Shown here: positions 1 to 64,000 of the stretch, in pieces | Layout of the letters: every line of letters begins with the position of its first letter | Numbering within the stretch: the first letter of the stretch is position 1 | Assembly (NCBI GenBank): GCA_014729345.1 | Contig: WJKB01000056.1 | Location: 71 to 64,070 of the forward strand | DNA from: Candidatus Woesearchaeota archaeon | GTDB lineage: Archaea; Nanobdellota; Nanobdellia; Woesearchaeales; WJKB01 | DNA length: 64,000 nucleotides | Reading direction: 5' to 3' | Translations under genes and position numbers: made by a program | Notes under the pieces: model-generated | Seen by the model: the letters and a program-made list of their open reading frames with translations, nothing else | What the model was told of the DNA's origin: nothing | Databases searched by the model: none

Positions 1-13
1 AAAAGGGGTAATA

Positions 14-241
14 ATGCTGAACAAGGCGATGTTCGTGTATTTCTCTTTCCTTTTTGTGGCTGTTATAGGCTTTGTAAACCACTATCTCAGCACACTGGTG
101 CTCAACGCACTCCTCATACTCGGATTTGCAGCCTTGCTGCTCGGAGCTGTGCCCTACACTGTTGTCATGATCAGGGAGGAGAAGAAGATCAAAGCCATGC
201 TGGATAAGTTTGAGAAGAAGAATGACCAGCCAGGTAGATAA
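14..241 (+). CDS. small hydrophobic membrane protein (75 aa), function unknown
   Basis: ORF with two predicted TM helices immediately upstream of the pilin gene. No recognisable motif. Confidence 0.3.
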   Translation: MLNKAMFVYFSFLFVAVIGFVNHYLSTLVLNALLILGFAALLLGAVPYTVVMIREEKKIKAMLDKFEKKNDQPGR

Positions 242-295
242 CAAAAAAGGTATCATGTTGAAGAAACGAAGTTACAAAAGACAATTTCAAAAGAG

Positions 296-832
296 GTGTA
301 TAATATGATGGACAAGAAAGGTGTATCACCGCTGATCGCGACTGTCCTGCTGATCGCTTTTGCTGTGGCTCTTGGAGCTGTTGTGATGAACTGGGGAAGG
401 GCATACGTAGAGCAGACAGCTGATGATGTCGAAGGTCAGTCAGAAACAGATATCAAATGCAGTTTTGACGTCAGCATGGAGGTTATCAGGATCGACGACG
501 TTCCCCAGCTGTGCTACTGCAACCTGAGCGATCCTGCGTATATCGAGTTTACACTGCAGAATATCGGGCGTGAGGACATAGAGGACCTTCAGCTTGTGAT
601 AATCGGGGAGTCGGGGATCGTATCTAACAGTTCCATACTCAACAAGAGTTTGGGGGCCGCTGATGTAATAAAACAGAAGCTGAAATATGACCTGGACAAG
701 GTAGGTACGATAAAGCAGATCCAGATGGTGCCTATGATAATGGAGGGGAGCAGTGTTGTGCCGTGCTCGCAGAGAAAGCTTGAGAAAGGGCTCAGGAACA
801 TCGTCAACTGCACTGGATGCGAAGCATCTTGA
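296..832 (+). CDS. archaeal type IV pilin / archaellin-like protein with class III signal peptide (DUF361-type N-terminus)
   Basis: N-terminus MMDKKGVSPLIATVLLIAFAVALGAVV is the canonical archaeal prepilin signal: basic residues, a KG cleavage site, then VSPLIATVLLI hydrophobic core. It sits directly upstream of the pilus assembly genes. Confidence 0.8.
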   Translation: MYNMMDKKGVSPLIATVLLIAFAVALGAVVMNWGRAYVEQTADDVEGQSETDIKCSFDVSMEVIRIDDVPQLCYCNLSDPAYIEFTLQNIGREDIEDLQLVIIGESGIVSNSSILNKSLGAADVIKQKLKYDLDKVGTIKQIQMVPMIMEGSSVVPCSQRKLEKGLRNIVNCTGCEAS

Positions 833-1254
833 GACGGCTCAAGATGCAAGCCAGAAAAATAACTCTTTTTTTGTTCTTGCTTAGTCTGTTTGTTTTCCTG
901 TCAGCATACATAGGGTTGCAGATAGTCCAGTACTACAGGTCAGCCACAAGCTACGCAGGCTCGCAGACCCCTGAATCAGTAAGATGCGTGGGCTTTTTTT
1001 TTGACGTTAAGGACGTCAGATATGCTGAAGGAGATCTCAGCTTAACTTTCAAGAACAAGCTCCTGAGCGAAGATGATATCAGGCAGATAACAGTAGAGAC
1101 TTCGGACAGCACAAGGACAGTCAATGTTACTGCGATCAGGGGGAATGAGGTCAGGGTCAGGCTCGAGGATTTTGAGATAACAGGCGGCAATATCACAGTA
1201 TATCCGTATTACTGCTCCATGTTTGCAGAAAGTTTTATGGTCCAGAGGGGATAA
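817..1254 (+). CDS. pilin-like / pilus-associated small membrane protein (possible minor pilin)
   Basis: N-terminal basic stretch followed by a hydrophobic helix (RKITLFLFLLSLFVFLSAYIGLQIV). Position inside the pilus locus. Probable start at an internal Met (MQARK...). Confidence 0.4.
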   Translation: MRSILRRLKMQARKITLFLFLLSLFVFLSAYIGLQIVQYYRSATSYAGSQTPESVRCVGFFFDVKDVRYAEGDLSLTFKNKLLSEDDIRQITVETSDSTRTVNVTAIRGNEVRVRLEDFEITGGNITVYPYYCSMFAESFMVQRG

Positions 1255-2026
1255 GAGGAAAGGTCAAAAGATGGGAAATATGTTCAGCAACCGCAGGAAG
1301 CCTGGAAAGATGAGGATGCAGAGGAAGGCGCAGATATGGATATCAGTGGTCCTTTACGTGCTTATTGCGGCAGTTGTGATGGTCATAGTGCTTGAAGCAG
1401 GCATCCCCCTGCTTGAGGGTATGAGGGACAGGGCAGTATTTGAGAAGACAAAGGACAGCATGATCACGCTTGACCAGCATGTAAGAGATGTAGCTGATGA
1501 AGGGCTTGGTAGCCAGAGGTCTGTGCCTGTAGAAATCCAGCAGGGAGAGTTCATTATCGAGGATGACCGGCTCAAATGGGAGATGGACTCCAAGTCAAAG
1601 ATACTTGAGCCTAGGACGCATGTCAGTTTCGGAAACGTGATTGTGGCGTCCAACGTCGATGTGCGTACAACAGACTACGGCAGCTTTTACACTCTGGAGA
1701 ACAGCAGGCTAAAGGCGAACATCTCATCGTTCGGCTCCCCTGAAAACCATACAAGCATAAGCCTCAGCTCTCTGATCAGGGGTATAAAGCTGAAGGAGAC
1801 AGGCACTACACTTACAGGCACTTTCAGTTTTGAGATAGGGAACTCATGCACTTCCGGCACAGGCTGGACAGAGCTTGTGCCGCATGGTAATAATTCCCTT
1901 CTCGGTGATGCAGAGGTGGTGGTGCATATGAACCCCAACAGCACGTCCTGCAGTTATGACCTTGAGCTCATACTTGAGAGCCAGGCTGATTTTTTGAGGG
2001 TGGATATCAGGAATTTCAGGCCATAG
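1223..2026 (+). CDS. pilin-like / pilus-associated membrane protein
   Basis: Basic N-terminus then a single hydrophobic helix (RKAQIWISVVLYVLIAAVVMVIV), and locus context. The true start is probably a downstream Met (MRMQRKAQ...). Confidence 0.4.
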   Translation: MQKVLWSRGDKRKGQKMGNMFSNRRKPGKMRMQRKAQIWISVVLYVLIAAVVMVIVLEAGIPLLEGMRDRAVFEKTKDSMITLDQHVRDVADEGLGSQRSVPVEIQQGEFIIEDDRLKWEMDSKSKILEPRTHVSFGNVIVASNVDVRTTDYGSFYTLENSRLKANISSFGSPENHTSISLSSLIRGIKLKETGTTLTGTFSFEIGNSCTSGTGWTELVPHGNNSLLGDAEVVVHMNPNSTSCSYDLELILESQADFLRVDIRNFRP

Positions 2027-2240
2027 GCATCATCCAGCCAGCATGCAGCAGACGCTCCCTGAAGGCGGTCGAGCAGCCTGGAACAGGATCTGCAGCAAAA
2101 AAGAAAAGTATATAAAAAGAGCAGACAAGCATACTGATATAAAGCATTGACAGGATAGTGCATGATGTAGTGCATAATGACACATCCAGGATAGCCCGGT
2201 CTGCAGTAATGCAGGCAGAAAAAACAAAAAAGAGGATAAG

Positions 2241-3980
2241 ATGGCGCTTATAGGCAAGAAAGATATAGACAGGACAAAGGCAGAGCCTGAGCCGACAAAA
2301 GACAAGGTGACAAGGTCAGCTGCGCCTTTAGCAAGTTCGCCCTTCGGAGCGCCTTCAGGCCCGGCTGAGTATCCTCGTGAGATAGGCACAGCCAGAGTGC
2401 CGGAAGCCGCTGCAAAACCTGCAGAGAACAAGGAAAAGCCCTCTTTCTATATCGACCTGAGGCCAAGGGTAATCACCCTGCCTGAGGTAGAAGACAAGAC
2501 AAAGATAAATATCAGATACCCTCTGATTCCTCCCTTCGCTTTCGCTCATATATTCTGGGACTCCAAGAACAAGGAGGTTGTCTATCTTGTAGAGGAGCCT
2601 TCCCTTGACGATACAGAGAAAGAGATCCTAAGGCTCGTGCAGCTCGGACTTGAGGAGATGATCAACATTAGTTTCGTAAGGGCTGCAAAAATGAACATCA
2701 TACTTGAGTATCTTGAGAAGAACGTACAGTCTATCCTCATAGAACTGGGCACAAAGGTCAGCAAAGAGACCTATCAAAAGCTCATGTATTATGTCTACAG
2801 GAACAGCGTGGGCTTCAACGAGATAGAGGCCATGCTCCAGGATTATTACATAGAGGATATAGAATGCAACGGCGTCGGCTTTCCGGTTTACATTGTGCAC
2901 AGGAAGTTCCAGAATCTCAGGACAAACATAATATACAATGAAGCTTCTGAGCTATCCAACTTCGTGGAGAAGCTTGCCCAGAAAGCAGGTAGGTATGTGA
3001 GTTATGCAAAGCCCCTGCTTGACGGCACCCTCCCCGACGGATCAAGGGTAAATGCCACTTTCACAGAGGACGTGACCACAAGAGGCCCTACATTCACCAT
3101 AAGGAAGTTCACAAAAGAGCCCTGGACCCCTATCCACCTGATAGGCTTCAAGACAGGATCACCCGAGCTTTTTGCCTATTTCTGGCTGGCCATAGAGAAC
3201 AAGTTCAATATCCTTGTCATCGGGGAAACAGCCTCAGGAAAGACCACTTTCCTGAACAGTATCGCCACTTTCATACCGCCTGAAGCAAGGGTAGTCAGCA
3301 TAGAAGACACCAGGGAACTCAACCTCACGCATATCAACTGGCTTCCTGCAGTCACCAGGTCAGGCTTTGGCATCCCAGGCCTTCTCGGCAAGAGCTATGG
3401 GGAGATAACCCTCTATGACCTCCTGAGGGAAACCTTCAGGCAGAATCCTGACTATGTCATAGTGGGAGAGACCAGAGGAAAAGAGGCCTATGTGATGTTT
3501 CAGGGTATGGCTTCAGGCCATCCAAGCTTCAGCACCTTCCACGCTGCCAACGTGGAGACAGTAATCAGGAGACTGGAGACTCCGCCTATCAATCTTCCGG
3601 CCTCCTTGATCGAATCCCTTGACATAGTGGTCTCTGTGACCCATATCAAGACCCTGGAGAAGAACATAAGGAGGATGAAAGAGTGCAGGGAGATCGTCAG
3701 TGTGTCCCAGCAGATAGGCAAGGTTGATGCAAGGATGGTTTTTGAGTGGGACGCATCAAAAGACAGTATAGTATTCAACGCAAACAGCTTGATCATGGAG
3801 AAGATAACCAAAAGGACAGGCATGAGACCTGAACATGTCAATACCGAGCTTCGCAGGAGGACAGAGATACTCAAAAAGATGTCTGACAAGGGGATCACAG
3901 GTTTCAAGCAGTTCAATTCGATCATAAACCAGTATTATAAGGATCCTACCTCGGTCCTTAAGAGGTTTGGGATAAGGTAA
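2241..3980 (+). CDS. type IV pilus / archaellum assembly ATPase (FlaI/ArlI-TadA-VirB11 family, type II/IV secretion NTPase)
   Basis: Walker A is VIGETASGKTTFLNSIA, Walker B-like is DYVIVGETRG, and conserved His and Asp boxes are present, on a secretion-ATPase scaffold. About 90 aa of N-terminal low complexity. Confidence 0.85.
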   Translation: MALIGKKDIDRTKAEPEPTKDKVTRSAAPLASSPFGAPSGPAEYPREIGTARVPEAAAKPAENKEKPSFYIDLRPRVITLPEVEDKTKINIRYPLIPPFAFAHIFWDSKNKEVVYLVEEPSLDDTEKEILRLVQLGLEEMINISFVRAAKMNIILEYLEKNVQSILIELGTKVSKETYQKLMYYVYRNSVGFNEIEAMLQDYYIEDIECNGVGFPVYIVHRKFQNLRTNIIYNEASELSNFVEKLAQKAGRYVSYAKPLLDGTLPDGSRVNATFTEDVTTRGPTFTIRKFTKEPWTPIHLIGFKTGSPELFAYFWLAIENKFNILVIGETASGKTTFLNSIATFIPPEARVVSIEDTRELNLTHINWLPAVTRSGFGIPGLLGKSYGEITLYDLLRETFRQNPDYVIVGETRGKEAYVMFQGMASGHPSFSTFHAANVETVIRRLETPPINLPASLIESLDIVVSVTHIKTLEKNIRRMKECREIVSVSQQIGKVDARMVFEWDASKDSIVFNANSLIMEKITKRTGMRPEHVNTELRRRTEILKKMSDKGITGFKQFNSIINQYYKDPTSVLKRFGIR

Positions 3981-3983
3981 GAT

Positions 3984-4202
3984 ATGATGAAATCAGAAAG
4001 CATAAGGCAGTCACTTGACAGGATAGAGGCAGCTGCAGAGTATCACGATCAGCTTGGGGAAAAAGGCTCCGAGTCAGAAGCAGAGGCTCAGAACCTCAGG
4101 CTCAAGATGAAGTATGCCAGAGAACAGGTGATGAAGCAGACTCTTGAGATAAGGGAAGAGGTCGAAAAGCTGGAAGAGAAGATCAGGGAAGAGATCCGGT
4201 GA
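3984..4202 (+). CDS. small coiled-coil protein (72 aa), function unknown
   Basis: Charged heptad-like sequence between the ATPase and the TadC-like gene. Possibly a pilus accessory protein. Confidence 0.3.
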   Translation: MMKSESIRQSLDRIEAAAEYHDQLGEKGSESEAEAQNLRLKMKYAREQVMKQTLEIREEVEKLEEKIREEIR

Positions 4203-4220
4203 TACATCTGAGGCTCTGAG

Positions 4221-6260
4221 GTGGGGATGAATCTCATGTTAAAGGATATCCAGCCTTTTATTTCAAAGATAGATGACCTTTTGGGAGAGATATCCACCTA
4301 TAAACGATACAAGGAAAAGCTCCTGAAAAGGCTGGACATGCTATACAGTGACTATCAGGCAGGAAAATATACATATATCCAGTACCAGAGGCTTGCTGAG
4401 AAGCTTCTCAAAGGCAAGACCAGGAAAGAATGGATAGAATACTATGACAGCTATATCTATTCCCTGCTCAAGAAGGTTGAGTACAGCAACAGCCAGATAT
4501 TCTACATAGCTTTCAAGGACAGGAGCTATCTTGAACTCTCAAAGATGAAAGTGCCTGAGAATATGCCTGTGCCTGAACCTGAAAAGGTTAGGGTTAGGAG
4601 GCCCAGGTTTGCCAGGCCAAAGAAGAAAGAGAAAAAAGAGAAACATGCAGAAAAAAGGAAAGACAAGAAACAAAAGCCTTTAGAGGTCTCAACAGAACCT
4701 GTAAGCATCAGCGCAGAGGAGGCAGAACCGATGGTTGAAGCGGCAAGGGCTGAGGAGCCTGTCGAGCCTGAAGAGATCCAGGCAGAGACCATGGAGGTAA
4801 AGCCTGAGCCCTCAAAAGCAGAAGAGCAAGCTCCTGCTGAGCCTACCCCTCCTTCTGAAGAGCCTGTCGAGATAGCTGCTGAGCAGGCAGGCAGGCCCGC
4901 AAAATCACGAAGAGTTCCATGGGAGAAAGAAGAAAAGCAGACCGCGCGCGCCGGAAAGCGCGGGGCAGAAGAGGCAGGCAGACAAGGAATGAAAAAAAAG
5001 AAGGCTGCAGGGGCTCCAAGATATACATTGTGGCAAAGGATAAGGTTCGCCTTCTCTCCCAGAGAAAAAGAGTCTGCTTTTGAGAGGATACTAACTGAAG
5101 AGGGAGAGAATGTCAAGCTCAAGAAGAAGCCTAAACTGATGAAGTTCGGGCCTGCAGATCTTGTGAAGAACATGATAGACAGGTTCAGGGCTGACAGAGA
5201 GGTTATAATCGCAGACAAGACCCTCGTCACCCATTCTGTACTTGAACTGGCCCAGATGGAAAAAGAGGAGATGAAGGCTCTCAAGGCCGCAAAGCTGGAT
5301 GTTGAAGAGCTTGCAGAAGAGGCCAAGAGGATGAGGAGGATCGCTGCTGAGAAAAAAGCCATCAAGGTCTACAAGCCTTCCCTTATAGGCACAGTATCTA
5401 ATCTCACAGTAAGGAGATTGACCCTGTTCTTTATCGACAAGTTTCCTGAATTCTTCAAGAATTTCTACACCCAGATGAGATATGCCAACATAAAGCTGCT
5501 TTCCAACACGTATATAAACATAATGTTCTTCATGACCATAGTGTCCTTCTTTGCAGCGCTTCCTCTGTGGTTCATATTCTTCTATCTAAGATTTTATCCC
5601 ATGATCATGATAATCATAAGAGGGGTGCTTATGTCATTGCTCACTTCTGCTGCAGTGGCGTTTGCCTTCTACTACTACCCTATCAGCAAGATAAACAGAA
5701 GGACAAGGGACATCAATACAAATCTTCCTTTTGCGATAGACCACATGTCAGCTGTGGCGAGCAGCGGTGTAAACCCCACTGCCATGTTCAAGCTGATCGC
5801 CATATCTGAGGAGTACGGCGATATATGCGGTGAGATACAGAAGATTGTGGATTTCATAGAGCTTTTCGGATATGATCTCATAACTGCGGTCAAGTCTATC
5901 TCATCCACCACTCCGAGCGCCAGGTTCAAGGAATTCCTTGAAGGGATAGTCAGCACCATAGAGACAGGAGGAGACATTCAGGGGTATCTTTCCCAGAAAA
6001 GCGGAGAAGCCATGCTGGCATACAGGCTTGAGAGGAAGAAGTACACAGACACTATCTCGACATATTCGGACGTCTACACAGGCATCCTCGTAGCGGCCCC
6101 GCTTTTCTTTGTGGCTGCGCTTTCGCTCGTCAGCGTGCTGGGAGGCACTATCGGAGGGTATGATGTGGACGTGCTTGTGGCTTTCGGGACATACGCGATC
6201 ATACCGCTGCTCAATATATTTTTCATAATATTCCTGGAGATAAACCAGCCCAAGGTATAG
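4221..6260 (+). CDS. TadB/TadC (FlaJ)-like pilus platform membrane protein with long Lys/Glu/Pro-rich N-terminal extension
   Basis: The C-terminal third has a T2SSF-like segment (LPFAIDHMSAVASSGVNPTAMFKLIA...GGDIQGYLSQKSGE) flanked by TM helices. About 400 aa of N-terminal low-complexity KEKK/PEPE region. Confidence 0.6.
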   Translation: MGMNLMLKDIQPFISKIDDLLGEISTYKRYKEKLLKRLDMLYSDYQAGKYTYIQYQRLAEKLLKGKTRKEWIEYYDSYIYSLLKKVEYSNSQIFYIAFKDRSYLELSKMKVPENMPVPEPEKVRVRRPRFARPKKKEKKEKHAEKRKDKKQKPLEVSTEPVSISAEEAEPMVEAARAEEPVEPEEIQAETMEVKPEPSKAEEQAPAEPTPPSEEPVEIAAEQAGRPAKSRRVPWEKEEKQTARAGKRGAEEAGRQGMKKKKAAGAPRYTLWQRIRFAFSPREKESAFERILTEEGENVKLKKKPKLMKFGPADLVKNMIDRFRADREVIIADKTLVTHSVLELAQMEKEEMKALKAAKLDVEELAEEAKRMRRIAAEKKAIKVYKPSLIGTVSNLTVRRLTLFFIDKFPEFFKNFYTQMRYANIKLLSNTYINIMFFMTIVSFFAALPLWFIFFYLRFYPMIMIIIRGVLMSLLTSAAVAFAFYYYPISKINRRTRDINTNLPFAIDHMSAVASSGVNPTAMFKLIAISEEYGDICGEIQKIVDFIELFGYDLITAVKSISSTTPSARFKEFLEGIVSTIETGGDIQGYLSQKSGEAMLAYRLERKKYTDTISTYSDVYTGILVAAPLFFVAALSLVSVLGGTIGGYDVDVLVAFGTYAIIPLLNIFFIIFLEINQPKV

Positions 6261-6264
6261 CAAG

Positions 6265-7176
6265 ATGGCAGGAAAAAAGATAAGATACATCGTTTCAGCG
6301 ATTCTCGCGCTGGCCATACTAGGTATAAATATCGCCTATTACAGAGAAACAAAGTGGTTCATACCTTTGATAGTAGTAGCTGTAACTGTAGCCTGGTTCC
6401 AGTACTGGATGAGTTACTTTCTTGAGACCAGAAGACAGAAAGAGATAGAGTCCAAGTTCCCTGAGTTTGTCAGGAATCTTGCAGGTGCTATTAAGTCAGG
6501 GATGCCTGTGGGCAAGGCTATGCTGCATGTCAGTAGTACAGACTACGGCGCCCTGACCCCTTATGTCACCAAGATGGCGCACCAGACCGAATGGGCGATC
6601 CCTATCCATAAGATACTCATCAATTTTGCGAATGAGACCAGGAACAAGATCATAAAAAGGGCTGTCTCTACTGTCATAGAGGCTGAGCAGAGCGGCGGAA
6701 GCATCGAGGACGTCCTTGAGTCCATAACCAACAGCCTTATCGAGATAAAGAAGATCAAGGAAGAGAGGAGGGCAAGCATCCACGGCCAGCTGATCCAGAG
6801 CTATATCATATTCTTCGTGTTCCTGGCAGTCATGATCGTGATCCAGAACATGCTTGTCCCTTACATAGTAGGCATGCAGGAAAGCGCATCCCAAGGGCTT
6901 TTTGGGACTGCGCCTGTTGGAGCGACAGGCCTTGAGGGCATGGTCAAGGATATTGATGTTGATTTCAGCTCAATACCTATGTTCATAGAGACGATGGGAC
7001 AGTGGCTCACGTCCTTGAACGGCATATTTCTGATGCTTGCGACCATACAGGGCTTTTTTGCAGGAGTGGTCATAGGCAAGCTGTCAGAGGGAGAGCTCCG
7101 CGCAGGGATCAAGCATTCACTGATCCTGATGACAGTGGCTTTCTTTGTCATAACCCTGGCCCAGGGAGCCATGTGA
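6265..7176 (+). CDS. TadB/TadC (FlaJ)-like pilus platform membrane protein, second copy
   Basis: A single T2SSF-like domain (LAGAIKSGMPVGKAMLHV...EAEQSGGSIEDVLESI) between TM helices. The start codon is 4 bp after the previous gene. Confidence 0.6.
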   Translation: MAGKKIRYIVSAILALAILGINIAYYRETKWFIPLIVVAVTVAWFQYWMSYFLETRRQKEIESKFPEFVRNLAGAIKSGMPVGKAMLHVSSTDYGALTPYVTKMAHQTEWAIPIHKILINFANETRNKIIKRAVSTVIEAEQSGGSIEDVLESITNSLIEIKKIKEERRASIHGQLIQSYIIFFVFLAVMIVIQNMLVPYIVGMQESASQGLFGTAPVGATGLEGMVKDIDVDFSSIPMFIETMGQWLTSLNGIFLMLATIQGFFAGVVIGKLSEGELRAGIKHSLILMTVAFFVITLAQGAM

Positions 7177-7470
7177 AATCAGTATACGGCCTGCTTTTGC
7201 AAGCGCAATGCAGAAAATCACCAGTACAGCAGTGTTTATGGTGTACACAAGCGTCAAAAGCAGCGTGCTGAGCATACCCTCCAAGCCTGTGTAGAAGAAA
7301 AGATACCTGTGGACATTTGGGAAAGTTTCTGAAACAGCCCAGAGCTGCAGCCTTAGAGGGAGCTGCAGCATGCCTGCTGTTGTGCCTTCGATGCCACGAT
7401 GATATGACACTGATGAGCCTATGCCCCATACCAGGCCTGTGAAAAGTGCTGTAAGATTGTTTTTTTTCAT
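7117..7470 (-). CDS. possible small membrane protein (117 aa), uncertain
   Basis: ORF with hydrophobic segments convergent on the TadC-like gene, overlapping its 3' end by 60 bp. No motif. It could be spurious. Confidence 0.2.
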   Translation of the reverse strand: MKKNNLTALFTGLVWGIGSSVSYHRGIEGTTAGMLQLPLRLQLWAVSETFPNVHRYLFFYTGLEGMLSTLLLTLVYTINTAVLVIFCIALAKAGRILISHGSLGQGYDKESHCHQDQ

Positions 7471-7587
7471 TGTTTCATGCTGTTACCCCTTAATGATAGG
7501 GACAGTAACCCCTGAGCTTTTATAAATCTATTGTTTTGAAACAGATAAAAATAAATACTTTCATCCATTGCAGCATGATGAGGCATA

Positions 7588-8427
7588 ATGACAAGGATAG
7601 TGCTTGATCTTACCAAGACCATCGATCAGAACGCTTCTGAATATTTTGAAAAGGCCAAGAAAGCAAGAAAAAAGATGAAAGGCGCTCAGGAAGCGCTGGA
7701 GAAGAGCAGGCAGAAACTTAAGAAGGCCAGGAAAAAGAGCATGAAGGCAGAGGCTGCTGCAGAGCAAATAACTTTCCAGAAGCCCAAGCCAGAGTGGTAC
7801 GAGAAGTTCAGATGGTTCATCAGCTCAGAGGGCTTTCTGGTCATAGGAGGAAGGGACGCTACCACCAACGAGATGATCATAAAGAAACACACAAAGAGCA
7901 AAGACCTGGTATTCCACACAGACATGTCAGGAAGCCCGTTTTTCGTGATACAATCAGACAGCCTGGAAGGTAAAAGTATAGGTAAGCCTACGATACAGCA
8001 GACTGCGGACGCCACCTGCACGTTCTCAAAAGCATTTAAGCTGGGGCTGGCAAGGCAGGACGTCTTCTATGTAAAGCCCGACCAGGTGACCAAAGAGGCA
8101 AAAGCAGGAGAATACCTGCAGAAAGGAGCTTTCATGATAAAAGGAAAGACAACATATGTGGACAACAGGATCAACTGTGCTGTGGGCATCACAGAAGAGG
8201 GCAGGATCATGGCAGGTCCTGTTGAGGCTGTCAGCAAAAACTGCACAAGTTATGTCCAGATAGGACAAGGAGACCAGAAGACCAGCAGGGTGGCAAAGCT
8301 CATACAGAAAAAGATAGGGGGAGACCTTGACGACATAATAAGAGCCATGCCTACTGGAGGGTGCAGGATAGAAAGATCAGGATCAGCCAAGACCCTAAGG
8401 CCCAAGAAAGAAAAAAAATCAGACTAA
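7588..8427 (+). CDS. NFACT-R (DUF814) domain protein, Rqc2/Tae2-related
   Basis: Segment FRWFISSEGFLVIGGRDATTNEMIIKKHTKSKDLVFHTDMSGSPFFVI matches the DUF814/NFACT-R core. An N-terminal basic coiled coil precedes it. Confidence 0.65.
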   Translation: MTRIVLDLTKTIDQNASEYFEKAKKARKKMKGAQEALEKSRQKLKKARKKSMKAEAAAEQITFQKPKPEWYEKFRWFISSEGFLVIGGRDATTNEMIIKKHTKSKDLVFHTDMSGSPFFVIQSDSLEGKSIGKPTIQQTADATCTFSKAFKLGLARQDVFYVKPDQVTKEAKAGEYLQKGAFMIKGKTTYVDNRINCAVGITEEGRIMAGPVEAVSKNCTSYVQIGQGDQKTSRVAKLIQKKIGGDLDDIIRAMPTGGCRIERSGSAKTLRPKKEKKSD

Positions 8428-8443
8428 AGCGCTAAAACCAAGG

Positions 8444-9271
8444 ATGGACGACCTCAAGCTTGTACTCAAGGAAAGGGAAAAAGACTCGCACAAGGGAGAG
8501 AACGGCACAGTCCTGGTGATTGGAGGCAGCAAGGATTTTGTCGGTGCTCCTGCGCTTGCAGGTCTGGCAGCTCTGCGGACAGGCATCGACCTTGTTGTGG
8601 TTGCGGCTCCTTACAGGACCGCCTGGACCATTAACACATATTCTCCTGACCTGATCACAAAAAAGCTGCACGGAGAGTTCTTTGTCAAGGCCCATGCAAG
8701 ACAGGTGTTTGACATGGTACCTAACTTTGACGTCATCTGCATAGGCAGCGGCATGGCCACCAGGCCTGAGACTGAATCATTTGTGAGGGAGGTCTGCAGC
8801 GAGGTGGTCACAAGGCCAAAGGTGATCGATGCAGACGCTATCAAGGCCCTGCATGGAATGCAAGTGGCTAACGCTGTCTTCACTCCGCATGCAAAGGAAT
8901 TCGAGATATACACTGGCCAGAAGCTTCCAGACAAGGAAAAGGAAAAGACAGATTTGCTCAAGTCTTATGCTAGCAGGGAAACGGTCTTTCTGCTGAAAGG
9001 CCCTGTTGACCTGATAACAGATGGTTCAAGGGTCAGGCGCAACACCACAGGCAATCCAGGCATGACAGTAGGAGGTACAGGCGACGTGCTCGCAGGCCTC
9101 TGCGCAGGATTGCTGGCCCACAATACAGGCGACAAGTTCCATGCAGCGTGCGCTGCTGCCTTCCTGAATGGGAAGATAGGAGATGAGCTTTACAGGAAGA
9201 TGGGTTATGGGTTTACTGCAGGGGACATGATACACGAGATACCTGCATCCATAAGCAGATGCCTGCGCTGA
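8444..9271 (+). CDS. ADP-dependent NAD(P)H-hydrate dehydratase (YjeF C-terminal / Nnr family)
   Basis: Motifs GTVLVIGGSKDFVGAPALAGLAALRTGIDLV and GGTGDVLAGLCAGLLA are typical of the carbohydrate-kinase-like YjeF_C fold. Confidence 0.8.
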   Translation: MDDLKLVLKEREKDSHKGENGTVLVIGGSKDFVGAPALAGLAALRTGIDLVVVAAPYRTAWTINTYSPDLITKKLHGEFFVKAHARQVFDMVPNFDVICIGSGMATRPETESFVREVCSEVVTRPKVIDADAIKALHGMQVANAVFTPHAKEFEIYTGQKLPDKEKEKTDLLKSYASRETVFLLKGPVDLITDGSRVRRNTTGNPGMTVGGTGDVLAGLCAGLLAHNTGDKFHAACAAAFLNGKIGDELYRKMGYGFTAGDMIHEIPASISRCLR

Positions 9272-9361
9272 CAGGGCAACATTTAAAAACCCTCAGTAGG
9301 AGTAACATTTAAAAAGCATCATCAACAGTATCTTACCAGACCACCAAAAAAGAGGAAAAAC

Positions 9362-11134
9362 ATGACCAATATACTGTTCTTTGACATAGGCATTGTCCTT
9401 ATAATCGCCACTGCCATAGCCTACCTGGCAAAGCTTATCAGGCAGCCGCTTATCCCTGCATACATACTCACAGGAGTCATACTTGGGCCTGTGCTGGGCC
9501 TGATAACCAACACTGAAGTGATCAACATCCTTTCTGAGATAGGCATCGCATTTCTCCTGTTCATAGTGGGCCTTGAGATAGATATCAAGAGGCTTACCAA
9601 TGTTGCCCTGATATCATCCCTTGGAGGCTTTATCAGGGCTGTGATGCTGTTTACTGCAGGTTTTGTGATAGCGCTTACCCTGGGTTTCATCCCTGTGGAA
9701 GCCATATACATAGGCTTAGTCCTGGCGTTCTCCTCGACAATGATAGTGGTCAAGCTTCTGTCTGACAAGAGGGAGCTTGACACCCTTCACGCAAGGATAA
9801 TAGTGGGTATCCTGCTTATGGAAGACTTTTTGGCCATCGTAGCGCTGGCCATGCTGTCGACCCCTGTGCTCTCGATTCTCAGCATATTCATGGCCTTGGT
9901 GAAGGTTGTGTTCATCATACTTATAGCCCTCGTCCTCAGCAAGTTCTTCTTCCCCTATGTGTTCAAGTATGCGGCAAAAGTCCAGGAACTGCTGTTCCTT
10001 GCGGCGATAAGCGTGCTTTTTTTCTTTTCAGTGCTCTCCAAGTATGTGGGAGTGATACTTGTCTTCTGCCTGGAAAGATTTGTCGACCCAAGCATAATTC
10101 ACATGCTTGAGCCAGGACTTTCCATAATCATAGGAGCGTTTGTGGGAGGGGTTGTGCTTGCGAACATGCCTTATTCCTATGAGATAATCGGCAGGGTTAC
10201 GCCTCTCAGGGATTTTTTTGCCACGATCTTCTTCGTGAGCCTGGGCATGGGGCTGCTGGTCAGTCATGTCAAGATAATCATTGTGCCCCTGGTCATATTC
10301 CTGCTTTTCGTATTCCTGCTCAAGCCTTTTGTGACCATGTTCCTGTGCTCGTTTTTCGGGTACAAGAAACGACCAAGCTTCCTTACATCCCTCAGTCTTG
10401 CGCAGGTCAGCGAGTTCTCCCTGATCATAGTGACACAAGGGTATATCATGGGCCAGGTAAGCGGTATCATCATGTCTTTCACAGTACTGCTCACTGTAAT
10501 AACCATGATCGTCACAGCCTATCTTATACAGTTTGATGAGAAGATCTATAATCTGCTGTCCAAGAAGCTGTCTATCTTCGAAAAGATAGGGAACACCTCC
10601 TCAAACCTTGAGTTCATGCCAAAGAGGATCAAAACAAAGGTCATCCTTGTGGGCTACAACAGGATAGGATACAGCATATACAACAAGCTCAAGAAGCTCA
10701 GGAAAAAGAGCCTGGTAGTGGACTTCAATCCAGAAGTGATCAAAGAACTTATCAAGAAAAAGATACCTTGCTTATACGGAGACATAGGCGACAGGGAGAT
10801 ACTTGAAAGGCTTGACTTCAGGGACGTAGAGATGGTCATATCCACTGTACCTGAAAAGATAGACAACCTCAGGCTGCTCAAGCTGGTAAAAGAGGTCAAC
10901 AAGAAGGCTTTGGTCGTGGTCACTGCAAACCATGTAGAGGATGCCCTGGACCTGTATGATGAAGGAGCTGATTACGTCGTCCTGCCGCACTTCCTCGGAG
11001 GGGAGCACGTGTCGCTGCTCATAGAGGAGACCAGCGCAGACCTGAACCGGATGATCGAGAAGAAGCTGAGCCATATAAAAGAACTCAAGAAAAGGAAGGC
11101 AATGGGCCACAGGCACCCAAGCCACCATGATTAG
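9362..11134 (+). CDS. Kef-type monovalent cation:proton antiporter (CPA2) with C-terminal TrkA-N/RCK domain
   Basis: Twelve or more TM helices with the Na+/H+ exchanger signature (ILGPVLGLI..IGIAFLLFIVGLEID). The C-terminus has a Rossmann-type RCK motif (VILVGYNRIGYSIY...DFNPE...YGD). Confidence 0.85.
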   Translation: MTNILFFDIGIVLIIATAIAYLAKLIRQPLIPAYILTGVILGPVLGLITNTEVINILSEIGIAFLLFIVGLEIDIKRLTNVALISSLGGFIRAVMLFTAGFVIALTLGFIPVEAIYIGLVLAFSSTMIVVKLLSDKRELDTLHARIIVGILLMEDFLAIVALAMLSTPVLSILSIFMALVKVVFIILIALVLSKFFFPYVFKYAAKVQELLFLAAISVLFFFSVLSKYVGVILVFCLERFVDPSIIHMLEPGLSIIIGAFVGGVVLANMPYSYEIIGRVTPLRDFFATIFFVSLGMGLLVSHVKIIIVPLVIFLLFVFLLKPFVTMFLCSFFGYKKRPSFLTSLSLAQVSEFSLIIVTQGYIMGQVSGIIMSFTVLLTVITMIVTAYLIQFDEKIYNLLSKKLSIFEKIGNTSSNLEFMPKRIKTKVILVGYNRIGYSIYNKLKKLRKKSLVVDFNPEVIKELIKKKIPCLYGDIGDREILERLDFRDVEMVISTVPEKIDNLRLLKLVKEVNKKALVVVTANHVEDALDLYDEGADYVVLPHFLGGEHVSLLIEETSADLNRMIEKKLSHIKELKKRKAMGHRHPSHHD

Positions 11135-11405
11135 GATGTCTCAAACCACCAAAGAGCTGAAAAAGAAGGCAAAACTGCTGGAACCATTAGTAAGGATAGG
11201 CAGGGAAGGGCTTTCGCCTGGCCAGATATCTGAGATAATGCGTCAGCTCAGGCAGAAAGGCCTTGTCAAGGTAAAGATGCTCAAGGTTTACTACGCAGAC
11301 AAGGGGAGGAAACAGGCAGGCAAAGAGATCGCCAGCAAGACCGGTTCAGAGCTTGTCGATGTGGTAGGAGGCATCATAGTCCTGTCAAAAGAGACTGAGT
11401 CATAA
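11127..11405 (+). CDS. CRM-domain / YhbY-like RNA-binding protein
   Basis: LVRIGREGLSPGQISEIMRQLRQKGLVKVK... follows the YhbY/CRS1 pattern, and the size of about 90 aa fits. Confidence 0.7.
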   Translation: MIRMSQTTKELKKKAKLLEPLVRIGREGLSPGQISEIMRQLRQKGLVKVKMLKVYYADKGRKQAGKEIASKTGSELVDVVGGIIVLSKETES

Positions 11406-11500
11406 GGTTTATAAGCAAAAATAATATAAATGACAGGCGTATAGAGGAACATGACGAACATAAAGAAAAGATATGCTGTAGGGGCATAAGGTAAAAAAAG

Positions 11501-12922
11501 ATGGCAGATGATGAGTTACTTTTCATCAAAAAAGAGGACTATTTTGACAAGTATGATGAGGAAGTGATAGAAGAAGGACCCACAGACAGAGCCCAGATCA
11601 TCTCGACAGGATATCCCAAGCCTGTCCATAGATACAGGCTGGTACATGAGTCATTCCAGGCAAGCATTGAAGAGTCATATTTTTGGATACTGAATTACCT
11701 AAGGCATGACATGGGTTATGTCATGATAGACAAGATCATGGATGTGTTTGCAGCTTCTGAGCACAGCGCTTTCTTCGGCGTAGCCCAGCAAAGGGTTGGA
11801 CTGCAGCAGGACAAGGTTTCCCAGTTCCTGGCCACTATAGGAAAGATGGTCAAGGAGCTTTTTCAGCTGGTTAGGGAGTTGAGGATCCTTGACGAAAGGC
11901 TGCATTACTATTCAGACAGCTTTGACACTTCCAGCCCGAGCAGGCAGAGCGCTGAAATCACCCTGAAAGGGATATTTATCGATATGGTCGAGGGAGGTTC
12001 AAAGAATGCCGCCTCAGTGTATGGGATGGCAAGGGAGCTGCAGTTTGTAACCCTCCCTGACCTTTTCTTTTCCACAAACCCCCCCACTATAGAAGCTATC
12101 GACAAGTACGTGGATGAGCTTGACTTCAACGAGATGGTAAAACGTGTACTCAAGAGGAAGCTGAGGGCATTCATGGAATGGAAGTTCAGCACATACAAGG
12201 AGCTCAAGACCAGGAGGCTGTTCACGCTCAAGTACCTGAGGCAGCATTATGAGATCATCAGGCTTTACATGAACTGGGTCAAGCCTTATCTTAGGAACAT
12301 AGCCAGGCTCCAGTCTGAGAAGATGGAGCTCAGGAAATCCTCAACACCTGATCTCATAAGCGCTTTTGAGGGCAGCCTTGTCGAGATAGAGCTTATGGCA
12401 AGGGCAAAGGAGATGAATGTGGATGAGTGGTGGTCAACAGTGCTTGCCACGTTCGAATACAGGACAAGGCCGAGCATGAGCTTCCAGCAGGAAGGTTACC
12501 AGAGAGGACCCCTGCATGTCGGAGAGGTAAAGATAACTCTCAGGGGCTATGCCTGGAACGATGATGACGTAGACAACTACATAGCTTACAGGTCTGCTGA
12601 GGATTTTGAGCTTATAGGGCTTGTTGACGCGTCTGTCAAGGCAGCGCTGGAGGCTCTTGGAGACGAGCTGCTCAACTATCTCAAGGAAGCAGGGAGCACA
12701 TTCACTTCAGAAGGCAAGCTAAAGAAGCCTGTGGAGAAGCCAACATTGGGCCCAAAGGGGCTGATGAGAGAGATATTCGGAGCGAAAAAAGAGAGCAAGG
12801 GGAAAAAGGTATCGCCTTTCAGCCTTGAAAAACAGAAAAAGGCAGCATCATCGTTCGTAAAGAACAGTGTCTGGTACTGCTACAAGAACTACAAGAAGGC
12901 TCATAAGATGATGAGCTGGTAA
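11501..12922 (+). CDS. hypothetical protein (473 aa)
   Basis: Long ORF with coding-like composition. No motif recognised. Confidence 0.5.
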   Translation: MADDELLFIKKEDYFDKYDEEVIEEGPTDRAQIISTGYPKPVHRYRLVHESFQASIEESYFWILNYLRHDMGYVMIDKIMDVFAASEHSAFFGVAQQRVGLQQDKVSQFLATIGKMVKELFQLVRELRILDERLHYYSDSFDTSSPSRQSAEITLKGIFIDMVEGGSKNAASVYGMARELQFVTLPDLFFSTNPPTIEAIDKYVDELDFNEMVKRVLKRKLRAFMEWKFSTYKELKTRRLFTLKYLRQHYEIIRLYMNWVKPYLRNIARLQSEKMELRKSSTPDLISAFEGSLVEIELMARAKEMNVDEWWSTVLATFEYRTRPSMSFQQEGYQRGPLHVGEVKITLRGYAWNDDDVDNYIAYRSAEDFELIGLVDASVKAALEALGDELLNYLKEAGSTFTSEGKLKKPVEKPTLGPKGLMREIFGAKKESKGKKVSPFSLEKQKKAASSFVKNSVWYCYKNYKKAHKMMSW

Positions 12923-12923
12923 G

Positions 12924-13535
12924 ATGGCTGACCCGTTTGATGAACTAACAGAGCTTTCACCAGAAGAAAGGATAAGGAAGCTCAAAGAGATTGAAGATAA
13001 GAACAAGGCTGAGATAGAGAAGGCAGAAGAGCTGATAAAAGAGAGCAAACAGGAGATCAAAAGGGAGCATGAGAAGCTTGAGAAGATTCCCATACCCCAG
13101 CTCAAGGCTGTGGATGTAGACTCCCTCTTCAGCGCAGAAGAGAAGCAGATATTTGAGACAAAACGGTTTGCCAGGACGCGCAGGCCTGCAGGAGTCCAAG
13201 GTCAAAAGCCCGGGAAAGATGGGCAGAAGAGGCTGGAGGAAATGGCCAGGGAGGCGCCTGTCCTGAGCGAGGAGCAGATCAATGCCCAGAAAGAGTATTT
13301 TTCCAAACAGCCCACCAAGGTCCTTTATGAGACCGTGGCAGGCATCTATAATGAGGTGAAGGCCCAGGAGAGGGAGATGACTGAGGAGGAGAAAGCAGCT
13401 GCCTACCAGATCGACCAGGAGATGGACAAGAGGGCTGAGATGATCGAAACCGGCACCTACAAAGGCACAGGCGAGGACGTGCAGGATATGCTTGATATCG
13501 GCAAGAACATCATCAAAACATTGTATAGAAAATGA
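12924..13535 (+). CDS. hypothetical coiled-coil protein (203 aa)
   Basis: Start 2 bp after the previous stop (operon-like). Highly charged E/K-rich heptad composition. Confidence 0.45.
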   Translation: MADPFDELTELSPEERIRKLKEIEDKNKAEIEKAEELIKESKQEIKREHEKLEKIPIPQLKAVDVDSLFSAEEKQIFETKRFARTRRPAGVQGQKPGKDGQKRLEEMAREAPVLSEEQINAQKEYFSKQPTKVLYETVAGIYNEVKAQEREMTEEEKAAAYQIDQEMDKRAEMIETGTYKGTGEDVQDMLDIGKNIIKTLYRK

Positions 13536-13607
13536 CAGCCAAAGTGATAGGGCAGGAAAACTATGCCAAAGGTACAGAAGATATGATGACATGACCAGGA
13601 GCAGAAG

Positions 13608-15641
13608 ATGATATTTGATACAGCATACTATCACCCGATGGACAGGGATTACCACCCTGAACCCATAGAAGGGGCAGGCGTGAAGGATGTAGGTATGAGT
13701 GTCCCTCTTGGCATAGCAGCAGGCGATGTCCACGGTGTCGCTGCAAAGATAAGGAGCGGAGCGGGCAGCCTTGAGATAGGTTTTCCAGGAGCTGTGCGAG
13801 GACAGAGGCAGCAGCAGACCCCTGGGATGTGGGGGTTTGAGCAGAGACAGGCCCTTAGAGAGATGGCTGATGTCAACAAGGTTAACCTCACCACCCATGC
13901 AAGCTATGGGATAGGAGGCATGGCTGGTCAGGACCAGCAGGGAAATTTCTCAGATGAGTACAGGAAGACAGCTGTTGATGAGATCAAGCGGGCTATCGAG
14001 TTTGCAGCAGACGTGGCAAAAGGAGGAAGCGTTGTCGTCCACACAGGAGAGTATATCAGGCCCATCAGCGAGGAACCCTGGGCTGCGCAGGGAAAGCTTT
14101 TCAAGCAGTATGAGGAAGAGCCTGAAAGGGCTATTGTAAGGCTGGTGGACGACAGGACAGGACAGGTGCTTCAGCAGATAAGGAAGAACCAGATAGTTGC
14201 AAGGGCTGTCTGGAACAAGTCTGACAGGGATTTTACCTATGTTTCAGAGGTTGACAATCCGGAGATAGGAGTCAGGAAAGGCGATAATGTCCATGTACGA
14301 AAGGGGGACTATATCGATTATGAGAACAAGAAAGTCTCTTTTGACCAGAGGGTCCCTGAGTACAATCCAGAGACCAATTCTTTCAATATCACCCGTCAGA
14401 CATGGGATGATTTTGTCGAGGAAGCAAGGATCAGGAACGAGCAGCTTGCAAGAGAGAGAAAGGTCACGGTCAGCCAGCTGAGAAGCCTTTATCCTGATGA
14501 GTACAGGACTCCTGAAGAGGCTTTCATGGCAGCTACGACCGAATCGCAGGAAAGGGTGGCTCTGGGCTGGGCTGGGCAGTACTCGCGGACGCTGAAGGAC
14601 AACTTCAAGAACCTTGAGATGGTGAAAAAGGCGAAAGATTATTGGGATAAGCTGGAAGCCAGCATACCTGAGGATGAGAAATGGAAGATTATGGAAAGGG
14701 ACCAGCCAATGCTGTACGGAGCATTGGGCAAGGTCGCAGAGTTTCTTCCCAAGTCAAAGGGCGCAAAGACGCCTTCTGAGCTTCTGGATAACGCTATGGA
14801 AGAGCTTCGGAACGAGATAAAGAACGAGAGGGAGATGGTCACAGGCCAGTTGGAAAATGCTGAGACACAGAGGATACTGCGTGACCATGCTGTGAGCGCG
14901 AGAAAGTACGCACTTAAGAGGTCATATGAGAGCTATGCTGATGCAGGCATGCACGCCTTTTACCAGACGCAGGCAAAACGTACTGAGAAGCCCCTGATTA
15001 TCACCATGGAAAATATATTTCCCGAGCAGTATGGAGGCCATCCTGAAGAGCTGAGGGATCTTATCTATGGAGCTAGAAAGCAGATGGCAAACAAGCTTGC
15101 GAAAAAAGGGTATTCTGAACAGGAGGCTGAGAAGATCGCTGCCAACCATATCAAATGCACCATAGACACAGGCCACATGAACATGTGGAGGAAATACTGG
15201 CAGGGCTCTGACAAGGAATTTGACAAGTGGTTCCTTAAAGAGTCAGAAGAGCTGGCAAAAGAGGGGCTGATAGGCAATGTCCACCTCACTGACAACTACG
15301 GATATCAGGACGACCATCTTGCTCCCGGCCAGGGGAACACGCCTGTCAGGGCATTTGTTAAGGTCCTCAAGAAGCATGGCTATGACGGCGCTATGACAGT
15401 GGAGCCAGGAGCAGACGCCTCAACAGACCTGGGAGATTTCCACGGCCTTGCAAAGACCTGGAGATATTTTGGCAGCCCTGTCTACGGCCTGGCCTCTCCC
15501 CACAGGGTAGGGGCTCCTGCAAGGAACTGGACAGACGTCCAGTACGGTTATTTCGGGCGGACCTATCCGCCGTATTTCATATTCGGCGCATACAGCCCAT
15601 CAAACGACTGGCAGCTGTGGTCAGGAACCCCTATGGAATAA
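13608..15641 (+). CDS. xylose isomerase-like / AP endonuclease 2 (Endo IV-like) TIM-barrel protein with about 350-aa insertion
   Basis: Metal-site motifs of the AP endonuclease 2 family: CTIDTGHMNMW and NVHLTDNYG...DDHLAPGQG...VLKKHGYDGAMTVEPG. The N-terminal barrel part (LEIGFPG...THASYG) is separated from the C-terminal part by a long charged insertion. Confidence 0.55.
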   Translation: MIFDTAYYHPMDRDYHPEPIEGAGVKDVGMSVPLGIAAGDVHGVAAKIRSGAGSLEIGFPGAVRGQRQQQTPGMWGFEQRQALREMADVNKVNLTTHASYGIGGMAGQDQQGNFSDEYRKTAVDEIKRAIEFAADVAKGGSVVVHTGEYIRPISEEPWAAQGKLFKQYEEEPERAIVRLVDDRTGQVLQQIRKNQIVARAVWNKSDRDFTYVSEVDNPEIGVRKGDNVHVRKGDYIDYENKKVSFDQRVPEYNPETNSFNITRQTWDDFVEEARIRNEQLARERKVTVSQLRSLYPDEYRTPEEAFMAATTESQERVALGWAGQYSRTLKDNFKNLEMVKKAKDYWDKLEASIPEDEKWKIMERDQPMLYGALGKVAEFLPKSKGAKTPSELLDNAMEELRNEIKNEREMVTGQLENAETQRILRDHAVSARKYALKRSYESYADAGMHAFYQTQAKRTEKPLIITMENIFPEQYGGHPEELRDLIYGARKQMANKLAKKGYSEQEAEKIAANHIKCTIDTGHMNMWRKYWQGSDKEFDKWFLKESEELAKEGLIGNVHLTDNYGYQDDHLAPGQGNTPVRAFVKVLKKHGYDGAMTVEPGADASTDLGDFHGLAKTWRYFGSPVYGLASPHRVGAPARNWTDVQYGYFGRTYPPYFIFGAYSPSNDWQLWSGTPME

Positions 15642-15645
15642 GAAG

Positions 15646-16188
15646 GTGAATATCAAGATGCTGAAATCAAGACTAAACGTGATAAAGCAGGAATATGACA
15701 GTTTTTACAAGGCTCTTTTGAGCAGAGGGAAGCTTCCTGCCAAAGACACTGGAAAAGGTTACTGGGGAACTGCAGACCCTGAGGAAGTATTTACGCTTTT
15801 CCAGGAGTTGAAGCTGCAAAGTTACAGGAGCTTCCTGGACCTGGGAAGCGGCGATGGAAAGGTTGTCATGATAGCCTCGCTTTTTACCAGGGCAGCAGGC
15901 ATCGAATATGACCAGGAGCTCCACGAAAAGGCTGAAGAGATAAGGAAAAGGCTTTCTTTAAAGGCAAAACTGATAAGAGGGGATTTTTTTGGGCATGACC
16001 TCTCAAAGTATGATATCATATTCATATTCCCTGACAAGCCGATGAACAGGGGGCTGGAGAAGAAGCTCAAGAAGGAGTTTAAGGGCAAACTTGTGCATTA
16101 CGGCTTTCATTTCCATCCCAGGAAACTTAAGCTTGAGAAAAGGCTGCAGGTAAAGGGAAATCTTGTCAGCGTCTACTGCAACAGTTAG
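15646..16188 (+). CDS. small SAM-dependent methyltransferase-like protein
   Basis: Glycine-rich motif LDLGSGDGKVVMIASLF resembles SAM-binding motif I. Confidence 0.4.
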   Translation: MNIKMLKSRLNVIKQEYDSFYKALLSRGKLPAKDTGKGYWGTADPEEVFTLFQELKLQSYRSFLDLGSGDGKVVMIASLFTRAAGIEYDQELHEKAEEIRKRLSLKAKLIRGDFFGHDLSKYDIIFIFPDKPMNRGLEKKLKKEFKGKLVHYGFHFHPRKLKLEKRLQVKGNLVSVYCNS

Positions 16189-16280
16189 TTCTGTTTTTTT
16201 GATATTATTGTTTCTTTTGACAGCTTGTTTCTGTAACAGTGTACCTGTTCAGGGGGTGCGCTTTTGTCGTATTTTTGATC

Positions 16281-16890
16281 TTAGTTTCTGCTGTATAGCG
16301 CTGCAGGGTCAGCCAGTCCAGGCCTTATCCTATATTCCATGTCCAGAGCAGGATCATCCCTTCCAAAGCTTTTGGCCGACAACACAGAATCCTGACAAAC
16401 ATTATCCTGAGCCAGCTGCATGTGGCGGCTCTTCTGCTGAGAAACTGCTTTCTGATGCTTCAGATAATCTGAACCAGGGCTGTAGCCTATGGAGGTGGAA
16501 CTGACAAGAGCATCGGTATTGTATGTTTGGGAAGCCCCGTACATCCTTGATACTGCCTGCGCTGCAAATGCTGCGTATGTCATCCTTGTCATCCTCCGGC
16601 TTACATCCTCATGGGCTGCATGCTTGTATCATAAGTATATTCCTCAGGCTGCATCTTCTTTTTCTCATATATTCTATAGGGTTCCTGCTTCCAGGTATGC
16701 CTACATTTCCCATGTTATGATTCAGCACGTTATGGTACATCTTAAGTACAGGTACCAACAGGTTGCGCAGCTGGTCCAAACATGGTTGGTACTGTTTCAG
16801 GATTCCGTGCCCTGTATCCATCATCCCTGGTTTTTGTGCCGTCATAATCACCTCATCAGTCACAGTAATGCGCCAAAACATTCCTGTCAA
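16281..16890 (-). pseudogene. possible degraded or frameshifted gene remnant (two adjacent minus-strand ORFs 16281-16592 and 16609-16890)
   Basis: A 650-bp region between two good genes, with only short overlapping ORFs on both strands and no motif. Confidence 0.15.
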
Positions 16891-17881
16891 TGCTCAGCTC
16901 GCATGAAGCTATCTCTCTGAAAGCCTGCATAGCCTCTTTTCCCCCTGCTATGACCTCCTGCACAAAATCAGATGCCTTGTCATGGATGTTGTTCTTTGCA
17001 GGCCTGTGCTTCAGCCTGATGCTTTTGCCTATGCCTGCTATGTCATGCTCTTTTATTGTTTTCATCCATGCTTCTGCAAAGGCGAACGCTTTTGCCTCCT
17101 CATCCTTCTTGTTTTTCAGTGTAGGGCTTATGCAATGCCCTATCTCATGCCCTATGGTCAGCAGAAGACTGTCAAGATCATCCTCAAGGACGAAAATATC
17201 TGAAGGCCTGGGCATCCTGTTAACAGCAAAACCCCTGATGCTTGGGTGAAAACTGCCTCCGCATGCTTCATGCGCCTTTTCAAGCTCTTGCATTCCAAGG
17301 ACATGTATGCTTATGAACGCTTCTGGAAGCTCCCTTCCGGTGGTAAGCCTGAATACCTCTTTGACATGCTCCATAATCTCGCTTGAGTCTTTCACAAATT
17401 CTGAGTATTCTCTTTCAGGTGCAAGAAAGTTACCTGCATTGAAGTAGGCTTTTCCAGAAGAATCTCTCCTGCTGCGAAGATACAGGCCCTGAGAATAGTT
17501 TTCTTGGGGATCAGGACCATAGTCTCGGATAGGGGTGGGCTCTGCAGCCATCTGTACAGGCGCTGTATCTGCGGCATAAGTGTTGACAGCAGGACTTAAA
17601 GAGTAACCTGATGCTGATGCAGCCAGCGTGTCGATGCTATAGGTGTCTGCTCTGGAGTTGGTGTCTGCTCTGGAGTTGGTGTCTGCTCTGGAGTTGGTGT
17701 CTGCTCTGGAGTTATCTCCTGAAATATAACCCTCTGGACCGGACGTAAGGGTGTAATCAGCAGAGCCAGAGCTGCCATAACCTCCTTCAGCTGCAGCTCC
17801 TGTTATTCCGCCTGCCCCTGTGCAGAACTCTGCGCTTGCGCTTGGGCAATTGTAATGGTCTCCTCCGCACATTTTTATCAA
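16856..17881 (-). CDS. putative Zn-dependent metallopeptidase (HExxH) with N-terminal Gly/Ser-rich region and SRADTN x4 tandem repeat
   Basis: HEIGH motif inside TIGHEIGHCISP. Four perfect SRADTN repeats are encoded by a perfect 18-bp x4 DNA repeat at 17642-17713. Confidence 0.55.
   Translation of the reverse strand: MIKMCGGDHYNCPSASAEFCTGAGGITGAAAEGGYGSSGSADYTLTSGPEGYISGDNSRADTNSRADTNSRADTNSRADTYSIDTLAASASGYSLSPAVNTYAADTAPVQMAAEPTPIRDYGPDPQENYSQGLYLRSRRDSSGKAYFNAGNFLAPEREYSEFVKDSSEIMEHVKEVFRLTTGRELPEAFISIHVLGMQELEKAHEACGGSFHPSIRGFAVNRMPRPSDIFVLEDDLDSLLLTIGHEIGHCISPTLKNKKDEEAKAFAFAEAWMKTIKEHDIAGIGKSIRLKHRPAKNNIHDKASDFVQEVIAGGKEAMQAFREIASCELSIDRNVLAHYCD
17642..17713. repeat. perfect 18-bp direct repeat x4 (ggtgtctgctctggagtt) inside coding sequence
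   Basis: Read directly from the sequence. Encodes the SRADTN hexapeptide repeats. Confidence 0.9.
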
Positions 17882-18220
17882 GCCTATATTTTCCCAGATA
17901 TGACATAAATATCAACATACACTTCTATAAGACTCAGAGGTATTTAAATAAATCGAGGAAAGGGTAAACAGTTGTGGGACAAAAATGTCATAGGAAGAGA
18001 AAAAAAATCTTTCATGTTCTAATATCTTTCATAATCTCATCTACTCTAATCCTCTTTTAAGTTTCTCGAAATCTGCAATCATTGGAGACTTTTGGAGTTC
18101 GTAACGACCTCTACTAATCTTTTTTATTACGCCTAACCTAACGAGTCTGCTGATGCACACTGTTTGTATTCCCAAAAGTTATTCTGATTTATTAGAGGAA
18201 AAAAGATCCTGATTGATCTG

Positions 18221-18868
18221 TCATACCCCTAACTCTTTCAGCTTCCTGTGCAGTGTCTCGTATCTCAGCCCTATCTTCCTGGCTGTCTTTGAGACATTGC
18301 CGTTGTTTTCTTCAAGCGCTTTTGAGATATAGTTCTTCTCAAATCTCCTTTCTGCCTGTTTTAGAGTCAGAGGTGATTCAGGCAGCTCTTTCACTATATC
18401 CCTTGAAAGGTCAGGCACCTGCTTGTAGACCTCTTCCAGCTTCTTGGGGTTAAGTACAGACCTGTACTCATCCAAAGTGTGCTCGATCATGGAGGAGACT
18501 GCTTCCTGCCTCACGTACTCAGGTTTCTGCAGATGCTTCCTGAACCTTTCTGCATCTATGTTAAGTCCTTTTATAAGCCGATGTATGCTTCTTCTGTCAA
18601 GGCCGCTTATCTTTGCCACTGCTGAGATATTTCCGTAATGCGTTCGGAGCAGCCTAACGATATACTGCCTCCTGAACATATCCTTAGCTTTCCGGAAAGG
18701 CAGCGACGTGTCGATCTCAAAGTCAAGCAGAGGGCTCCTTTTGAGGCTGTCTGAGATATCCCCGGATATCTCCCTGATTGTCACCCCAAGGAACTTGTGC
18801 ATAGCCTCATCTACCATAGGCTTAACCTTCTCTTTTATTACCTTGTCAAGCGATACCTTGTCTGCCAT
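18221..18868 (-). CDS. DNA-binding protein with two tandem Fis-type helix-turn-helix motifs
   Basis: Two segments match the NtrC/Fis HTH consensus: HYGNISAVAKISGLDRRSIHRLIKGLNI and NNGNVSKTARKIGLRYETLHRKLKELGV. No receiver or AAA domain. Confidence 0.6.
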   Translation of the reverse strand: MADKVSLDKVIKEKVKPMVDEAMHKFLGVTIREISGDISDSLKRSPLLDFEIDTSLPFRKAKDMFRRQYIVRLLRTHYGNISAVAKISGLDRRSIHRLIKGLNIDAERFRKHLQKPEYVRQEAVSSMIEHTLDEYRSVLNPKKLEEVYKQVPDLSRDIVKELPESPLTLKQAERRFEKNYISKALEENNGNVSKTARKIGLRYETLHRKLKELGV

Positions 18869-18985
18869 ATGATCACATGCTATGACATAAAAGTCGCACT
18901 CATATATAAAGATTATATATTATTGTCCCCATTCAACAATAGTCAACAAAGTATTTATAGCTGATTACCACTTTTCAACACCAGA

Positions 18986-19807
18986 ATGGAGTTCAAGATA
19001 GAGAAAGAAGTCAATCCAAATGTCCATAATTACCCTAAAGAAGAGATTGACATAGCTTATGCATTCTCCAAGAAAGCTTACAAGGAATTTGGGGATTTTG
19101 TCAAGGCGATAGTGCTTTTCGGAAGCTCTGCCAGGCATGAGCGCAAGAAGAGTGGGGACATTGACATCCTTGTGATAATCAACGACCTCAGTGTGAAGCT
19201 CAGCGAGGAGCTTGTGGAAGCTTACAGGATAATCACAGAAAGGATAGTCCTGGACGTGAACAAGAAGATACATGTGACCACCCTAAAGATGACAGCTTTC
19301 TGGGAGTACATAAAGAATGGCGATCCCATAGGCATCAACATGCTCAGGGATGGGGTGGCCATGATAGACACAGGTTTTTTCGATCCTCTCCAGGCCATGC
19401 TCAGGCAGGGACGTATACGGCCCACGCCTGAAAGCATATATGCGTATTTTGACAAGGCTCCTGCGACCCTGCATAATAGCCGGTGGCATCTTCTCCAGGC
19501 TACACTTGACATTTACTGGGCAGTTATCGATGCTGCTCATGCTGCTCTTATGAAGATTGATGTCATACCTCCAACTCCCAGTCATGTCGCTGACCTGCTT
19601 GACGAGAAGCTGGCAAAGAAAGGCATGATCTCAAAGGCAGATGTGGAGACCATGAGAAAGTTCTATTCGCTCTCCAAAGACATTGTCCACAGGGAGATCA
19701 AAAGAGTGTCTGGCGAGGAGTATGACAGTTATCTTGAGGAAGCCGAGGGTTTTGTCGAGACCATGAGAAAGATCATAGAGAAGCCGGACAAGACAGGCAG
19801 ACCATAA
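18986..19807 (+). CDS. nucleotidyltransferase-domain protein (Pol-beta-like minimal NTase) with C-terminal helical domain
   Basis: VLFGSSARHERKKSGDIDILVII is the GS...D.D minimal nucleotidyltransferase signature. Confidence 0.65.
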   Translation: MEFKIEKEVNPNVHNYPKEEIDIAYAFSKKAYKEFGDFVKAIVLFGSSARHERKKSGDIDILVIINDLSVKLSEELVEAYRIITERIVLDVNKKIHVTTLKMTAFWEYIKNGDPIGINMLRDGVAMIDTGFFDPLQAMLRQGRIRPTPESIYAYFDKAPATLHNSRWHLLQATLDIYWAVIDAAHAALMKIDVIPPTPSHVADLLDEKLAKKGMISKADVETMRKFYSLSKDIVHREIKRVSGEEYDSYLEEAEGFVETMRKIIEKPDKTGRP

Positions 19808-20169
19808 GCTTTGAGACTGAAAAGAATTTTTTTCTGGCAAAGACTGACAAGAACAGGAAAGGTAGAATCGACAGCAGATACGTTCTCTCAGCTATTATGA
19901 ACAGTCTTAAAGTGTTCTGCATGACCTCTTCATGCTCAGGCAGGACAGGATTTGTATCTGTTTCTCCATCCGGCAAGAAGAACAGACCAGATGATCAGCA
20001 GCACTGACAGTGTAAACACTATCTTTGCCTGAAAAGGCAGATCCTTGTTCCTGAAGAGTATATGGGTAAGCTTGTCAGCATGCCAACAGGAATATAGACA
20101 TGAGTAACAGGAAGATAAGAGCCTTCAGACAGGTATTAGAAAAAAAAGATACTGAAAAGAAAAAAAGTA

Positions 20170-22344
20170 TCAATAAGTAGTCGTTTTCTTATGCTTTTTC
20201 TTGGGCTTCCTAAGCAGAAGTGCAATCGCCACCACGATAAGTATGACCACGAACAGGTTTCCCAGCATGAGCAGTATCATGTACAGCGGGTGGCTTCTTA
20301 GGTCTGCCCTTGTGGTGTCTGTGACCGTGACTTCAGGAGCCACTCCTGAGGATGTAGCCGGGCTTGTGCCTGAAGTGGAATGCTCAACCTCAACATCTGT
20401 GGATGAGCTGCCTGACGTCCCAGAGCTTCCAGTGCCTGAGCTTCCGGAATCTCCTGATGTGTCTTCTCCTGACGAGCCGTCATCTGCGCTGCTGTCCCCC
20501 TCGACCGTCAACCTGACTATCTTCGAGTCTGCCAGCTCGTCCTCGTCATGGTAGACCTTTATGATTATGTCGTATGTTCCTGCCTTGTCTCCGTCTATGC
20601 TTACAAACCTGTCATATTCTGCCTCATCGTCAAAAGGCTCTGACTCAAGCTCTATGCCCTGGTTCCTTATGTCCAGCCCAAGGTCTGAGTTCTTGATCTC
20701 AAGGACAACCTCATCCTCATCCTCTTTACCTATGTTCAGGATAGTGACATGCAGTGTCGTTGAGTCTCCCTCATCGATGGTTGAGTCTCCGAGGCTTGCC
20801 TTTGTGATGATTATGTCATGGCTTTCCTTCTCTACCTCAAGGTAGACGGTCCATTCCACCTCATGATCCTTGCCGTTCTCATCTTCTCCTCTTACCTTTA
20901 TCTCAACCTCATAGGTGCCTTCTTTTATCTCATTATCAAGCTCAAACTCGATGGTGACATCCTCTTCTTTTGAGTCCTCTTTGATGTCAAACTCGTCTGA
21001 CTCCTCTTCAAGATCGTCAGCATCATCGCCGTCGATGCCGAAGATGGTGATCTCTACAATGACATCCTCTATCTCGATGTCTTCATCATCAGTATAGGTG
21101 TTCTCTATGTCCAGCTCAAACTTCACCTTGTCTCCAGGTCCTGCTTCCTTGTCTATGGTCTGGCTGTCCTCAACATCCTTGTCACTGCTTCCGCCCACAG
21201 TGACATCCAGCCTGTCAAGGTTAAGCTTTCCCCTGACATCAAGTTTCAGCGGCAGGATGTTGGATATTGTGGTAAGGTCATGCCTTGTGCCGTTCACGAA
21301 AAGACTGCCGATGATCTGCTTTCCTGAAGCCTCGTCAGCAGGGATGTCAGCTGATACCATCACGTCTGCGCTCTCTCCTGCTGCCAGTGTCCCAAGATTG
21401 CTCTGGTTCAGTGTCAGCGAGTACTGCGAGCCTGCTGTATGTGTCATTTGCACATTGTTTATGGGTACGTTTCCGTTGTTCTGGACTGTGATTACCTTGC
21501 TCACTGAACTATTCTGGCTCTGAGCTGGAAAGTCCACGCTTGAAGGTGTATTAAGGTCATAGTTGGGCTCGTTGACAGTCATCTGCATGGTGCAGCTCCT
21601 TGTCTCTGTGCCTGTTCCGTTGTCATAAGTAGCGTTGACAACTGAGGAGTATGTTCCTGTGCTGGTGTTTCCAGCAAGGCCCACTACCTGGAAAGATATA
21701 GTTTCTGTGTCTCCGTATCCTATAGGTGTGGATGAGGGTAATGGGTTTACATTGTAGGACTCTGAGCCGCTCTGAAGGTCGCTTGCTGCAAAATTGACTG
21801 CTCCGATATCTGTATTTCCGATATTTTCAGCATCCACCTCTATGTTTACAGCTCCTGTCACGCCTCTTATATAGGTTGCAGAGCCGCATGACATGGATAC
21901 TTCAGGAGATGTTGCAGTAGGATCGACTGTCACGCTTACATGGACAGTGTCTGAAGCGCTCCCGCCTGTTGCCTTTAGGTCGCCGTCATATGTACCTGCC
22001 TTCTGGTCAGGAGGTATGGTTATGCTCAGCGAAAGCAGCTGGTCATCTCCGGTGTTAAGGTCAAACCCTGTGATTGAGGTAATGCTGAAGGTTTCACTTC
22101 CAAGAGTCAACGTATAGTCGCTGAAAGAAGCGGTATAGTTTGTCGTACCTGTGTTCTGCACAAGTATCATGGATGAGAGCGTGCTTCCAGGACTCCCTGT
22201 CATGGATACGGATCCGTTGAATATGTTTATGCTGTCAGCAGCACTGACTCCTGCAGCTAATGCGAACAAGATGATCATTGGTATGATAAGTTTTTTCAGC
22301 ATTTTTGTTACCTCCTGTAAAATAGGCTCAGTCCCCCTTAACAT
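20170..22344 (-). CDS. secreted acidic surface protein (S-layer / cell-surface adhesin candidate) with C-terminal membrane anchor
   Basis: N-terminal signal peptide, then Thr/Ser-rich beta-domain-like regions and a very Asp/Glu-rich segment. A Gly/Ser/Thr linker leads to a C-terminal TM helix with a KKKHKK tail. Confidence 0.55.
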   Translation of the reverse strand: MLRGTEPILQEVTKMLKKLIIPMIILFALAAGVSAADSINIFNGSVSMTGSPGSTLSSMILVQNTGTTNYTASFSDYTLTLGSETFSITSITGFDLNTGDDQLLSLSITIPPDQKAGTYDGDLKATGGSASDTVHVSVTVDPTATSPEVSMSCGSATYIRGVTGAVNIEVDAENIGNTDIGAVNFAASDLQSGSESYNVNPLPSSTPIGYGDTETISFQVVGLAGNTSTGTYSSVVNATYDNGTGTETRSCTMQMTVNEPNYDLNTPSSVDFPAQSQNSSVSKVITVQNNGNVPINNVQMTHTAGSQYSLTLNQSNLGTLAAGESADVMVSADIPADEASGKQIIGSLFVNGTRHDLTTISNILPLKLDVRGKLNLDRLDVTVGGSSDKDVEDSQTIDKEAGPGDKVKFELDIENTYTDDEDIEIEDVIVEITIFGIDGDDADDLEEESDEFDIKEDSKEEDVTIEFELDNEIKEGTYEVEIKVRGEDENGKDHEVEWTVYLEVEKESHDIIITKASLGDSTIDEGDSTTLHVTILNIGKEDEDEVVLEIKNSDLGLDIRNQGIELESEPFDDEAEYDRFVSIDGDKAGTYDIIIKVYHDEDELADSKIVRLTVEGDSSADDGSSGEDTSGDSGSSGTGSSGTSGSSSTDVEVEHSTSGTSPATSSGVAPEVTVTDTTRADLRSHPLYMILLMLGNLFVVILIVVAIALLLRKPKKKHKKTTTY

Positions 22345-22384
22345 CAGCTTCTAAGTAATCGTTATTCAAAAGTAGTATCAAAGG

Positions 22385-22394
22385 TATTTAAATA
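22385..22394 (-). promoter_or_regulatory. TATA box (tatttaaata) about 40 bp upstream of the surface-protein gene
   Basis: Shared aaggtatttaaata motif. Confidence 0.4.
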
Positions 22395-22454
22395 TTTATA
22401 TACTGTAATATATATGTTGGATTATTGTCTGTATCCAGGAGAAATCCAAGCGGA

Positions 22455-23009
22455 TCAGGTCTCATCCAGACACTTCAAGGCCTTTTTGTACATGGGCTCA
22501 GCGATCTGTTTTGCTTCCGACATAGCCATCCTGTCATACATATAGTCAAACTTGTCTTTTATCTTCTGCTTTCCAAGCTTAGGGACCAAACCGAGGAAAG
22601 TCTGCACATTGCATTCAAAAAAGCTTATGCTGTCTGCATCCATCACAGCGTCTGCATCAGGATCTCCTCCCTCCTCATGATGCAGGACAAGCCCGTACAC
22701 TTTTTCGGTCTTGCCAGGATCATAATCCTGTTTCTGGAGAAATTCTCTTATCGTTTCTGCTCCTCTACGCTGGTGAGGGACAAGGTGCCCTGGATCATCA
22801 AATGCCATTGTCCTGAATCTTTCAACAGAAGCTTCCTTCCTTAAACCCCTCTCAAGGTCATGCGCATAAGCAGCTATCTGTGTAGGCTCATCAGCATCAG
22901 GCCTGATCTGCATGAGCCAGTAAAGCGCCCTCTTGAAATGAGGTATGTTGGATTCTTTTCCTGCATCACCAAAAACCTGATCCACGTACTGTATGACTTT
23001 TTCGAGCAT
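22455..23009 (-). CDS. HD-domain metal-dependent phosphohydrolase (probable start at internal Met, coordinate 23009)
   Basis: AAYAHDLERG matches the HD-type motif. The listed ORF start at 23051 overlaps the rbcL stop. A TATA-like atttaaatat at 23031-23040 suggests leaderless initiation at the Met at 23009. Confidence 0.5.
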   Translation of the reverse strand: MLEKVIQYVDQVFGDAGKESNIPHFKRALYWLMQIRPDADEPTQIAAYAHDLERGLRKEASVERFRTMAFDDPGHLVPHQRRGAETIREFLQKQDYDPGKTEKVYGLVLHHEEGGDPDADAVMDADSISFFECNVQTFLGLVPKLGKQKIKDKFDYMYDRMAMSEAKQIAEPMYKKALKCLDET

Positions 23010-23041
23010 CCCCTTAGGAAACAGGCAGTGATTTAAATATC

Positions 23042-24307
23042 TTATCCCCATTTATGCAAGGCCTTCAGAAGTTCAAGGTGCGTCCTTGCATATTCTGGAA
23101 GAGGTATGCCTTTCAGCTCTGCGTCGACCGCCTGCCTTATAGCCATGGCCCCTTTTCTTGTGCCGTCTGGATGGCCGTGGCAGCCTCCCCCGAACTGTGC
23201 GATTATGTTTGTCCCAAGTATGTCGATAAGTTCTGGCACAAGACCTGGATGAAGGCCGCCTGAAGCCACTGCAAAGACAGGCTTTACCCCTTGCCATCTT
23301 TGCTCCAGGACATGCTGGGACTTGTTTGGATGTATGAGGTCATCCTCTATCTCATCCTCTATAGCCTCTATCTCAGCAGGGCTGCCTTCCATCTTTCCTA
23401 CAGCAGTGCCTATATGGAGCTGGTCCACTCCTATCAGCCTGGCAATCTTCGCTATGGTGAGCATGCTGATACCATGTTTGGGATTCTTGGTGATGGCTCC
23501 GTGCATCGCCCTGTGGGCGTGTATTACCATGCCGAGATCCATCTCTCTCATGGTCTGCAGCGCAGCCCAGCCAACAGTGAGTATATCTATCATCATATAT
23601 TCGCCGCCAAGAGACTTCACATATTCTGCCCGTCTGATCATCTCGTTTGTCTCAGCAGTCACGTTTGGCATGTAGATCTTCTTCTCACCAGTCCATTTCT
23701 CAGCCTTATCCCTGAGCTCAAGGGTCTTATCCACCCGTTTCTCGAACTGGTTGAACCTCTGGGAAGTCAGGTTCTCATCATCCTTGACTATATCAAGGCC
23801 TCCCATCCATGCTTCATATGCGACCTGGGCATGCTGTTCAGGATCAAGGCCTACTTTTGGCTTCACTATCGTACCCAAGAGAGGGCTTTTTCTCTTCTTG
23901 ACAAGTTTTCGTATGCCGTTGACGCCGAACCCAGGGCCTTTGAAGGATCTGATCATGGCTTTTGGGAAGCTTATGTCTTCTAATCTCAGATTTTTCAGTA
24001 TCTTCATCCCGAATATGTTGCCTGCGATGCTGGAAAGTATATCAGGCATGTTGCCAAACTCAAAAAGTTCAGAGGGGTACGCGATCTTTATGATCCCTGA
24101 TTTCTTGTCCATGTAGAAAACATGAGGCTTGAGCCTTTTTGCTATCTTCTCGTTCATGGTGGATATGGCGGTCCACGTGCCTATGGATGACTCGCCTGCT
24201 ATCTGTTCGCATGCTTTCTCAAAGCTGACGCCGTCAGGCTCTGCATAGTACTGCGTGACTACATCATCCTTTCCTGGTCTGTATCTAAGATCTATGTACT
24301 CAAGCAA
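23042..24307 (-). CDS. rbcL: ribulose-1,5-bisphosphate carboxylase/oxygenase large subunit, archaeal type III
   Basis: Signature segments are GESSIGTWT, LLGTIVKPKVGL, GGLDIVKDDENLTSQRF and HAHRAMHGAIT, plus C-terminal GGGCHGHPDG. No small-subunit gene, consistent with form III. Confidence 0.95.
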   Translation of the reverse strand: MLEYIDLRYRPGKDDVVTQYYAEPDGVSFEKACEQIAGESSIGTWTAISTMNEKIAKRLKPHVFYMDKKSGIIKIAYPSELFEFGNMPDILSSIAGNIFGMKILKNLRLEDISFPKAMIRSFKGPGFGVNGIRKLVKKRKSPLLGTIVKPKVGLDPEQHAQVAYEAWMGGLDIVKDDENLTSQRFNQFEKRVDKTLELRDKAEKWTGEKKIYMPNVTAETNEMIRRAEYVKSLGGEYMMIDILTVGWAALQTMREMDLGMVIHAHRAMHGAITKNPKHGISMLTIAKIARLIGVDQLHIGTAVGKMEGSPAEIEAIEDEIEDDLIHPNKSQHVLEQRWQGVKPVFAVASGGLHPGLVPELIDILGTNIIAQFGGGCHGHPDGTRKGAMAIRQAVDAELKGIPLPEYARTHLELLKALHKWG

Positions 24308-24366
24308 CAGGATTCACCTCTTGTGTTTTTGCTCGCTGGTCCCTTACTGCCTTGCATAGCGCAGGA

Positions 24367-24936
24367 TCACTTGTTGACATCAAAGATCTCTGTGAGGTTT
24401 GTCATCTCTTTTTCTTTTTGCGTAAGCTCCGGCTTCTGATCCTCATCACCCGACTTTTGCTCGCCTGTGCCTGGCTCTGGGTTAGGCGTAGGCTCTGGAT
24501 CCGGACCTGGCTCTGGCTGGGGCTCAGGCTCTGGAGTAGGCTCCGGAGGCTCGGGGTTGGGCTGGGGTTCTGGAACGCTTTCAACAGTGGCTGTTTCCTG
24601 CTTTTCTGGCAGCTTCTCTGAGGGTCCAGGGCTTTTCTCCCCTTTATCTTCAGACTCTGCAATGCCTATCTGGCCTGTTTGGGCAGCAGCTTCACCGATC
24701 TCTGTCCCCTGCTCAACAGCCTTATCCTCATCCTCAGAGTTTTTAGAACTTATCTCTTCCCCTGCATGCTTTCCCAGCATTATCTGCTTGGCTCTCTCGA
24801 TGCCTTCTTCCATGTTAGCCACAAGCCCGTTGTTCTTGAGGTTCTCAGCGAGCTGGTTTACCTTTTCTACCTGTTCTGGACTTATCTGCATCTTAACATC
24901 CACCTCAGATTGTTTCTTAAGCTTTGTCTTCCTCAA
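24367..24936 (-). CDS. hypothetical protein with Pro/Glu (PEPxP) low-complexity region
   Basis: The ORF encodes a 189-aa protein with a globular N-terminus and a PEPEPQPEPGPDPEPTPNPEP tail. The DNA shows ggctctgg-type repeats. Confidence 0.4.
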   Translation of the reverse strand: MRKTKLKKQSEVDVKMQISPEQVEKVNQLAENLKNNGLVANMEEGIERAKQIMLGKHAGEEISSKNSEDEDKAVEQGTEIGEAAAQTGQIGIAESEDKGEKSPGPSEKLPEKQETATVESVPEPQPNPEPPEPTPEPEPQPEPGPDPEPTPNPEPGTGEQKSGDEDQKPELTQKEKEMTNLTEIFDVNK

Positions 24937-24949
24937 GCTTTGCTGTCAT

Positions 24950-25423
24950 TCAGTCTTTTGTTGTCGTAAAATCATCTTTTCCTGTATGGAAAAGCCTTTT
25001 TCCAGTGTCATTCCAGTCCTTGTGCAGGACATTTCCTACAAATATGATATGGTCGCCTGTCTCTATCTCCTTGACCACCTCGCACTCAAGGAAAGCGAGC
25101 GCTTCACTTATCCTTGGACAATCCACTTTTTCTCCCTCAACCCTGTGAAAACCTGTCTCTTTGAACTTGTCCACGTGCTCTCCTGGGTTCCTGCCGCAGA
25201 AAAGCACCTCTTTCTCTGTATGTATGGGCATGAAATTGACCACAAATACCTTAGCCTGCTCTATCAGCTTCCTGCTGTACCTTGTCTTTCCTACTGAGAT
25301 CGCGTACATCAGGGGCTTGAAAGACGTGGGCATGTGCCAGTCAAGGGTGATTATGTCATCCTTGCTGTCAGAACTGCTCGTGACAAGTACTGTCTGCCTT
25401 GGATTTGCGATATCTGATACCAT
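24950..25423 (-). CDS. flavin reductase-like FMN-binding (split-barrel) domain protein
   Basis: Size and pattern (TVLVTSSS...DIITLDWHMPTSFKPLMYAISVGK...) resemble the flavin reductase-like domain. Confidence 0.45.
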   Translation of the reverse strand: MVSDIANPRQTVLVTSSSDSKDDIITLDWHMPTSFKPLMYAISVGKTRYSRKLIEQAKVFVVNFMPIHTEKEVLFCGRNPGEHVDKFKETGFHRVEGEKVDCPRISEALAFLECEVVKEIETGDHIIFVGNVLHKDWNDTGKRLFHTGKDDFTTTKD

Positions 25424-25457
25424 GATTATCCTCTCCTAAACCTAAGACACGAAATAC

Positions 25458-26252
25458 CTACCTGCTCTCACGCTTGTGGTAGGATATCTCTCGCTGGCCT
25501 ACGATTGCTGTGCCGATTATAAGATAGATGACATAAAGGGCTATAGGTACTATGATAAGGTCTATACCCATCCCTATAGGGACTGTTATCAGCCATTTTC
25601 CTATTCCCAAAGGCTTTGCCAGGACCTCCACAAGCATCATGATCGTCGAGGCATAGACCGCCACTATCAGAAGCCTCTTGAAAGTTATCTCATTTTTTGC
25701 TATCCTTGCAATAACGAAAGCTATAAGCGCTGTTATGATGATGATAGCTGCAAACTTGACGAAAAATATCAGGTACATGAGTATCATCAGTGAGGGTATC
25801 ATAAATATGAATATCACTGTGATCAGGTCGACGACATTGCCCTTGTATTCGGTTGCGTCTATCTCGCTGCTTGTCTTTATCTCCTGCACGCTTACAAGGG
25901 GCTTGTACTGTATTTTTCCGCTTGTTACCAGCACAGATTCCTCGTCAAGCTCTGTGTGTTCACCTGAAGTATCTACGATGATGAAAGGATCCTCCTTGGG
26001 TATCATCAAAGCTTCGGGTATATCATGCTCTACAGTGAACTTCAGGAGCTCTATCTTTGAGAATTCCTCATCCAGAAGTCCTGGCAGCCCTGCAACAGCA
26101 GGTATGTACATCAGGCACATAACAGCGAAGAAAAGCAGCAGCGCAAGAGGAAAATACCTGAGGGCATGCGTAAACCTGTTCTCTGAGAGCTCCTTATAAG
26201 AATCAGGATAAAGTGATCTTATGATAGTCATGAAAAAGTCTTTCCAGCCCAT
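25458..26252 (-). CDS. integral membrane protein, function unknown
   Basis: Five to six predicted TM helices. No motif recognised. Confidence 0.45.
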   Translation of the reverse strand: MGWKDFFMTIIRSLYPDSYKELSENRFTHALRYFPLALLLFFAVMCLMYIPAVAGLPGLLDEEFSKIELLKFTVEHDIPEALMIPKEDPFIIVDTSGEHTELDEESVLVTSGKIQYKPLVSVQEIKTSSEIDATEYKGNVVDLITVIFIFMIPSLMILMYLIFFVKFAAIIIITALIAFVIARIAKNEITFKRLLIVAVYASTIMMLVEVLAKPLGIGKWLITVPIGMGIDLIIVPIALYVIYLIIGTAIVGQREISYHKRESR

Positions 26253-26433
26253 TTTTTATCAACCTCTTTGCAAGTGATCGGATCAGCCGATCCCGATCAT
26301 CCCATGATCAGCAATATCCGACTATTATGGTTATGCTGTTGCTTTACTGATATATAAATCTTAAGGTTTTAGGCGGTTTTAAGCGTCTTCTGTTCCAAAA
26401 TAGTGACAGAAAAATTTTTTATAGGATGAAACA

Positions 26434-28020
26434 GTGCAGTCTTTCGGGGAAAAGATGTACAGGGACATAACGTACGATTGGAGCTATCATCATGACCTGG
26501 TGCTTACTGGAAACGGAGGCATCTCTGCAGACCTTATCCCCTCTGTAGCCCGTGTTCTGGTGGATGTTTTCGGTTTTGAGGGCCTTTCAACCATCATCAA
26601 CAATGACATCGACAACATAAAGCCTTTTACTGACCAGGAGCCCAGGCAGAACATAGATAAGAACGATGTGGAGAAGGGCTACGGCGGAAAGCATGTTGTG
26701 ATACTTGAGTATCTAAAGGCCATAGATAACAGGCTCACGCACACTGTCAGGGATCTACAGCAGCTCGCTTCCAAAGCGGTCTTTGAGGACCGCCAGGATG
26801 CTGATAGGCTTGCAAGGATAGTTGACCGTCTTGCATACCATACCATGCCTGATCTTGAACATAATGTGGCGCCCAGGTTTGACAACGGACGTATAAACCC
26901 AAGCACAATGGAAAAACAGCTTGCAGGGCAGATAAGGGCATGCACAGAAAGGTTCGGGGCTGCAAAGCACGTCACTTTTGCCATGCCCATGTCCATATTC
27001 GAATGGTCCCACAACTATCTCAAGAAATGGGATCCTGAAAAGCCCAAGAGGCCCGGAGATCCTGATAAAAAGCCAAGATATGAGATGCCTGCATGGCAGG
27101 ATTTTCTTGAGCATATGTCCCATTGCGGAGCTGATTCAGCAGTTATGCTGCATCCACATGCCCCCACAGAAAGCCTTGAGGTCTCAGCCCTCCAGAACCT
27201 GAATCTTGTCATGGCATATCCGCAGACCTATACTCTCAGCTCAAACGGTTTCGTGTTCTCTATAGATGACCTTTTCAGCGAGTTCACCCTTGATCCCCAA
27301 AACTTCGATCCTGTTGGGGTGAAGATGTCTGCCGAGATAGAGGCTATAGGAGAAGAACAGAAGTACAGGCACCTTCTGATGTATGTCTCATCCGTCGACA
27401 GGGGAAGCAGGGTCAATGCCAAGCTTGTCGGAAAAAGGTTCGGCCTGGGGTATGTGGAGTCACTCAAGGACAGGCAGGGTGAGGGCAGGTCCAGGATCAG
27501 CGAATCCGAAGATCTCGGCAAGTACCTGAAGCAGTTGAAGGAGTACAGGAAAGACGGCACTATAAAGGTGTTCATCTTTGACGACATGATGAACTCAGGA
27601 AGCACTGCAGATGAGGAGGCTAAGCTGAGAAAAGAGCAGGTGAGCAGGTTCAACAAGGACCACAACACCTCTTATGACGTGGAATGTGAACTGGTAGTGA
27701 CCCATTTCAGGTACAGGTGTTTGGAAGAGGTCCAACATGCCCACCTTGACAAGGTGATGCTTTTCAACACAGTCCCCTACCTCCCCCCTCTGCAGCAGCA
27801 GATAATTGATCTTGGACTTCAGGATAAGTTCGAGGTGGTGGAAAAAGCGCATTATCAGCTTGCCATGGGCATAGCCCTGGACTATTTCTTCAGGAGAATC
27901 CATAGGCAGATGGGAAACGCCACTGCTACAGGAAGGTACAGGGAGAACACTGATCATGCCCTGTCCAAGCATACTTCTTTCGGCACAAGACTTGAGAACC
28001 TCAGGTGGAGCAACCGATAG
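26434..28020 (+). CDS. PRTase-fold domain protein (PRPP-binding motif), possibly a PRPP synthetase/phosphoribosyltransferase-like enzyme
   Basis: KVFIFDDMMNSGSTADEE approximates the type I phosphoribosyltransferase PRPP-binding signature. At 528 aa it has extra N-terminal sequence. Confidence 0.35.
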   Translation: MQSFGEKMYRDITYDWSYHHDLVLTGNGGISADLIPSVARVLVDVFGFEGLSTIINNDIDNIKPFTDQEPRQNIDKNDVEKGYGGKHVVILEYLKAIDNRLTHTVRDLQQLASKAVFEDRQDADRLARIVDRLAYHTMPDLEHNVAPRFDNGRINPSTMEKQLAGQIRACTERFGAAKHVTFAMPMSIFEWSHNYLKKWDPEKPKRPGDPDKKPRYEMPAWQDFLEHMSHCGADSAVMLHPHAPTESLEVSALQNLNLVMAYPQTYTLSSNGFVFSIDDLFSEFTLDPQNFDPVGVKMSAEIEAIGEEQKYRHLLMYVSSVDRGSRVNAKLVGKRFGLGYVESLKDRQGEGRSRISESEDLGKYLKQLKEYRKDGTIKVFIFDDMMNSGSTADEEAKLRKEQVSRFNKDHNTSYDVECELVVTHFRYRCLEEVQHAHLDKVMLFNTVPYLPPLQQQIIDLGLQDKFEVVEKAHYQLAMGIALDYFFRRIHRQMGNATATGRYRENTDHALSKHTSFGTRLENLRWSNR

Positions 28021-28121
28021 CCGGCATATACAGCGCGAGATACGGCACGAGTGATCATATTGCAGGATATAGCTCCTAAACAACCCTTGAACCCTTTCGC
28101 CATCTGCAGGTCAGCAGGACC

Positions 28122-28643
28122 TTACCTGCAGAAGAGTATCAGGTCTTTTTCTTCCTGGACAGTCTTCTGCACCTCAAAACCCTGCCTTATGCCTGCAGAT
28201 ATCCTGATTAGGTTTACAGACCTCTTAAGCACAGAAAAGGCATATCTGCACCCTTTCTTCCCCACCCTTCTGATCTCTTCCAGCGCCTTATCCATGTCCT
28301 TGAAATTGTGCATGGCTGTGACAGAGATCACCACATCAAATCGGTTGTCAGGAAAAGGAAGCGACTCAGCACTTCCCACCCTGAACATCTCTCCCAGGGG
28401 ATCATCCTTTTTTTCTGAAGATTCCTGGGCGTGCTTCTGTACAGCCATGCCTATCATCTCTTCAGAAGGGTCTATCCCGAAATACCTGCAGTTGAAGAAT
28501 CTTGACGCAAAACCTGTCCCGCATCCTATGTCAAGAAGCCTGTCTTCAGGCTCCACCTCGATATTATCTGAGATAATCCTGAGCTTCTTTTCCTGCTCTT
28601 CCCTGTGCAGCCTGTCATATCCTTTGGCTGTCTGGTCGTACAT
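28122..28643 (-). CDS. class I SAM-dependent methyltransferase
   Basis: Motif I is LLDIGCGTGFASRFF, with acidic and aromatic downstream motifs. Confidence 0.7.
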   Translation of the reverse strand: MYDQTAKGYDRLHREEQEKKLRIISDNIEVEPEDRLLDIGCGTGFASRFFNCRYFGIDPSEEMIGMAVQKHAQESSEKKDDPLGEMFRVGSAESLPFPDNRFDVVISVTAMHNFKDMDKALEEIRRVGKKGCRYAFSVLKRSVNLIRISAGIRQGFEVQKTVQEEKDLILFCR

Positions 28644-28705
28644 GTTGCATGGATATCTTTAGAGATATATATAGTTATCCAAACACAGAGAGGTTTATGG
28701 AAAAG

Positions 28706-29203
28706 TTATCCATAAGTAAGCTCTGCCAGCCGCAGGTCATCGATACTGTCAGCAAGCTCTCCAGAGCAGTAATCTGTGCTTGCCAGCACTGTCACCATGT
28801 CTTCTGTTAACCTGTCTTCAGGATAGATGCATGTCATCTCAGCTCCCTGGAATAAGGTCCTCACCTCTTCAGGCTCATCTGGATCCAGCTCTTCTATCCT
28901 CTTGCTGATGGTGCAGTCATCCTGCACCGCAACAACTGCAGTAGTACCTTCGATATTCTCTTCAAGGTATGCAGGCTCGCAGTCAGCATATGCCTGCACT
29001 ATGCATGCCTCATCCCTGCATCTTTTGCCCTGGCCTGCTCCAGGTAGAAGATACAATGCCCCGAATGTCACCAGCAAGCCGACGATCACGACACCAGCCA
29101 CTATACCGAGCCATCTCATGCGTCTTTTTCTTGAAATGATCTTCCTGCTTCCAGGGACGATCGATCTGCCGGTGTTCAAGGATGTAGGTTTCATGTTTGC
29201 CAT
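28706..29203 (-). CDS. small membrane-anchored protein (165 aa), last gene of the giant-protein cluster
   Basis: Basic N-terminus then a single TM helix (WLGIVAGVVIVGLLVTFGALYLL), and a C-terminal domain with 4 Cys. Confidence 0.45.
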   Translation of the reverse strand: MANMKPTSLNTGRSIVPGSRKIISRKRRMRWLGIVAGVVIVGLLVTFGALYLLPGAGQGKRCRDEACIVQAYADCEPAYLEENIEGTTAVVAVQDDCTISKRIEELDPDEPEEVRTLFQGAEMTCIYPEDRLTEDMVTVLASTDYCSGELADSIDDLRLAELTYG

Positions 29204-29382
29204 CTGTCTTCACCCTTTTTTTCTATCATCTTTCAATCATCTACCTCTCAATCATCTACCTCTCAATTCATCTTTCAATCATCTTTCTTCTTTAAATAGT
29301 TTTATCTCAACTCTTCAGTCAGGAACCTGCTTCTGCAGCTCCTCCATCTTCTCCAGAGCCTGCAGTACTGCCTGAAGCGCTT

Positions 29383-32300
29383 TCAGCCGGCTGCAGGACA
29401 AAGCATCACAGCATCTGCGTTTGTCGCGCCGTACGGATGCGCCTGGGATGGGTCTATGACTACCTTCTCCTCTTCCCTGCCGTCGAAATAGAAGGTTCCC
29501 AGGGGCTTCCAGGTAAACCTTGCGCAGTTTGCCTGGCCTGCAGTTACCCTTGTCTTCTGGCCCGCATGATGTATCCAGTAGTTCACGCAGCAGCTGGGCC
29601 TGTTGTAGGTGCCGTCATAGCTTGCGCATACAAGGTACTCACCAGGCTCAAATTCAGCTATCCTTCCGAAAAAGTATGTGGCTCTCTGGTCAGATACTCT
29701 TCCGTATCCTTTTGCCTTGCTTGTGTAATAGTCATGGCCTTCATAGTCAAACCCTCCATCATCCATCCAAGGAGCGCTGCCGTTGATGACTGCAAGGCCT
29801 TCATCAAGCTCATCAATAACATAGCATCCTGTCATAGATGTGCACTGTGCCATCTCCTCTTCCCATCTGGCCTCATCCTCCTCAGACCATTCGCAGTCAG
29901 GAACCACCTCTTCTTTCTCCTTTTCAGCGATGTCCATGACGCAGCATTTCTGGTACCTGTCGCATGAGTATTCTGCTTCAGTAAAAGGCATCTCCTCTGT
30001 GTCCTCGCATTCGTCCAGGCATGTCCCTCCATGCGCTGTGCAATCCTGGAGAAGGACCTCTGACATGAACCTGCCTTCCAGTTCCCCTTTTTTCAGCTTG
30101 TCCTTGATCTCTTCTTCTCCTTGCTCATCCAGATATTGGCTGGCCTCTATCTCCTGTACATATGATTCCCAGTTTATGAGGTTCTGGATCGCAGTCACAG
30201 CGTTTTCAGGAGGAATGAGACCATACTCATAATCATCGATAAACTCCTGTGCAAGCGGAACAGGGACGGATGCGATCTCATTTTCGCTGAAAGGCGCTGC
30301 TGGCGGTGGTCGCGCAGCTTCACCAGGGCCTCCTGTCCTGAGCCTCCACAACAACAGGCCCCCTGTAATCCCTCCAAGCAGCAGGAGCAGCGCAAGCCAG
30401 TTCCTCCTTCTGCCCCTTTCCTGTTCAGCTGCAGGCTCCTGGGCAAGCACAGCTTCCTCTCTGGCCGCTTTCTCTGCTGCCTCATGGGGCATGAGCCTGC
30501 CGTCAGGTCTTGTATACTGTCTTCTTCCGCGTCTGTCAACTTGTCCTATGATGTTCTGGCTCCTCAGGTTGTTGACAGCTTCCCTTCCTCTCTGGACAGC
30601 CTCGTCAGGGGTCAGTGTGTTCCCCTCATTGTCCCTGTAGATGACATCTCCCTGCTGGTCGACCTCAGGAGTGATGCCAAGGGCTTCCCTGTCTGCGATA
30701 AGCTCGTCAGTCTCTTTGCGCGCATCTTCTCTGCTTATCCATATCCCTGGCTCGTCTTCCGCAAGCTTCTGTCTCTGCTGTATCCTTCGGTTCACAAGAT
30801 TATAGGTTATTCCCATCGCTTTCCTGGCGTCTCTTGTCTCCTGCACTTGCCTCTTGACATCATCGTCAGACATGAACCTTCCCTGGGAATCACGCCAGCG
30901 ACCTACACCAGGGTCATATGAATAGCCAAGGTCTTTCCTTATCCTCTGCCTTGTCAGCTCGTCCCTTGCCGCCTCATCAGCCTGCTGCTGGGAAGCGAAC
31001 CTTCCCAGAGGGTCACGCCAGCGGCCGACACCAGGGTCATAAGAGAATCCTGCCTGTTCCAGCGCATTCCTGTATCCTGCTCTTGAGATGTAATCAGCAG
31101 CCTCCTGGTCGATCGCCTCTTTTGAGGCAAACCTTCCCTGGGAATCACGCCAGCGACCTACATTAAGGTCATAACTGTACCCAAGCTGCTGGATTGAGTA
31201 TGAATGGACAAGATCCTGCATCTGCTGTCCTGTGACAAACCTGCCGTCAGGACCGCGGTAGCGCCCATCAGCATCCACAGTTATCCCTGCTTCTGCCCTC
31301 ATGTACTGCATATTCTCTTCAGGCGTCACCAGCTGGTTGATGTCTTCCTCAACCGCAAGGTCCTGCTGTATCAGCGGCTTTCTCAGCTCCCTGACAGGCT
31401 CTGTACTGGCTTCTGCTGCAGGCTCTGCTCCGATGATTGCCTCCTCTTCAGCCAGCCATGGTTCGGCAGCCAGTTCCTCTTCCTGCTCCTGGGCAGTCTC
31501 CAGGCTTTCAAGAGCCTCTTCTCCCTGCCTTATCTGGTCCATATATATGGTATGTACATCATCTATAGGTCCTGTCTGCAGTTTGTAGTACCTCTGCGCC
31601 GTGGTCCATGCTCTCTGCCTGAGCCTTTCTGTTTCCTGGCTGGATCTGACATATCTTTCTCTAAGCCCTTGCAGTTCCTGCTCCAGCTCGCGCAGCTCTC
31701 CTCTTGCTGAATTGACCAGCTCCATGTTTTCCCTTTCCTGTTGGGTTCCGAAAGGCATGGCTATGACATCCCCTTTCAGCTGCAGGGCCCTCTGCTCTGC
31801 ATCCCTTATCCACTCGTTTTCTATGCCTATGTCCTTGTCCACATCTGCAGTACCAGGGTGCTCCTGCACAGCTTTCACTGCCAGCGCAAACATCCATTTT
31901 TGGGACTGGTCAGAAAGATCCAGCTCCTGGACAGAAGCCTCGCCTCCCTCCACTGACACCTTTTTTACGCGATAGGTACCTTCTGACCTGTAGACCTCAT
32001 AATAGTCGCCGCTTACGATGCTGCCGTCATCACCCCATACAAGGGGATTATCATCAAAGAACTTTTGAAGGTGTATCTCTACTGCAAAGGCTCCGTCAGA
32101 AAGCCTGTGTATGGTCACCTGCTGCATAGTCTCAAGTGTCTCTCCCAGCTGTCCTTTCCTGAAACCTATGAACTGCTTCACAAGCTCCTCTGCGTTCCCT
32201 GGCTTCTCGGCAGTGTAGGGTTCTGTTGCAGCTGCAACAGCCTGTTCAAGCCTTGACTCTGCAGCTGCAAGAGCCTGTTCAGCCTGTGCAATGTCTGCCG

Positions 32301-33024
32301 ATATCGTGTCCAGCGCTTCCTGCGCCTGGTTTAGGGTTAGCCTGGCCTGTTCTGCGCTCAGCCGAGCATCATCTATCTTTTCTGCATCTGTCCTCTGCCT
32401 GGCTGCTCGCAGGTCCTGCAGCACTTCCTGCAGTGACATCCCCTGCTCTTCCAGGGTCTTTTCCATGATCCTTTCGACATACTGAAACTCTTGCTCTCTC
32501 AACTTCAGGTATGCATCGTAAAGCTCCTGATCATCAACAGCTGCCAGGTAATCATCTACTAATCCCTGGCTGTTCAGCTCCACGTACTTCTGGCTGAACA
32601 CACTTCTGATGTTATCCCTGATATTCTGCTCCATCACTGCAATGGCCTCAGCATCGCTCCGGCCTTTCATATTTAGCCACTCTTCATAAGCTCCTTCTGC
32701 GCTTCCAAGAGAATAGGCATAATCCAGCTGGAGAAGTTCTGGAGCATATCTGAACTTCTGTCCTGTATCCTGCCTAAAGGCATATCCGAGGCTGTCGACG
32801 CCTGCAGCATCATAGTCTCCTGAAAGGATATCAGCCCTGATATTCTGCTGCTGCTCTTGTGAAAGATCTTCGAAATGTCTGTTATGGCGCTGCAGAGAAA
32901 GCGCCTCTGCCTGCCAGCCCTCAAAGCCCGTAGGGCAGTTTGCCTGAGCAAAACAGAAAGGAAGCATGACAGTAAGGACTATCATGAAGGTTGCCATGGT
33001 CTTGAGGTTTTTTGTGTGTCTCAT
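29383..33024 (-). CDS. large secreted/membrane protein (1213 aa) with three tandem about 42-aa repeats and Cys-rich C-terminal domain
   Basis: N-terminal signal peptide ending FAQA. Three repeats centred on GYSYDPGVGRWRDSQGRF, with DNA repeat period about 130 bp at 30880-31200. An internal TM helix reads WLALLLLLGGITGGLLLW. The C-terminal about 330 aa contain at least 19 Cys. Confidence 0.7.
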   Translation of the reverse strand: MRHTKNLKTMATFMIVLTVMLPFCFAQANCPTGFEGWQAEALSLQRHNRHFEDLSQEQQQNIRADILSGDYDAAGVDSLGYAFRQDTGQKFRYAPELLQLDYAYSLGSAEGAYEEWLNMKGRSDAEAIAVMEQNIRDNIRSVFSQKYVELNSQGLVDDYLAAVDDQELYDAYLKLREQEFQYVERIMEKTLEEQGMSLQEVLQDLRAARQRTDAEKIDDARLSAEQARLTLNQAQEALDTISADIAQAEQALAAAESRLEQAVAAATEPYTAEKPGNAEELVKQFIGFRKGQLGETLETMQQVTIHRLSDGAFAVEIHLQKFFDDNPLVWGDDGSIVSGDYYEVYRSEGTYRVKKVSVEGGEASVQELDLSDQSQKWMFALAVKAVQEHPGTADVDKDIGIENEWIRDAEQRALQLKGDVIAMPFGTQQERENMELVNSARGELRELEQELQGLRERYVRSSQETERLRQRAWTTAQRYYKLQTGPIDDVHTIYMDQIRQGEEALESLETAQEQEEELAAEPWLAEEEAIIGAEPAAEASTEPVRELRKPLIQQDLAVEEDINQLVTPEENMQYMRAEAGITVDADGRYRGPDGRFVTGQQMQDLVHSYSIQQLGYSYDLNVGRWRDSQGRFASKEAIDQEAADYISRAGYRNALEQAGFSYDPGVGRWRDPLGRFASQQQADEAARDELTRQRIRKDLGYSYDPGVGRWRDSQGRFMSDDDVKRQVQETRDARKAMGITYNLVNRRIQQRQKLAEDEPGIWISREDARKETDELIADREALGITPEVDQQGDVIYRDNEGNTLTPDEAVQRGREAVNNLRSQNIIGQVDRRGRRQYTRPDGRLMPHEAAEKAAREEAVLAQEPAAEQERGRRRNWLALLLLLGGITGGLLLWRLRTGGPGEAARPPPAAPFSENEIASVPVPLAQEFIDDYEYGLIPPENAVTAIQNLINWESYVQEIEASQYLDEQGEEEIKDKLKKGELEGRFMSEVLLQDCTAHGGTCLDECEDTEEMPFTEAEYSCDRYQKCCVMDIAEKEKEEVVPDCEWSEEDEARWEEEMAQCTSMTGCYVIDELDEGLAVINGSAPWMDDGGFDYEGHDYYTSKAKGYGRVSDQRATYFFGRIAEFEPGEYLVCASYDGTYNRPSCCVNYWIHHAGQKTRVTAGQANCARFTWKPLGTFYFDGREEEKVVIDPSQAHPYGATNADAVMLCPAAG

Positions 33025-33115
33025 GATATCACCGTCCGTATTTGCATTATCTTCCCATCTTTCCTGGAATCTGCAATATCCTTCTCACTGCGCTTTTTTC
33101 TTTCTGCAGGCGTCA

Positions 33116-36100
33116 TCAGGTACATGCCTCTACCCTGCCTGTAGATTCTGGCATCAGAGCTTCATATTCTGGAATGACCTGCTGCTGTTGTTCAAACAGC
33201 TTGTAATTGTTGTATATTATCTGGGATGCGAAGTCTCTGAGTACAAATGATGCATGTACAAAGTCAACCTCTTCAAAGGAATCATAATAAGCCCTTGTCT
33301 GAGAGATGTCCATCATTGCAGGTTGAACTCCTGGTATCCTCACCATCCGCTCACTTGCCCTTAGTTCCTGTATCACTTTGTCAACATATTCCTGATTTCC
33401 GTCGAAAAGGGCAAGCAGCATTGACTGGAATTCAGGGCTTTCAAGGCCTTTTTCAGTAAGCAGATGCTGGTTGTTATTGTAAGCCATGTAGACCTTGTTC
33501 ATATGGTTGTACAGCCGAGCCACCACATTCTGCGTCATCTCTCTGTCTCTTTCTGCACCCTGGGACTGCACCCTGTATGGCTCTCCAGGATCTGTCTCCC
33601 TCATAAGGGGGTCAACATCCTTGCCGATCCTATATTCAGGCCTGTAAGCGAGTCCTGCCTGGATATGCGACCCGATAAGGGCGCCTGCGTTTGAAAACGC
33701 TGTAATTGTCTGGTAAGCTGGCCCGAACTGTTCTCTTATACTAGAGATATCCTCCAGGCTGGCTGCATAATCAACAACATCAGATCTTTCGCTGGAATCT
33801 ACAAGGAATATCCTGAATGTTACTCCATTTCCAGCTTGATCCAGTCTTGTGAATGCGAAACTTCTTGCAAGTGCTGGATGACCTTTTGCGACAAGGTCTT
33901 CCTCATTCTGCTGTGCTTCTATATCATACCTGTAGTCTGTCATCCCTATACTTGTTGTTGATATCTCCTGATATTCATGCTCAAATCCTATGCCTGTCTT
34001 AAAGGTGTACTCAGGAGCAGATACCCGTGTTTGGCCGTCATAGTAATAACCCTGGAAATTCGGGGTCCCTATGCCTTTCAAACCTATCCTGTAACCGTAC
34101 TGCACCTTATGGGTGGATGGGTCATACTCGATAGCAGACTCGGTAAGATGCTCAAAGAAGATCTCATCCACCTCTCCGGTCTGCTTGTTGACTACAATGG
34201 TAGTGGGCTGTTTGACATGGAACTCTCTTCCTCCCTGCGCAAAGACAGGTATATCATTACCTGTGTATTCAAGTCCGAACAGGACCTCTATCTCATCTTT
34301 GCTAAGATCATTGAAGTTCCTGTCCCAGACATCTCCGGCTATAGGCACAGGCATGCCCACCTCATCAGGATTCCGGTCTTCTCCCTCAGACTTGATCTCT
34401 GCTATTCCATCCTGGTATTCTTCTTCTGTTATCTGTCCTTGTTGTCTCTGCCGGACCAGAGATCTGACTTGCTCAAGCTTTTCCCTGCTTCCCAGCTTTT
34501 CAGAAGCCGTATACAGTCCTGCGACAACAGCAAACTCCTTGTATTGATGGTCTGCGCGAGCTACCCTACTGATCGGAAGTGCTTCAGCCATCTGTTCCCT
34601 AAATTCATCATTTCTCTCAGCTTCTGTCTGTCCAGGGATATTGCCCTGCCTCATATCTTCGACTATTGCCATAGCAGCATCGTATCTTTCCTCAGTCCCT
34701 GCTATCTTCCACAGATGTACCCTGAACTGATCTTCGGTGAGCCTTCCGGCTTCTGCCTGCCTGAACCTTGTGACTGCCGCCAGACCAGGATTTCTTTTGT
34801 TATAGATATCTCTTTTTGAGATTTCTGATTGCTCCATGATTCTTTCTCTTTGCTGTTCATCCAATGCCTGGGCATCCAGGATGTTGTTCAGGTTTTCCCT
34901 GATCCTGGTTTCCATAGACACCTCTGGAACAACAGGTTCTGCCGCAGGCTCTTCCTCCACAGCAGGCTCCTCTGCCTCAACCATTTCCTCTACTTCTGAA
35001 AGCTGTGCAATCAATCCCCTTTCAGTTTCAGCCTGGATCTCCAGTGCATATGCCGCTCTCTGGGCCTGCCTGACAGTCTCTGCTCCATCTGCAGGAGGGG
35101 CCAGCCTGCTGTCTATGTCTGTTACAGCAGTCACAGGTACATCCACCATGTCCTGCAGACCGTTCTTGACTGCCCTTACAAAGGAATCCTGCCTCACATC
35201 GCTTTGATAGCTGTTGATGATGTATACATCGTCCCCTTGCACAAACACCTGAAGATCTGCAACACCTGTAATCTCTGCTGCTCTTCCGGCGATCGCTGCA
35301 GCAGCATCAGCCTCGATCCCAGGCGCGTTCAGGACAGTAACTGAAGGGGAGGATATGGATTCCAGCTGCTGAGACCTGCTCTGGATATTCTGCATGATAT
35401 CCATCGCTGCTTTTGCTGCACTTGAGCCAAGACTAAGCTCGGTCTCCACTGCAAGCTGTTCTCCCTGCTCCTGCCTGATCTCTTCAGCCAAATCCTGTAT
35501 AGCGCTCTCATACTCCTGTAGTGCCTGCTCGTATGCAGCCAGCCTCCTTTCATAAGCTATGCTCCCTTCCTGAGGCATGGTGGGCCTTGTGATACCCCTT
35601 TGCTGTGCCTGCTGCTCTGCAAGCCTCTGGATCTCAGCGGCAACTCCATTTTCAACATCCTGCTGCATTAAAAGGTATATCTCATTAAATGTATCCTGGA
35701 ATTCCCTGCCTGCAAACCTTGTTTCTTCAAGCGCAGAGCGGGTTGTTGCAGCATATTGCGGAAGAGCCTCATCTATGATCCTGTTCTTCTCATGGGTCAG
35801 GCCTCTCTCAACAAACCTTTGGGCTGGATTCAGCCCTACCATCCCCATTATTTCAGCATTATCCACCAGGTCTGCAGCTTCAGGGATCCCCTGCAGACGC
35901 TCATAGAGCAGTGCTGCCCTATGGTTCTTTCCCAGCCCAACCAGGCTGTTGAAGTAGCTCTCTGCTTCCTGAGCTGACATGCCTGCGATCACCTCTGCCT
36001 CCGTGCTAAGAGCAATGATCTCTCCAAAAGGGCTTTCCACAGCCTGGACTGCTGATGCTTTCAGGCCGATGATATCTGTCCTTACCTGCTGCTCCATACC

Positions 36101-39100
36101 CTCAGGCACCTGCTCCTGCACAGCCAGGTATATCTCTTCAGCTGTATTCTCTCTGACCATATCGACTGTAAGCGCGTCCCTTATCCCAGGCATGTCCTGG
36201 AACCTGAGCCCGATCTCCCCTCTGACCTGTTTTTCCAGCGCAAGCTCTTCGACTATGATGCCTTCTCCCAGAAGCTCCCGCACATCTATCCCGATATTTT
36301 CCTGCCTGTACAGGAGGGCTGCAAACTGGTCTGCTACGTCTGAGTCCGCCCTCAGGAGCTGCAGGTACTGTCTTGCTGCTGCCGTTTTCATATCCCTGTC
36401 CATCCCAGGGTCCATAATCGTGTCAAGCAGGGTGCTGAACCTTTCCTCAAGTATAATATCAATCCTTTCAAGAGAAAGTTCCTTGAGCGCAGAATCAGGC
36501 TGCTGGTCTGTCAGTCTCTTCCGCTGCACGAGGTTGTTGGTGATCACAGGCCCGTATTGCAGTTCTATTATCTCTCTTTGCGCATCCAGGGCCTGACCAA
36601 ATCCGGACTCATGGGCGCTGATATATGCTCTTGCCGCCTCATCATTGACCTCTGAAGCCCTGCGCACATCATCATAGTACTGTTCACCAAGCAGTCTCTT
36701 CAAGAATTCTTCACTCCTTTCATTGTTCCTGTTCTGTGCCAGCCTCAGTATTGCGTTCTCCACACTGGACTCGTCTGTATAGTAATACCTCTCCCCTCCA
36801 CTGATAGCTGTGATAGTGTCTACTGCGCTCATCACCTGTATAAGATCCTCTTTTCCTTCCAGTAGCGCAGGCAGCTCTCCAGGAGTCCTTGGATATCCCC
36901 TGTACTCCTGCCCTGGCTCAACACCCATGTGTACATGGTGCGATGCCGCAAGCGCAGCCACAGTGGCCTGGTCCCTCACTTCAGCAGATATGTCTGTCCT
37001 GGAAGCTATCTGTGCATAAATGGCATCTATCCTAGCCTGCACATCCTCATGAACTCCTGTATCAAGCCTGCCCTGTGCATCATACATCTGGACAGTGTTG
37101 CCCTGCTCATCAACATAAAGCGCATCGATCTCTGCTATCAGATCAGCAGGCATATCAGGATTATCCCTGGCCATGAGGTAAAGCAGCGCCCTTTCTGTAT
37201 TTGTGGGATGGACTGTCATGTAATCCTGGAAGAAGTTTTCAGTCATTCCGACTCCTGTGATTCCGCTCTGCTCTATCTGCTCTTCTGTAAGCCCCCTTGC
37301 CCTTAGTTCATCCACAGCTGCAGCCTTTGCATCGCTGCTGAAAATTGTCTCAAGGTTCTGCGCAGGCCATTCGAGCTTGCCAAGGTCATGCACAGCCATG
37401 GCTCTCCTCAGCAGATCCATGTCATCATCTGATAATCCGAGCTGTCCTGCAACCGCAGCTGCAGCCTCAAGATTCCTCATGCTCATAAGAGTATGGACCA
37501 TGGTCGGGGAGGGGTTATGGGTGGCAAGGGCCTCAAGCGCAGCGATCTGGTTCTGGGTTAGGCTGTCTTCAGGCAGCATGTCTCTAAGTTCTCCTGTAAG
37601 CTGCACTCCCCATGCGATCCTCTGGGACTCATATTCTTCATCATATGTTATTCCGTCTACAGTGCTTGGAGCTCCGAAAGCCTCCCTCTCAAGCCTTTCG
37701 ATAGGGATTTCCACCTCACCGATTATCTGCACTTGAAGCGGCCTTGATTCCTGTGCAAGCGCACGTATCTCCTGCATCTGCTGGTCAGCGGCAAGATTGA
37801 CCTGGAAGACCCCCATGCCCGCAGACTCAAACAGCGCCTCTGCATTAATTATCCATGCATCTGTCACTGTCCATACGCCCTCCTGATCCTGCTCAAGATA
37901 TCTTACCTCCCCTGTGTTCACGTTTGAATATCCTGCAAACAGGCTCTCAAGACTTTCCTGCTCTGAAAGCAGCTCCTCCCTGTAAGCTTCTTCTTCAACA
38001 GTCAGGCCCTCAGCTGCTTCCTGCTTATCAAGCATTCCGATCTCATCACCCGCCTCGCTTAGACGGTTTTCTATATTTGTCTCAAGAGCCCTCATCCTTG
38101 CACTCGGCCCTCTCAGTCCGAGCGCTGCCATGGCAAACTCATTTGCAAGCTCTTCTCTTGCATCTTCCATGGTCTCGTCAGCTGTCATCTGAGCAGCATC
38201 CACAGCCATGTCTGTGAGGTCCTGCGTCCTAAGGAGCAGCTGCTCGTGCCTTTCATGCATGAATATGAATGACCTTACCATGATGTCTGGCTGCCCTTGC
38301 AGCTCAGGGAAGGCATCCCTGACAGCGTCGACTGTCTGCGGAGAAGGATCCACAAAGATATCTGACTCTGTCGAAAGTCCTGCAAGTATGTAGGTGCCTG
38401 TAGGTGTCTGGATCTCGAGAGGTGAGGCAGGCGCAGTTATCTCAAAGTCTATCAGGCCCATCTCAGCAAGATTGGAAAGAGGGGTCGCAAGCATGTCTGC
38501 TGTAGGTCCGCCCTGCGAGTAATAGATGTTCTTGAGCCTGTCTGAGTACGCCATCACCCTGTTGACTGAAGGAACTGCTGCAATCTGTCTTGCCATAAGG
38601 AATTTGGCAGCTTCTCCGTACTGTTCTGATTCGATTGCGCTCACAAACGCCCCTATGACCTCGTTCGGATTGCTCCTGGCCAACTCCAGCGCTGTCGATT
38701 CAATGTTCCTTAGAGCGTTGATGTCACCCCCATATGCCTCATAGCCTGCAGCAAGCGCAGCTGCAGCATCATAAGCGTCCTGGCTGCTTTGGGATGCTGT
38801 CTCGAGCAGCTGGGCTGCAGAAGCTCTTGAGACGTCGTCATTCCTGCTCTGCAGCGACCTCACCATCTGTTCGGGAGTGGCAGTATCCCTTGCAGCCTGC
38901 AGCAGCTGCTGGTCCATGAGGTTCTGCACTGCCTGCAGATATATGCTTTCCATGGCAATTGTCTCATCTGTCCTTCCCTGCTGTTCTATCTCCATAAGCC
39001 TCATGAATTCAGCCCTTATCTCTCCTGAACTGATAGCTTCAGCATAAGCTGCAGCAGTTACATCAGGATCCACTCCGTACTCCTGTCCTGCGGTGTAGAC

Positions 39101-42100
39101 CACTTTGTCGATATTCATGGCCTGCAGTCTTTCAGACGCTATCTGTTCTTCTGTCTTCTGCTTCATCTGCTGTCCGTACAGCTGGGCTTTTGCGTCTTTA
39201 GCATAATTTTCCTGGTGCCTCTGCTCAATTGCTTCGAAATCAGTCACACCTTCTCTTGCAGCCAGGTGCCTTGCAGTAGCTTCCACCTCAGTCCTGACTG
39301 TCTGCGCTATGGATTCCAGCCTTATCTGTTCACTGACCGATGTCTTTACTTTCTCCTCGAACATGTCCTGCCTTACCCGCTCATCCACTATCCGGGCAGT
39401 CTCTGCCTGATCATATCCGTTTGCCTGTGCAGCCTGCCTTATCTGCTCAACCTTGTCATAAAGCGTCTGTTCCACCCTCTGCTTGTATCTCTCTTCAGCC
39501 TGCTCCATGTAAGAGCCCTCTGCATCTGTAAGCCCCAGATTATGCAGGGCTTCCACAGCCTCGATCTGCTGTGCAGCGACAGTATTGCCTTCCTCAGCAG
39601 TCTGGGCTATGTCTGTAGCTATCTGCTCAGAGGACCTGAAGGACAGCTCGTCAGCCAGGGCCTGATCCTCTGCTGTGAGCTCTTCGCCTGCTGAAACCTT
39701 TTCGTCGATATCTGCCTGTCTTGCATCGATAGATTCTCTGACAGCGTCTTCTATGGTCTTTACCTGCTGCATATTGCCTTCAGAGTCTACCATGGTCTCG
39801 ACAGCTACACCTTCAGCAGCTGCGACCACAGTGTTTCCTTCTTGTCTGTACACTACTTTTTGGGCTGTGGCCTCGACCATCTCAACTCCTGCTATCTCGG
39901 ATATGAAACTTGCAAAGTCCTGCACATCTCTTCTGTTGTGCAGGGTCAATCTCTTGTAGTTGGTGTTGCCTGCCTCGTCCACAAGTGTCTGCTCGCGCTG
40001 GAAGTTGGGTGCATCCACCCCTGCTGCTGTCAAAACCTGGCCGTCGATCTCCATGCTTTGGCCTTCACTGATGCTTCTTTGGTTGGTGTTGATGAACACG
40101 ATATTTGAGGGGCCTCCTGTGTTCACTGTCTCAGCCCTGACTATGCTGTTGTCTGAACTTACCGAAGTCCTGTATCCCCTGCTTTGCAGTGACGCCTGTA
40201 TATCATCTGTCCTTATACCTTTCACCATGATCTCCTGAGAGATGACGTTGTCAGCGCTGTCAAATGTTATCACTCCGCCTCTTGACACTTCTGCTGCAGG
40301 ATTGGCGGTCCTTATCGCGTTTTCAGCTGCCTGTGTCACAGTGGTGTCCATCTTGGCTTTTGTCACATCAGAAGCATCGACTCTTGTGCTTATCCTAGAT
40401 ACGCTTGAAGCAGAGGTGTCGCCTCTTGCAAGGCCTGCTGCTATCTGTGCGCCGGTCTTTCTTATGGTGACATCCTGCTGGCTGACGTCTACTCCCTTCT
40501 CATGCAATACCACTGCTCCTGTATTGTCCCCTATCTCACTCTGGAAAGTGATGATACCGTCAGTGTCTGTGTTGAGTGTCCGAGCATTGAAGCCGGCTGT
40601 CTGCGACAGTCCTGTCTGCAGTGTCTGCATTGCCTCAGCATCCTGCATAACACCGTCAGCCACCTCAAGCTCCATGATCTTCTGTCCTCCTTCAAGTATG
40701 GCGGTGTGGGCTATGGTCTCTACAGCTATCTCGCCGACGTCAAATTTTGCATCAACATTGAGCCCGATGTTTGATAGTCCTGCTTCGCTTATGTCTGGAG
40801 TCAGGAGTACTGTATCTCCAAGGCTGCTCTGGTAAGAGAAAGCAGCGATCTCTCCTGCAGCATCCCTTATCTCCTGCCTGTTTGTCAGCTCAAGTGCTCT
40901 TTCGATGTTTTCAAGGTTGGAGGGATCCTGTCTGGCTGCTTCAAACTGGTTTTGGGAGAGCTGGCCTGTAGTTGTCACTCCTGAGGCTGTGACAAAAGTC
41001 CTGACATTGCTTCTTCCCAGGGAATTAAGGTAAGAGTTATACATCTCGCCGTGTCCTGCAATCTGCTCAAATGTGTCTGGCAGGGCTGAGAACTGTCTGG
41101 CAAGCGCCTCTCCTCCTAGCTTCTCTCCGAACTTGCCCAGGGCAGAGCCCAGCTTGTCTGCATAGAAATACTCTTCAAGGGCGATCTCGCCGACCCAATG
41201 CTCAACATTATTCCCGACAAATTTCACGACAGAATTCATTACCTTGCCTGACGGTCTGGTGCCGCCCAAAAGGCTTTTGGTGAAAGAGGAAGCATAGTTA
41301 CCCACCTTGTTGGATACAGAATACATGCCTTTTGCAGTTTTCTGTATCCCTGAGCCTACCTTTCCCACCCCTCTCACCACTGTCCCCAGGGCTTTATAGG
41401 CTCTGCCTGCATCGTCTGCATATGAGGTGGCTTTGGCTGCCGCAGAATACGCTGTTTTGATCTTTCCCATGACAGCTCCGCTCAAATGTGATATGGCCTT
41501 TGACTGGAGTTTCATCATTGCAAAAGACTGGCCGGTTGTCATCTTGTCCCCAAACCCATCCTCATACCTGTCCAGATCTTCCATCTCAAGCTTGATAGGT
41601 ACAGCGCCGTCCTCTGTCTGGAAAGTGTAGGAAGTCTCAAGCTCTATCTCATCCGAGTCCAAATCGATCCCTGAATACTCAGCTATGTCTCTGGCATGCG
41701 TCCTGGTATTCTGGACAGCGTTCTCATAAAGTTTGATCGTCGATTCAGCCCCTAGGCCAAGCCTTTCAAGTCCGTTCTCATGATAAACTCCTTCAGCATC
41801 TGTACCTCCGTATGCTATGTTCAGAGCTTTTTCTATAGCATTCTCTCCATCAGTGGTTCTGCCTTTGAGGATCTCTTCTGTAGTCACTATATTCTCCATA
41901 TCGCCGTTATATGTTGCGATCGAGAGTTCTGCCGCTTGCCTGATGCCTTCAGCTCCCTGCAAAGCATCATCATATTCTGCAAGCGAGTCCTCGATATGGT
42001 TTCCTGTGCCAAGATTGATCCCAAGAATGTCGCCCCATTCATCCCAAACTTCCCAGGCAGGTATAGCTTTTGTCACTCCCAGGCTGGTCACATCCTCCCA

Positions 42101-45100
42101 TCCATAGTCCACAAAACTTTTTATCTTGTCAAGCCCTTCATCATGGAATATCTCCTTGAGGACTGCTCCCATCACTATTTTTTTTGACTGCACATAGTTT
42201 ACGTATGCTTGGCTTCCCTCAACTGTACTGGGAGTGCTGTATACCCGCAGTGTCTCTCTTGCCTGTTCAGAAAATTCCTGGTCAGTATCCTGCGCTTCAT
42301 ACTCTGTCTCCTGGTGCTCGACATCCTTGTTCATCCATTCCTGGGCGATCTGCCGGCCTTCACTGGTCCAGTACCCTCCTTTAAGAAAATAGTCCAGGAG
42401 CATCCTGTTCTTCTCAGAAGATGTCTTGTCAGCCTTTAACTGGAATGCGTTTCTTTCATCCTTGATAGCAAGCGTCTCATCTATCATGGCCTCGACTCTT
42501 CCGCTATCCTCGAGATAATTATCATATGTATCACCCCAAAGCTCAGTGTCTGACCTTTGGATGCCAAATTTCTCAGTTAGCGCGCTGATGGTCTTGAGAT
42601 GACCGTTCATGTCCACTTTCAGGTCAATCATGTCCTTCTCAACTGCTGCAAGGTCGTATTCTTCTTCCACTATAGGATCTCCTGTAATAGTTGACCTTGC
42701 TGCGTTCCAGGCTCCGGTAACTGCATCCTGCACATTCTCTCCAAATCCTGTGGCTGCGCCTGACCATGCATCAACATATGATGAGAAAGCATACCAGGGA
42801 GCAGAAGGGTCCCTTGCCTGGATCTTCCTGTCAAGATAGTTCTGCGCCTGGACATCGCCTATCCTTGCCTTAAGGTCAGCAGCCAGGCCAGAGATACCCT
42901 GGATGGTCTGCGTGCTCAGGTCTCCCTGCTGAGCATCTATGATCTCTCTTGAGGCAAGCTCTTTTGAGTAGGCATCTGCCATTATCTTAAGGTCATTGAC
43001 CTGCTCCTTCAGCGCCTCATTGGCCCTGCCTGAGATCTCAACCACTTCAGCAGCGTCCTCTAGAAGGCCCATCACCCGCTTCCCTCGAGCAAGGAGTTCT
43101 TGATCATCTATGCTGCTGAAAGTCTGGATATACTTTTCCTCTTTCACCTGGTCCTCAAAGCCCTGCAGGGTATTTTTAAGAGACTGGATATAAGCTACAT
43201 CAAGACCCTCTTCCCTTGCCTGTCTTATCTGGATCTCAAGGTCTGACATGACCTGCTCCCTGTCAGCTTCTCCCAAAGCAGCAGCCCTTGCATCAATACC
43301 AGCCATCAGATTCGTAAGCGTACTGATATCCTGCCTTGCAGCTTGCCTGGCTGCATTGTCCCTGACTTCAAGACTGGCCTTGTCACCCACGTAACTTACA
43401 TACTCCACTGTCTCAAAGTATTCATTTTCCTCAAGCTTGTCACTATAGGCTCTTATCTTGAATTCGAGCATTGTTTTTGCCCTTTGCTGGGCCTCAAGAG
43501 GCAGCTGCCTGATAGATTCTTCCAGCTGCTCCATCTCCTCATGCGTAAGGTCCTCCTCCTTTCTTGCAAGCTGGGATATCCTCTGCAGGGTTTGGGGCAC
43601 CTGTTCGATCTGGTCTTCAAGCTCGCTTTTTTCTTTGTCAACAAGAGTCTTTATGCTCTCATCCTCTGTTTTGACCCTGTCCAGCACATTGATTGCATCC
43701 TCCAAGCGTCCCAGGTTTGTATAAGCGGTCGTCAGGGCGTTCTGGACAGCAAAATTGTCCTCCTTGCCTTGAGCATATTCCTCAAGCGATTCAGTGTTTC
43801 CGGTCCTTAGCAGCAGGTTTGCATAATATGACTGCACACCATCGATATCACTGGAATCCTCATCTTTCGCAAGCTGCTCAAGCTTACCGTAGTCTTCAGC
43901 CTCAAGATAGGCTCTTGCCAGATTGGTAGCCAGCTTCTCGTACTCCTCGCTTGAAGAGTCAGCTTCCCGCAGTTCTGTCTCAAACCTCTCAATCATCTCA
44001 GAATAGGTTCCTTCACCCCTTGCTTGCTGGAAATCTGCTTCTGTCTCAACATTTGCGATCAGAGCCTGCGCATAATCTCTTTGCTGAACAGTCGTCGCCA
44101 GCTCTTTAGCCTTTGAAAAAAACCCTTCAGCTTTCTCGTAATCTGTATCCTCCCTGCTGAGCTCTGCAAGGCCCACCATGATATTCTGCTGTGCGTCCAG
44201 GAAACCGACCATCTCTTCAGAAACCTCTCCATATACTCCCTGCCTGGCTGCCTCAAGTGTGCTGGAAAGGATTCTTGAGGCCTCCTCATAATCTTCTGCC
44301 TGCTGCTGGATGTTCGCAAGCTCTGAATTGGCCTGTGCCCTTATATCACCTGGAGCTGCCTCTTCATCTGCTAATGCGGCAAGCTGCTCCTTTCTACTTT
44401 CAACATCCTCTTCCTGCTTGATGGCGCTGAGCTTAGCGCTGTAAAACTCAAGATTGATCCTGTCAGCCTCTTCTGACCTGCCCTCCTCGTTAAGTTGATC
44501 TATGGCAGCCTGGTAGGCATCAAACATTTCCTGTTTCTGCTCATCATCAAGGGAATCCTGGGCCTGCAATATCCTTGCCAGGTTCACTTTAGAGTCAGCG
44601 CTGCCGACAGCATCCACATAATCTTTTGCTGTCTGCAGGGCTTCTGTTTCTGCTCCCTGCTGCATATGCGCGCTTGTAAGTATCTTCCAGGCATCCTCCC
44701 TCTTTGCATCCAGTCCTAACACATACTCAGCAGCCCTTTCTGCTCCTGCTGCATCCTCCATCTGCAGCCTTGCTGAGGCTTTCTGGAGCGACAGCTGTGT
44801 GGTCTTTTCAAAATAATCATTCAGGGAATCAAACCCTGCCTGCTCCAGGTCATAGCCAGCTCCTCTGACCTTTTCTGCAAGCGCCCTTTCAGCAGCTTCT
44901 GAATACACTGTGGCCAGCTCAGCATTTCCGAGCTGGGAATATATGCTGCTCACAGCTGCATAGACATCTGGATTGGTGGTGTCTATGTCAAGATAGCTCT
45001 GGTATTTCTCCAGGGCTTCAAGGATATCACCCTGACTCCGCAACTCCTCCGCATCCTTAAGCAGTTGTGCATTTTCAAAGATCTCCACCAGCTGCTCCTT

Positions 45101-48019
45101 GAGTCCGCTGCTTACCTGGCCTGCAAGGCCGTACCTATATTGACTCAGGAGAATGTCCAAAAGATCCTCATCAAGCCTCTGGCCCTCTGCAGCCTGTATC
45201 AGAAGGTTTCCGAGCAGGTCGATATTGTCCTTACTGACACCCATATCCTTTATCTGCTGTACAGCTTGGTCGTAATCTCCCTGAGCTGCATAGAACTGCG
45301 CCTTTGCCCCGGCTATCTGTCCCTTTTCAAGTTGGTCTCCATATTCCTGCTCCATCTGGTCAAGTTTCTGTATAGCCTGGTCATACTCCCCTTCCGAGGC
45401 ATAGCTGTTAGCGATCTGAAAGTCAAGATATATGCTGAAAGCGGGCATTTCCTCTTTTAGGGCTTCATACTGCTCTCTTGCACCTTCATAGTTACCCTGA
45501 AGCTCGAGTTCAGCTGCTTTGAACATGCTTTCGATAAGCTGTTGCTTTACACCTGCATCAGAGAGGTAGTTCCTGTAATCTTCAAGCGTCCTTATCTCCC
45601 CAAGCTCAAGCTCTTTCCCTGTCATCTTTTCAAGGACTTCCTCAAAGCCTTCCAGCCTTTCGCTCACCTTTGCAAAGACCGCAGCATCCTGCGCTATATC
45701 AAGCATCTTTTCTCCGCCAAGCCAGCCTTCCTTGACATTTCCAAAGGTTCCTTCTTTTGCGAAAACCGCTGCCATGTATCCGAGAGAGCCTTCATTCAGC
45801 TGGAAATAGTTCAGCTTGTTGTCCCTTGATACAGGGGTGAGCCTGATCTCTCCTGCTGCCAGCCCTACCCCTTTTCGAAGCGTAGAGCCTTCAGCAGACA
45901 GGAAGATGATATCTTCCTGCTGGGTGAACCTGAAATTGACGTCAAGGCCGTCTTCTGTCTTCATGCTTAACAGGGCAAGCTCTCTCTGAGCCTCGTCTGG
46001 TCCAGGACCTTCTGCAGTGCTGTAGACTATGAACTCATCAGTAGCCATCGCTGTTCCTGTTGTGTCCTGTATATAGTTGATGTAATCATAGATACCTTCT
46101 GCATGCCTTCCCTTGATCACTGCCTCTTCATTGGAATACGTGAACTGTCCTTTTCCTATCATGTATCCTATGTCAAATTCCTGATCTTCAAACTTCCTTT
46201 CTGAGATTGAACTCCATGCCAGGTTTTCTGAAGCATCATCAAGCGATAGATCGTCTGTATCCCCAAAAGCGTCTGTCACTCTGGCCTGTGCATCTCCTAT
46301 AAGGTCATCCACACTCTGGTCCAGGAACTCCATGGCTTTTTGGATGCTAATATCTTTCTCAATCACTTCCTCATCTTCCAGAAGCTGGATAGTTATGGTC
46401 TCACCTACCCTGGCATTCTTGTCTCCCTCTGCATCTATAAGCTTCTGCTGCAGGCCCTTCAGCTGGGTCAGGTAAGCGTTAAGGTCATGCGCCTCTGCTT
46501 TCAGTGTCTCCTGCACAAAAAGCACCATGCCTCCGCTTCCTTCTGTTCCGAGGAACTTCTCTGTTGACAGCACTGTACCGTCAGGCTGATACCTTGTGAT
46601 CTCAGCATTTCCTTCCTCACTTAGCCAGATCATGTCTGTCTGGACATCGCCTGTGATAGGGCTCCTCTCGAATGTTATGCCCTTGAATGAATCCGCCTTG
46701 ATACTGTTTCCGGTTCCCATCTCTGTGTATTCAAGGTGCGCTTGGTCTCCAAGTATCCTGCTTATGCTTCCGTCATCATCGAACTCAAACTGGATGCTGC
46801 CTTGTGCCTGGCCTCCTGTTATCTTTATCCCGAGAGTGTTTTCCCAGCCTGGCCTGGACCTGATCGAGGCATAGTTCTCGACCTTGAAACCTACCTGGTT
46901 GCCCTGCTCATCCCTGACAAAAGAGACTGTTGTGGTGTCGTCATGCGCAGTCACCTCTATGCCGTTGTTGAAGAACACAGCCCCTGATGATGTCAAGGCT
47001 ATGATATTCCCCTGCTCATCCCTGGCAAACTCTATCTGGCCTTGCGCCAGCTGCAGACTCTCGCCCCCAGGTCCGTTGATGTTGAAGTTTGCCTGGTCGC
47101 CCACCAGCTCGATGGTGATCGTCTCTATCTCACCGTTGATTATAAGGTTCTCCAGGTCTTCTTCCCTGAGCACCACAAAGCCGTTCTCAGCGTCAGGAAA
47201 CTCTTCAGAAGGGCCTACTGCCCCTATAAAGATGATGTCCTCCACCCCTTCGCCTTTGAGAGACAGGCTCCCGCCCTCCGGGTTGGTAAGTTCTCCTGTA
47301 TTCGTGTCAAGACTGACTCCAGGAGCAGCTGTTATGGTAAGTCCTTGGTTGTATGAAACTTTAGGTTTCTGGGTGTCCATCCACCCTTTCAGCCCATCAT
47401 TCAGCGCAGTCGGGCTCAGTCTGCTGAGGTCAGGTATATTATCAAGATTGGCTGCGACCTGATCGCCGGTAAGCCCCTGCCACTGCTCATCTGTCAGCTG
47501 CTGCGACATTGCTGTCCCTGCGTCAGTCTCTGAACCCAGGATATATCCGACCTGCTCACTGCTCAGCCTGCCCATGGTCTTCCCGTCCATGCCTGAGATC
47601 GCGGATCCCAGCTTGTCTCCTTGAAGTTCAGAAAAGTCTATGTCCTGGAGCTGTCCCTGGTTGAGGTCGTTGAACCTGGAGCTCAGGGATGCAAGCTCTC
47701 CTTCAGACATCCCACCTATGTTATTGTTGAGCTGCGCTATCCCATCTTCTGTGACGGTGATCTGATCCCAGTTATTTGCCACGTTGCTGCCTGTCCACTC
47801 AAAATCACCGCTGTAATCTGGGTTGAAGTTTGACGAGTAGAAATCCTGCTGGCTTATGCCTCCTTCCGTGTCTGTCCAGGTTGGGTATTCCACGACCTCC
47901 TGAGCCGCAGCTTGCGGGCTTATGCCTGTTGTCATGAAGAGGAATATCACAAGGACAGCGCATACCCTGCGCAGTACATGCCATCTTTTGCTTTTTCCCT
48001 TTTCAGCAACGCTTCTCAT
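33116..48019 (-). CDS. giant secreted/surface protein (4967 aa) with N-terminal signal peptide, TPR-like region and internal HD-GYP-like domain
   Basis: Uninterrupted 14.9-kb ORF with coding-like composition throughout. All plus-strand ORFs across it are short antisense artefacts. N-terminal hydrophobic signal (CAVLVIFLFMTTGISPQAAAQ). A 4-bp ATGA overlap with the upstream gene. Confidence 0.85.
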   Translation of the reverse strand: MRSVAEKGKSKRWHVLRRVCAVLVIFLFMTTGISPQAAAQEVVEYPTWTDTEGGISQQDFYSSNFNPDYSGDFEWTGSNVANNWDQITVTEDGIAQLNNNIGGMSEGELASLSSRFNDLNQGQLQDIDFSELQGDKLGSAISGMDGKTMGRLSSEQVGYILGSETDAGTAMSQQLTDEQWQGLTGDQVAANLDNIPDLSRLSPTALNDGLKGWMDTQKPKVSYNQGLTITAAPGVSLDTNTGELTNPEGGSLSLKGEGVEDIIFIGAVGPSEEFPDAENGFVVLREEDLENLIINGEIETITIELVGDQANFNINGPGGESLQLAQGQIEFARDEQGNIIALTSSGAVFFNNGIEVTAHDDTTTVSFVRDEQGNQVGFKVENYASIRSRPGWENTLGIKITGGQAQGSIQFEFDDDGSISRILGDQAHLEYTEMGTGNSIKADSFKGITFERSPITGDVQTDMIWLSEEGNAEITRYQPDGTVLSTEKFLGTEGSGGMVLFVQETLKAEAHDLNAYLTQLKGLQQKLIDAEGDKNARVGETITIQLLEDEEVIEKDISIQKAMEFLDQSVDDLIGDAQARVTDAFGDTDDLSLDDASENLAWSSISERKFEDQEFDIGYMIGKGQFTYSNEEAVIKGRHAEGIYDYINYIQDTTGTAMATDEFIVYSTAEGPGPDEAQRELALLSMKTEDGLDVNFRFTQQEDIIFLSAEGSTLRKGVGLAAGEIRLTPVSRDNKLNYFQLNEGSLGYMAAVFAKEGTFGNVKEGWLGGEKMLDIAQDAAVFAKVSERLEGFEEVLEKMTGKELELGEIRTLEDYRNYLSDAGVKQQLIESMFKAAELELQGNYEGAREQYEALKEEMPAFSIYLDFQIANSYASEGEYDQAIQKLDQMEQEYGDQLEKGQIAGAKAQFYAAQGDYDQAVQQIKDMGVSKDNIDLLGNLLIQAAEGQRLDEDLLDILLSQYRYGLAGQVSSGLKEQLVEIFENAQLLKDAEELRSQGDILEALEKYQSYLDIDTTNPDVYAAVSSIYSQLGNAELATVYSEAAERALAEKVRGAGYDLEQAGFDSLNDYFEKTTQLSLQKASARLQMEDAAGAERAAEYVLGLDAKREDAWKILTSAHMQQGAETEALQTAKDYVDAVGSADSKVNLARILQAQDSLDDEQKQEMFDAYQAAIDQLNEEGRSEEADRINLEFYSAKLSAIKQEEDVESRKEQLAALADEEAAPGDIRAQANSELANIQQQAEDYEEASRILSSTLEAARQGVYGEVSEEMVGFLDAQQNIMVGLAELSREDTDYEKAEGFFSKAKELATTVQQRDYAQALIANVETEADFQQARGEGTYSEMIERFETELREADSSSEEYEKLATNLARAYLEAEDYGKLEQLAKDEDSSDIDGVQSYYANLLLRTGNTESLEEYAQGKEDNFAVQNALTTAYTNLGRLEDAINVLDRVKTEDESIKTLVDKEKSELEDQIEQVPQTLQRISQLARKEEDLTHEEMEQLEESIRQLPLEAQQRAKTMLEFKIRAYSDKLEENEYFETVEYVSYVGDKASLEVRDNAARQAARQDISTLTNLMAGIDARAAALGEADREQVMSDLEIQIRQAREEGLDVAYIQSLKNTLQGFEDQVKEEKYIQTFSSIDDQELLARGKRVMGLLEDAAEVVEISGRANEALKEQVNDLKIMADAYSKELASREIIDAQQGDLSTQTIQGISGLAADLKARIGDVQAQNYLDRKIQARDPSAPWYAFSSYVDAWSGAATGFGENVQDAVTGAWNAARSTITGDPIVEEEYDLAAVEKDMIDLKVDMNGHLKTISALTEKFGIQRSDTELWGDTYDNYLEDSGRVEAMIDETLAIKDERNAFQLKADKTSSEKNRMLLDYFLKGGYWTSEGRQIAQEWMNKDVEHQETEYEAQDTDQEFSEQARETLRVYSTPSTVEGSQAYVNYVQSKKIVMGAVLKEIFHDEGLDKIKSFVDYGWEDVTSLGVTKAIPAWEVWDEWGDILGINLGTGNHIEDSLAEYDDALQGAEGIRQAAELSIATYNGDMENIVTTEEILKGRTTDGENAIEKALNIAYGGTDAEGVYHENGLERLGLGAESTIKLYENAVQNTRTHARDIAEYSGIDLDSDEIELETSYTFQTEDGAVPIKLEMEDLDRYEDGFGDKMTTGQSFAMMKLQSKAISHLSGAVMGKIKTAYSAAAKATSYADDAGRAYKALGTVVRGVGKVGSGIQKTAKGMYSVSNKVGNYASSFTKSLLGGTRPSGKVMNSVVKFVGNNVEHWVGEIALEEYFYADKLGSALGKFGEKLGGEALARQFSALPDTFEQIAGHGEMYNSYLNSLGRSNVRTFVTASGVTTTGQLSQNQFEAARQDPSNLENIERALELTNRQEIRDAAGEIAAFSYQSSLGDTVLLTPDISEAGLSNIGLNVDAKFDVGEIAVETIAHTAILEGGQKIMELEVADGVMQDAEAMQTLQTGLSQTAGFNARTLNTDTDGIITFQSEIGDNTGAVVLHEKGVDVSQQDVTIRKTGAQIAAGLARGDTSASSVSRISTRVDASDVTKAKMDTTVTQAAENAIRTANPAAEVSRGGVITFDSADNVISQEIMVKGIRTDDIQASLQSRGYRTSVSSDNSIVRAETVNTGGPSNIVFINTNQRSISEGQSMEIDGQVLTAAGVDAPNFQREQTLVDEAGNTNYKRLTLHNRRDVQDFASFISEIAGVEMVEATAQKVVYRQEGNTVVAAAEGVAVETMVDSEGNMQQVKTIEDAVRESIDARQADIDEKVSAGEELTAEDQALADELSFRSSEQIATDIAQTAEEGNTVAAQQIEAVEALHNLGLTDAEGSYMEQAEERYKQRVEQTLYDKVEQIRQAAQANGYDQAETARIVDERVRQDMFEEKVKTSVSEQIRLESIAQTVRTEVEATARHLAAREGVTDFEAIEQRHQENYAKDAKAQLYGQQMKQKTEEQIASERLQAMNIDKVVYTAGQEYGVDPDVTAAAYAEAISSGEIRAEFMRLMEIEQQGRTDETIAMESIYLQAVQNLMDQQLLQAARDTATPEQMVRSLQSRNDDVSRASAAQLLETASQSSQDAYDAAAALAAGYEAYGGDINALRNIESTALELARSNPNEVIGAFVSAIESEQYGEAAKFLMARQIAAVPSVNRVMAYSDRLKNIYYSQGGPTADMLATPLSNLAEMGLIDFEITAPASPLEIQTPTGTYILAGLSTESDIFVDPSPQTVDAVRDAFPELQGQPDIMVRSFIFMHERHEQLLLRTQDLTDMAVDAAQMTADETMEDAREELANEFAMAALGLRGPSARMRALETNIENRLSEAGDEIGMLDKQEAAEGLTVEEEAYREELLSEQESLESLFAGYSNVNTGEVRYLEQDQEGVWTVTDAWIINAEALFESAGMGVFQVNLAADQQMQEIRALAQESRPLQVQIIGEVEIPIERLEREAFGAPSTVDGITYDEEYESQRIAWGVQLTGELRDMLPEDSLTQNQIAALEALATHNPSPTMVHTLMSMRNLEAAAAVAGQLGLSDDDMDLLRRAMAVHDLGKLEWPAQNLETIFSSDAKAAAVDELRARGLTEEQIEQSGITGVGMTENFFQDYMTVHPTNTERALLYLMARDNPDMPADLIAEIDALYVDEQGNTVQMYDAQGRLDTGVHEDVQARIDAIYAQIASRTDISAEVRDQATVAALAASHHVHMGVEPGQEYRGYPRTPGELPALLEGKEDLIQVMSAVDTITAISGGERYYYTDESSVENAILRLAQNRNNERSEEFLKRLLGEQYYDDVRRASEVNDEAARAYISAHESGFGQALDAQREIIELQYGPVITNNLVQRKRLTDQQPDSALKELSLERIDIILEERFSTLLDTIMDPGMDRDMKTAAARQYLQLLRADSDVADQFAALLYRQENIGIDVRELLGEGIIVEELALEKQVRGEIGLRFQDMPGIRDALTVDMVRENTAEEIYLAVQEQVPEGMEQQVRTDIIGLKASAVQAVESPFGEIIALSTEAEVIAGMSAQEAESYFNSLVGLGKNHRAALLYERLQGIPEAADLVDNAEIMGMVGLNPAQRFVERGLTHEKNRIIDEALPQYAATTRSALEETRFAGREFQDTFNEIYLLMQQDVENGVAAEIQRLAEQQAQQRGITRPTMPQEGSIAYERRLAAYEQALQEYESAIQDLAEEIRQEQGEQLAVETELSLGSSAAKAAMDIMQNIQSRSQQLESISSPSVTVLNAPGIEADAAAAIAGRAAEITGVADLQVFVQGDDVYIINSYQSDVRQDSFVRAVKNGLQDMVDVPVTAVTDIDSRLAPPADGAETVRQAQRAAYALEIQAETERGLIAQLSEVEEMVEAEEPAVEEEPAAEPVVPEVSMETRIRENLNNILDAQALDEQQRERIMEQSEISKRDIYNKRNPGLAAVTRFRQAEAGRLTEDQFRVHLWKIAGTEERYDAAMAIVEDMRQGNIPGQTEAERNDEFREQMAEALPISRVARADHQYKEFAVVAGLYTASEKLGSREKLEQVRSLVRQRQQGQITEEEYQDGIAEIKSEGEDRNPDEVGMPVPIAGDVWDRNFNDLSKDEIEVLFGLEYTGNDIPVFAQGGREFHVKQPTTIVVNKQTGEVDEIFFEHLTESAIEYDPSTHKVQYGYRIGLKGIGTPNFQGYYYDGQTRVSAPEYTFKTGIGFEHEYQEISTTSIGMTDYRYDIEAQQNEEDLVAKGHPALARSFAFTRLDQAGNGVTFRIFLVDSSERSDVVDYAASLEDISSIREQFGPAYQTITAFSNAGALIGSHIQAGLAYRPEYRIGKDVDPLMRETDPGEPYRVQSQGAERDREMTQNVVARLYNHMNKVYMAYNNNQHLLTEKGLESPEFQSMLLALFDGNQEYVDKVIQELRASERMVRIPGVQPAMMDISQTRAYYDSFEEVDFVHASFVLRDFASQIIYNNYKLFEQQQQVIPEYEALMPESTGRVEACT

Positions 48020-49059
48020 TCAAGCACCAGCCATTCAAAGTTTGCCTCATCAGTGTACCCTGAACCGTCTGTAACCTCAACTGTCACGTTGAAGCTGCCG
48101 GTGATCCTGGGCACGAAGTCCACGCTTCCGTCCTTTTCCACATCGAACATGATGTGGTCTGACCTGAAGGTGAGCTCGTCTCCGTCAGGGTCTGTGGCCT
48201 GTATCTGATACACAAATCTCTCATTGTCCACCCCTACCAGCCTTTCAGGCATGGTGATCACAGGGTACTTGTTCACAGGGACCGTGGTTCCGAACATAAA
48301 AAGGTAAGGCTCTCCTGGCCTCATGGCAGAGCGATTGTCCTGAAAAGCGTATATTATAGTGTCCTCGCTTACAGGCATCACTATGATGTCAAGGTCATAC
48401 TCGAGCAGTGGGGTGAACTGCACCCAGCCCGGATCCTCAACCACAAGATCATTCACCTCGTTTGCTGTGTTGAGTATGTAGCTGAGCCTGTGTGGGATGA
48501 TCACCCTGAACCTTTCAAGCCTTCCCTCGCTTTCCTCAATCGCTGCATCTACAGGGTACTCCATCTCAAACACCAGCTCATTGACAGCTATGGTCACAGT
48601 GGTGTTGGGTTCGCCCGCTTCCACAGACCATCCCTGCTGCTCAAAAGAGCTGAAGTTTGTGCATTCCTCAAGCATCTGGTCCACATACAGGGCAAGCTGG
48701 CTCTCTATCTCTGGCTGCGTGGGCCTGAGATCCCCCAGCTCGTCATCATACCACAGGCTTACTGCTGAGAATTCTGTGACAACTGAAGTGTTTGGAGGAT
48801 ATGCATATCCTCCCTGAACCCCGTTAAGGTAAGCTCCGTCGATCGCTGTCTCCCTCAGGCAGCCGGTGATATAGTTATGCAGGGGCCTGAGCTCTGTGGG
48901 CACCTCTATCAGCTCCCTTTCCACTTCTGGCCTGTAGATTCCGAAAAGATACCATATTGTTGCCGCGAGTATCAGGATGACCAGGCCTATTATGACAAAC
49001 AGCGTCACCTGTCCCCTGCTTCCTTTCTTACGCATTTGCCAGCCTCCAGAAGCTTTCAA
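48016..49059 (-). CDS. prepilin-like (class III signal peptide-like) membrane protein, 347 aa
   Basis: N-terminus is KKGSRGQVTLFVIIGLVILILAATIW: a basic region, RG, then a long hydrophobic helix as in type IV pilins. Translationally coupled to the giant gene. Confidence 0.45.
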   Translation of the reverse strand: MKASGGWQMRKKGSRGQVTLFVIIGLVILILAATIWYLFGIYRPEVERELIEVPTELRPLHNYITGCLRETAIDGAYLNGVQGGYAYPPNTSVVTEFSAVSLWYDDELGDLRPTQPEIESQLALYVDQMLEECTNFSSFEQQGWSVEAGEPNTTVTIAVNELVFEMEYPVDAAIEESEGRLERFRVIIPHRLSYILNTANEVNDLVVEDPGWVQFTPLLEYDLDIIVMPVSEDTIIYAFQDNRSAMRPGEPYLFMFGTTVPVNKYPVITMPERLVGVDNERFVYQIQATDPDGDELTFRSDHIMFDVEKDGSVDFVPRITGSFNVTVEVTDGSGYTDEANFEWLVLE

Positions 49060-49555
49060 ATCCGTGGACTATTATGATCTCTTCCTCAGGCCTCGTAAAC
49101 CCTGATCTTGGAACAACCTCAAATTTGATGCCTGTCATGGATGATACCAGGCCCCTGACCTTCATCTCATCCTCGCACACAAGCGTGAGGCTATTCTGCC
49201 TCTTCTTTGCGAAAAAGGCAGAATAGACCGCAGCCTGTGATGCCAGTTTCCTGGCTATGTCTTCAAGTTTCTGCAGAACAGCCTTGTTCTGCAAGCCAAA
49301 ACCCTCTTTTTCCTCAGCAGAGATGTAAGATAAGAGCAGTATGGTCTTGTCGCTTTGTAGGTTGAGCGAGCATACTATGCTGGGGCCTATTATCTTCTTG
49401 TTCAGTATGTTTTCAGAGAGAAGCTTCCTGACCTCTTTGTTTGTGTAAGCATAGCTCTTTTTCAGCTCTTTGGATATCTGGTTGATGGTCAGCTCCCTGC
49501 TTATATCCCTGAAAAAAAGCCTTATTATCGAAAGCTCTGAGTTCATTCTGGCCAC
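49028..49555 (-). CDS. winged-helix (HTH) transcription regulator-like protein
   Basis: N-terminal 70 aa (SRELTINQISKELKKSYAYTNKEVRKLLSENIL) has HTH/wH character. First gene of the cluster, next to the repeat-rich intergenic region. Confidence 0.45.
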   Translation of the reverse strand: MARMNSELSIIRLFFRDISRELTINQISKELKKSYAYTNKEVRKLLSENILNKKIIGPSIVCSLNLQSDKTILLLSYISAEEKEGFGLQNKAVLQKLEDIARKLASQAAVYSAFFAKKRQNSLTLVCEDEMKVRGLVSSMTGIKFEVVPRSGFTRPEEEIIIVHGFESFWRLANA

Positions 49556-49565
49556 AGTGATAGTT

Positions 49566-49598
49566 TAGTACTTGATTAGTATTTGATTAGTACTTGAT
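49566..49598. repeat. three 11-bp direct repeats (ttgattagtac/t) just upstream of the regulator gene start
   Basis: Direct reading. Lies 10-45 bp upstream of the minus-strand start at 49555. Confidence 0.8.
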
Positions 49599-49803
49599 AT
49601 TTATTTTAATAATAGATTAATACTCATCTTAATTAAGATACATATATATAAAGATTTATATTCTACAGTGGTTATAATATCAATAAATTTGGTGTAAGAG
49701 TATTAAATATCTATAGTTATTAGCTATGAAATTGATTATATTAGTAGAATTATGACTAAAATTATAAAAAAATATGATAACAAGAATGTCTGCAACCCTT
49801 GCC

Positions 49804-49892
49804 AGTGACCAGTAGTCAATGAATCAGTAGCCAATGACCAGTAGCCAATGACCAGTAGCCAATGACCAGTAGCCAATGAATCAGTACTCAAT
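49804..49892. repeat. tandem array of about six 14-bp direct repeats (consensus accagtagccaatg) in intergenic region
   Basis: Direct reading of the sequence. Units are contiguous (no spacers), so this is not CRISPR. Confidence 0.85.
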
Positions 49893-49951
49893 GTCATCTC
49901 GCCTAAGCATCATCTCCTCGAGGACCATTAAAGAGTAGTATACTCAAAAAA

Positions 49952-49961
49952 TTTAAATATA
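49952..49961 (+). promoter_or_regulatory. TATA box (tttaaatata) about 33 bp upstream of the acyl-CoA ligase start
   Basis: Archaeal TATA consensus TTTAWATA. A purine-rich BRE-like aaaaaa lies immediately upstream. Confidence 0.5.
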
Positions 49962-49993
49962 AGCCAGCCCTAGACGCAGTTTAGGAGATCCGG

Positions 49994-51853
49994 ATGATGA
50001 TAGAGAGATTCACAATCGCTGGAAAAGAGTATGAGGAGATGGACCCAGAAAGTCTTGAAGATGCGGTTCTGCAGCATAGGTCGCTGTATGATATCTTTTC
50101 AATGTCAGCAGAAGCAAACGCTGGCCATCCTGCAGTCACTTTCAGAGAACCTGGAAGTGAAGACTTCAGCAACACCTGGAGTTACAGGGAATTTCATGAC
50201 ACTGTCCAGCGACTGGGACAGGGCCTTATCGATATCGGCCTCCAGGATGCATGGTCAAATGAGACTGAATCGGGGGACAGGTTTGCGGTCTTCTCGCCCA
50301 ACAGCCCCTGGTTCATGGCAGCTGAGTTTGCAGTCAACAGCGCAGGAGGAATATTTACCCCTATGTCCACTATCAGCACGCCTGCAGAAGCAGGGTTTGT
50401 CATAAGGGATTCTGGCGCAAAGATCCTTATGGTCGACGGTGAGGAGCAGCTGGAGGTCATCAGACAATGCAGCCCTGAAGATCTGCAGACATTAGACACC
50501 ATCCTGACCGCTCAGAGGGCTGATCCTGGAGCGCTATCAGGTATAGGGGTAGACCAGATCATGCCCATACAGTTTATCATGTCAGCACCAGCGTTCGGTT
50601 TTGAGGAACGCGCTTCCCAAAGGAGCATAGATGATGTCGCAAACATGATCTACAGCTCAGGCACCACAGGAAATCCAAAAGGTGTCATGCTCACGAACAG
50701 GAACCAGGCATCCAATATCTACCAGTGCCAGGAAAGGTTCAGGCTTCCAGCAAGGTCAAAAAGCCTTAACATACTTCCGATGTACCATTCATACGCGATG
50801 ATGACAGACCTGCTCATGAGCATGGCTACAGGCATGCATGTGTACGTCTCAGACAAGGACCATTTCCAGAAAGACATGAGGGAATGTCCTATAGACTACA
50901 TGTGCGCTGTCCCTCTTCTGCAGAAAAGGGTTTATGACGGCATCTGCGATAAGCTTGAGCAGGCAGGGGGACTGAAAAAGCTGATAGGAAGGACAAAGGC
51001 ATTCCAGTATATCCCGCTGATAGCAAAAAAGATCCAGAAAGAGCTTGTCCACGATGACTTCCAGTTCTTCATAAACGGAGGCGGAGGGCTGCCTGTCGAG
51101 GTCGCCAAGGCACTAAAGCACATCGTGGCAGTGTATGCAGGGTACGGCCTTACAGAGACATCTCCAGTCGTCTCTGCAAACATGCCTGATGATGACAGGA
51201 GCCTGCAGGGATCGAGCGGAAGGCCTCTTGTGGGCATGGATGCCACGATAAAGGAAGGAGAGATATGCCTTAGGGGACCTAACGTGATGAAAGGGTACTG
51301 GAACAGGCCTGAGGAAACAGCCAGCATGTTTGATGATGAGGGCTGGCTGCACACAGGCGATCTGGGACACATAGATGACTATGACCATCTGCACATCACA
51401 GGCAGGATAAAGGAGACCATCGTCCTTGCCACAGGCAAGAACATCAACCCGACAGAGGTTGAGCAGCACTTCCAGACCGACGAATATATTAACCAGATAT
51501 ACTTGATAGGTACGCTTCCTGACGGAAAGGATGAGAGCTATGTGATAGCGATCGGAAATGCGCATGAGCATACGCTGCCTGAAGGCGTCAAAGACGATGA
51601 TGCGCAAAAGTCAGGCTTCCTTCTCCAGAGGGTCAGAGATGTCTGCAGTGAGCAGGGACTACCGAAATACAAGATACCAAAGGCATTCGGGGTCATCCCT
51701 GAGATCACCCCTGACACCAGCATCATACAGGACGGGCAGGAGATACCTGTCATGACCGGGCTCATGAAGCTTAAGAGGAGATACCTGCTTCACTGGGCTG
51801 CAGATGTCATAGAACAGACGTATGATAAGTCCAGAAAGCAGCCCTCAAGATGA
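49994..51853 (+). CDS. long-chain fatty-acid-CoA ligase / AMP-dependent synthetase
   Basis: AMP-binding motif YSSGTTGNPKGVMLTNRN and the TGD motif (WLHTGDLG) are present. Confidence 0.85.
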   Translation: MMIERFTIAGKEYEEMDPESLEDAVLQHRSLYDIFSMSAEANAGHPAVTFREPGSEDFSNTWSYREFHDTVQRLGQGLIDIGLQDAWSNETESGDRFAVFSPNSPWFMAAEFAVNSAGGIFTPMSTISTPAEAGFVIRDSGAKILMVDGEEQLEVIRQCSPEDLQTLDTILTAQRADPGALSGIGVDQIMPIQFIMSAPAFGFEERASQRSIDDVANMIYSSGTTGNPKGVMLTNRNQASNIYQCQERFRLPARSKSLNILPMYHSYAMMTDLLMSMATGMHVYVSDKDHFQKDMRECPIDYMCAVPLLQKRVYDGICDKLEQAGGLKKLIGRTKAFQYIPLIAKKIQKELVHDDFQFFINGGGGLPVEVAKALKHIVAVYAGYGLTETSPVVSANMPDDDRSLQGSSGRPLVGMDATIKEGEICLRGPNVMKGYWNRPEETASMFDDEGWLHTGDLGHIDDYDHLHITGRIKETIVLATGKNINPTEVEQHFQTDEYINQIYLIGTLPDGKDESYVIAIGNAHEHTLPEGVKDDDAQKSGFLLQRVRDVCSEQGLPKYKIPKAFGVIPEITPDTSIIQDGQEIPVMTGLMKLKRRYLLHWAADVIEQTYDKSRKQPSR

Positions 51854-51948
51854 AAGTCAGGCTAAGGATATGTAAAGATAAATATCTCTAAGAGCATGCA
51901 AATACACCATCTCTCTGATCCATATCCTTTCTGCGACACACAAGCAGG

Positions 51949-53649
51949 CTATAGCTTCCTGACCATATAAACCCCTTCTTTCCTATAGCCTAACTTCCTG
52001 TAATACTCCCTTGCGCCTATTCCAGATATCACAACGAGCTTGTCCCTGTTGTATGTCCTTGCTATCTCTTCAGCAGCCTTAAGCAGCTTCTTTCCCAAGC
52101 CTGAATGCTGGACATTTCCTTTTCTTCCCAGCCTCGCAGCCTCTCCATAGACATGCAGCTCCCTGACAAGCACAGCATCCTCGGTTATCTCTTTCCTGAG
52201 GCTTTGCGCCGGAAACCTCAGCCTGCAGAAGCCCATCACATATCCCTTGTATTGCGCCTCTATGTAGAACTCTCTGCCGAAAGATGCGTTGTAATACAGG
52301 ATGATTATCTCAGGCTTTCCTATCTTCCCCCTGAAGTTTCCTATCTCCCTGCACCTTATGCACTGGCATCTGATATCGTCCTTTTTCATCTCTTCCTTTA
52401 TGTACTGTCTTAGGTTTGTCTTGTCCACCCCTGCAGATATCATCTTTGAGGGGATGTCTCTCTGCACCCTCATTATCCTGCAGTAGGGAGGCACGTATCT
52501 CTTGAACTCTGCGATAAGCTTTGCTGCCTTCTTTGTTGTGAGGGGCTTATATTTTCCCTTTTTCCATAAGTCATACAGTTTTGTCCCCCTGACCACCATA
52601 CAGGGATACAGCTTCAGCATGTCCGGCCTGTAACGCTCGTCCTCAAACAGGGATATCATGCCCGTGAGGTCTTTCTCATAGTCAACCCCTGGCAGCCCGG
52701 GCATGTAATGGACATTCACCTTGAACCCAAGGTCCTTCAGCACAGCCATGGCCTCTTCATTGTCAGCTGCCCTGTAACCTCTTTTTATCCTTTTCAGCAC
52801 ATCATCATAGACCGACTGCACTCCCAGCTCGACCCTTGTACAGCCCAGCTTCAGCATGCGGTTCGCATGCTTCAGTTTTGCATGATCTGCCCTTGTCTCT
52901 ATGGTCATGCCTACGCACCTGATCACAGCTTTCTCGTTCTTCTTCTGGATGTTTTCAAGCTTCTGGCTGCCTTTTCTCTTCAGACTGAGCGCCTTTGAAT
53001 GTATCCTGCTGGTCCTTTCAGGGTCATCTATTGCTCCTGGAAGCTCGAAGAAGTCGCAGAACTTTCTGAAGCTGAGCCTTCTCCTGCTGAAGAACTGCTC
53101 TGAGAAATCGTTCATGGCCTTTAGCGCGTGCTTGACAAAGTTTTCCTGATAATTCCTGCTGAAGGAGGGAAACGTGCCTCCCATGATGATAAGCTCGACC
53201 TTCTGGGGGTTCTTGTTCATGGCCACGTACTGCTCAAGCCTGTTAAAAACCTGCAGGTAAGGATCATATCTGTTCCTTATCGCCCTTCTTGTGGCAGGCT
53301 CTTTTCCAGTATAGCTCTGCGGCACATTCCCAAATGCGCTGCCAGGGCCTCCAGGGCACATCACGCATCTTCCATGAGGGCATCTGATGGGCTTTGTCAT
53401 TATGGCCACCACAGCCACGCCGCTCATGGTCCTTGTGGGCTTGATCGTAAGAAGCTGGCTGAACCTTTCCCTTTCAGAAGCAGTGGCTGCTGCAGCAAGA
53501 TCCACATTTGTAGGGATAGTGCTGATGTCCTGGTATTCCTTCCTTTTAAGGACCTGGAGCTTAAGCTGGTTCAGTCTGCGCTGGTCTTTTATCTTCTTTT
53601 TCTTCATCTCTGAGATTATATCCCTGCAGAGGCGCCTGAACATTTGCAT
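51949..53649 (-). CDS. elp3: Elp3-family radical SAM / GNAT tRNA modification enzyme (tRNA uridine(34) carboxymethyltransferase homolog)
   Basis: Radical-SAM Cys cluster CPHGRCVMCPGG in an Elp3-type N-terminus, and a C-terminal GNAT acetyltransferase fold (GIGAREYYRKLGY). Length 566 aa. Confidence 0.9.
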   Translation of the reverse strand: MQMFRRLCRDIISEMKKKKIKDQRRLNQLKLQVLKRKEYQDISTIPTNVDLAAAATASERERFSQLLTIKPTRTMSGVAVVAIMTKPIRCPHGRCVMCPGGPGSAFGNVPQSYTGKEPATRRAIRNRYDPYLQVFNRLEQYVAMNKNPQKVELIIMGGTFPSFSRNYQENFVKHALKAMNDFSEQFFSRRRLSFRKFCDFFELPGAIDDPERTSRIHSKALSLKRKGSQKLENIQKKNEKAVIRCVGMTIETRADHAKLKHANRMLKLGCTRVELGVQSVYDDVLKRIKRGYRAADNEEAMAVLKDLGFKVNVHYMPGLPGVDYEKDLTGMISLFEDERYRPDMLKLYPCMVVRGTKLYDLWKKGKYKPLTTKKAAKLIAEFKRYVPPYCRIMRVQRDIPSKMISAGVDKTNLRQYIKEEMKKDDIRCQCIRCREIGNFRGKIGKPEIIILYYNASFGREFYIEAQYKGYVMGFCRLRFPAQSLRKEITEDAVLVRELHVYGEAARLGRKGNVQHSGLGKKLLKAAEEIARTYNRDKLVVISGIGAREYYRKLGYRKEGVYMVRKL

Positions 53650-53714
53650 AGCAGCGTCTAATAGAGCCCCTTTTATAAAACTACGCTTTAGACAGGCTCC
53701 TCCATCCCAGGTGT

Positions 53715-54731
53715 TCAGCTTCCGATAAGTAGCTCAACTGAGACAAAGGCCACGAAAAGCATCAGGAGAACAAGCCCTTTCTTCCAGTCGATCTCTTTCT
53801 CCCTCACAAATATCAGGGTCAGGCCCAGGCTCGCCATGGTGAACACCATGCTGTTGTAGATTATGCTCGGGTCGAACCTTATCGGCCTTACGACTGCAAT
53901 AATTCCCAGGAACAGCAGCGCCTTGGTCACTGCGCTTCCGAGTATATCCCCGAAGCCTACGTCAGAGTGGCCTCTTATGATGCTTCTGATGCCTATCATT
54001 ATGTCAGGCATCTGGGCTCCCAGCGCTATCACCAGCAGTGCTATGAGAAAAGGCCTTATCCCCAGCTCATGCGAGATGTTCAGGGAGGCGAACACCAGCC
54101 ATCTTGAGCTCAGGAGCAGAGCCACCAGAGCTCCGAGGAAAAGTATCGAATCCTTCCAGATCTTCTTCACCTTCACATCCTTCTTTATCCTTCCGATCTC
54201 ACCCTCTTTCTTCCAAAGCAGGGCAATATAGCTGAAGAACCCTATAAGAAGCACGACCCCATCCAGCCTTGACAGCACCCCATCCCATATCAGGATAAAA
54301 GGAATACCCATGAGTATGAATATGTCTATCTTGGTCTTCTGAAGTATCCTGGCTTCCATTCTCATCTTCCTGCCAAACACTGCCAGGAAGCCCAGCACAA
54401 AAGTGAAACCTATCACATTGGATCCGAACAGGGTTCCCAGGATGATCCCGCTAGCGTCAAGGGTCGATCCTGTTATGGATGCTACCAGCTCAGGCATGCT
54501 GCCTGCAAGCGCTACGACAAGTATCCCCACAAGATAGTCGCTCAGCCCCAGCCTTTTGGCGTACCTGCAGATGCTGTACACAGCCATGTCCGCTGACTTG
54601 ACCATTATCACCAGGCTCAGGATCCCGACTATCAGGTTGAATACAAGAGGGCTGTTCCATATGAGATCTATCATCAGCAACCATCCTCCAGGCAGCTCCT
54701 GCAGCAGCAGGGTCTTTTCTTGGTGCTGCAC
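53715..54731 (-). CDS. CaCA-family cation/Ca2+ exchanger-like membrane protein
   Basis: About ten TM helices with two alpha-repeat-like segments (ALAGSMPELVASITG, ALGAQMPDIMIGIRS). Confidence 0.55.
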   Translation of the reverse strand: MQHQEKTLLLQELPGGWLLMIDLIWNSPLVFNLIVGILSLVIMVKSADMAVYSICRYAKRLGLSDYLVGILVVALAGSMPELVASITGSTLDASGIILGTLFGSNVIGFTFVLGFLAVFGRKMRMEARILQKTKIDIFILMGIPFILIWDGVLSRLDGVVLLIGFFSYIALLWKKEGEIGRIKKDVKVKKIWKDSILFLGALVALLLSSRWLVFASLNISHELGIRPFLIALLVIALGAQMPDIMIGIRSIIRGHSDVGFGDILGSAVTKALLFLGIIAVVRPIRFDPSIIYNSMVFTMASLGLTLIFVREKEIDWKKGLVLLMLFVAFVSVELLIGS

Positions 54732-54744
54732 GCTGTCTTGCTTC

Positions 54745-55131
54745 TCATCCTAGTATCCCCCTTGCTGCGACCGCTACACCCATAGTCACCAGCACCACAA
54801 GGAATGCGAGTATCAGGGGCGCAAGCAGATACTCGCCCAGAGGGTTTGCCAGTCCGGGTATCAGGTAGCTCAGGGGCTTTGAGATCACTGCAAAAGCATA
54901 GCATCCTGCAAATACCATGCAAAGAGAAACTACGAGGCCGCTGTTCTTCTTCAGATGGGCCGGATGCAGGCTGTGTCTTGCTGCTCCATGAGCAGTCATC
55001 ACTGCCTTTACAGCGTCATGCACCTTTTGCTCAGGCCATCCCCTCTCCACAAGAGCGTCCCTCACAGTATCTATCCTGAAGCCTGCAGCCCTTGTCTCCC
55101 TGATATACCTAACAAGCCTAGGGTCTGCCAT
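54745..55131 (-). CDS. small membrane protein with N-terminal cytoplasmic helical domain
   Basis: The ORF encodes 128 aa with two TM helices. No motif. Confidence 0.35.
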   Translation of the reverse strand: MADPRLVRYIRETRAAGFRIDTVRDALVERGWPEQKVHDAVKAVMTAHGAARHSLHPAHLKKNSGLVVSLCMVFAGCYAFAVISKPLSYLIPGLANPLGEYLLAPLILAFLVVLVTMGVAVAARGILG

Positions 55132-56056
55132 CCTGCTTCAGCCTCACAAAATATCCTTTGATCCTCTGGACCGTGTCTTCTCTTATGATAGCAGTGCTCA
55201 TGTTGACGTCGACGCTTATGTCTGACTCGCCGACAACAGCCTGTGTGTGCGGATCAGAGACCTTTATCTCATATCCCTGACTTTCAAACCGTTCGAGCTT
55301 GATACATTGGGGAAGGTTCTCGTCCACATGCTGCTCTATCTCCCTTTCCAGCTCCCTCGCTTCATCATCCAGGAGCAAAAACACGCTTATGTCTGTCTTT
55401 TCTTCTGCAAGTTCCCTGATGCATGATTCTATATGGTCCCTGACCAGCACGGTTCCGGAATCCTCCAAAGTCTCGTGCAGCTCTGTCTCTACAGGCCAGG
55501 CATAGGTCTGGACAGCATAGTCCACCAGCACTGAACTTGTGAGCAGGAGGATGGGAGCTACAAGATAGAGTCCTATATAGTGCTTGTGCTTGTGGTGGTC
55601 AAAGTATTCCATCACAAACCTTATGTTGAAAGATACGTAAAAGACAAGGCCTGCTGTTATAGGGCTGGCCACAGAAGTATCCATCCCTGTCTCCATGAAC
55701 ATCCTGAGGAAGGCGGTGAGAAGGATGACCGAAGGCAGGGGTATGACCATGCCTGCCAGCAGCTCGTTCTTCTCCCTGTGCATGACATTTTTCACTGCCA
55801 GCATGGCAAGGTAGCCGTATATGAGGCCTGACATAACATAAAGGCCGTAGGCTGTCCCTGCTCCGACATACCTGAAGACAGTCAGCCATATTACAGGCAG
55901 GAACAGCAGGGTGGATGCAAGCATGAGAAGTACAAGGTATATCAGGTAATACCCATGCCTGACAGGATGACTTTTCTTTGCTGCCTCTGCAGCATCCTCT
56001 GCAACAGTTTCTCCGGCTTTCTTGGCTCGGCCATTGCTTCCTTCAGCATCTTTCAT
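55118..56056 (-). CDS. integral membrane protein, function unknown
   Basis: Six or more TM helices. Start overlaps the downstream gene by 14 bp. Confidence 0.45.
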   Translation of the reverse strand: MKDAEGSNGRAKKAGETVAEDAAEAAKKSHPVRHGYYLIYLVLLMLASTLLFLPVIWLTVFRYVGAGTAYGLYVMSGLIYGYLAMLAVKNVMHREKNELLAGMVIPLPSVILLTAFLRMFMETGMDTSVASPITAGLVFYVSFNIRFVMEYFDHHKHKHYIGLYLVAPILLLTSSVLVDYAVQTYAWPVETELHETLEDSGTVLVRDHIESCIRELAEEKTDISVFLLLDDEARELEREIEQHVDENLPQCIKLERFESQGYEIKVSDPHTQAVVGESDISVDVNMSTAIIREDTVQRIKGYFVRLKQDGRP

Positions 56057-56369
56057 TCTCTATCTCCTCTTTTTGTATGTCCTTGAGTATTTGGGTGAAA
56101 TATTCAAGACAGTCAAGTCCGCAGAAGGACATCTTTTTCCTAACATCCTTGTCCCCGAACTCAAGGGTGTAGAACGTGCCCTCCTTGTGCAGCGGAGCGG
56201 TGCATACAGCGCACTTCCTGTTCAGTATCTCCTCTTTCTTCCTTATCTTTGATTCCACCAGCGTTCTTGTAGCCATGCCTCCTTTCTCCAGGTCGTTTCT
56301 CAAGGTCATGAGGTCAAGGTAGGTCAGGCTTTCCATCAGATTTTTCAGGTTTTGGTTTTTCATGCTCAT
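56043..56369 (-). CDS. small zinc-ribbon protein (CxxC...CxxxC)
   Basis: Contains CAVCTAPLHKEG...CGLDCLEYF with four Cys arranged like a Zn ribbon or TRASH-type domain. Confidence 0.4.
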   Translation of the reverse strand: MSMKNQNLKNLMESLTYLDLMTLRNDLEKGGMATRTLVESKIRKKEEILNRKCAVCTAPLHKEGTFYTLEFGDKDVRKKMSFCGLDCLEYFTQILKDIQKEEIENERC

Positions 56370-56373
56370 AAAA

Positions 56374-56556
56374 TCACCCTATGCCCTCTTCTTCGCGCTC
56401 TTCAAACTTCACATACCATCTGTTGGCTTTCGGATCGAACTTGAAGACCACGTTGTGCTTTTTTTTCTTGTCCAGCGCAAAAAGGAGCTGTATAGGTATA
56501 GTGGTCTCATAGCTTCCCCCTCTTTTGTAGAGTTTTCTCCTGAACTCGATCGCCAT
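56374..56556 (-). CDS. small AbrB/MazE-like swapped-hairpin DNA-binding protein candidate (60 aa)
   Basis: RKLYKRGGSYETTIPIQL resembles the AbrB/SpoVT loop-hinge motif. Directly upstream of the zinc-ribbon gene. Confidence 0.25.
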   Translation of the reverse strand: MAIEFRRKLYKRGGSYETTIPIQLLFALDKKKKHNVVFKFDPKANRWYVKFEEREEEGIG

Positions 56557-56929
56557 TTTGATTTAGCTTACTTATTTTATATTACTTGCTTATTTTATAA
56601 GTTACTTACTTTCTTACTTATTTGTAACCATATATTTTACTTATATTCTTACTTATTTATAAATCTTTTGGTATCGTTGTCAAATTGACCATCGTTAAGA
56701 TCATACTATCACGAGGAAGGAAGGCATGATGAGAAAAAGGAAAGGCCATGATGAAAAGGCAGGATCATGATGAAAAAAGGGCAGGACCAGCAAGGTTCAG
56801 CACTTGTTTCGCATCTTTGGTTGTGGTGGAGACATTTGCCCAAAACCATAGATTCCAGCAATTAAATCATGACTTATTAGTAATAACATAACAAAAGTTT
56901 TATATACAATTAGCTATATTCTGATTCAT

Positions 56930-57778
56930 ATGGCACAGATGCACCTGCTGGTAGGCGTTATGGAACCGGAAAAAGAGATCTCACCTTCGGATAGGAAAGT
57001 CTCTGTAAAGATGATGGAGGAGAGGGATGAGCTTATGAAAAATCTGGACAAAGAGGGTATCCCCTACACCAGAGTTTGGTCCAAATGGCCCCAGGATGAC
57101 TTTGTTTCCCACAAAGGAGAGGTATTTCTCAGGAAGGACTATGGTTTTTATGCAGATGGAGGATATGTTTTCGCGCTAGACAGCATGATCATAGTCGGGG
57201 AGCATGCAAGCAGGAGGCAAAAGGGCTATAATCACACACCAGAACAGAGAGGAAGGATCCTGAAGATGATTTTCGGAGAAACCGATTATGTGGTACTCCC
57301 TTCCCCGGACTGCAGATGGCATCCTGATATGGTTCCCCACATAGACCTTGTGTCGCTGCCTGTCCCTCAGAAAGCAAAAATGTATGTGGATAAACGCTAT
57401 CTGGACATGACAAAGAACAGTTGCAAAGACGATGCACAGAGGATCCTGGGCAGAAGAGGCAATGTATTGGAAGAGATTACAGAAAGGCTTGGGATGGAAC
57501 TGAAGGCAGTCAGACACGATTACAGCAGACCATCATATCCATGCAACACGCAGGTAGTTGAGCATGAAGGAGATCTCTATGCGATCACAAACAGTGATTC
57601 AAAAGAGTTTGTACATATGCTCAGGAAAGATGGTTTCAGGGTCATAGCAGTTCCGTTTTCAGCAAACTGCAGCAGAGGAGGCAGCGTACACTGCGCAACC
57701 AACCTCTGCCCAGCTGACAAGGTCGAAGAGATTGCCGGATTCCTGCCTGCAAGACAGAAAGATATATATGACAGGTAA
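56930..57778 (+). CDS. amidinotransferase-superfamily (pentein fold) guanidino-group-modifying enzyme, DDAH/arginine-agmatine deiminase-like
   Basis: C-terminal GGSVHCATN matches the catalytic-Cys motif (GGGxxHC[IA]T) of agmatine/arginine deiminase-type enzymes. Length 282 aa fits DDAH-like members. Confidence 0.45.
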   Translation: MAQMHLLVGVMEPEKEISPSDRKVSVKMMEERDELMKNLDKEGIPYTRVWSKWPQDDFVSHKGEVFLRKDYGFYADGGYVFALDSMIIVGEHASRRQKGYNHTPEQRGRILKMIFGETDYVVLPSPDCRWHPDMVPHIDLVSLPVPQKAKMYVDKRYLDMTKNSCKDDAQRILGRRGNVLEEITERLGMELKAVRHDYSRPSYPCNTQVVEHEGDLYAITNSDSKEFVHMLRKDGFRVIAVPFSANCSRGGSVHCATNLCPADKVEEIAGFLPARQKDIYDR

Positions 57779-57862
57779 GTTCAGTTAAGTAAACGACCAT
57801 AAGTATATGACTCCAAATAGTTCATGACCAGAGAGATATAAGATTCCAGGATTATCTCATGT

Positions 57863-58717
57863 GTGCGTATGCTGTCAGAAGATTTTTCAGAAGACAATTT
57901 ATCAAAATTTATATACGATGACATATTCTTGCATATCATGAAATCCGCGATAATCATATCAAAACAGGATCCTGCCTTTGAAACCTTTGAAAAGGCTTTC
58001 TCTGATGCAGGGCTTCCTCTAGAAGCATCCATCTATCCTGTACAGGAAACGGCTGTTTTCCAGGAAGACATCGACAGGAAGATAGATGCAGATGTGTTCA
58101 TATTCGCCTCAAGGCATTCAGGCAAAGGGGAGATAAGGTCACTCTGCGTACATACGCCTGGAAACTGGGACAAAGCCCTGCTGGGAGGCAGGCATGGGGA
58201 GCTGTGCACAGCGTACCCTTCATTGGTGAAGCTTGTATACCAACAGTTCTGCAAGGCTGCACAGGGTTCCGGCTACCAGCCCACGTTGGAAGTCACGCAT
58301 CACGGCCCTCTGATAGACAAGCCCTGCCTTTTTGTGGAGACAGGGCCTTCTGAAAAGGAATGGAAAGACCAACAGGCAGCAGATATGGTCGCATCCTCTG
58401 TCTCAGAAGTGCTCAACAAGAATATCAGCAGGATAGCAGGCAGCCACAGGATCGCCTTTGGGATCGGAGGCACCCATTACTGCTCCAACTTCAACAAGGT
58501 AGAGCTGGACACAGATATTGCCCTTTCTCATATCTGCCCCAAGCATATGCTTGAGCACCTTGATGAAAGTATGGTCCTTAAGGCTTTTGAAAGGTCATTC
58601 CAGAAACCGGGTTTTGCAATCCTTGACTGGAAAGGCATGGGAAAGGAAAAACAGAGGATCATCAGCCTTCTTGAAAGCATGGACATCCCTTTCATGCGCA
58701 GTGACAGGGTACGATGA
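57863..58717 (+). CDS. possible archaeal D-aminoacyl-tRNA deacylase (DtdA-like)
   Basis: Size and segments (IFASRHSGKGEIRSLCVHTPGNW, FGIGGTHY) recall the archaeal DtdA family. The call is tentative. Confidence 0.3.
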   Translation: MRMLSEDFSEDNLSKFIYDDIFLHIMKSAIIISKQDPAFETFEKAFSDAGLPLEASIYPVQETAVFQEDIDRKIDADVFIFASRHSGKGEIRSLCVHTPGNWDKALLGGRHGELCTAYPSLVKLVYQQFCKAAQGSGYQPTLEVTHHGPLIDKPCLFVETGPSEKEWKDQQAADMVASSVSEVLNKNISRIAGSHRIAFGIGGTHYCSNFNKVELDTDIALSHICPKHMLEHLDESMVLKAFERSFQKPGFAILDWKGMGKEKQRIISLLESMDIPFMRSDRVR

Positions 58718-58807
58718 TGTCCATAGGATAGAACTGGTCGCGATCCTGCACGACACGCCGCAACATCATGCCGCAACATAAGCTATAGAAGATATCTCGT
58801 CCCTTGA

Positions 58808-59725
58808 TCATAGAAGATCGCAGTCACACCTGCAGTCCCCGCTTGAGCTGCAGTATACGTCCACAAGGACGCCGTCAGCAGTCTCGCAATGGTCTTCGCA
58901 TTCGTCCTCTTTCCATTCGCAGTGGCTGTCATCCAGGCATTCTGTCATGTAACAGCTGTTATCCAAACAGTAGGGTATGGATGTAGGGCAGTCATCATCA
59001 TCCTTGCATTGGTCTTTTTTGCAGTATCCGTCCCTGCAGTAAGGCTGCTCATCAGGGCAGTCAGCATTCTTTGAGCAGGGGATATCTTCAAGGCATACAT
59101 AGTCATAGCAGATCTTGTCCCCCCCGCAGTCAGTGTCCTCATAACATTCCACGACCAGGCAGCTTCCGTCGATGCAGTCCATATCCTCGCCGCAGTCCGC
59201 GCTGATGTTGCATGAATCTCCCTCATGCGCGCAGCCGGGTATAGGCCTGTGCTCGCAGAGGTATTCTGTGCTGGCGTCGCAGACCTCTTCTGTGCATTCA
59301 TCGCCGTCGTCAGAGCAGTTCTCCATACAGGACTGTTCGAAAAAATCCTTGAAACCGTCTATCCTCCATCTGTCCTCAGCCCACACCATCTTCACAGGAG
59401 GTATGTTTTCTCCGCTTTCTGAATCTTTGTAATATGCGTAAGCAGTGGTGTCTGTATCCATGACCACCTTGTCAAATATAGGGTAAGAATCAGGTTCAAG
59501 TGTCTCGAGATAGGTCACGAACTCTGCAGAATCCTTCTTATCCTTCAGATCCTGGGTGAAAAGAACATAAGCATCTCCGTATTCCTTGTTCTGGAAAGAT
59601 AGCCCAAGCTTCTGCGCCGTTCTTTCAGCTTCTTCCTCTGAGCCTGCTTGTTTGCAGCCTGACATGAACACAAGGACAAGCAGCGCGATCCCGATAAACA
59701 CAGTGACGTTCTTCATTGTCTGCAC
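58808..59725 (-). CDS. cysteine-rich secreted lipoprotein with CxxDxDC-type repeats
   Basis: Lipobox-like signal (LLVLVFMSGC). The C-terminal half has at least 40 Cys in Asp-rich repeats (CPDEQPYCRDGYCKKDQCKDDDDCPTSIPYC...). Confidence 0.6.
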   Translation of the reverse strand: MQTMKNVTVFIGIALLVLVFMSGCKQAGSEEEAERTAQKLGLSFQNKEYGDAYVLFTQDLKDKKDSAEFVTYLETLEPDSYPIFDKVVMDTDTTAYAYYKDSESGENIPPVKMVWAEDRWRIDGFKDFFEQSCMENCSDDGDECTEEVCDASTEYLCEHRPIPGCAHEGDSCNISADCGEDMDCIDGSCLVVECYEDTDCGGDKICYDYVCLEDIPCSKNADCPDEQPYCRDGYCKKDQCKDDDDCPTSIPYCLDNSCYMTECLDDSHCEWKEDECEDHCETADGVLVDVYCSSSGDCRCDCDLL

Positions 59726-59855
59726 TTCCTGAACAGTGCCTGTCGATAGCGCTTATATGCAGCACCAATATCTTCAGGCGGAATGGTTATCCAGGCAAAT
59801 TTGTCGATTATGGATATATCCATGGACATGTATTATATAAATATTCCTGACAGGA

Positions 59856-60653
59856 TCACTCTTTTTTCTCCTCTTTTGCAGCGCCGCCCTCAGCAGGGGC
59901 AGCTCCGCCAGCTGGAGCTCCTTCTTTTGGCGCAGCTGCTCCTTCAGCAGAAGCAGCGCCCTCAGCAGGCATAAACTCGCTTATGATCTCTTCGGGTATC
60001 TTTGCCTCATGCAGCTTGGACTTTATCTCTCCTCTTTCCTTGCCTTCCATCTTTGCTATTATGGACTTTGCTGTAGCCTCGAACTCAGCTCTTCTCTCTT
60101 CCATCTCAGCTGCGAGCTTCTTCTTCTCAGCCTCAAGTTTCTTGAGCTCTTCGGCAGTAAGCTCTGTCTTTTCAGTCCTGATCTCCTCGTCAAACTTGCC
60201 CAGTTCGATATCTTTAAGCGTCTCTGTTGCAGGCTTCCCTTCCACCAGGATCCCCATGCTGTTGCATGTGCCCACTATCTCCCTGACCTCCTCTTTGAGA
60301 GATTTTCCCAGCAGGTTGTCTTCTTTCATCTTTGCGACCTTGATCATCTGCTCGATCAGCACGTCCGCAACCTTGTCAGTGTTGGGGTTGCCGCTGCCTT
60401 TGTCGATGCCTGCCTCTTTCTTTATGAGCGCAGAAGCAGGAGGCGTTCCTACCTCTATGGAAAACTCTTTAGTATCAGAATTAACAGTGACTTTTACAGG
60501 CACTTGCATGCCTTTGAAAGACTCTGTCTTCTTGTTTATCTCAGCCACAACCTGGCCTATATTGACTCCTGTGGGGCCAAGAGCAGGCCCTAACGGAGGC
60601 GCAGCCGTGGCTTTTCCTCCTTCAATGAGAGATTCCACTGTCTGTTCTGCCAT
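59856..60653 (-). CDS. rpl11: ribosomal protein uL11 with about 110-aa C-terminal extension (charged coiled-coil plus Ala/Pro/Gly-rich tail ending KEEKKE)
   Basis: GGKATAAPPLGPALGPTGVNIGQVVAEIN is the uL11 signature. The true start is probably Met MAEQT at 60653 (the listed ORF extends to 60695). The C-terminal tail resembles a P-stalk (aP1/P0) hinge and acidic region. Confidence 0.85.
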   Translation of the reverse strand: MAEQTVESLIEGGKATAAPPLGPALGPTGVNIGQVVAEINKKTESFKGMQVPVKVTVNSDTKEFSIEVGTPPASALIKKEAGIDKGSGNPNTDKVADVLIEQMIKVAKMKEDNLLGKSLKEEVREIVGTCNSMGILVEGKPATETLKDIELGKFDEEIRTEKTELTAEELKKLEAEKKKLAAEMEERRAEFEATAKSIIAKMEGKERGEIKSKLHEAKIPEEIISEFMPAEGAASAEGAAAPKEGAPAGGAAPAEGGAAKEEKKE

Positions 60654-60689
60654 GTTTAAAACCGCTATCTTTGATGATTTACATGTTTC

Positions 60690-60713
60690 AACCACTTGGT
60701 ATATAAAGTGGTT
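60690..60713. promoter_or_regulatory. TATA-like element embedded in an 8-bp perfect inverted repeat (aaccactt-ggtatata-aagtggtt) about 45 bp upstream of the uL11 start
   Basis: Inverted repeat read directly from the sequence. On the minus strand the loop reads tttatata. Confidence 0.4.
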
Positions 60714-60805
60714 TTGAACATGTCCAGAAACCTGGATTTATTCAAGTTTCAGGCATTTTACACTGAAAATAAAGGTCTTATTTAAATGCTTTTCGATTTA
60801 AGTAT

Positions 60806-61399
60806 TCATTTCTTCGGAGGTATGCCAAGAGGCCCTTGGGCCATGCCTCCCTTATTCCCGCCTGCAGCCTCCTCCTCTTCATCATTGGAATCTCTTCTGA
60901 TGACCTTGACTGCATCCATCTTGACAGTGATAGGGATAGGGACAGCTGCCTCAAGCAGCTCTACCACTACCTCTTCCTTGGCCTTGTCTATCCTGGTGAT
61001 CTTGGCGTTCTCCCTCTTGAAAGGCCCTGATATGATCTCTACGATATCGTTCTTCTTGATATTCACTTCGCGCTTGACCTGCTCAAGCATGTGCTCGATC
61101 TCTTTGTAGTCTATCTCTGCAGGCAGTATCCCTCTTGCATAGGGGACATTAAAGGCTGCCTGCTCTGCATCTGTCTTTGAGGCTGATTCAAGGAATATAT
61201 ATCCCCTCATGCCATGCGGCCTTATGACTGCATAAACCTCAAGGCCTTTTTTCCTGGCATTGGATGTGACAAAATCCATGACCTGGTCTTCCCTGTTTGC
61301 TGTTGTCCTCAAAGCATAGATGTTTGATTTAACTTCTGCTTCAGCCATTTTGCACAAAGTCCTACTATTATCAGAACCTTTTTTCACCTCTTTTATCAA
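60806..61399 (-). CDS. spt5: transcription elongation factor Spt5 (NusG homolog)
   Basis: NGN-domain start IYALRTTANREDQV and a KOW-like region (IVEIISGPFKRENAKITRIDK). Conserved position between secE and uL11. Confidence 0.8.
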   Translation of the reverse strand: MIKEVKKGSDNSRTLCKMAEAEVKSNIYALRTTANREDQVMDFVTSNARKKGLEVYAVIRPHGMRGYIFLESASKTDAEQAAFNVPYARGILPAEIDYKEIEHMLEQVKREVNIKKNDIVEIISGPFKRENAKITRIDKAKEEVVVELLEAAVPIPITVKMDAVKVIRRDSNDEEEEAAGGNKGGMAQGPLGIPPKK

Positions 61400-61599
61400 A
61401 ACAATAACTGTTTGCCCATGTTTATGATGAACCCCACCAGCCCGATGATCATTATCCCCAAGCCTGAGACCTTAACGATGGTCTTGAACTCCTCTTTGGA
61501 GGGCTTTTTGGTTACCTTAAGCACTCTTCTGCACTCCTTTGCAAAGCTCTTTATCCTCGTAAACATGCTTGTATTATGCTCATCCATCTTAATCCACAA
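61396..61599 (-). CDS. secE: protein translocase subunit SecE / Sec61-gamma
   Basis: The 67-aa ORF has a single C-terminal TM helix (VSGLGIMIIGLVGFIINM) and sits at the conserved position upstream of spt5. Confidence 0.7.
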   Translation of the reverse strand: MWIKMDEHNTSMFTRIKSFAKECRRVLKVTKKPSKEEFKTIVKVSGLGIMIIGLVGFIINMGKQLLF

Positions 61600-62905
61600 A
61601 CTCTATCCCCAGTTCGGATTCGATCTCCTTTTTCTTTTTTTCGCTTACCTGCGCTCCAGGCCCGAATATCTGTGATGATTTCACGCCTGTAACTATCAGC
61701 ATAACCCTAAGATTCTTGTCAAAATCATCATATATCTGTGCTCCCCATATCACTGTCGCGTCGTCATTCAGCCTTTCTGACACAGCTTCCACAACCCTCC
61801 TTGCCTCATCCAGGGTCATGTCGGATCCTCCTGCAACATTGATCAGCGCCCCGTTGGCGCCCGCTATGTCCACGTCAAGCAGAGGGTTTGAGATGGCTTT
61901 CTCCACAGATTCTGTAGCCCTGTTCTCTGTATCTGACTCTCCGACACCGATGAGGGCTACCCCTCCGTTGCTCATGACTGTCCTTATGTCAGCGAAGTCA
62001 AGGTTGACCAGGCCTGCTTTTGTGACAAGCTCAGCGATCCCCTTGACAGCGTTTGTGAGTATCTCGTCCGCAACCTTGAAGGCTGTGTGCAGCGGCAGGT
62101 CCGGAGCAAGCTCCAGCAGCTTGTCATTGGGTATGACTATCAGGGTGTCCACCATGCTCTCAAGCTTTTCCAGGCCTATGACAGCGTTCTCGTACCTCCT
62201 CCTACCCTCCATGGCAAAAGGTATGGTCACCACTCCCACTGTGAGAGCTCCCATCTTTTTCGCCACTTCAGCTATCACAGGAGCTGAGCCTGTACCTGTG
62301 CCTCCTCCCAGGCCGCAGGTTATGAAGACCATGTCAGATCCTGTCAGTGATTTCTTGATATCATGCTCATTTTCTCTCGCCGCCTCTTCCCCTATCTTTG
62401 GGTTTGAGCCTGCTCCCATCCCTTTGGTGACATCCTTGCCTACAAGCAGTTTCTTGTCAGCGGACGTATACAGCAGGTCCTGGGCATCTGTGTTCACAGC
62501 GATGGTCTCTGTACCGAGGATCCCCACTTCAGTGATCCTGTTGATGGTATTGTTTCCGCCTCCTCCTGATCCGACCACCTTTATGGTGGCTTTCTGCTGG
62601 GAGAGCAGGTCCTGCAGCTCCTTGTCAGCCATGTTTGCAGGCGGAGCTTCTGCAGCGCCAGGGCTTTCCCTGGATTCCTGTTTTACGCTTATCTCAGACT
62701 CTTTTGATGCTGAGCTGCTGCTTGATCCCTGTTCCTCGGTGCTGACTGATGTTTCTGAGACAGTTGCACTGTCATCCTGTCCTGACTGCTGACTGTAAGT
62801 CTGCGACTCGTCAGTCCTATCCTCATACGAAGGCTGAGAATTTTCCGAGCTGCCTTCTTCTGTTTTCATATAATTATTTTGCTCCTCCACCTTGTTCCAC
62901 CTCAA
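61589..62905 (-). CDS. ftsZ: cell division GTPase FtsZ with about 100-aa Ser/Glu/Gln-rich N-terminal extension
   Basis: Tubulin signature GGGTGTGSAPVIAEVAKKMGALTVGVVTIPFAMEGRRR, plus the T7 loop and a C-terminal conserved peptide. A TATA-like tatttaaata at 62935-62944 supports the upstream start. Confidence 0.9.
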   Translation of the reverse strand: MRWNKVEEQNNYMKTEEGSSENSQPSYEDRTDESQTYSQQSGQDDSATVSETSVSTEEQGSSSSSASKESEISVKQESRESPGAAEAPPANMADKELQDLLSQQKATIKVVGSGGGGNNTINRITEVGILGTETIAVNTDAQDLLYTSADKKLLVGKDVTKGMGAGSNPKIGEEAARENEHDIKKSLTGSDMVFITCGLGGGTGTGSAPVIAEVAKKMGALTVGVVTIPFAMEGRRRYENAVIGLEKLESMVDTLIVIPNDKLLELAPDLPLHTAFKVADEILTNAVKGIAELVTKAGLVNLDFADIRTVMSNGGVALIGVGESDTENRATESVEKAISNPLLDVDIAGANGALINVAGGSDMTLDEARRVVEAVSERLNDDATVIWGAQIYDDFDKNLRVMLIVTGVKSSQIFGPGAQVSEKKKKEIESELGIEFVD

Positions 62906-62934
62906 CAGTCCTAAAAAATAATAACCACAACAGG

Positions 62935-62944
62935 TATTTAAATA
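62935..62944 (-). promoter_or_regulatory. TATA box (palindromic tatttaaata) about 30 bp upstream of the ftsZ start
   Basis: Same aggtatttaaata motif recurs upstream of the genes starting at 22344 and 17881. Confidence 0.45.
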
Positions 62945-62950
62945 TTGTGA

Positions 62951-63682
62951 TTATTTTTCCTTTTTCTCAGCCTCTTTTTCTGTATTGTTTTTGGTGAAAG
63001 TGATTTTCTTGATATCAGTCAGCCTTGCTATCTCTTCCTGGAGCTTTTCAGCGATCTCTTGGGGTATCTCCTTCCCTGTGCTTATCACAGCCACGGAATC
63101 CTTTATATCCACATCAAGATCCTTAAGTCCAAGAGCCAGGCTGACAAATGCCTTGACCTTCTCCTTGTCATCTTTTACGACCCTTTTCAGGTCTATGTCA
63201 TATACAACCTCTTTGCCTGAAAGCGGATGGTTGAAGTCCACCACAGTCCTTCCTCCTGTAACAGTCCTTATGGTGCCCATCGCTCCGTCGATGTTCACCT
63301 GCAGTCCTGGCACAGGATCGATCTTCTGCTGCCTGAAGATGTTTGTAGGCACTATCCTGAGCAGTTTTGCGTCTTTTTTTCCGAAACCTTCTTCAGGCGC
63401 CAGCTCAATCGTGTGCTTTCCAACACTCTTTCCCACCAGCTTCTGGTCAAGGCCTGAGAGCAGCTGACCTTCCCCCAGGCACACTATGGCAGGTCCGTAT
63501 TTCATGTTCTTGTCCCAGATACCTTCTTCTTTAGCTGTCTTTTCTGAAGTGGTGTCAAAGACCATACCTTCATCTTTTAGCCTTCCAGTATATTCCAGTT
63601 CTATGAATTCTCCTTTTTCTGCCATCTTATCATTCCTTATTAGGTCCTGCAACCTGTTTCCATCACTGCAATCTGTTTCCAT
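62951..63682 (-). CDS. FKBP-type peptidyl-prolyl cis-trans isomerase (archaeal long-type)
   Basis: FKBP core IELEYTGRLKDEGMVFDTT...YGPAIVCLGEGQLLSGLDQKLVGKSVGKHTIELAPEEGFG, followed by an insert/C-terminal domain. Confidence 0.75.
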   Translation of the reverse strand: METDCSDGNRLQDLIRNDKMAEKGEFIELEYTGRLKDEGMVFDTTSEKTAKEEGIWDKNMKYGPAIVCLGEGQLLSGLDQKLVGKSVGKHTIELAPEEGFGKKDAKLLRIVPTNIFRQQKIDPVPGLQVNIDGAMGTIRTVTGGRTVVDFNHPLSGKEVVYDIDLKRVVKDDKEKVKAFVSLALGLKDLDVDIKDSVAVISTGKEIPQEIAEKLQEEIARLTDIKKITFTKNNTEKEAEKKEK

Positions 63683-64000
63683 ACCTGCACATCACTCAGC
63701 TCATCCCTAAAATATGTCAGCTATGATTGTTAGCTCCCTCTAGCTTGTAACAGTGCCAGAAGCAATATATTCTTAAAAAAACAAGGCTTGTATATAAATG
63801 TTATGCTTATGATGCTTATGGCAGCTTAAGCAGCATCCAGCCGAAGTTGAATTCATCGATGATCAGCCTCTCTGAAAAAAAGGGCTTTTCTGCAGGTCTC
63901 TCCAGCCCACCTGAGGCCCTGTACATACCACCTGCCTTCTTCCTGCACCAGCTTCAGGCTTTTCACCCTGTCAGGAGGATTGTCCTGCGCAGGCACGGTC

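Follow-up and report, generated by a model that had tools for sequence, protein, structure and literature searches.

An orphan woesearchaeal envelope protein pairs a lectin-type domain with an uncharacterised short repeat and is probably a cell-attachment component

Introduction

DPANN archaea live attached to other cells in a manner that is poorly understood. Giant surface proteins are the main suspects, while their partners have hardly been described. In other DPANN archaea such giants have been proposed as host-attachment devices (PMC10266531). The locus considered here, part of a 64,000-nt window from a Candidatus Woesearchaeota MAG (contig WJKB01000056.1), raises the question of what a 1213-aa protein does beside a secreted protein of 4967 aa. 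A first-pass annotation proposed a receptor-like or toxin-like partner of the giant. As it stands, the protein is an orphan with one known domain, and it is a candidate partner by virtue of a lectin-type domain and a helix that could anchor the otherwise free 4967-aa protein. That it joins a short uncharacterised repeat to a known sugar-binding domain probably marks it as a cell-attachment component and not a toxin. The reading preferred here, to which sequence and structural models lend about an even chance, is that of a lineage-specific envelope protein serving as adhesin or anchor in one surface system with the giant protein and a pilin-like Big_9 protein.

Gene and neighbourhood

The gene encodes a real envelope protein of a tiny symbiotic DPANN archaeon, without full-length relatives. 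It and its neighbours are arranged as follows.

29383..33024, minus strand: whole open reading frame (ORF), 1213 aa, hypothetical protein GF351_02705 [Candidatus Woesearchaeota archaeon]
33029..33033, minus strand: GGTGA, a Shine-Dalgarno-like site 4 nt 5' of the ORF's ATG
33116..48019, minus strand: upstream neighbour, secreted giant protein of 4967 aa with a signal peptide, only TPR matches and 2 Cys (C20, C4966)
48016..49059, minus strand: 347 aa, N-terminus of class III (pilin-like), with an Ig-like domain of the Big_9 family, overlapping the giant gene by 4 nt
28706..29203, minus strand: downstream neighbour, 165 aa, with a basic tail at the N-terminus, a single TM and a domain of 6 Cys

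The frame is open throughout 29383..33024 (-) and its ATG follows a GGTGA that also precedes the downstream 165-aa gene, which bears out the ORF of the first pass. A word-indexed search of 5.8e9 proteins returned GF351_02705 alone, at 100% identity; in searches that included this one, neither a full-length homolog nor a homolog of the N-terminal half was found.

The 1213-aa gene lies 91 nt 3' of the giant-protein gene on the same strand, among six consecutive genes that read in one direction (49555 down to 28122) and of which five, from p175 to p165, form the core unit. This operon-like layout agrees with the proposed partnership, and from strand and spacing only (gaps of 91 and 179 nt) we infer co-transcription with the neighbours. 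The giant protein shows no second hydrophobic segment or membrane anchor, and its domains at E<=0.01 are exclusively TPR-type. The wider window is of archaeal DPANN type, encoding pilin-like proteins, T2SSE/T2SSF, form III RuBisCO, and ELP3.

Nanohaloarchaeal SPEARE or SVXNc_0300-type loci (PMC10266531) present a similar picture of a very large acidic protein with a signal peptide, encoded in a DPANN genome together with co-directional accessory genes. In SPEARE-type loci the giant protein carries Ig-like adhesion and VirB4/TraG ATPase domains, and a VirB4-like ATPase gene lies downstream (PMC10266531). In contrast, neither an Ig/laminin nor a VirB4/TraG ATPase domain is detectable in the giant protein here, which also lacks a membrane anchor, and the downstream gene encodes a lectin-bearing protein (then the 165-aa membrane protein) in place of a VirB4-like ATPase. 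Given a giant protein of TPR type only, followed by the 1213-aa ORF and the 165-aa gene, the locus does not conform to the SPEARE type.

The C-terminal lectin-type domain

Two parts are distinguished in the Cys-containing C-terminal region.

29848..30042, minus strand: Cys-rich mini-domain, residues 995-1059, C-x6-C-x3-C-x14-C-x5-CC plus C1044
29386..29847, minus strand: Golvesin/Xly-type CBM6/35-like beta-sandwich, residues 1060-1213, with 7 Cys (Pfam PF25275, AF2, Foldseek)

The region after the TM (residues 896-1213) measures 318 aa and contains 14 Cys, all within residues 995-1209. The first pass had described it as a Cys-rich domain with about 19 Cys; the CLDECED motif is present, but the count was too high, and the description holds for a small Cys-rich motif (the mini-domain, AF2 pLDDT <50) and not for the last ~150 residues. 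By profile and predicted fold, these are a member of a described family of lectin-type modules, Golvesin_C / CBM6-35-like. Pfam PF25275 (Golvesin_C) is matched at E=3.2e-7 over profile positions 14-130 of 132, with a score of 30.9 bits that falls 0.7 below the gathering cut-off of 31.6, and the precomputed database annotation of P0001 also gives PF25275.2. A phmmer search recovered 12 secreted bacterial proteins with 2-5 tandem copies of the domain (E=3e-11 to 7e-4). The G, Y, H, Q, G, and D columns are invariant in alignment A4, with which AF2 reached a pLDDT of 80-96 over most of residues 1118-1213 (pTM 0.69). In a Foldseek search of the PDB, the xanthan lyase 6f2p ranked first (E=5.4e-7), followed by CBM6 (2cdo/2cdp) and CBM35 (2w46/3zm8) structures.

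Examples of the Golvesin_C family (PF25275) are the C-terminal module of Paenibacillus xanthan lyase (PDB 6f2p), Bacteroides Cbeg4/Cbeg5, and Dictyostelium golvesin. Only a few members of the family, described as CBM6-CBM35-CBM36_like_2, are characterised, among them Cbeg4/5, which are experimentally shown lectins (PMC9166713). Residues 1060-1213 share the conserved columns YxVxH...V.V.Q...W..LG.F.F....ADAV and the beta-sandwich fold. Unlike the bacterial members, the archaeal copy has 7 Cys, and unlike its relatives it is single rather than tandem and stands after a Cys-rich mini-domain and an internal hydrophobic helix.

The same MAG encodes a paralog, the 715-aa hypothetical protein GF351_00440 (P0006, MBD3309668.1). 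Like the 1213-aa protein, it carries the Cys-rich motif C..GG..C...C..CC, here in two copies, followed by a lectin-type domain (32% identity between the two lectin-type modules, E=3e-15). It differs in that its N-terminus carries a pilin-like signal and a domain homologous to residues 122-189 of the 347-aa protein (E=8e-9), and it lacks the coiled-coil region, the repeats, and the internal TM. P0006 is in effect a 347-aa-protein-like N-terminus joined to a 1213-like lectin module behind an N-terminal export/anchor signal. As it fuses the lectin module to a domain of the pilin-like neighbour, it ties the three genes together.

A receptor- or adhesin-like role, one half of the first-pass proposal, fits the lectin-type domain. 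In the preferred adhesin or anchor reading, the beta-sandwich would bind a glycan of the host cell or of the archaeon's own envelope, the helical region and the repeats would serve as a long stalk or offer a second surface for binding, and the protein would hold or position the unanchored giant protein at the membrane.

Membrane topology

Upstream of the lectin-type module, four further segments bear on how the protein is placed in the membrane.

32941..33024, minus strand: residues 1-28, Sec-type signal-peptide-like N-terminus (MRHTKNLK, then ATFMIVLTVMLPFCF, then AQA with the predicted cut before N; hydropathy and -3/-1 AxA rule)
31345..32940, minus strand: residues 29-560, acidic and mainly helical, with long helices and one Cys, C30 (single-sequence AF2 and composition)
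30340..30402, minus strand: residues 875-895, hydrophobic helix NWLALLLLLGGITGGLLLWRL, Kyte-Doolittle mean 1.9 over 19 residues
30073..30339, minus strand: residues 896-984, Pro/Ala-rich linker and acidic juxtamembrane segment, read from sequence

The signal peptide and single central TM of the first pass were recovered as hydrophobic segments at residues 7-30 (n-region MRHTKNLK, h-region, AQA before N) and 875-895, the latter flanked by RGRRR on its N-side and RLR on its C-side; hydropathy and the -3/-1 rule were the sole basis for calling cleavage and TM. By the same measures the features of a type I membrane protein are present (basic n-region, h-region, AxA, single hydrophobic helix), in an architecture that is topologically awkward. 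Single-sequence AF2 predicts long helices for residues 29-560 at low confidence (pLDDT mostly <50; mean of 52 for the N-terminal model), possibly enclosing a small beta subdomain at ~300-367, and protein and family searches found no relatives of this region. A Pfam search returned no family match for residues 896-984, and the match to P0011 covers the TM and linker only and is compositional. C24 and C30 are the only Cys before residue 995.

A cleaved signal peptide followed by a stop-transfer helix implies an N-out/C-in orientation and therefore places a disulfide-type lectin module with 14 Cys in the cytoplasm. This predicted topology conflicts with the C-terminal module, which has every mark of an extracellular domain. 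The conflict would be resolved if one frame held two units, a secreted coiled-coil/repeat protein (~1-845) and a separate N-in/C-out Cys-rich lectin (~846-1213), whether through a recent true gene fusion, through internal initiation or processing, or through a MAG error that deleted a stop. From M846 to the TM runs a basic tail of 29 residues ending RGRRRNW, closely matched in the 165-aa neighbour by a tail of 30 residues ending SRKRRMRW before its TM; in the paralog P0006 the lectin module stands behind an N-terminal signal; and all Cys but C24 and C30 come after residue 995. The frame is nevertheless open and continuous with no intergenic remnant, M846 and the in-frame starts around it lack a Shine-Dalgarno-like site, and loss of an in-frame stop through assembly error is uncommon. 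Division into two units is, on balance, unlikely.

Improbable as well is a type I receptor with its coiled-coil and repeats outside on the giant protein and its C-terminal domain in the cytoplasm, where the Cys would serve metal binding or signalling. A single polypeptide with a cleaved signal peptide and one stop-transfer helix is compatible with this topology alone. The helix flanks are both positive (4 vs 3 K+R within 15 residues), an arrangement not at odds with the positive-inside rule, and the putative ectodomain is Cys-poor and acidic, as is the giant protein. However, all relatives of the beta-sandwich sit in secreted or surface proteins, and CBM6/35 folds bind polysaccharides. The 14 Cys, an even number, include two CC doublets and no CxxC pair, and some of them are common to the exported paralog and absent from bacterial homologs, which indicates disulfides.

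The repeat array

Between the helical region and the hydrophobic helix lies a series of repeat units.

31216..31266, minus strand: weak repeat unit 0, residues 587-603 (GRYRGPDGRFVTGQQMQ), HMM of cores i-Evalue 1e-3 within the protein
31126..31185, minus strand: repeat core 1, residues 614-633 (LGYSYDLNVGRWRDSQGRFA), HMM of cores 69.8 bits
30994..31053, minus strand: repeat core 2, residues 658-677 (AGFSYDPGVGRWRDPLGRFA), HMM of cores 67.0 bits
30871..30930, minus strand: repeat core 3, residues 699-718 (LGYSYDPGVGRWRDSQGRFM), HMM of cores 70.9 bits
30445..30870, minus strand: degenerate units, residues 719-860 (DEPGIWISREDA at ~757, YRDNEGNTLTPDEA at ~796, TRPDGRLMPHEAA at ~838), a helix after each

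At the DNA level three direct repeats of 56 nt (30875-30930, 30998-31053, and 31130-31185) are spaced 123 and 132 nt apart and share 77-86% identity. The best pair agrees at 48/56 bases, against 29-35 in 20 codon-shuffled controls, a similarity therefore far beyond chance. The three copies and their period thus stand as first annotated, but the claim of nearly identical ~42-aa units does not, since only a 20-aa core, G(Y/F)SYDxxVGRWRDxxGRF, is kept and the linkers are not conserved. The cores lie 41-44 aa apart and are identical at 15-17/20 residues in pairwise comparison, whereas the intervening linkers of 21-24 aa have ~60% nucleotide identity in global alignment and cannot be aligned as protein. 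With 4-7 synonymous codon differences per core pair, and with linkers that are not conserved, this is an array of small three-strand-plus-helix units with a core under selection and drifting linkers. Nowhere is the single-sequence AF2 model more confident than in the repeat region (pLDDT 70-81), where it shows a strand-strand-strand-helix pattern.

Weak unit 0 is modelled as strands followed by a helix. On the far side of the array, the degenerate segments align to repeats of P0007 (see below) in BLASTP with marginal HMM scores, and AF2 gives a strand-strand-helix pattern at residues 784-822 and 838-860. Pairwise alignment and modelled secondary structure, weak as these signals are, suggest about three further degenerate units out to ~residue 860.

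Repeat relatives and competing readings

The repeat has no match to a curated family. The first pass would have counted a match to a known family with an assigned function as refuting, and on this point its description of the repeat stands. Rhs/YD repeats (PF05593) and choline/cell-wall repeats (PF01473) are likewise short Gly/aromatic/Arg-rich beta-hairpin motifs, and the YxYD..GR signature of the former resembles the first half of the core. The array differs from both in its 41-44-aa period, in the helices of 15-38 residues that part its units, and in forming no continuous beta solenoid or shell. RHS_repeat (PF05593) gave no Pfam match at E<=1 with the whole protein nor at E<=10 with the repeat region, and CW_binding_1 (PF01473) gave none at E<=10 with the repeat region. 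Membership was rejected in both cases, for Rhs/YD on the missing match and the helices between units, and for choline/cell-wall binding on the missing match, the period, and the helical linkers.

Relatives of the repeat are confined to the N-terminus of the phage protein family phrog_24776 and to P0007. The former is matched at E=2.8e-8 in two stretches, over profile positions 3-42 of 218 only, which by sequence comparison is a shared motif and not membership of the whole family. P0007, a 220-aa protein on the archaeal virus-like contig PWEF01000005.1, has two clear copies 36 aa apart (phmmer E=3.3e-6 among 1.84e9 proteins; BLASTP 5e-15) and is encoded directly upstream of a protein-primed DNA polymerase (PolB) related to those of the archaeal viruses His1/His2. 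Both share with the 1213-aa protein a SYDxxxxRWRDxxGRFxS core followed by an acidic helix, but they are small, lack a signal peptide and a lectin domain, and occur in virus-like contexts. In phi29 and PRD1, the gene upstream of the protein-primed polymerase encodes the terminal protein. A small membrane protein and some eukaryote-like proteins also contain the repeat motif.

A very doubtful account links three propositions. The ~40-aa strand-strand-strand-helix unit (core SYDxxVGRWRDxxGRFxS) would be an undescribed binding module common to archaeal pPolB virus proteins, whose genes occupy the terminal-protein position, and a DPANN envelope protein, virus-derived and co-opted into an apparatus for giant-protein attachment or DNA capture. 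The 1213-aa protein could be a covalent membrane tether through an intermolecular C30-C4966 disulfide; C30 lies two residues past the predicted cleavage site, with no other Cys in the N-terminal 845 residues of the mature protein, and C4966, the penultimate residue, is the only Cys of the mature giant protein. Both halves would be displayed outside by an unconventional route despite the central hydrophobic helix.

Very improbable is the reading of the array as a nucleic-acid-binding module of viral origin, in a protein that is no adhesin but takes part in DNA capture or uptake or belongs to an integrated mobile element. It draws on the restriction of repeat relatives to phrog_24776 and P0007, on the position of P0007 next to PolB, and on a core rich in Arg, Trp, and Phe. 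Neither relative, however, has an assigned function, and likeness to His1 ORF11 and His2 ORF15 fell short of significance. The surroundings of the ORF within the window contain no integrase, terminase, capsid, or polymerase gene, the motif extends to the membrane and eukaryote-like proteins mentioned above, and the repeats come after a signal peptide.

A toxin-like effector (polymorphic toxin or Rhs/YD protein) delivered with the giant protein, the other half of the first-pass proposal, is barely credible: the core YSYDPxxGRW resembles the YD-repeat signature, YxYDxxGR(L/F), and two distant Golvesin_C matches (P0009, P0013) are Rhs-type toxins, but RHS_repeat is unmatched even at E<=10, the units, parted by helices, do not make up contiguous hairpins, and the gene order shows no immunity-like pattern. 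Searches of Pfam, NCBIfam, and PDB sequences, PADLOC-independent searches, and a fold search revealed no toxin, RHS, peptidase, or nuclease domain.

The repeat core is a rare motif that otherwise occurs in virus-like contexts and that would constitute a new small domain if proven to be a binding module.

The open reading frame and its neighborhood

The open reading frame at 29383..33024 (-) runs through 1213 codons without interruption, and its ATG sits 4 nt past a Shine-Dalgarno-like GGTGA, a sequence also found ahead of the next gene. Its product, p1213, is identical to the hypothetical protein GF351_02705 of a Candidatus Woesearchaeota metagenome-assembled genome (MAG), the sole match in an index of 5.8 billion proteins. 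The gene is the fourth of a co-directional run, which is followed on the same strand by a methyltransferase gene.

Genes of the run and the gene that follows
49028..49555 (-), possible regulator of 175 aa
48016..49059 (-), 347-aa protein with a pilin-like N-terminus and a Big_9 Ig-like domain, overlapping the giant gene by 4 nt
33116..48019 (-), giant protein of 4967 aa with a signal peptide, otherwise no hydrophobic segment, and TPR-type matches only
29383..33024 (-), p1213, 91 nt past the giant gene
28706..29203 (-), 165-aa membrane protein with 6 Cys, 179 nt past the p1213 gene
28122..28643 (-), 173-aa methyltransferase, next after the 165-aa gene

A promoter and terminator scan stayed at background level, and neither Rfam nor a tRNA scan returned a match in the window. 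An intergenic tandem repeat with a period of 11-15 (for instance TCAATCATCTACCTC x2.7) occupies 29220-29287, between the stop of p1213 and the start of the 165-aa gene. Across window positions 30001-32000, the repeat and linker part of the gene, GC content rises to a peak of 0.54, compared with 0.42-0.50 for the genes on either side; at 0.50-0.52, the giant gene lies slightly above its surroundings. The elevation probably reflects a composition rich in Ala, Arg, Gly and Glu.

The content of the window fits a DPANN archaeon, its compatible genes including those for proteins with pilin-like N-termini, a T2SSE ATPase with a PilB3-like C-terminus, two T2SSF proteins, ELP3 and a RuBisCO large subunit (23042-24307 (-), E=6e-95). 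There is no sign of a Calvin cycle in the window, and the RuBisCO fits the nucleotide-salvage enzyme of form III that DPANN and CPR organisms typically have. A 178-aa protein with the archaeal pilin-like start KKGVSPLIATVLLIAFAVALG is encoded at 296-832 (+), adjoining the T2SSE and T2SSF genes at 2241-7176.

The N-terminal half of p1213 has no relative among GTDB species genomes, and the C-terminal half has relatives at domain level only among 1.84 billion representatives. By these searches, p1213 is an orphan over its full length. An NCBIfam search returned coiled-coil noise only, and when the low-confidence N-terminal model was compared with BFVD by fold, TM-scores stayed below 0.1 and were judged meaningless.

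A lectin-type domain at the C-terminus

The first-pass annotation described a Cys-rich C-terminal domain of unspecified family with about 19 cysteines. That count was too high: p1213 has 16 cysteines in total, C24, C30 and 14 within residues 995-1209. Much of the region can also be assigned, as residues 1060-1213 belong to a known lectin-type family. In Pfam, residues 1083-1208 match Golvesin_C (PF25275) with E=3.2e-7, at 30.9 bits against a cut-off of 31.6 bits, and the precomputed database annotation of the protein gives PF25275 as well. Searched exhaustively with phmmer against the 1.84 billion representatives, residues 560-1213 yielded 14 matches, 12 of which map to residues ~1060-1213. 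These 12 are secreted bacterial proteins carrying 2-5 tandem copies of the domain, among them a VanY-type peptidase, a PilY1-like protein, Rhs-type toxins and others. Their alignment has invariant G, Y, H, Q, G and D columns, and an AlphaFold2 model built with it reaches pLDDT 80-96 across most of the domain. In a Foldseek search of the PDB, the top match was xanthan lyase 6f2p of Paenibacillus (E=5.4e-7), with CBM6 and CBM35 modules next. The Golvesin_C family has been described as CBM6-CBM35-CBM36_like_2, and lectin activity has been shown for two Bacteroides members (PMC9166713). From this membership we infer that residues 1060-1213 bind glycan.

Ahead of the lectin domain lies a Cys-rich motif, C-x6-C-x3-C-x14-C-x5-CC (residues 995-1028), which the model fails to resolve (pLDDT below 50). 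A comparison of the C-terminal region with PDB sequences gave nothing meaningful. The database match P0011 was rejected as a relative, its similarity being confined to the transmembrane (TM) helix and the composition of the Pro/Gly linker.

The closest relative of the whole C-terminal module is P0006 (GF351_00440), a paralog from the same MAG, which carries the C..GG..C...C..CC motif twice together with the lectin domain (32% identity, E=3e-15). The 347-aa protein is homologous to the N-terminal part of P0006 (E=8e-9), and both proteins share a QVTLF(V/I)I(I/L)GLVILI start that follows basic residues and resembles class III (type IV pilin-like) signals in sequence. P0006 thus combines, in one gene, the counterparts of the genes on either side of the giant gene. 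The fusion is the best available evidence that these genes cooperate and that the lectin module is exported.

Membrane topology

The signal peptide and central TM segment proposed earlier agree with the hydropathy profile, which contains two hydrophobic segments.

Hydrophobic segments of p1213
residues 7-30, predicted signal peptide with a basic n-region, an h-region and cleavage between AQA and N
residues 875-895, Leu-rich helix

The N-terminus resembles other Sec signal peptides of the window, such as those of the giant protein (predicted cleavage between AAA and Q) and a 724-aa protein (between VSA and A). Two other signals were considered and rejected: the residues ahead of C24 and C30 do not fit the lipobox [LVI][ASTVI][GAS]C, and a PGF-CTERM/archaeosortase signal is incompatible with a helix that is not C-terminal and a missing PGF.

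If the signal is cleaved, the helix at 875-895 would be expected to stop transfer and anchor the protein, with residues 896-1213 in the cytoplasm; p1213 would then be a genuine type I protein whose cytoplasmic domain is unusual. Several features of the C-terminal region argue instead for an extracellular location. Its Cys are even in number and include two CC doublets, with CxxC pairs absent; some of these Cys are present in the exported paralog P0006 and missing from bacterial homologs; the fold of the module is otherwise found only in secreted proteins; and the preceding RGRRRNW-TM is much like the N-in anchor SRKRRMRW-TM of the 165-aa neighbor. The Lys and Arg count around the helix (4 vs 3) is not decisive. 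An unconventional topology is a further option. p1213 could also comprise two functional units in one frame, through fusion, an internal start, processing or a consensus error, although a Shine-Dalgarno-like site is absent before Met846.

The repeat array

Three direct DNA repeats of 56 nt, spaced by 123 and 132 nt, lie within the gene with 77-86% identity. In the best pair 48/56 bases are alike, versus 29-35 in codon-shuffled versions of the gene (n=20).

Direct repeats and protein cores
30875-30930, 30998-31053 and 31130-31185, 56-nt DNA repeats
residues 614-633, core 1, LGYSYDLNVGRWRDSQGRFA
residues 658-677, core 2, AGFSYDPGVGRWRDPLGRFA
residues 699-718, core 3, LGYSYDPGVGRWRDSQGRFM

The three repeats reported by the first-pass annotation thus exist, but its description of them as nearly identical over 42 aa overstated their conservation: only the 20-residue cores are alike, and the linkers of 21-24 residues are not conserved. 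Each pair of cores differs by 4-7 synonymous codons. To judge from these sequences, the array looks like an old duplication with its core under selection rather than a recent copy. With a hidden Markov model (HMM) of the cores, the three copies score 67-71 bits; the HMM also detects a weak fourth at 587-603, with marginal units only further on, and no copies elsewhere when the window is translated in six frames.

AlphaFold2, run on the single sequence of residues 29-875, gave a generally poor model (mean pLDDT 52) whose best part is the repeat array (pLDDT 70-81). In the array, each unit has three short strands, at SYD, RWR and RF, and then a helix 15-38 residues long, a pattern that recurs in weak and degenerate units out to ~residue 860. 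By this model, the repeat is a small beta-beta-beta-alpha unit.

Relatives of the repeat

The possibility that the repeat belongs to a family with an assigned function was not borne out. No curated Pfam family matched at E<=10 beyond noise (LPD37, 0.044), with RHS_repeat and CW_binding_1 absent. Two relatives were found. One is phrog_24776, a phage family with no assigned function, which matches over its N-terminal 40 positions (E=2.8e-8). The other is P0007 (phmmer E=3.3e-6 over the whole library; BLASTP 5e-15), which has 220 aa and two clear copies at a distance of 36 residues; it is encoded on the 3.7-kb contig PWEF01000005.1 (GCA_003553425.1) downstream of small Zn-ribbon and RHH genes.

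Features of contig PWEF01000005.1
1551-2213, P0007, two SYDxxxxRWRDxxGRFxS copies
2232-3653, truncated protein-primed family B DNA polymerase (PolB; PF03175, phrog_11768), directly downstream of P0007

The closest relatives of this polymerase in the phage database are those of the archaeal viruses His2, Hardyhisp2 and His1, and it had no match in IMG/VR. The contig resembles a piece of an archaeal virus or linear plasmid. In phi29 and PRD1, the gene slot upstream of the polymerase encodes the terminal protein; P0007 occupies the corresponding slot, which we take as a lead rather than a finding. His1 ORF11 and His2 ORF15, encoded upstream of the polymerases of those viruses, look motif-like by eye; their scores are not significant, below 1 bit with the HMM and at best E=0.012 in a two-sequence BLASTP comparison.

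Wider searches added little. Queried with only the repeat region or with a 7-unit repeat alignment, a word-indexed homolog search retrieved nothing and missed even p1213; a locus search of viral contigs with repeat alignments or P0007 gave pattern matches only, 0 of them confirmed; and tblastn against phage genomes found no match for the repeat region and only a spurious HNH match for P0007. A strict back-translated SYD-x4-RWRD-x2-GRF pattern had 0 matches in viral contigs, 0 in genome contigs and 3 in metagenome contigs; by a rough estimate, ~1 match is expected by chance. These three agree at unconstrained positions too (V/L before G/R; A or S after GRF) and fall in unrelated proteins.

Metagenome matches to the strict pattern
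L002 3730-4122 (+), small membrane protein with the motif between two hydrophobic segments, near a ParB-like gene
L003 1084-1131 (-), motif at the extreme C-terminus of a eukaryote-like low-complexity protein
L004 3070-3117 (+), motif at the extreme C-terminus of a eukaryote-like low-complexity protein

Proposed function

p1213 is an orphan over its full length in the searches above, yet its most informative domain comes from a known family, and giant-protein loci accompanied by accessory surface proteins are likewise a known kind in DPANN archaea (PMC10266531). Gene layout, domain identities and the paralog fusion are observed directly; beside them stand a presumed ligand, interaction and orientation. 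We give about an even chance to p1213 being an adhesin or anchor in the same surface system as the giant protein. The lectin domain would recognize a glycan, the long helical and repeat region would form a stalk or a second binding surface, and the single membrane helix would supply the anchor that the giant protein is without. Virus-derived, nucleic-acid-binding repeats are a possible but weak alternative, and the toxin-like role suggested earlier found no support.

The mature giant protein contains one Cys, the penultimate residue C4966 (...VEACT), and the sole Cys in the mature N-terminal 845 residues of p1213 is C30 (codon 32935-32937), two residues past the predicted signal cleavage. By pure inference, one intermolecular C30-C4966 disulfide might tether the two proteins. 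This single-disulfide tether, a repeat module shared between virus and host, and dual exposure are the more unusual readings, which we consider unlikely.

At window positions 58808-59725 (-), a 305-aa protein without a Pfam match contains 31 Cys (10%), repeated D/E-x-C motifs and a lipobox-like N-terminus (VFMSGC), features that mark it as a putative further exported Cys-rich protein of this genome.

What the first reader, a model, noticed from the sequence alone, without database searches (positions are those of the whole stretch)
33116..48019. Giant 4967-aa secreted protein encoded by a single 14.9-kb gene
A single uninterrupted ORF fills almost a quarter of the window. It has an N-terminal signal peptide, a TPR-like helical repeat segment (about 44650-45520) and long Asp/Glu-rich regions, and most of its length has no recognisable domain. 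Proteins of this size are rare in archaea. Where known, as with the SPEARE proteins of nanohaloarchaea, they mediate host-cell interaction. I could not identify the protease, adhesin or nuclease modules of those proteins here, so this may be a distinct family.
Basis: partly seen in the sequence, partly recalled or inferred. Interest (0 to 1): 0.9.

Follow-up and report, generated by a model that had tools for sequence, protein, structure and literature searches.

The report
Orphan giant secreted protein, DPANN archaeon
A real 14.9-kb gene in a tiny symbiotic-type (DPANN) archaeon encodes a 549-kDa exported protein that is unrelated to the known giant "SPEARE" proteins and seems to carry two enzyme-like modules, so it may be a new kind of tool for acting on host cells, although its function is still only inferred.

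Summary
The ORF is real: 33116-48019, minus strand, 4967 aa, 549 kDa, pI 4.4, with native codon usage. It is GenBank MBD3310105.1, a "hypothetical protein" from a Candidatus Woesearchaeota MAG, not a nanohaloarchaeon. It has one N-terminal Sec-type signal, no other hydrophobic segment, no internal repeats and only two cysteines.

It is not a SPEARE protein. It lacks laminin-G/Ig/beta-propeller domains, a C-terminal membrane anchor and a P-loop ATPase.

Two enzyme-like modules emerged:
- An HD-superfamily domain (res ~3490-3760) whose H...HD half matches HD-GYP domains (E 7e-5 against 1.84 billion proteins). Its HHE...GYP motif is non-canonical.

A basic amphipathic Gly-rich segment (res 2137-2317) interrupts the acidic chain. 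The gene is translationally coupled to a pilin-like Ig-domain gene.

Best reading (confidence ~0.4): an exported, modular host-interaction or effector protein of a new family. About 75% of the length has no detectable homologue, but homologue searching for that part was weak.

The parts
33116..48019 (-). Giant gene, 4967 codons plus stop (GenBank protein MBD3310105.1, locus tag GF351_02710)
47903..48019 (-). Residues 1-39: Sec-type signal peptide (basic n-region, h-region 15-33, AAA|QE). It is the only hydrophobic segment in the protein.
   Evidence: read by eye, no predictor available
46460..47902 (-). Residues 40-520: Gly/Ser/Thr- and beta-former-rich N-terminal region with no family match. 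Candidate binding region (inferred).
   Evidence: no hit for residues 200-520 in the exhaustive search
44561..45541 (-). Residues ~827-1153: TPR-like helical repeats inside a long helix-former-rich acidic stretch (~500-2000)
   Evidence: all sub-threshold or weak
41069..41611 (-). Residues 2137-2317: basic, Gly-rich, amphipathic segment. Net charge is +11 per 80 aa against a protein mean of -7.5 (z 4.4), and the hydrophobic moment is 0.417 against 0.232. Candidate membrane-interacting module (inferred).
36740..37552 (-). Residues ~3490-3760: HD-superfamily metal-dependent phosphohydrolase-like domain. Candidate ligands are H3509, H3544-D3545, H3604, H3694-H3695, GYP 3708-3710 and D3733. An insertion of ~70-90 aa precedes the HH...GYP block.
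33119..34381 (-). Residues 4547-4967: C-terminal domain of a new, very rare family with a predicted protein-kinase-like fold. Invariant positions are GGGR 4596-4598, T4607, K4612, KGxG 4648-4651, R4736, R4745, D4750, N4777, GKD 4799-4801, D4810 and K4857.
48016..49035 (-). g347: membrane-anchored or pilin-like protein (class III-type signal ...KKGSRG|QVTLFVIIGLVILILAA) with a C-terminal Ig-like Big_9 domain. Its stop overlaps the giant's start codon (ATGA).
   Evidence: the prepilin signal is by motif only and was not recognised by NCBIfam
49028..49555 (-). g175: small basic cytoplasmic protein, first gene of the putative operon. It overlaps the g347 start and is a possible regulator (weak hints only).
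29383..33024 (-). g1213 (MBD3310104.1), 91 nt downstream of the giant: signal peptide, coiled-coil region, 4-5 'GRWRDxxGRF' repeats, TM at residues 877-895, and a Cys-rich Golvesin_C-like end
28706..29203 (-). g165 (MBD3310103.1): small protein with an N-terminal TM and a Cys-containing ectodomain, on the same strand. Possible last gene of the cluster.

Best explanation
This is a native, intact gene of a Woesearchaeota (DPANN) archaeon. It encodes a Sec-exported, very acidic, non-repetitive, mostly alpha-helical 549-kDa modular protein of a family with no characterised member. From N to C it has a signal peptide, a beta-rich region (candidate binding part), about 1500 aa of helical/TPR-like scaffold, a basic amphipathic Gly-rich segment, an alpha/beta region, more helical scaffold, an HD-superfamily phosphohydrolase-like domain, and a C-terminal ~420-aa domain with a protein-kinase-like (SelO/Bud32-like) fold. 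It is made together with a pilin-like Ig-domain protein and a second large surface protein. Proposed mechanism: the protein is exported and held at the cell surface or on a type IV pilus-like fibre through its operon partners, and it contacts the host cell. Its two nucleotide-dependent enzyme modules have no substrates outside a cell, so they would act in the host cytoplasm or at the cell-cell junction after the basic amphipathic segment engages the host membrane. In short, it would be a multi-effector host-manipulation protein. Shown: gene integrity, native codon usage, single N-terminal hydrophobic segment, operon arrangement, rarity, homology of the H...HD half to HD-GYP-type domains, and conservation of the C-terminal domain in other large DPANN proteins. 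Inferred: the kinase-like fold (modest model), catalytic competence, export, membrane engagement, host delivery and the link to the pilus.
Against: There are no expression, localisation or activity data, and the source is a MAG. Both enzyme assignments are below conventional thresholds. Pfam HD falls just under its gathering score. The HHExh(D/N)GxGYP motif is non-canonical (HHVH-x8-GYP, with Glu replaced by Val), and the second half was not detected by hhalign or by a narrow HMM. The C-terminal model has mean pLDDT 51.6, no fold match is individually significant (Foldseek E >= 0.038, TM 0.2-0.3), and a profile of the family finds no PDB sequence. The spacing between the putative catalytic Asp and the metal-binding Asp (9 residues) is shorter than in canonical kinases. 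The pilin nature of g347 rests on a motif only, and the pilus locus is 26 kb away. The link to secretion machinery rests on two cases. Nothing shows that the protein leaves the producer or enters a host.
Confidence: 0.4

Rival explanations
1. It is a purely structural surface protein (fibre, stalk, adhesin or envelope matrix). The HD-like and kinase-like modules would be degenerate, non-catalytic binding or scaffold domains, and the protein would hold symbiont and host together or build a surface layer without delivering anything.
For: About 60% of the chain is rich in helix formers with TPR-like repeats. It has an extreme acidic bias like its surface-protein neighbours g1213, g347 and g724. 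The HHE motif is degenerate, and inactive HD-GYP domains are documented (10.1101/2021.11.05.467447). Enzyme substrates are absent outside cells. Known archaeal giants such as halomucin and SPEARE ectodomains are thought to be mainly structural or adhesive (PMC6642349, PMC10266531).
Against: It has none of the usual adhesin modules (Ig, cadherin, laminin-G, beta-propeller) and no tandem repeats. Polar and glycine residues in enzyme-like positions are invariant across four very divergent sequences of the C-terminal domain (26-28% identity). The candidate HD metal ligands (H, HD, H, HH, D) are all present.
Confidence: 0.3
2. It is an intracellular or inward-facing giant scaffold enzyme. The N-terminal hydrophobic segment would be a membrane tether or non-functional, and the HD and kinase-like domains would act on the archaeon's own nucleotides and proteins.
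For: Nucleotide-dependent domains normally work in the cytoplasm. Only one hydrophobic segment exists and no signal-peptide predictor could be run.
Against: The N-terminus is strongly basic (K/R at 7 of the first 18 residues) and is followed by a 19-aa hydrophobic core and an AxA-type site. By the positive-inside rule this places the rest of the chain outside (established knowledge). The flanking genes encode proteins with signal or anchor sequences and extracellular-type domains (Big_9, Cys-rich Golvesin_C-like). The acidic bias is shared with surface proteins and not with cytoplasmic housekeeping proteins. The bacterial relative P0014 also has an N-terminal leader and sits beside a type II secretion operon.
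Confidence: 0.12
3. It is an assembly artefact or decaying gene: a chimeric join of unrelated fragments, or a pseudogene that merely looks intact.
For: It comes from a short-read MAG, no read data are available here, and it has no full-length homologue to validate the architecture.
Against: A 14.9-kb frame without a stop has a probability of about 1e-116. Codon usage is homogeneous and native in every 3-kb tile. There are no repeats that could mislead an assembler. A random misjoin would keep the frame only one time in three and would not give a start with a signal peptide and an end with a conserved domain.
Confidence: 0.03
4. It is a divergent member of the SPEARE / nanohaloarchaeal giant surface protein family, which works as a type IV secretion-like straw.
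For: It is a giant, acidic, signal-peptide-bearing protein in a DPANN archaeon.
Against: It has no C-terminal TM, no Walker A motif and no VirB4/TraG or helicase-like domain. It has no laminin-G, Ig or beta-propeller domains, and there is no VirB4-family ATPase gene downstream. Family definitions are from PMC6642349 and PMC10266531.
Confidence: 0.02

Closest known systems
SPEARE / giant membrane-anchored surface proteins of Nanohaloarchaeota (Ca. Nanohaloarchaeum antarcticus NAR1_1133; SVXNc_0300, BNXNv_0298)
   Same: Giant (4-9 thousand aa), acidic, N-terminal Sec signal, found in DPANN archaea with small genomes, proposed to act on the host (PMC6642349, PMC10266531).
   Different: SPEARE proteins have Ig, beta-propeller and laminin-G ectodomains, a C-terminal TM and a cytoplasmic VirB4/TraG-like ATPase, with a second VirB4-family ATPase gene downstream. 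None of these is present here. This protein instead has HD-like and kinase-fold-like modules and a pilin-like partner. No sequence similarity was detected.
HD-GYP phosphodiesterases (e.g. PmGH 4MCW, Bd1817, V-cGAP cGAMP phosphodiesterases; Pfam PF01966/PF13487)
   Same: The H...HD half aligns with the HD_5 domains of P0015 (33% identity, hhalign 92.9%), including 'HDLGKxxWP'. An HH pair, a GYP tripeptide and a distal Asp follow in the right order.
   Different: The defining HHExh(D/N)GxGYP motif is HHVH-x8-GYP here (Glu replaced by Val, longer spacing), and an insertion of ~70-90 aa precedes it. The Pfam score is just below threshold and there is no HD_5 hit. The domain is embedded in an exported giant protein of an archaeon, whereas HD-GYP domains are cytoplasmic bacterial signalling modules and are almost absent from archaea (10.1101/2021.11.05.467447).
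Protein-kinase-like superfamily, atypical members SelO (AMPylase, 6EAC) and Bud32/PRPK
   Different: There is no sequence-level similarity to any solved kinase. The model is of low confidence. The putative catalytic and metal-binding Asp residues are only 9 residues apart, and the domain carries extra conserved motifs (KGxG, R-x3-VD-x-A, F-x-N-x-G). The family has only four known sequences.
Giant multi-domain proteins of host-dependent or predatory bacteria (Omnitrophota 'Archaeovorins'; giant virulence-factor-like proteins of Chlorochromatium epibionts)
   Same: Very large, non-uniform proteins that mix helical repeats (TPR/HEAT) with enzyme domains, found in small-celled organisms that live on other cells and proposed or shown to act on the partner (10.1101/2023.11.21.568195; 10.64898/2026.03.19.712371).
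   Different: Those are bacterial, have different domain sets (glycosyl hydrolases, peptidases, NUDIX and others) and share no detectable homology with this protein. This one is archaeal and much smaller than Archaeovorins.

Membership tests
SPEARE / nanohaloarchaeal giant surface proteins | N-terminal Sec signal peptide with a large ectodomain | tested here: met
   Single hydrophobic segment at residues 15-33 after a basic n-region
SPEARE / nanohaloarchaeal giant surface proteins | Adhesion domains: at least one laminin-G plus Ig-like/fibronectin/beta-propeller modules (PMC6642349, PMC10266531) | tested here: not met
   None found in Pfam at E <= 1 or in NCBIfam
SPEARE / nanohaloarchaeal giant surface proteins | Transmembrane anchor near the C-terminus | tested here: not met
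   No 19-aa window with mean Kyte-Doolittle hydropathy >= 1.2 other than residues 15-33
SPEARE / nanohaloarchaeal giant surface proteins | Conserved cytoplasmic C-terminal P-loop domain ('type III restriction enzyme', re-read as a VirB4/TraG-like ATPase) | tested here: not met
   No Walker A motif anywhere and no such Pfam/NCBIfam hit. The C-terminus is instead the kinase-fold-like domain.
SPEARE / nanohaloarchaeal giant surface proteins | VirB4/TraG-family ATPase gene immediately downstream | tested here: not met
   The downstream gene g1213 has no ATPase domain
HD superfamily (PF01966) | H...HD...D metal-binding residues on a helical core, with a profile score above threshold | tested here: inconclusive
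   H3509, H3544-D3545 and D3733 are present and the first two align to true HD-GYP domains. Pfam gives 20.7-21.3 bits against a cut-off of 22. E is 7.3e-5 to an HD_5 protein in the 1.84e9-protein search. The structure model is unusable (pLDDT 44).
HD-GYP subfamily | Conserved HHExh(D/N)GxGYP motif (10.1101/2021.11.05.467447) | tested here: not met
   The sequence is SHHVHMGVEPGQEYRGYP: HH and GYP are present, but Glu is replaced by Val and 12 residues separate them instead of 6. The second half is not aligned by hhalign or by the narrow HMM. It is therefore filed as HD-GYP-related and not as a member.
Protein-kinase-like superfamily | Bilobal fold: N-lobe beta-sheet with a Gly-rich loop and beta3 Lys, and a helical C-lobe with a catalytic loop and a metal-binding Asp | tested here: inconclusive
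TPR repeat proteins | Tandem 34-aa helix-turn-helix repeats scoring above profile thresholds | tested here: inconclusive
   TPR_19 scores 24.2 bits against 25, and other TPR models are weaker. The PDB consensus-TPR match has E 0.0057.
MARTX / large multi-effector toxins (functional analogy only) | Cysteine-protease autoprocessing domain and glycine-rich repeat regions flanking the effector modules | tested here: not met
   The protein has only two Cys (C20 in the signal peptide and C4966), no repeats and no such Pfam hits
Archaeal type IV pilins (for partner g347) | Class III signal peptide / archaellin-pilin N-terminal domain (TIGR02537) | tested here: inconclusive
   The motif KKGSRG|QVTLFVIIGLVILILAA fits by regex, but there is no TIGR02537 hit. 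ORF 296-832 in the same window does hit it at 31.6 bits.

The most novel reading that the evidence does not exclude
The protein is the first archaeal analogue of a bacterial multi-effector toxin. In this reading, a DPANN symbiont exports a 549-kDa protein and presents it on or beside a type IV pilus-like fibre through its pilin-like partner. The protein inserts its basic amphipathic glycine-rich segment into the host membrane and delivers two enzymes into the host: an HD-GYP-related phosphodiesterase that could degrade host cyclic (oligo)nucleotide signals, for example immune second messengers, and a SelO-like kinase-fold enzyme that phosphorylates or AMPylates host proteins. The C-terminal domain would define a new secreted kinase-fold family shared by large DPANN proteins and by a bacterial type II secretion substrate.
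Probability: 0.12. Interest if true: 0.85.

Novelty: new variant of a known kind. Interest (0 to 1): 0.55.

Why it matters
DPANN archaea depend on host cells, but the molecules they use to attach to and manipulate hosts are almost unknown. The only discussed candidates are the SPEARE-type giants of nanohaloarchaea. This gene takes roughly 15 kb of what is expected to be a very small genome, which implies strong selection. It shows that Woesearchaeota have an unrelated giant exported protein with a different logic: non-repetitive, with enzyme-like modules and a pilin-coupled operon.

If the two modules are active, the idea that DPANN archaea inject enzymatic effectors becomes directly testable with two small recombinant domains. 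It would also define a new kinase-fold family associated with secretion, and it would extend HD-GYP-type chemistry to archaea, where such domains are nearly absent. If the modules are inactive, the protein is still a useful example of how far orphan giant surface proteins can diverge.

Tried and rejected
**Word-indexed homologue search.** The full-length query timed out. Three segments covering the whole protein gave no hits. These negatives are weak, because the searches did not return the query's own database record, which exists.

**Collection scans.** Peptide-pattern scans with the giant found nothing in GTDB genomes, JGI metagenomes or IMG/VR. The same was true for g1213 in IMG/VR and for the C-terminal-domain alignment in metagenomes and IMG/VR. 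tblastn of both halves against plasmids and phages found nothing.

**Synteny.** Elp3 in 10 DPANN and other loci showed no giant gene nearby.

**Profile libraries.** PADLOC and PHROGs gave nothing meaningful, so defence-system and viral origins were not pursued.

**Structure.**
- The single-sequence AlphaFold model of the HD region was unusable (pLDDT 44). Its fold search was useful only as a negative control.
- The afdb50 fold library was unavailable.

**HD-GYP second half.** A narrow HMM of the HHE...GYP half found nothing in the giant.

**Internal repeats.** None were found by blastp or by a sensitive tile-against-tile phmmer comparison.

**Ideas dropped.**
- My early assumption of a halophilic (nanohaloarchaeal) origin, after housekeeping proteins proved not to be acid-biased and the record turned out to be labelled Woesearchaeota.
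- SPEARE membership (see membership test).
- RNA genes as a taxonomic anchor: none are in the window.

**Unavailable.** Exact look-up of the contig around the giant and g1213 in the gene-position index failed, so the sample and environment of the MAG remain unknown.
Full report
**Observation**

The ORF exists exactly as described, on the minus strand: 33116..48019, ATG start, 4967 codons, no internal stop.
- At the local base composition, the probability of no stop in 4967 codons is about 1e-116. The other two frames of that strand contain 266 and 363 stops.
- Relative synonymous codon usage correlates with 17 housekeeping genes of the window (r = 0.93; 0.77-0.96 for each 3-kb tile).
- There are no tandem repeats or internal repeats that could mislead an assembler.
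- I therefore take it as a genuine, native gene.
- The product is 548.6 kDa with pI 4.36, and the gene is 23.3% of the window.

**Source**

Exact-sequence look-ups show that the window is a 64,154-bp contig of a MAG deposited as Candidatus Woesearchaeota archaeon (locus tags GF351_*).
- The giant is MBD3310105.1, "hypothetical protein GF351_02710". It is alone in its 90%-identity cluster.
- Every neighbouring protein checked is also a singleton, apart from Elp3, whose only cluster partner is a 46-aa fragment. The lineage is therefore poorly sampled.
- The gene content is archaeal: Spt5-NGN, archaeal DtdA, Elp3, form III RuBisCO and a FlaI/FlaJ-type pilus locus.
- Contrary to my first impression, and to the nanohaloarchaeal frame of the finding, the soluble housekeeping proteins are not acid-biased (Asp+Glu 13.8%, Lys+Arg 13.8%).
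- The giant has 17.9% against 8.6%. The acidity is a property of this protein and its surface-protein neighbours, not a salt-in proteome signature.
- No paper in the held library mentions the locus tag or the accession.

**Anatomy**

Only one hydrophobic segment exists, at residues 15-33. It follows a strongly basic N-terminus and precedes SPQAAA|QE, which is a Sec-type signal peptide by eye. There is no second membrane segment, no Walker A motif, and only two cysteines: C20 and C4966. Composition divides the chain as follows:

| Residues | Character |
|---|---|
| 40-520 | Gly/Ser/Thr- and beta-former-rich N-terminal region |
| ~500-2000 | Helix-former-rich acidic stretch; includes weak TPR-like repeats at ~827-1153 (TPR_19 24.2 bits vs 25; PDB consensus TPR E 0.0057).
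| 2137-2317 | Strong outlier: net charge +11 per 80 aa against a protein mean of -7.5 (z 4.4); hydrophobic moment almost doubled; many small-xxx-small motifs |
| ~2380-2760 | Mixed alpha/beta region |
| remainder | More helical sequence interrupted by the two modules described below |

Sensitive tile-against-tile comparison found no internal repeats. This sets the protein apart from giant adhesins built of tandem Ig or cadherin units.

**Homologues**

The word-indexed search of 5.8 billion proteins returned nothing for three segments covering the whole protein. It also failed to return the query's own record, so those negatives are weak.

Against 1.84 billion representatives it found the protein itself and only four others.
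- The other ~3770 aa have no hit in Pfam, NCBIfam, PADLOC, PHROGs or PDB sequences.
- They also have no hit in plasmids or phages by tblastn.
- They have not been searched exhaustively against metagenomic proteins.

**HD-like module (residues ~3490-3760)**

- P0015 is an Armatimonadota protein with three Pfam HD_5/HD domains. It matches residues 3490-3573 at E 7.3e-5 for the whole library.
- hhalign gives 92.9% probability over 64 columns, aligning H3509 and H3544-D3545 ('AVHDLGKLEWP' against 'GLHDIGKTLWP').
- On the isolated region, Pfam HD reaches 20.7-21.3 bits against a cut-off of 22.
- Downstream, after an insertion of about 70-90 aa, come H3604, the protein's only HH pair (3694-3695), its only GYP (3708-3710) and D3733. 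This ordered signature never arose in 20,000 composition-matched shuffles. The pattern was chosen after seeing the sequence.
- HD-GYP domains are defined by HHExh(D/N)GxGYP (10.1101/2021.11.05.467447). Here the motif is HHVH-x8-GYP, and neither hhalign nor a narrow HMM aligns this half.
- I therefore call it an HD-superfamily domain related to HD-GYP, with an uncertain substrate. I do not call it an HD-GYP member.
- The single-sequence structure model was unusable (pLDDT 44).

**C-terminal module (residues 4547-4967)**

Three proteins share this domain. They are 26-28% identical to the giant, with 32 invariant columns:

| Protein | E-value | Source and context |
|---|---|---|
| P0013 (RLE45697.1) | 1.1e-24 | Woesearchaeota; fills an entire 5.6-kb contig, open at both ends |
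| P0016 (HLC85092.1) | 8.1e-4 | Nanoarchaeia; continues upstream in the same frame across a single TGA, and the upstream part matches P0013 |
| P0014 | 6.9e-11 | Bacterial contig; has an N-terminal hydrophobic leader and lies directly upstream of a GspE-GspF-pseudopilin-PilN/O-secretin operon |

- P0013 and P0016 are therefore fragments of large proteins.
- No Pfam family or PDB sequence matches the domain.
- AlphaFold2 with the four-sequence alignment gave a modest model (pLDDT 51.6, pTM 0.56): an N-terminal beta lobe and a helical C lobe.
- Foldseek against the PDB returned only protein-kinase-like folds in its top 50, none individually significant (best E 0.038).
- A poor all-helical model used as a control returned no kinases.
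- The invariant GGGR (4596-4598), T4607-x4-K4612 at the end of the next strand, GKD (4799-4801) in the loop after the long helix, and D4810 fit a Gly loop, beta3 Lys, catalytic Asp and metal-binding Asp.
- This assignment is an inference. The Asp-Asp spacing is shorter than in canonical kinases.

**Genomic context**

The giant's start overlaps the stop of g347 (ATGA). g347 begins with KKGSRG|QVTLFVIIGLVILILAA, a class III (prepilin)-like signal by motif, and ends in an Ig-like Big_9 domain. NCBIfam does not recognise it as a pilin.
- Upstream, and overlapping g347, is a small basic protein (g175). Before that lies an AT-rich divergent intergenic region with 14-nt tandem repeats.
- Ninety-one nucleotides downstream is g1213. 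It has a signal peptide, a coiled-coil region, 'GRWRDxxGRF' repeats, a TM segment and a Cys-rich Golvesin_C-like end. It is followed by a small TM protein.
- The same window holds a type IV pilus-like locus: a pilin with TIGR02537 (31.6 bits), a FlaI-like ATPase and a split FlaJ/UpsF-like platform.

**Interpretation**

The features together describe an exported, modular protein made with other surface proteins. Both enzyme-like modules use nucleotide-type substrates, which are not available outside cells. The chain also contains one sharply basic amphipathic segment.

The most economical mechanism is that the protein contacts a host cell and its enzymatic parts act inside the host or at the junction. 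That is a multi-effector host-interaction protein (confidence about 0.4).

The main rival is a purely structural surface fibre whose enzyme-like domains are degenerate (about 0.3). An inward-facing scaffold enzyme (0.12), an assembly artefact (0.03) and SPEARE membership (0.02) are less likely, for the reasons listed under rival explanations.

**Comparison with known families**

SPEARE-type giants are defined by three things: adhesion domains (laminin-G, Ig, beta-propeller), a C-terminal TM, and a cytoplasmic P-loop domain first read as a restriction enzyme and later as a VirB4/TraG-like ATPase. A further VirB4-family gene lies downstream (PMC6642349, PMC10266531).
- All four of these features were tested here and not met.
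- Archaeal proteins of 5000 aa or more are few, and nearly all contain Laminin_G_3 (PMC11573180). This protein does not.
- Functionally, the nearest analogies are giant mixed scaffold-plus-enzyme proteins of host-dependent bacteria (10.1101/2023.11.21.568195; 10.64898/2026.03.19.712371). There is no homology to them.

**Verdict**

I rate it a new variant of a known kind, namely giant exported proteins of DPANN archaea, with a possibly new secreted kinase-fold domain family. Interest is 0.55. The score is limited by sub-threshold domain evidence, by the absence of any expression data, and by incomplete homologue searching of three quarters of the chain.

Noticed in passing
window 242-7176 (+): Type IV pilus-like locus. 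It contains a prepilin with an archaellin/pilin N-terminal domain (ORF 296-832; TIGR02537 31.6 bits, UpsA-like), a second ORF with a class III-type signal (1223-2026; motif only), a FlaI-like ATPase (2241-3980) and a FlaJ/UpsF-like platform split into two genes (4221-6260, 6265-7176). It is a possible assembly machine for the pilin-like g347 encoded next to the giant.
   Followed up: partly
window 49556-49993: AT-rich 438-nt divergent intergenic region between g175 and the AMP-binding gene. It holds a 14-nt tandem repeat (GCCAATGACCAGTA x5.6 at 49801-49879) and an 11-nt repeat (x3 at 49565-49598). These may be operator sites for the operon's small basic protein.
   Followed up: no
window 29383-33024 (-): g1213 contains 4-5 copies of a 'G(R/Y)WRDxxGRF' motif (residues ~585-720) that matches a viral family of unknown function (phrog_24776, E 4.5e-5). 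It also has a TM at residues 877-895 followed by a Cys-rich Golvesin_C-like domain (30.9 bits against 31.6).
   Followed up: partly
window 20170-22344 (-): A 724-aa protein with a signal peptide, CARDB/NPCBM_assoc-like beta domains, poly-acidic and Ser/Gly-rich tracts and a C-terminal TM with a basic tail. It is a candidate S-layer or surface adhesin.
   Followed up: no
window 22455-24307 (-): A form III RuBisCO large subunit (23042-24307) is immediately followed by a DUF4202/HD-domain protein (22455-23051), with a flavin reductase-like gene nearby (24950-25423).
   Followed up: no
L012 ~850-852 (Nanoarchaeia contig DATDXB010000156.1): A single in-frame TGA splits the homologue of the C-terminal-domain protein (...SDDDV*FPIPIIGEVYEEGKPL...). 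The conserved domain begins right after the stop. This could be a sequencing error, a pseudogene or stop-codon read-through/recoding.
   Followed up: partly
L011 1263-13812 (ENA ERZ27247709 k141_230720): The bacterial relative P0014 (849 aa) lies directly upstream of a complete type II secretion / type IV pilus-like operon (GspE, GspF, GspG-like, GspJ-like, PilN, PilO, secretin). This suggests it is a substrate or accessory of that system.
   Followed up: partly
whole window, soluble housekeeping genes: Cytoplasmic housekeeping proteins have Asp+Glu = Lys+Arg = 13.8%, whereas the giant, g1213, g347 and g724 are strongly acidic. The acidic bias is specific to surface proteins and is not a halophile proteome trait.
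   Followed up: yes
tool behaviour, vs 61: The word-indexed protein search returned no hits, not even the query's own record (MBD3310105.1), although that record is in the collection. Each query hit the 8000-candidate limit. Negatives from that tool for long, compositionally biased queries should not be trusted.
   Followed up: yes
window 47420-47720 (-), giant residues ~100-210: A run of about eight short degenerate motifs of the form (L/M)(S/T)xxQ(hydrophobic)xx(L/I), for example LSSEQVGYIL, LTDEQWQGL, LTGDQVAANL. No family match was found and the motifs were seen only by eye.
   Followed up: no

Follow-up and report, generated by a model that had tools for sequence, protein, structure and literature searches.

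Gene organization around the giant open reading frame

A giant open reading frame encoding a protein of 4967 amino acids (MBD3310105.1, hypothetical protein GF351_02710, Ca. Woesearchaeota archaeon) is located at positions 33116-48019 on the minus strand of the window, that is, of the whole stretch of 64,000 nucleotides that was analyzed. The source is a Ca. Woesearchaeota MAG, from a tiny DPANN archaeon of symbiotic type. The gene, which is uninterrupted over 14.9 kb and occupies a central position on a 64-kb contig, encodes an acidic product (pI 4.36). Residues 1-39 (47903-48019, minus strand) comprise a basic n-region, a hydrophobic core at residues 19-33 and then AAA-Q. This segment is signal-like, resembling a Sec-type signal peptide or an N-terminal anchor, and is the sole hydrophobic stretch of the 4967 residues in a Kyte-Doolittle scan. 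Because its N-terminus reads signal-like, the giant protein appears to be exported and extracytoplasmic, which agrees with the secretion predicted in the first-pass annotation. Scans of the whole protein with Pfam and NCBIfam returned two profile signals only, namely weak TPR-like repeats at residues ~827-1042 (44894-45541, minus strand) and the HD signal described below. The C-terminal 568 residues had no homologue in a word-indexed homologue search.

The upstream gene (48016-49059, minus strand) encodes a protein of 347 amino acids in which an N-terminal TM or signal segment is combined with an Ig-like domain of the Big_9 type. The stop codon of this gene overlaps the ATG of the giant gene by 4 bp (ATGA), which suggests that the two genes belong to a single operon. 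The downstream gene (29383-33024, minus strand), which starts 91 bp past the giant gene, encodes an acidic protein of 1213 amino acids (pI 4.56) that has a signal peptide and resembles Golvesin_C at its C-terminus, with a score just under the cut-off. The giant gene and these two genes for proteins with signal or TM segments form an operon-like cluster. A halophile "salt-in" adaptation was considered for the acidic composition and rejected, as the cytoplasmic neighbours ELP3, RuBisCO, PilB and Spt5 are not acidic.

Genes for Spt5-NGN, DTD2, ELP3, FKBP26 and a form III-type RuBisCO are distributed over both flanks of the giant gene, the GC content of which is similar to that of the flanks. Because it carries these genes, the contig is genuinely archaeal, as was the host assumed earlier.

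Motifs of the HD-GYP-like domain

The putative HD-GYP-like domain extends approximately over residues 3488-3790 (36650-37558, minus strand), about 115 inserted residues included, as delimited by alignments, hhalign and a structure model. The interval 36850-37520 assigned to it earlier is too short and omits D3734, the RxY motif and the C-terminal helices. The N-terminal half (residues 3488-3556; 37352-37558, minus strand), recognized by hhalign, phmmer, Pfam HD and HDIG, contains the first-His helix and the HDLGK motif. H3509 (37493-37495, minus strand) is the candidate first metal-ligand His. A 3-residue gap is needed to bring it into the column of the family His; without this gap, the column is filled by M3512 and H3509 sits three residues upstream. 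The HDxGK motif H3544-D3545-L-G3547-K3548 (37376-37390, minus strand), which holds predicted metal ligands and the conserved Lys, lies within RRAMAVHDLGKLEW (residues 3538-3551; window 37367-37408).

The remaining motifs were located by alignment, likewise on the minus strand. H3604 in MTVHP (37208-37210) is aligned to the third His, which is invariant in 120 of 120 members, and H3694-H3695 (36935-36940) to the invariant HH, with V3696 at the position of the next invariant Glu. The GYP motif is formed by G3708-Y3709-P3710 (36890-36898) and lies within AASHHVHMGVEPGQEYRGYPRTPGEL (residues 3691-3716; window 36872-36949). In the HH..GYP stretch, HHVHMGVEPGQEYRGYP, both HH and GYP are present, Glu is replaced by Val and the D/N-G that precedes GYP is replaced by E-Y. 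D3734 in SAVDTITA (36818-36820) is aligned to the invariant last metal-ligand Asp, and R3744-Y-Y3746-Y3747 (36779-36790) corresponds to the RxY[K/R] motif, its fourth position being Tyr where the family has a basic residue, Gln or Asn.

The HD, HH and GYP motifs named in the first-pass annotation are therefore present, at residues 3544-45, 3694-95 and 3708-10, respectively. The motif order is canonical throughout (first-His helix, HDxGK, third His, HH, GYP, ligand Asp and RxY). The ligand set H/HD/H/HH/D also follows the family order, with H3544, D3545, H3604, H3694, H3695 and D3734 in columns conserved in 117-120 of the 120 members.

Departures from the canonical domain

The order is canonical, but the spacing, which had been described as that expected for the family, is not. 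When measured against 101 canonical HD-GYP domains, the distance from HD to HH is 150 residues vs 51-62 (median 53), that from HH to GYP is 14 vs 8 in 101/101 domains and that from HH to Asp is 40 vs 27-29. HD and the third His are 60 residues apart (29-30 in the family), and the third His and HH are 90 apart (22-33 in the family). The core of the domain is broken by the ~115 inserted residues (+3, +31, +66, +6 and +11). Insertion 1 lengthens the stretch from HD to the third His by ~31 residues and spans residues ~3559-3589 (37253-37345, minus strand), and insertion 2 lengthens that from the third His to HH by ~66 and spans residues ~3620-3685 (36965-37162, minus strand); the boundaries, taken from the alignment and for insertion 2 also from the model, are approximate.

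Several invariant or near-invariant residues of the family are replaced (E by V3696, G by Y3706, D by T3737 and R/Q/N by Y3747). The fourth position of the RxY motif is R in 96, Q in 18 and N in 5 of the 120 members and Tyr in the giant protein, in which R3744 and Y3746 are conserved. No Lys-Pro-Gly is present, the KPG region being replaced or disrupted by the ~31-residue insertion 1, and the position of E185, which ligates the third metal in PmGH, holds no acidic residue. The fixed-spacing HD-GYP signature HHExh(D/N)GxGYP (Galperin & Chou preprint) does not occur in the giant protein. The KPG motif binds the second guanine, RxY[K/R] is associated with c-di-GMP specificity and its Q/N variants with cGAMP, the contacts of PmGH with the cyclic dinucleotide include the GYP Tyr and the RxY Arg, and absence of an acidic residue at the E185 position marks a binuclear subgroup, e.g., PA4781 (bioRxiv 10.1101/2021.11.05.467447).

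Sequence relatives and tests of chance

A phmmer search with residues 3400-3800 against 1.84e9 representatives returned only two relatives (E 1.6e-7 and 1.4e-4) besides the protein itself and one spurious match. P0002 (phmmer E 4e-12), a 4350-aa cadherin-like repeat protein, was discarded as unrelated, its score being the sum of 12 repeats matched to a short stretch upstream of the domain. Both relatives are built of three tandem HD-GYP domains, and an HMM made from these six repeats scores 30.2 bits on the domain, compared with 20.7 bits for a 149-domain HMM. In hhalign, the N-terminal half (residues 3488-3556) matched a 36-member HD-GYP alignment with a probability of 95.9% and an E of 5e-9. 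Pfam HD (PF01966) gave 14.7 bits in the whole protein and 19.9 and 20.5 bits on fragments (E 6e-4 for a 301-aa fragment), missing the gathering cut-off of 22, and HDIG (TIGR00277) gave E 0.0037 and 17.1 bits, below its cut-off of 27.6. By these searches the N-terminal half, even when taken alone, is significantly homologous to HD-GYP domains. The earlier proposal of an HD-GYP-like or HD phosphohydrolase module is thus supported by a significant profile match for the HD half; the curated cut-offs are not reached.

No HD match was obtained with phmmer against PDB sequences, nothing was returned by a word-indexed homologue search with residues 3400-3800 and no relatives of the domain were found in a scan of genome contigs. 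The domain is ~19-28% identical to any bacterial HD-GYP in a MAFFT alignment. The giant protein is an orphan, with no homologue found of the HD region beyond the HD-GYP relatives, nor of the C-terminus. A second "LHNLG" match at residues 2799-2851 scored -1.5 bits and is not significant.

Taken alone, the C-terminal half does not reach significance by profile scoring (hhalign E 0.19; HMMs -2.8 and -3.7 bits), and HD_5 (PF13487), which covers the HHE-GYP half, gave no match even at E<=10. The assignment of this half was therefore based on the order of its motifs, on multiple alignment and on the guided structure model. The family-invariant H, HH, GYP, D, A and R-x-Y are kept in order in this half. 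BLASTP and hhalign both choose the colinear HH/GYP/D/RxY alignment, and MAFFT, run in three modes with 100 domains and also with 120 full-length proteins, places H3604, HH, GY and D3734 on columns invariant in 120/120 and R3744 on a column conserved in 119/120. The chain H..HH..GYP..DxxxA..RxY arose in 1.7e-5 of shuffles of the 231-aa segment downstream of the HD half, with spacing windows that were generous and picked after the data were seen. When the whole protein was shuffled with its composition preserved, the order HD..HH..GYP appeared at a frequency of 1.5e-4 and H-x(20-40)-HD[ILVM]GK at 3e-4. His makes up 0.9% of the giant protein and is threefold enriched in the domain, which contains 8 of its 46 His residues (binomial p 0.004).

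Structure model

With the single sequence as input, AlphaFold gave an uninformative model (pLDDT 45). The confident model was built with an alignment of HD-GYP proteins as its guide, so that its likeness to HD-GYP is partly built in; it has an HD-like fold with the all-helical HD bundle anticipated in the first-pass annotation. The solved structures closest to this model over the full domain length are HD-GYP domains, with DvhD (9rbz) as the top match. Insertion 2 is modelled in the same HD-GYP-guided prediction as a helix, a small beta-meander and two helices (pLDDT 86-95). A BFVD search for viral folds gave no meaningful match.

Proposed function and alternative explanations

On balance we favour, with moderate confidence, the view that residues ~3488-3790 are truly homologous to the bacterial HD-GYP subfamily, within the HD metal-dependent phosphohydrolases, and have diverged greatly from it. 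The domain is best read as an insertion-bearing variant of the HD-GYP-type phosphodiesterase domain. It probably binds metal, and the retained His/Asp set would form at most a binuclear Fe/Mn site because an acidic residue is lacking at the E185 position of PmGH. Its substrate is probably not canonical c-di-GMP, since the KPG Lys, the basic residue of RxY[K/R], the Glu of HHE and the 8-residue HH-GYP loop are all replaced. Acting outside the cytoplasm, on the cell surface or where the archaeon meets a partner cell, the module may hydrolyse a phosphodiester bond in a substrate of nucleotide type.

The same domain could be a catalytically dead relic, an HD-GYP-descended module with a structural, ligand-binding or protein-binding role in a giant surface protein. 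This is the less likely reading, though it deserves serious weight given the ~115 inserted residues, six of them in the otherwise invariant 8-residue HH-GYP loop, the loss of the family-invariant E (V3696) and G (Y3706) together with D (T3737) and the basic residue of RxY[K/R], and the Met in the first-His column in the ungapped register. The closest relatives mostly have YD or FD for HD, and DvhD (9rbz), the top structural match, has been described as an adhesin-regulating receptor for c-di-GMP. Non-catalytic HD-GYPs are documented, the precedents being degenerate c-di-GMP receptors or interaction modules, and the known inactive ones lost the HD and HHE His residues (Galperin & Chou preprint). 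The giant protein, however, has kept HD, the third His, HH and the ligand Asp in spite of roughly 75-80% divergence and its poverty in His, and a nucleotide second-messenger receptor would have no obvious ligand outside the cell. Chance co-occurrence of motifs in a 5000-residue protein, or mis-assembly of a bacterial fragment into an archaeal bin, is very improbable. Such an origin would fit the missed Pfam and NCBIfam curated cut-offs, the C-terminal half that is not significant by profile scoring alone and the suspicion that archaeal HD-GYP ORFs in MAGs are contamination (Galperin & Chou preprint). It is opposed by the phmmer and hhalign E-values, by the shuffle probabilities of 1.5e-4 to 1.7e-5 and by the uninterrupted 14.9-kb ORF in a 64-kb contig with archaeal flanks of similar GC; the low identity to any bacterial HD-GYP, moreover, means that the segment is no recent contaminant.

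Two other functions can be proposed, both improbable. A general HD phosphohydrolase or nuclease might scavenge extracellular or host nucleic acids or nucleotides for a DPANN cell presumed to depend on salvage. The apparently extracytoplasmic location and the replaced HD-GYP substrate-specificity residues would suit this role, but HD-GYP proteins are the only sequence relatives, and the GYP Tyr and the RxY Arg, which are cyclic-dinucleotide contacts in PmGH, are retained along with the RxY Tyr and the HDxGK Lys, which are further contacts in that structure. A restriction-enzyme-like domain in SPEARE proteins has been proposed to serve nucleotide supply, though intracellularly (PMC6642349). The other proposal, which we hold equally doubtful, is that the giant protein is a contact-dependent effector scaffold, on which the HD-GYP-derived module, retuned by the insertions and by RYYY and HHV, would degrade a nucleotide messenger of the partner or host cell, cyclic and either di- or oligomeric; c-di-AMP, cyclic oligoadenylates and CBASS signals of the 3'3'-cGAMP type are candidates. 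Destruction of 3'3'-cGAMP is carried out by a phage HD-GYP.

Significance

To our knowledge, an HD-GYP enzyme located outside the cell, within a giant protein and in an archaeon has not been described before. In the present case the HD, third-His, HH and Asp ligands are intact, with the first His alone out of register, in an apparently exported archaeal protein whose gene is flanked on either side by archaeal housekeeping genes. Should the module be active, a DPANN archaeon would have recruited a phosphodiesterase fold of the cyclic-nucleotide type for extracellular or inter-cellular chemistry, and a clonable stretch of roughly 300 residues would offer a handle on the role of giant surface proteins. 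If the effector proposal were true, this would be the first archaeal symbiont to disarm, from outside, the nucleotide signalling or the immunity of its host, in analogy with the phage HD-GYP. The fold appears to tolerate ~115 inserted residues and a longer GYP loop with its ligands kept, which is useful for more sensitive HD-GYP models. HD-GYP domains are regarded as cytoplasmic output modules of bacterial c-di-GMP/cGAMP signalling, and archaeal cases are few and mostly suspected to be MAG contamination (Galperin & Chou preprint).

Comparison with known systems

The HD-GYP c-di-GMP phosphodiesterases PmGH (4MCW/4MDZ), PA4781 (4R8Z), Bd1817 (3TM8) and DvhD (9RBZ) share with the giant protein the motif order H, HDxGK, H, HH, GYP, D and RxY, and HD-GYP proteins are both the best and the only sequence relatives of its domain. 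Like the PA4781-type binuclear subgroup, the giant protein is without an acidic residue at the E185 position. Unlike the canonical domains, it has HHV for HHE, E-Y-R-GYP for D/N-G-x-GYP and RYYY for RxY[K/R], lacks the KPG Lys, has its first His shifted by 3 residues, carries ~115 inserted residues and falls below the curated Pfam cut-offs. The canonical domain forms the C-terminus of a cytoplasmic sensor protein (Galperin & Chou preprint), whereas the domain of the giant protein occupies a mid-protein position, the N-terminus being signal-like and the host archaeal.

The closest sequences among 1.84e9 proteins are P0003 (MBI3924038.1, 1189 aa, from an Armatimonadota MAG) and P0004 (898 aa, from a Logan assembly), which are bacterial and have Pro-rich N-termini. 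Both share with the giant protein the helix "AALEKL.." before the first His, the element "LGLs.e....L..A" and "GK(L/T)xWP/VP" right after HD. Identity to the giant segment is ~21-25% in MAFFT, and BLASTP local alignments reach 27-40% over 45-151 residues. In contrast to the giant protein, their domains are compact, of canonical length and equipped with a perfect HHERPDGKGYP motif, and five of the six repeats have YD or FD where the giant protein keeps HD.

In the cGAMP-specific HD-GYPs (V. cholerae V-cGAP3, 5Z7C) and the phage 3'3'-cGAMP-degrading HD-GYP, the known specificity variants are RxxQ and RxxN, whereas the Tyr of the giant protein is absent in the 120 members. The PgpH-type 7TMR-HD c-di-AMP phosphodiesterase (Lmo1466, 4S1B) matches the domain with scores below those of the HD-GYP entries. 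PgpH is not known to have the GYP and RxY motifs, which the giant protein carries, and its HD domain is cytoplasmic and placed behind seven TM helices.

No sequence relationship was found between the giant protein and the SPEARE proteins of Nanohaloarchaeota, and Pfam and NCBIfam scans detected no serine protease, laminin-G or type III restriction-enzyme domain in it. The anchor and nuclease of SPEARE are C-terminal and intracellular (PMC6642349), whereas the hydrophobic segment of the giant protein is N-terminal only. The SPEARE proteins, which combine adhesion-like regions with enzyme domains, are likewise several thousand residues long and largely extracytoplasmic and belong to host-dependent DPANN archaea (PMC6642349).

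The giant gene and its genomic setting

A single uninterrupted minus-strand open reading frame at 33116-48019 of the window encodes a giant protein of 4967 aa. The identical protein at NCBI is MBD3310105.1 (hypothetical protein GF351_02710 [Candidatus Woesearchaeota archaeon]), from a contig of 64,154 bp. The peptides RRAMAVHDLGKLEW and AASHHVHMGVEPGQEYRGYPRTPGEL, singled out in the first-pass annotation, were found at residues 3538-3551 and 3691-3716, respectively. The HD, HH and GYP motifs are located at residues 3544-3545 (37385-37390), 3694-3695 (36935-36940) and 3708-3710 (36890-36898), respectively. Two plus-strand open reading frames over this stretch (36929-37306 and 37257-37736) were rejected as shadows of the giant gene.

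The only hydrophobic stretch of the giant protein (residues ~14-40) contains a basic n-region, a hydrophobic core and AAA-Q. Weak TPR-like repeats are present at residues ~827-1042 (44894-45541, minus strand; TPR_19 24.2 bits, cut-off 25), with matches to designed TPR proteins in the PDB at E 0.006-0.09. Apart from these repeats and the HD signal, no match was obtained for the rest of the protein in any library scanned. A second LHNLG stretch at residues 2799-2851 (39467-39625, minus strand) is the sole other place touched by the HD-GYP HMM; it aligns with the HD-motif region at a non-significant -1.5 bits.

The gene upstream (48016-49059, minus strand) encodes a 347-aa protein with a transmembrane or signal segment and a Big_9 Ig-like domain, and its stop codon overlaps the ATG of the giant gene (ATGA). 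The gene downstream (29383-33024, minus strand) encodes a 1213-aa protein with a signal peptide and a Golvesin_C-like C-terminus (30.9 bits, cut-off 31.6). Together, the three genes look like a surface-protein operon. Strong acidity marks both the giant and the 1213-aa protein (pI 4.4-4.6, D+E ~18%), whereas their cytoplasmic neighbours are not acidic and cytoplasmic proteins of the contig reach pI 10; acidity is therefore a trait of these predicted exported proteins and not of the whole proteome.

Bacterial contamination has been raised as a concern for archaeal HD-GYP open reading frames in MAGs (Galperin & Chou, bioRxiv 10.1101/2021.11.05.467447). Gene content indicates that this contig is archaeal. 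One flank of the giant gene carries ELP3, a Na/Ca exchanger, DTD2 (PF04414), L11, Spt5-NGN/KOW, FtsZ and FKBP26, and the other carries a RuBisCO large subunit, NFACT and a PilB3/T2SSF-type pilus locus. Since archaeal genes lie on both sides and the GC content of the giant gene (0.50) is similar to that of the flanks (0.48), contamination is unlikely here. The pilus locus (2241-7176, plus strand) encodes a PilB3-like ATPase along with two membrane proteins of the T2SSF family and resembles an archaeal type IV pilus or adhesion-filament locus. The RuBisCO large subunit (421 aa; 23042-24307, minus strand), which Pfam names at family level and which we read as form III-like, and the ELP3-type radical-SAM/GNAT protein (51949-53649, minus strand) are markers of use in placing the MAG. 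This archaeal contig also encodes a 215-aa protein (18221-18868, minus strand) whose C-terminus carries a Fis-type HTH_8 domain (67.7 bits), a family described by Pfam as a bacterial regulatory protein.

Homology of the N-terminal half

The HD-type domain proposed in the first-pass annotation gave only sub-threshold scores in curated libraries. Pfam HD (PF01966) reached 14.7 bits with the full-length sequence and 19.9-20.5 bits with fragments (cut-off 22), and E-values were 0.0037 for TIGR00277 HDIG and 0.041 for a model of NosR-type c-di-GMP phosphodiesterases. The proposal held for the HD half (residues 3488-3556) in direct searches. Residues 3400-3800 were compared by phmmer with 1.84 billion representative proteins, and four proteins, including the query itself, were matched. 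P0003 (MBI3924038.1, Armatimonadota MAG; E 1.6e-7) and P0004 (E 1.4e-4) each contain three tandem domains with the textbook HHERPDGKGYP signature. The third match, P0002 (4350 aa, cadherin-like repeats; E 4e-12), was rejected as unrelated: each of its 12 near-identical repeats matches a short stretch at residues ~3468-3512 ('LRDMLPEDSLTQNQIAALEALA' versus 'LRNSIPEESIPANQIIVLELSA'), which inflates the score. Summing over repeats can thus yield a misleading database-wide E-value. Otherwise, neither the domain region nor the C-terminus of the giant protein had a homologue in the collections searched (including the 1.84 billion representatives for the domain region), and the giant protein is an orphan.

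In BLASTP, residues 3493-3573 align with every repeat of P0003 and P0004, and the HH-GYP-Asp-RxY stretch is colinear with these repeats at weaker scores (E 0.005-0.02). An HMM built from the six repeats gave 30.2 bits at residues 3490-3558, a broader HMM from 149 HD-GYP domains gave 20.7 bits, and hhalign against a 36-member HD-GYP alignment gave a probability of 95.9% (E 5e-9) at residues 3488-3556. Homology of this half to HD-GYP-type HD domains is therefore beyond reasonable doubt.

Evidence for the C-terminal half

The C-terminal half is not established by profile scores on their own. An HMM of the corresponding HD-GYP half gave -3.7 bits and hhalign gave E 0.19, its sole reported alignment pairing HH, GYP, D and RxY with their expected counterparts. 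This half is carried by a multiple alignment, a motif-chain statistic and a structure model. Alignments were made with 100 domain sequences in three MAFFT modes, with 36 or 120 full-length proteins, and as A2, the HD-GYP alignment used to guide the model. In all of them the giant residues fall in conserved columns of the family. Among 120 members, the columns of G3547, H3604, H3694, H3695, G3708, Y3709 and D3734 are invariant, and those of H3544 (117), D3545 (117), R3744 (119), A3738 (116), P3710 (115), K3548 (109) and Y3746 (109) are nearly so.

A chance co-occurrence of motifs in so long a protein, or a misassembly, is very improbable. The motif set exceeds chance. When the full-length sequence was shuffled 20,000 times with its composition preserved, the order HD..HH..GYP occurred at a frequency of 1.5e-4 and H-x(20-40)-HD[ILVM]GK at 3e-4. 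The family-invariant chain H..HH..GYP..DxxxA..RxY, sought in the 231 residues that follow the HD half, occurred in 1.7e-5 of 300,000 shuffles, with very generous spacing windows set after the data were seen. The domain contains 8 of the 46 histidines of the protein, a threefold enrichment (p 0.004).

AlphaFold2 run on the single sequence gave an uninformative model (pLDDT 45), whereas the A2-guided model reached pLDDT 82.6 and pTM 0.81 and was highly confident also in inserted segments without aligned homologues. The top five Foldseek matches of this model were HD-GYP entries, but at E 0.07-0.17. The structural alignments exceed twice the length of the 69-residue N-terminal half, so the modelled C-terminal half superposes too. 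Because A2 is made up of HD-GYP proteins, this agreement is consistency and not independent proof. The domain as a whole is very probably homologous to HD-GYP.

Spacing, insertions and replaced residues

The motifs had been described as being at the expected spacing, which is wrong. Compared with 101 canonical domains, HD to HH is 150 residues (family 51-62), HH to GYP 14 (always 8), HH to the ligand Asp 40 (27-29) and the first His to HD 35 (median 32); among 118 aligned members, HD to the third His is 29-30 and the third His to HH 22-33, versus 60 and 90 in the giant protein. The core is interrupted by ~115 extra residues. The two large insertions lie around 3559-3589 (~31 residues) and around 3620-3685 (~66 residues); in the model, the second forms a helix followed by a small beta-meander and a pair of helices.

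Several residues that the family keeps invariant or nearly so are replaced. V3696 stands in place of the HHE Glu, E-Y replaces the D/N-G preceding GYP, T3737 takes the place of the second DxxDA Asp, and the KPG motif is missing. At position four of RxY[K/R] the giant protein has Y3747, whereas 120 family members have R (96), Q (18) or N (5). The first ligand His is ambiguous: H3509 reaches the family column through a 3-residue gap (hhalign and domain-only alignments), whereas the ungapped register places M3512 there and H3509 on a conserved Thr.

Proposed activity and alternatives

The giant protein thus contains an HD-GYP-derived domain with ligand residues in canonical order behind an export-type N-terminus. 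A putative binuclear Fe/Mn centre would be formed by H3544, D3545, H3604, H3694, H3695, D3734 and possibly H3509, with Y3709 and R3744 facing the phosphodiester, and a nucleotide-type phosphodiester would be hydrolysed outside the cytoplasm. At the position of E185 of PmGH, a canonical solved HD-GYP enzyme, neither Glu nor Asp is present, so a binuclear site is expected at most (rule: bioRxiv 10.1101/2021.11.05.467447). A functional metal site with catalysis is slightly favoured. The main rival, a non-catalytic relic serving as a structural or binding module, has the replaced residues to draw on and is a distinctly less probable reading; HD and HHE are gone from the inactive HD-GYPs documented so far, whereas both His pairs and the Asp are kept here.

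The guanines are recognised by KPG and RxY[K/R], with specificity shifted to cGAMP in the Q/N variants (Galperin & Chou, bioRxiv 10.1101/2021.11.05.467447). With KPG lost and RxY[K/R] altered, the substrate-reading part lies outside the known range. Canonical recognition of c-di-GMP is unlikely, and c-di-GMP is an improbable physiological substrate. A catalytic domain acting as a scavenging phosphohydrolase or nuclease is an unlikely sub-variant. A phage HD-GYP destroys 3'3'-cGAMP (bioRxiv 10.64898/2026.07.21.739742); by analogy, the giant protein might degrade cyclic nucleotide messengers of a host, which is also unlikely.

Comparison with known systems

In architecture the giant protein recalls giant surface proteins of DPANN such as SPEARE (PMC6642349), but has no domains in common with them. 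The sole sequence relatives of its domain found by phmmer, P0003 (1189 aa) and P0004 (898 aa), are bacterial and carry their three HD-GYP domains after a Pro-rich N-terminus that appears disordered and has an LPVPLFI region in common. Five of their six repeats have YD or FD instead of HD and keep a perfect HHERPDGKGYP. The two seem to represent a family, so far undescribed, of tandem HD-GYP proteins that are mostly degenerate. Judged by strict membership, the giant domain falls short on three sequence criteria: it departs from the HHExh(D/N)GxGYP signature and its fixed loop, has no KPG motif and scores below the Pfam cut-offs. It very probably descends from HD-GYP domains and is predicted to work like them, and is filed as a new, insertion-bearing HD-GYP variant rather than a regular member.
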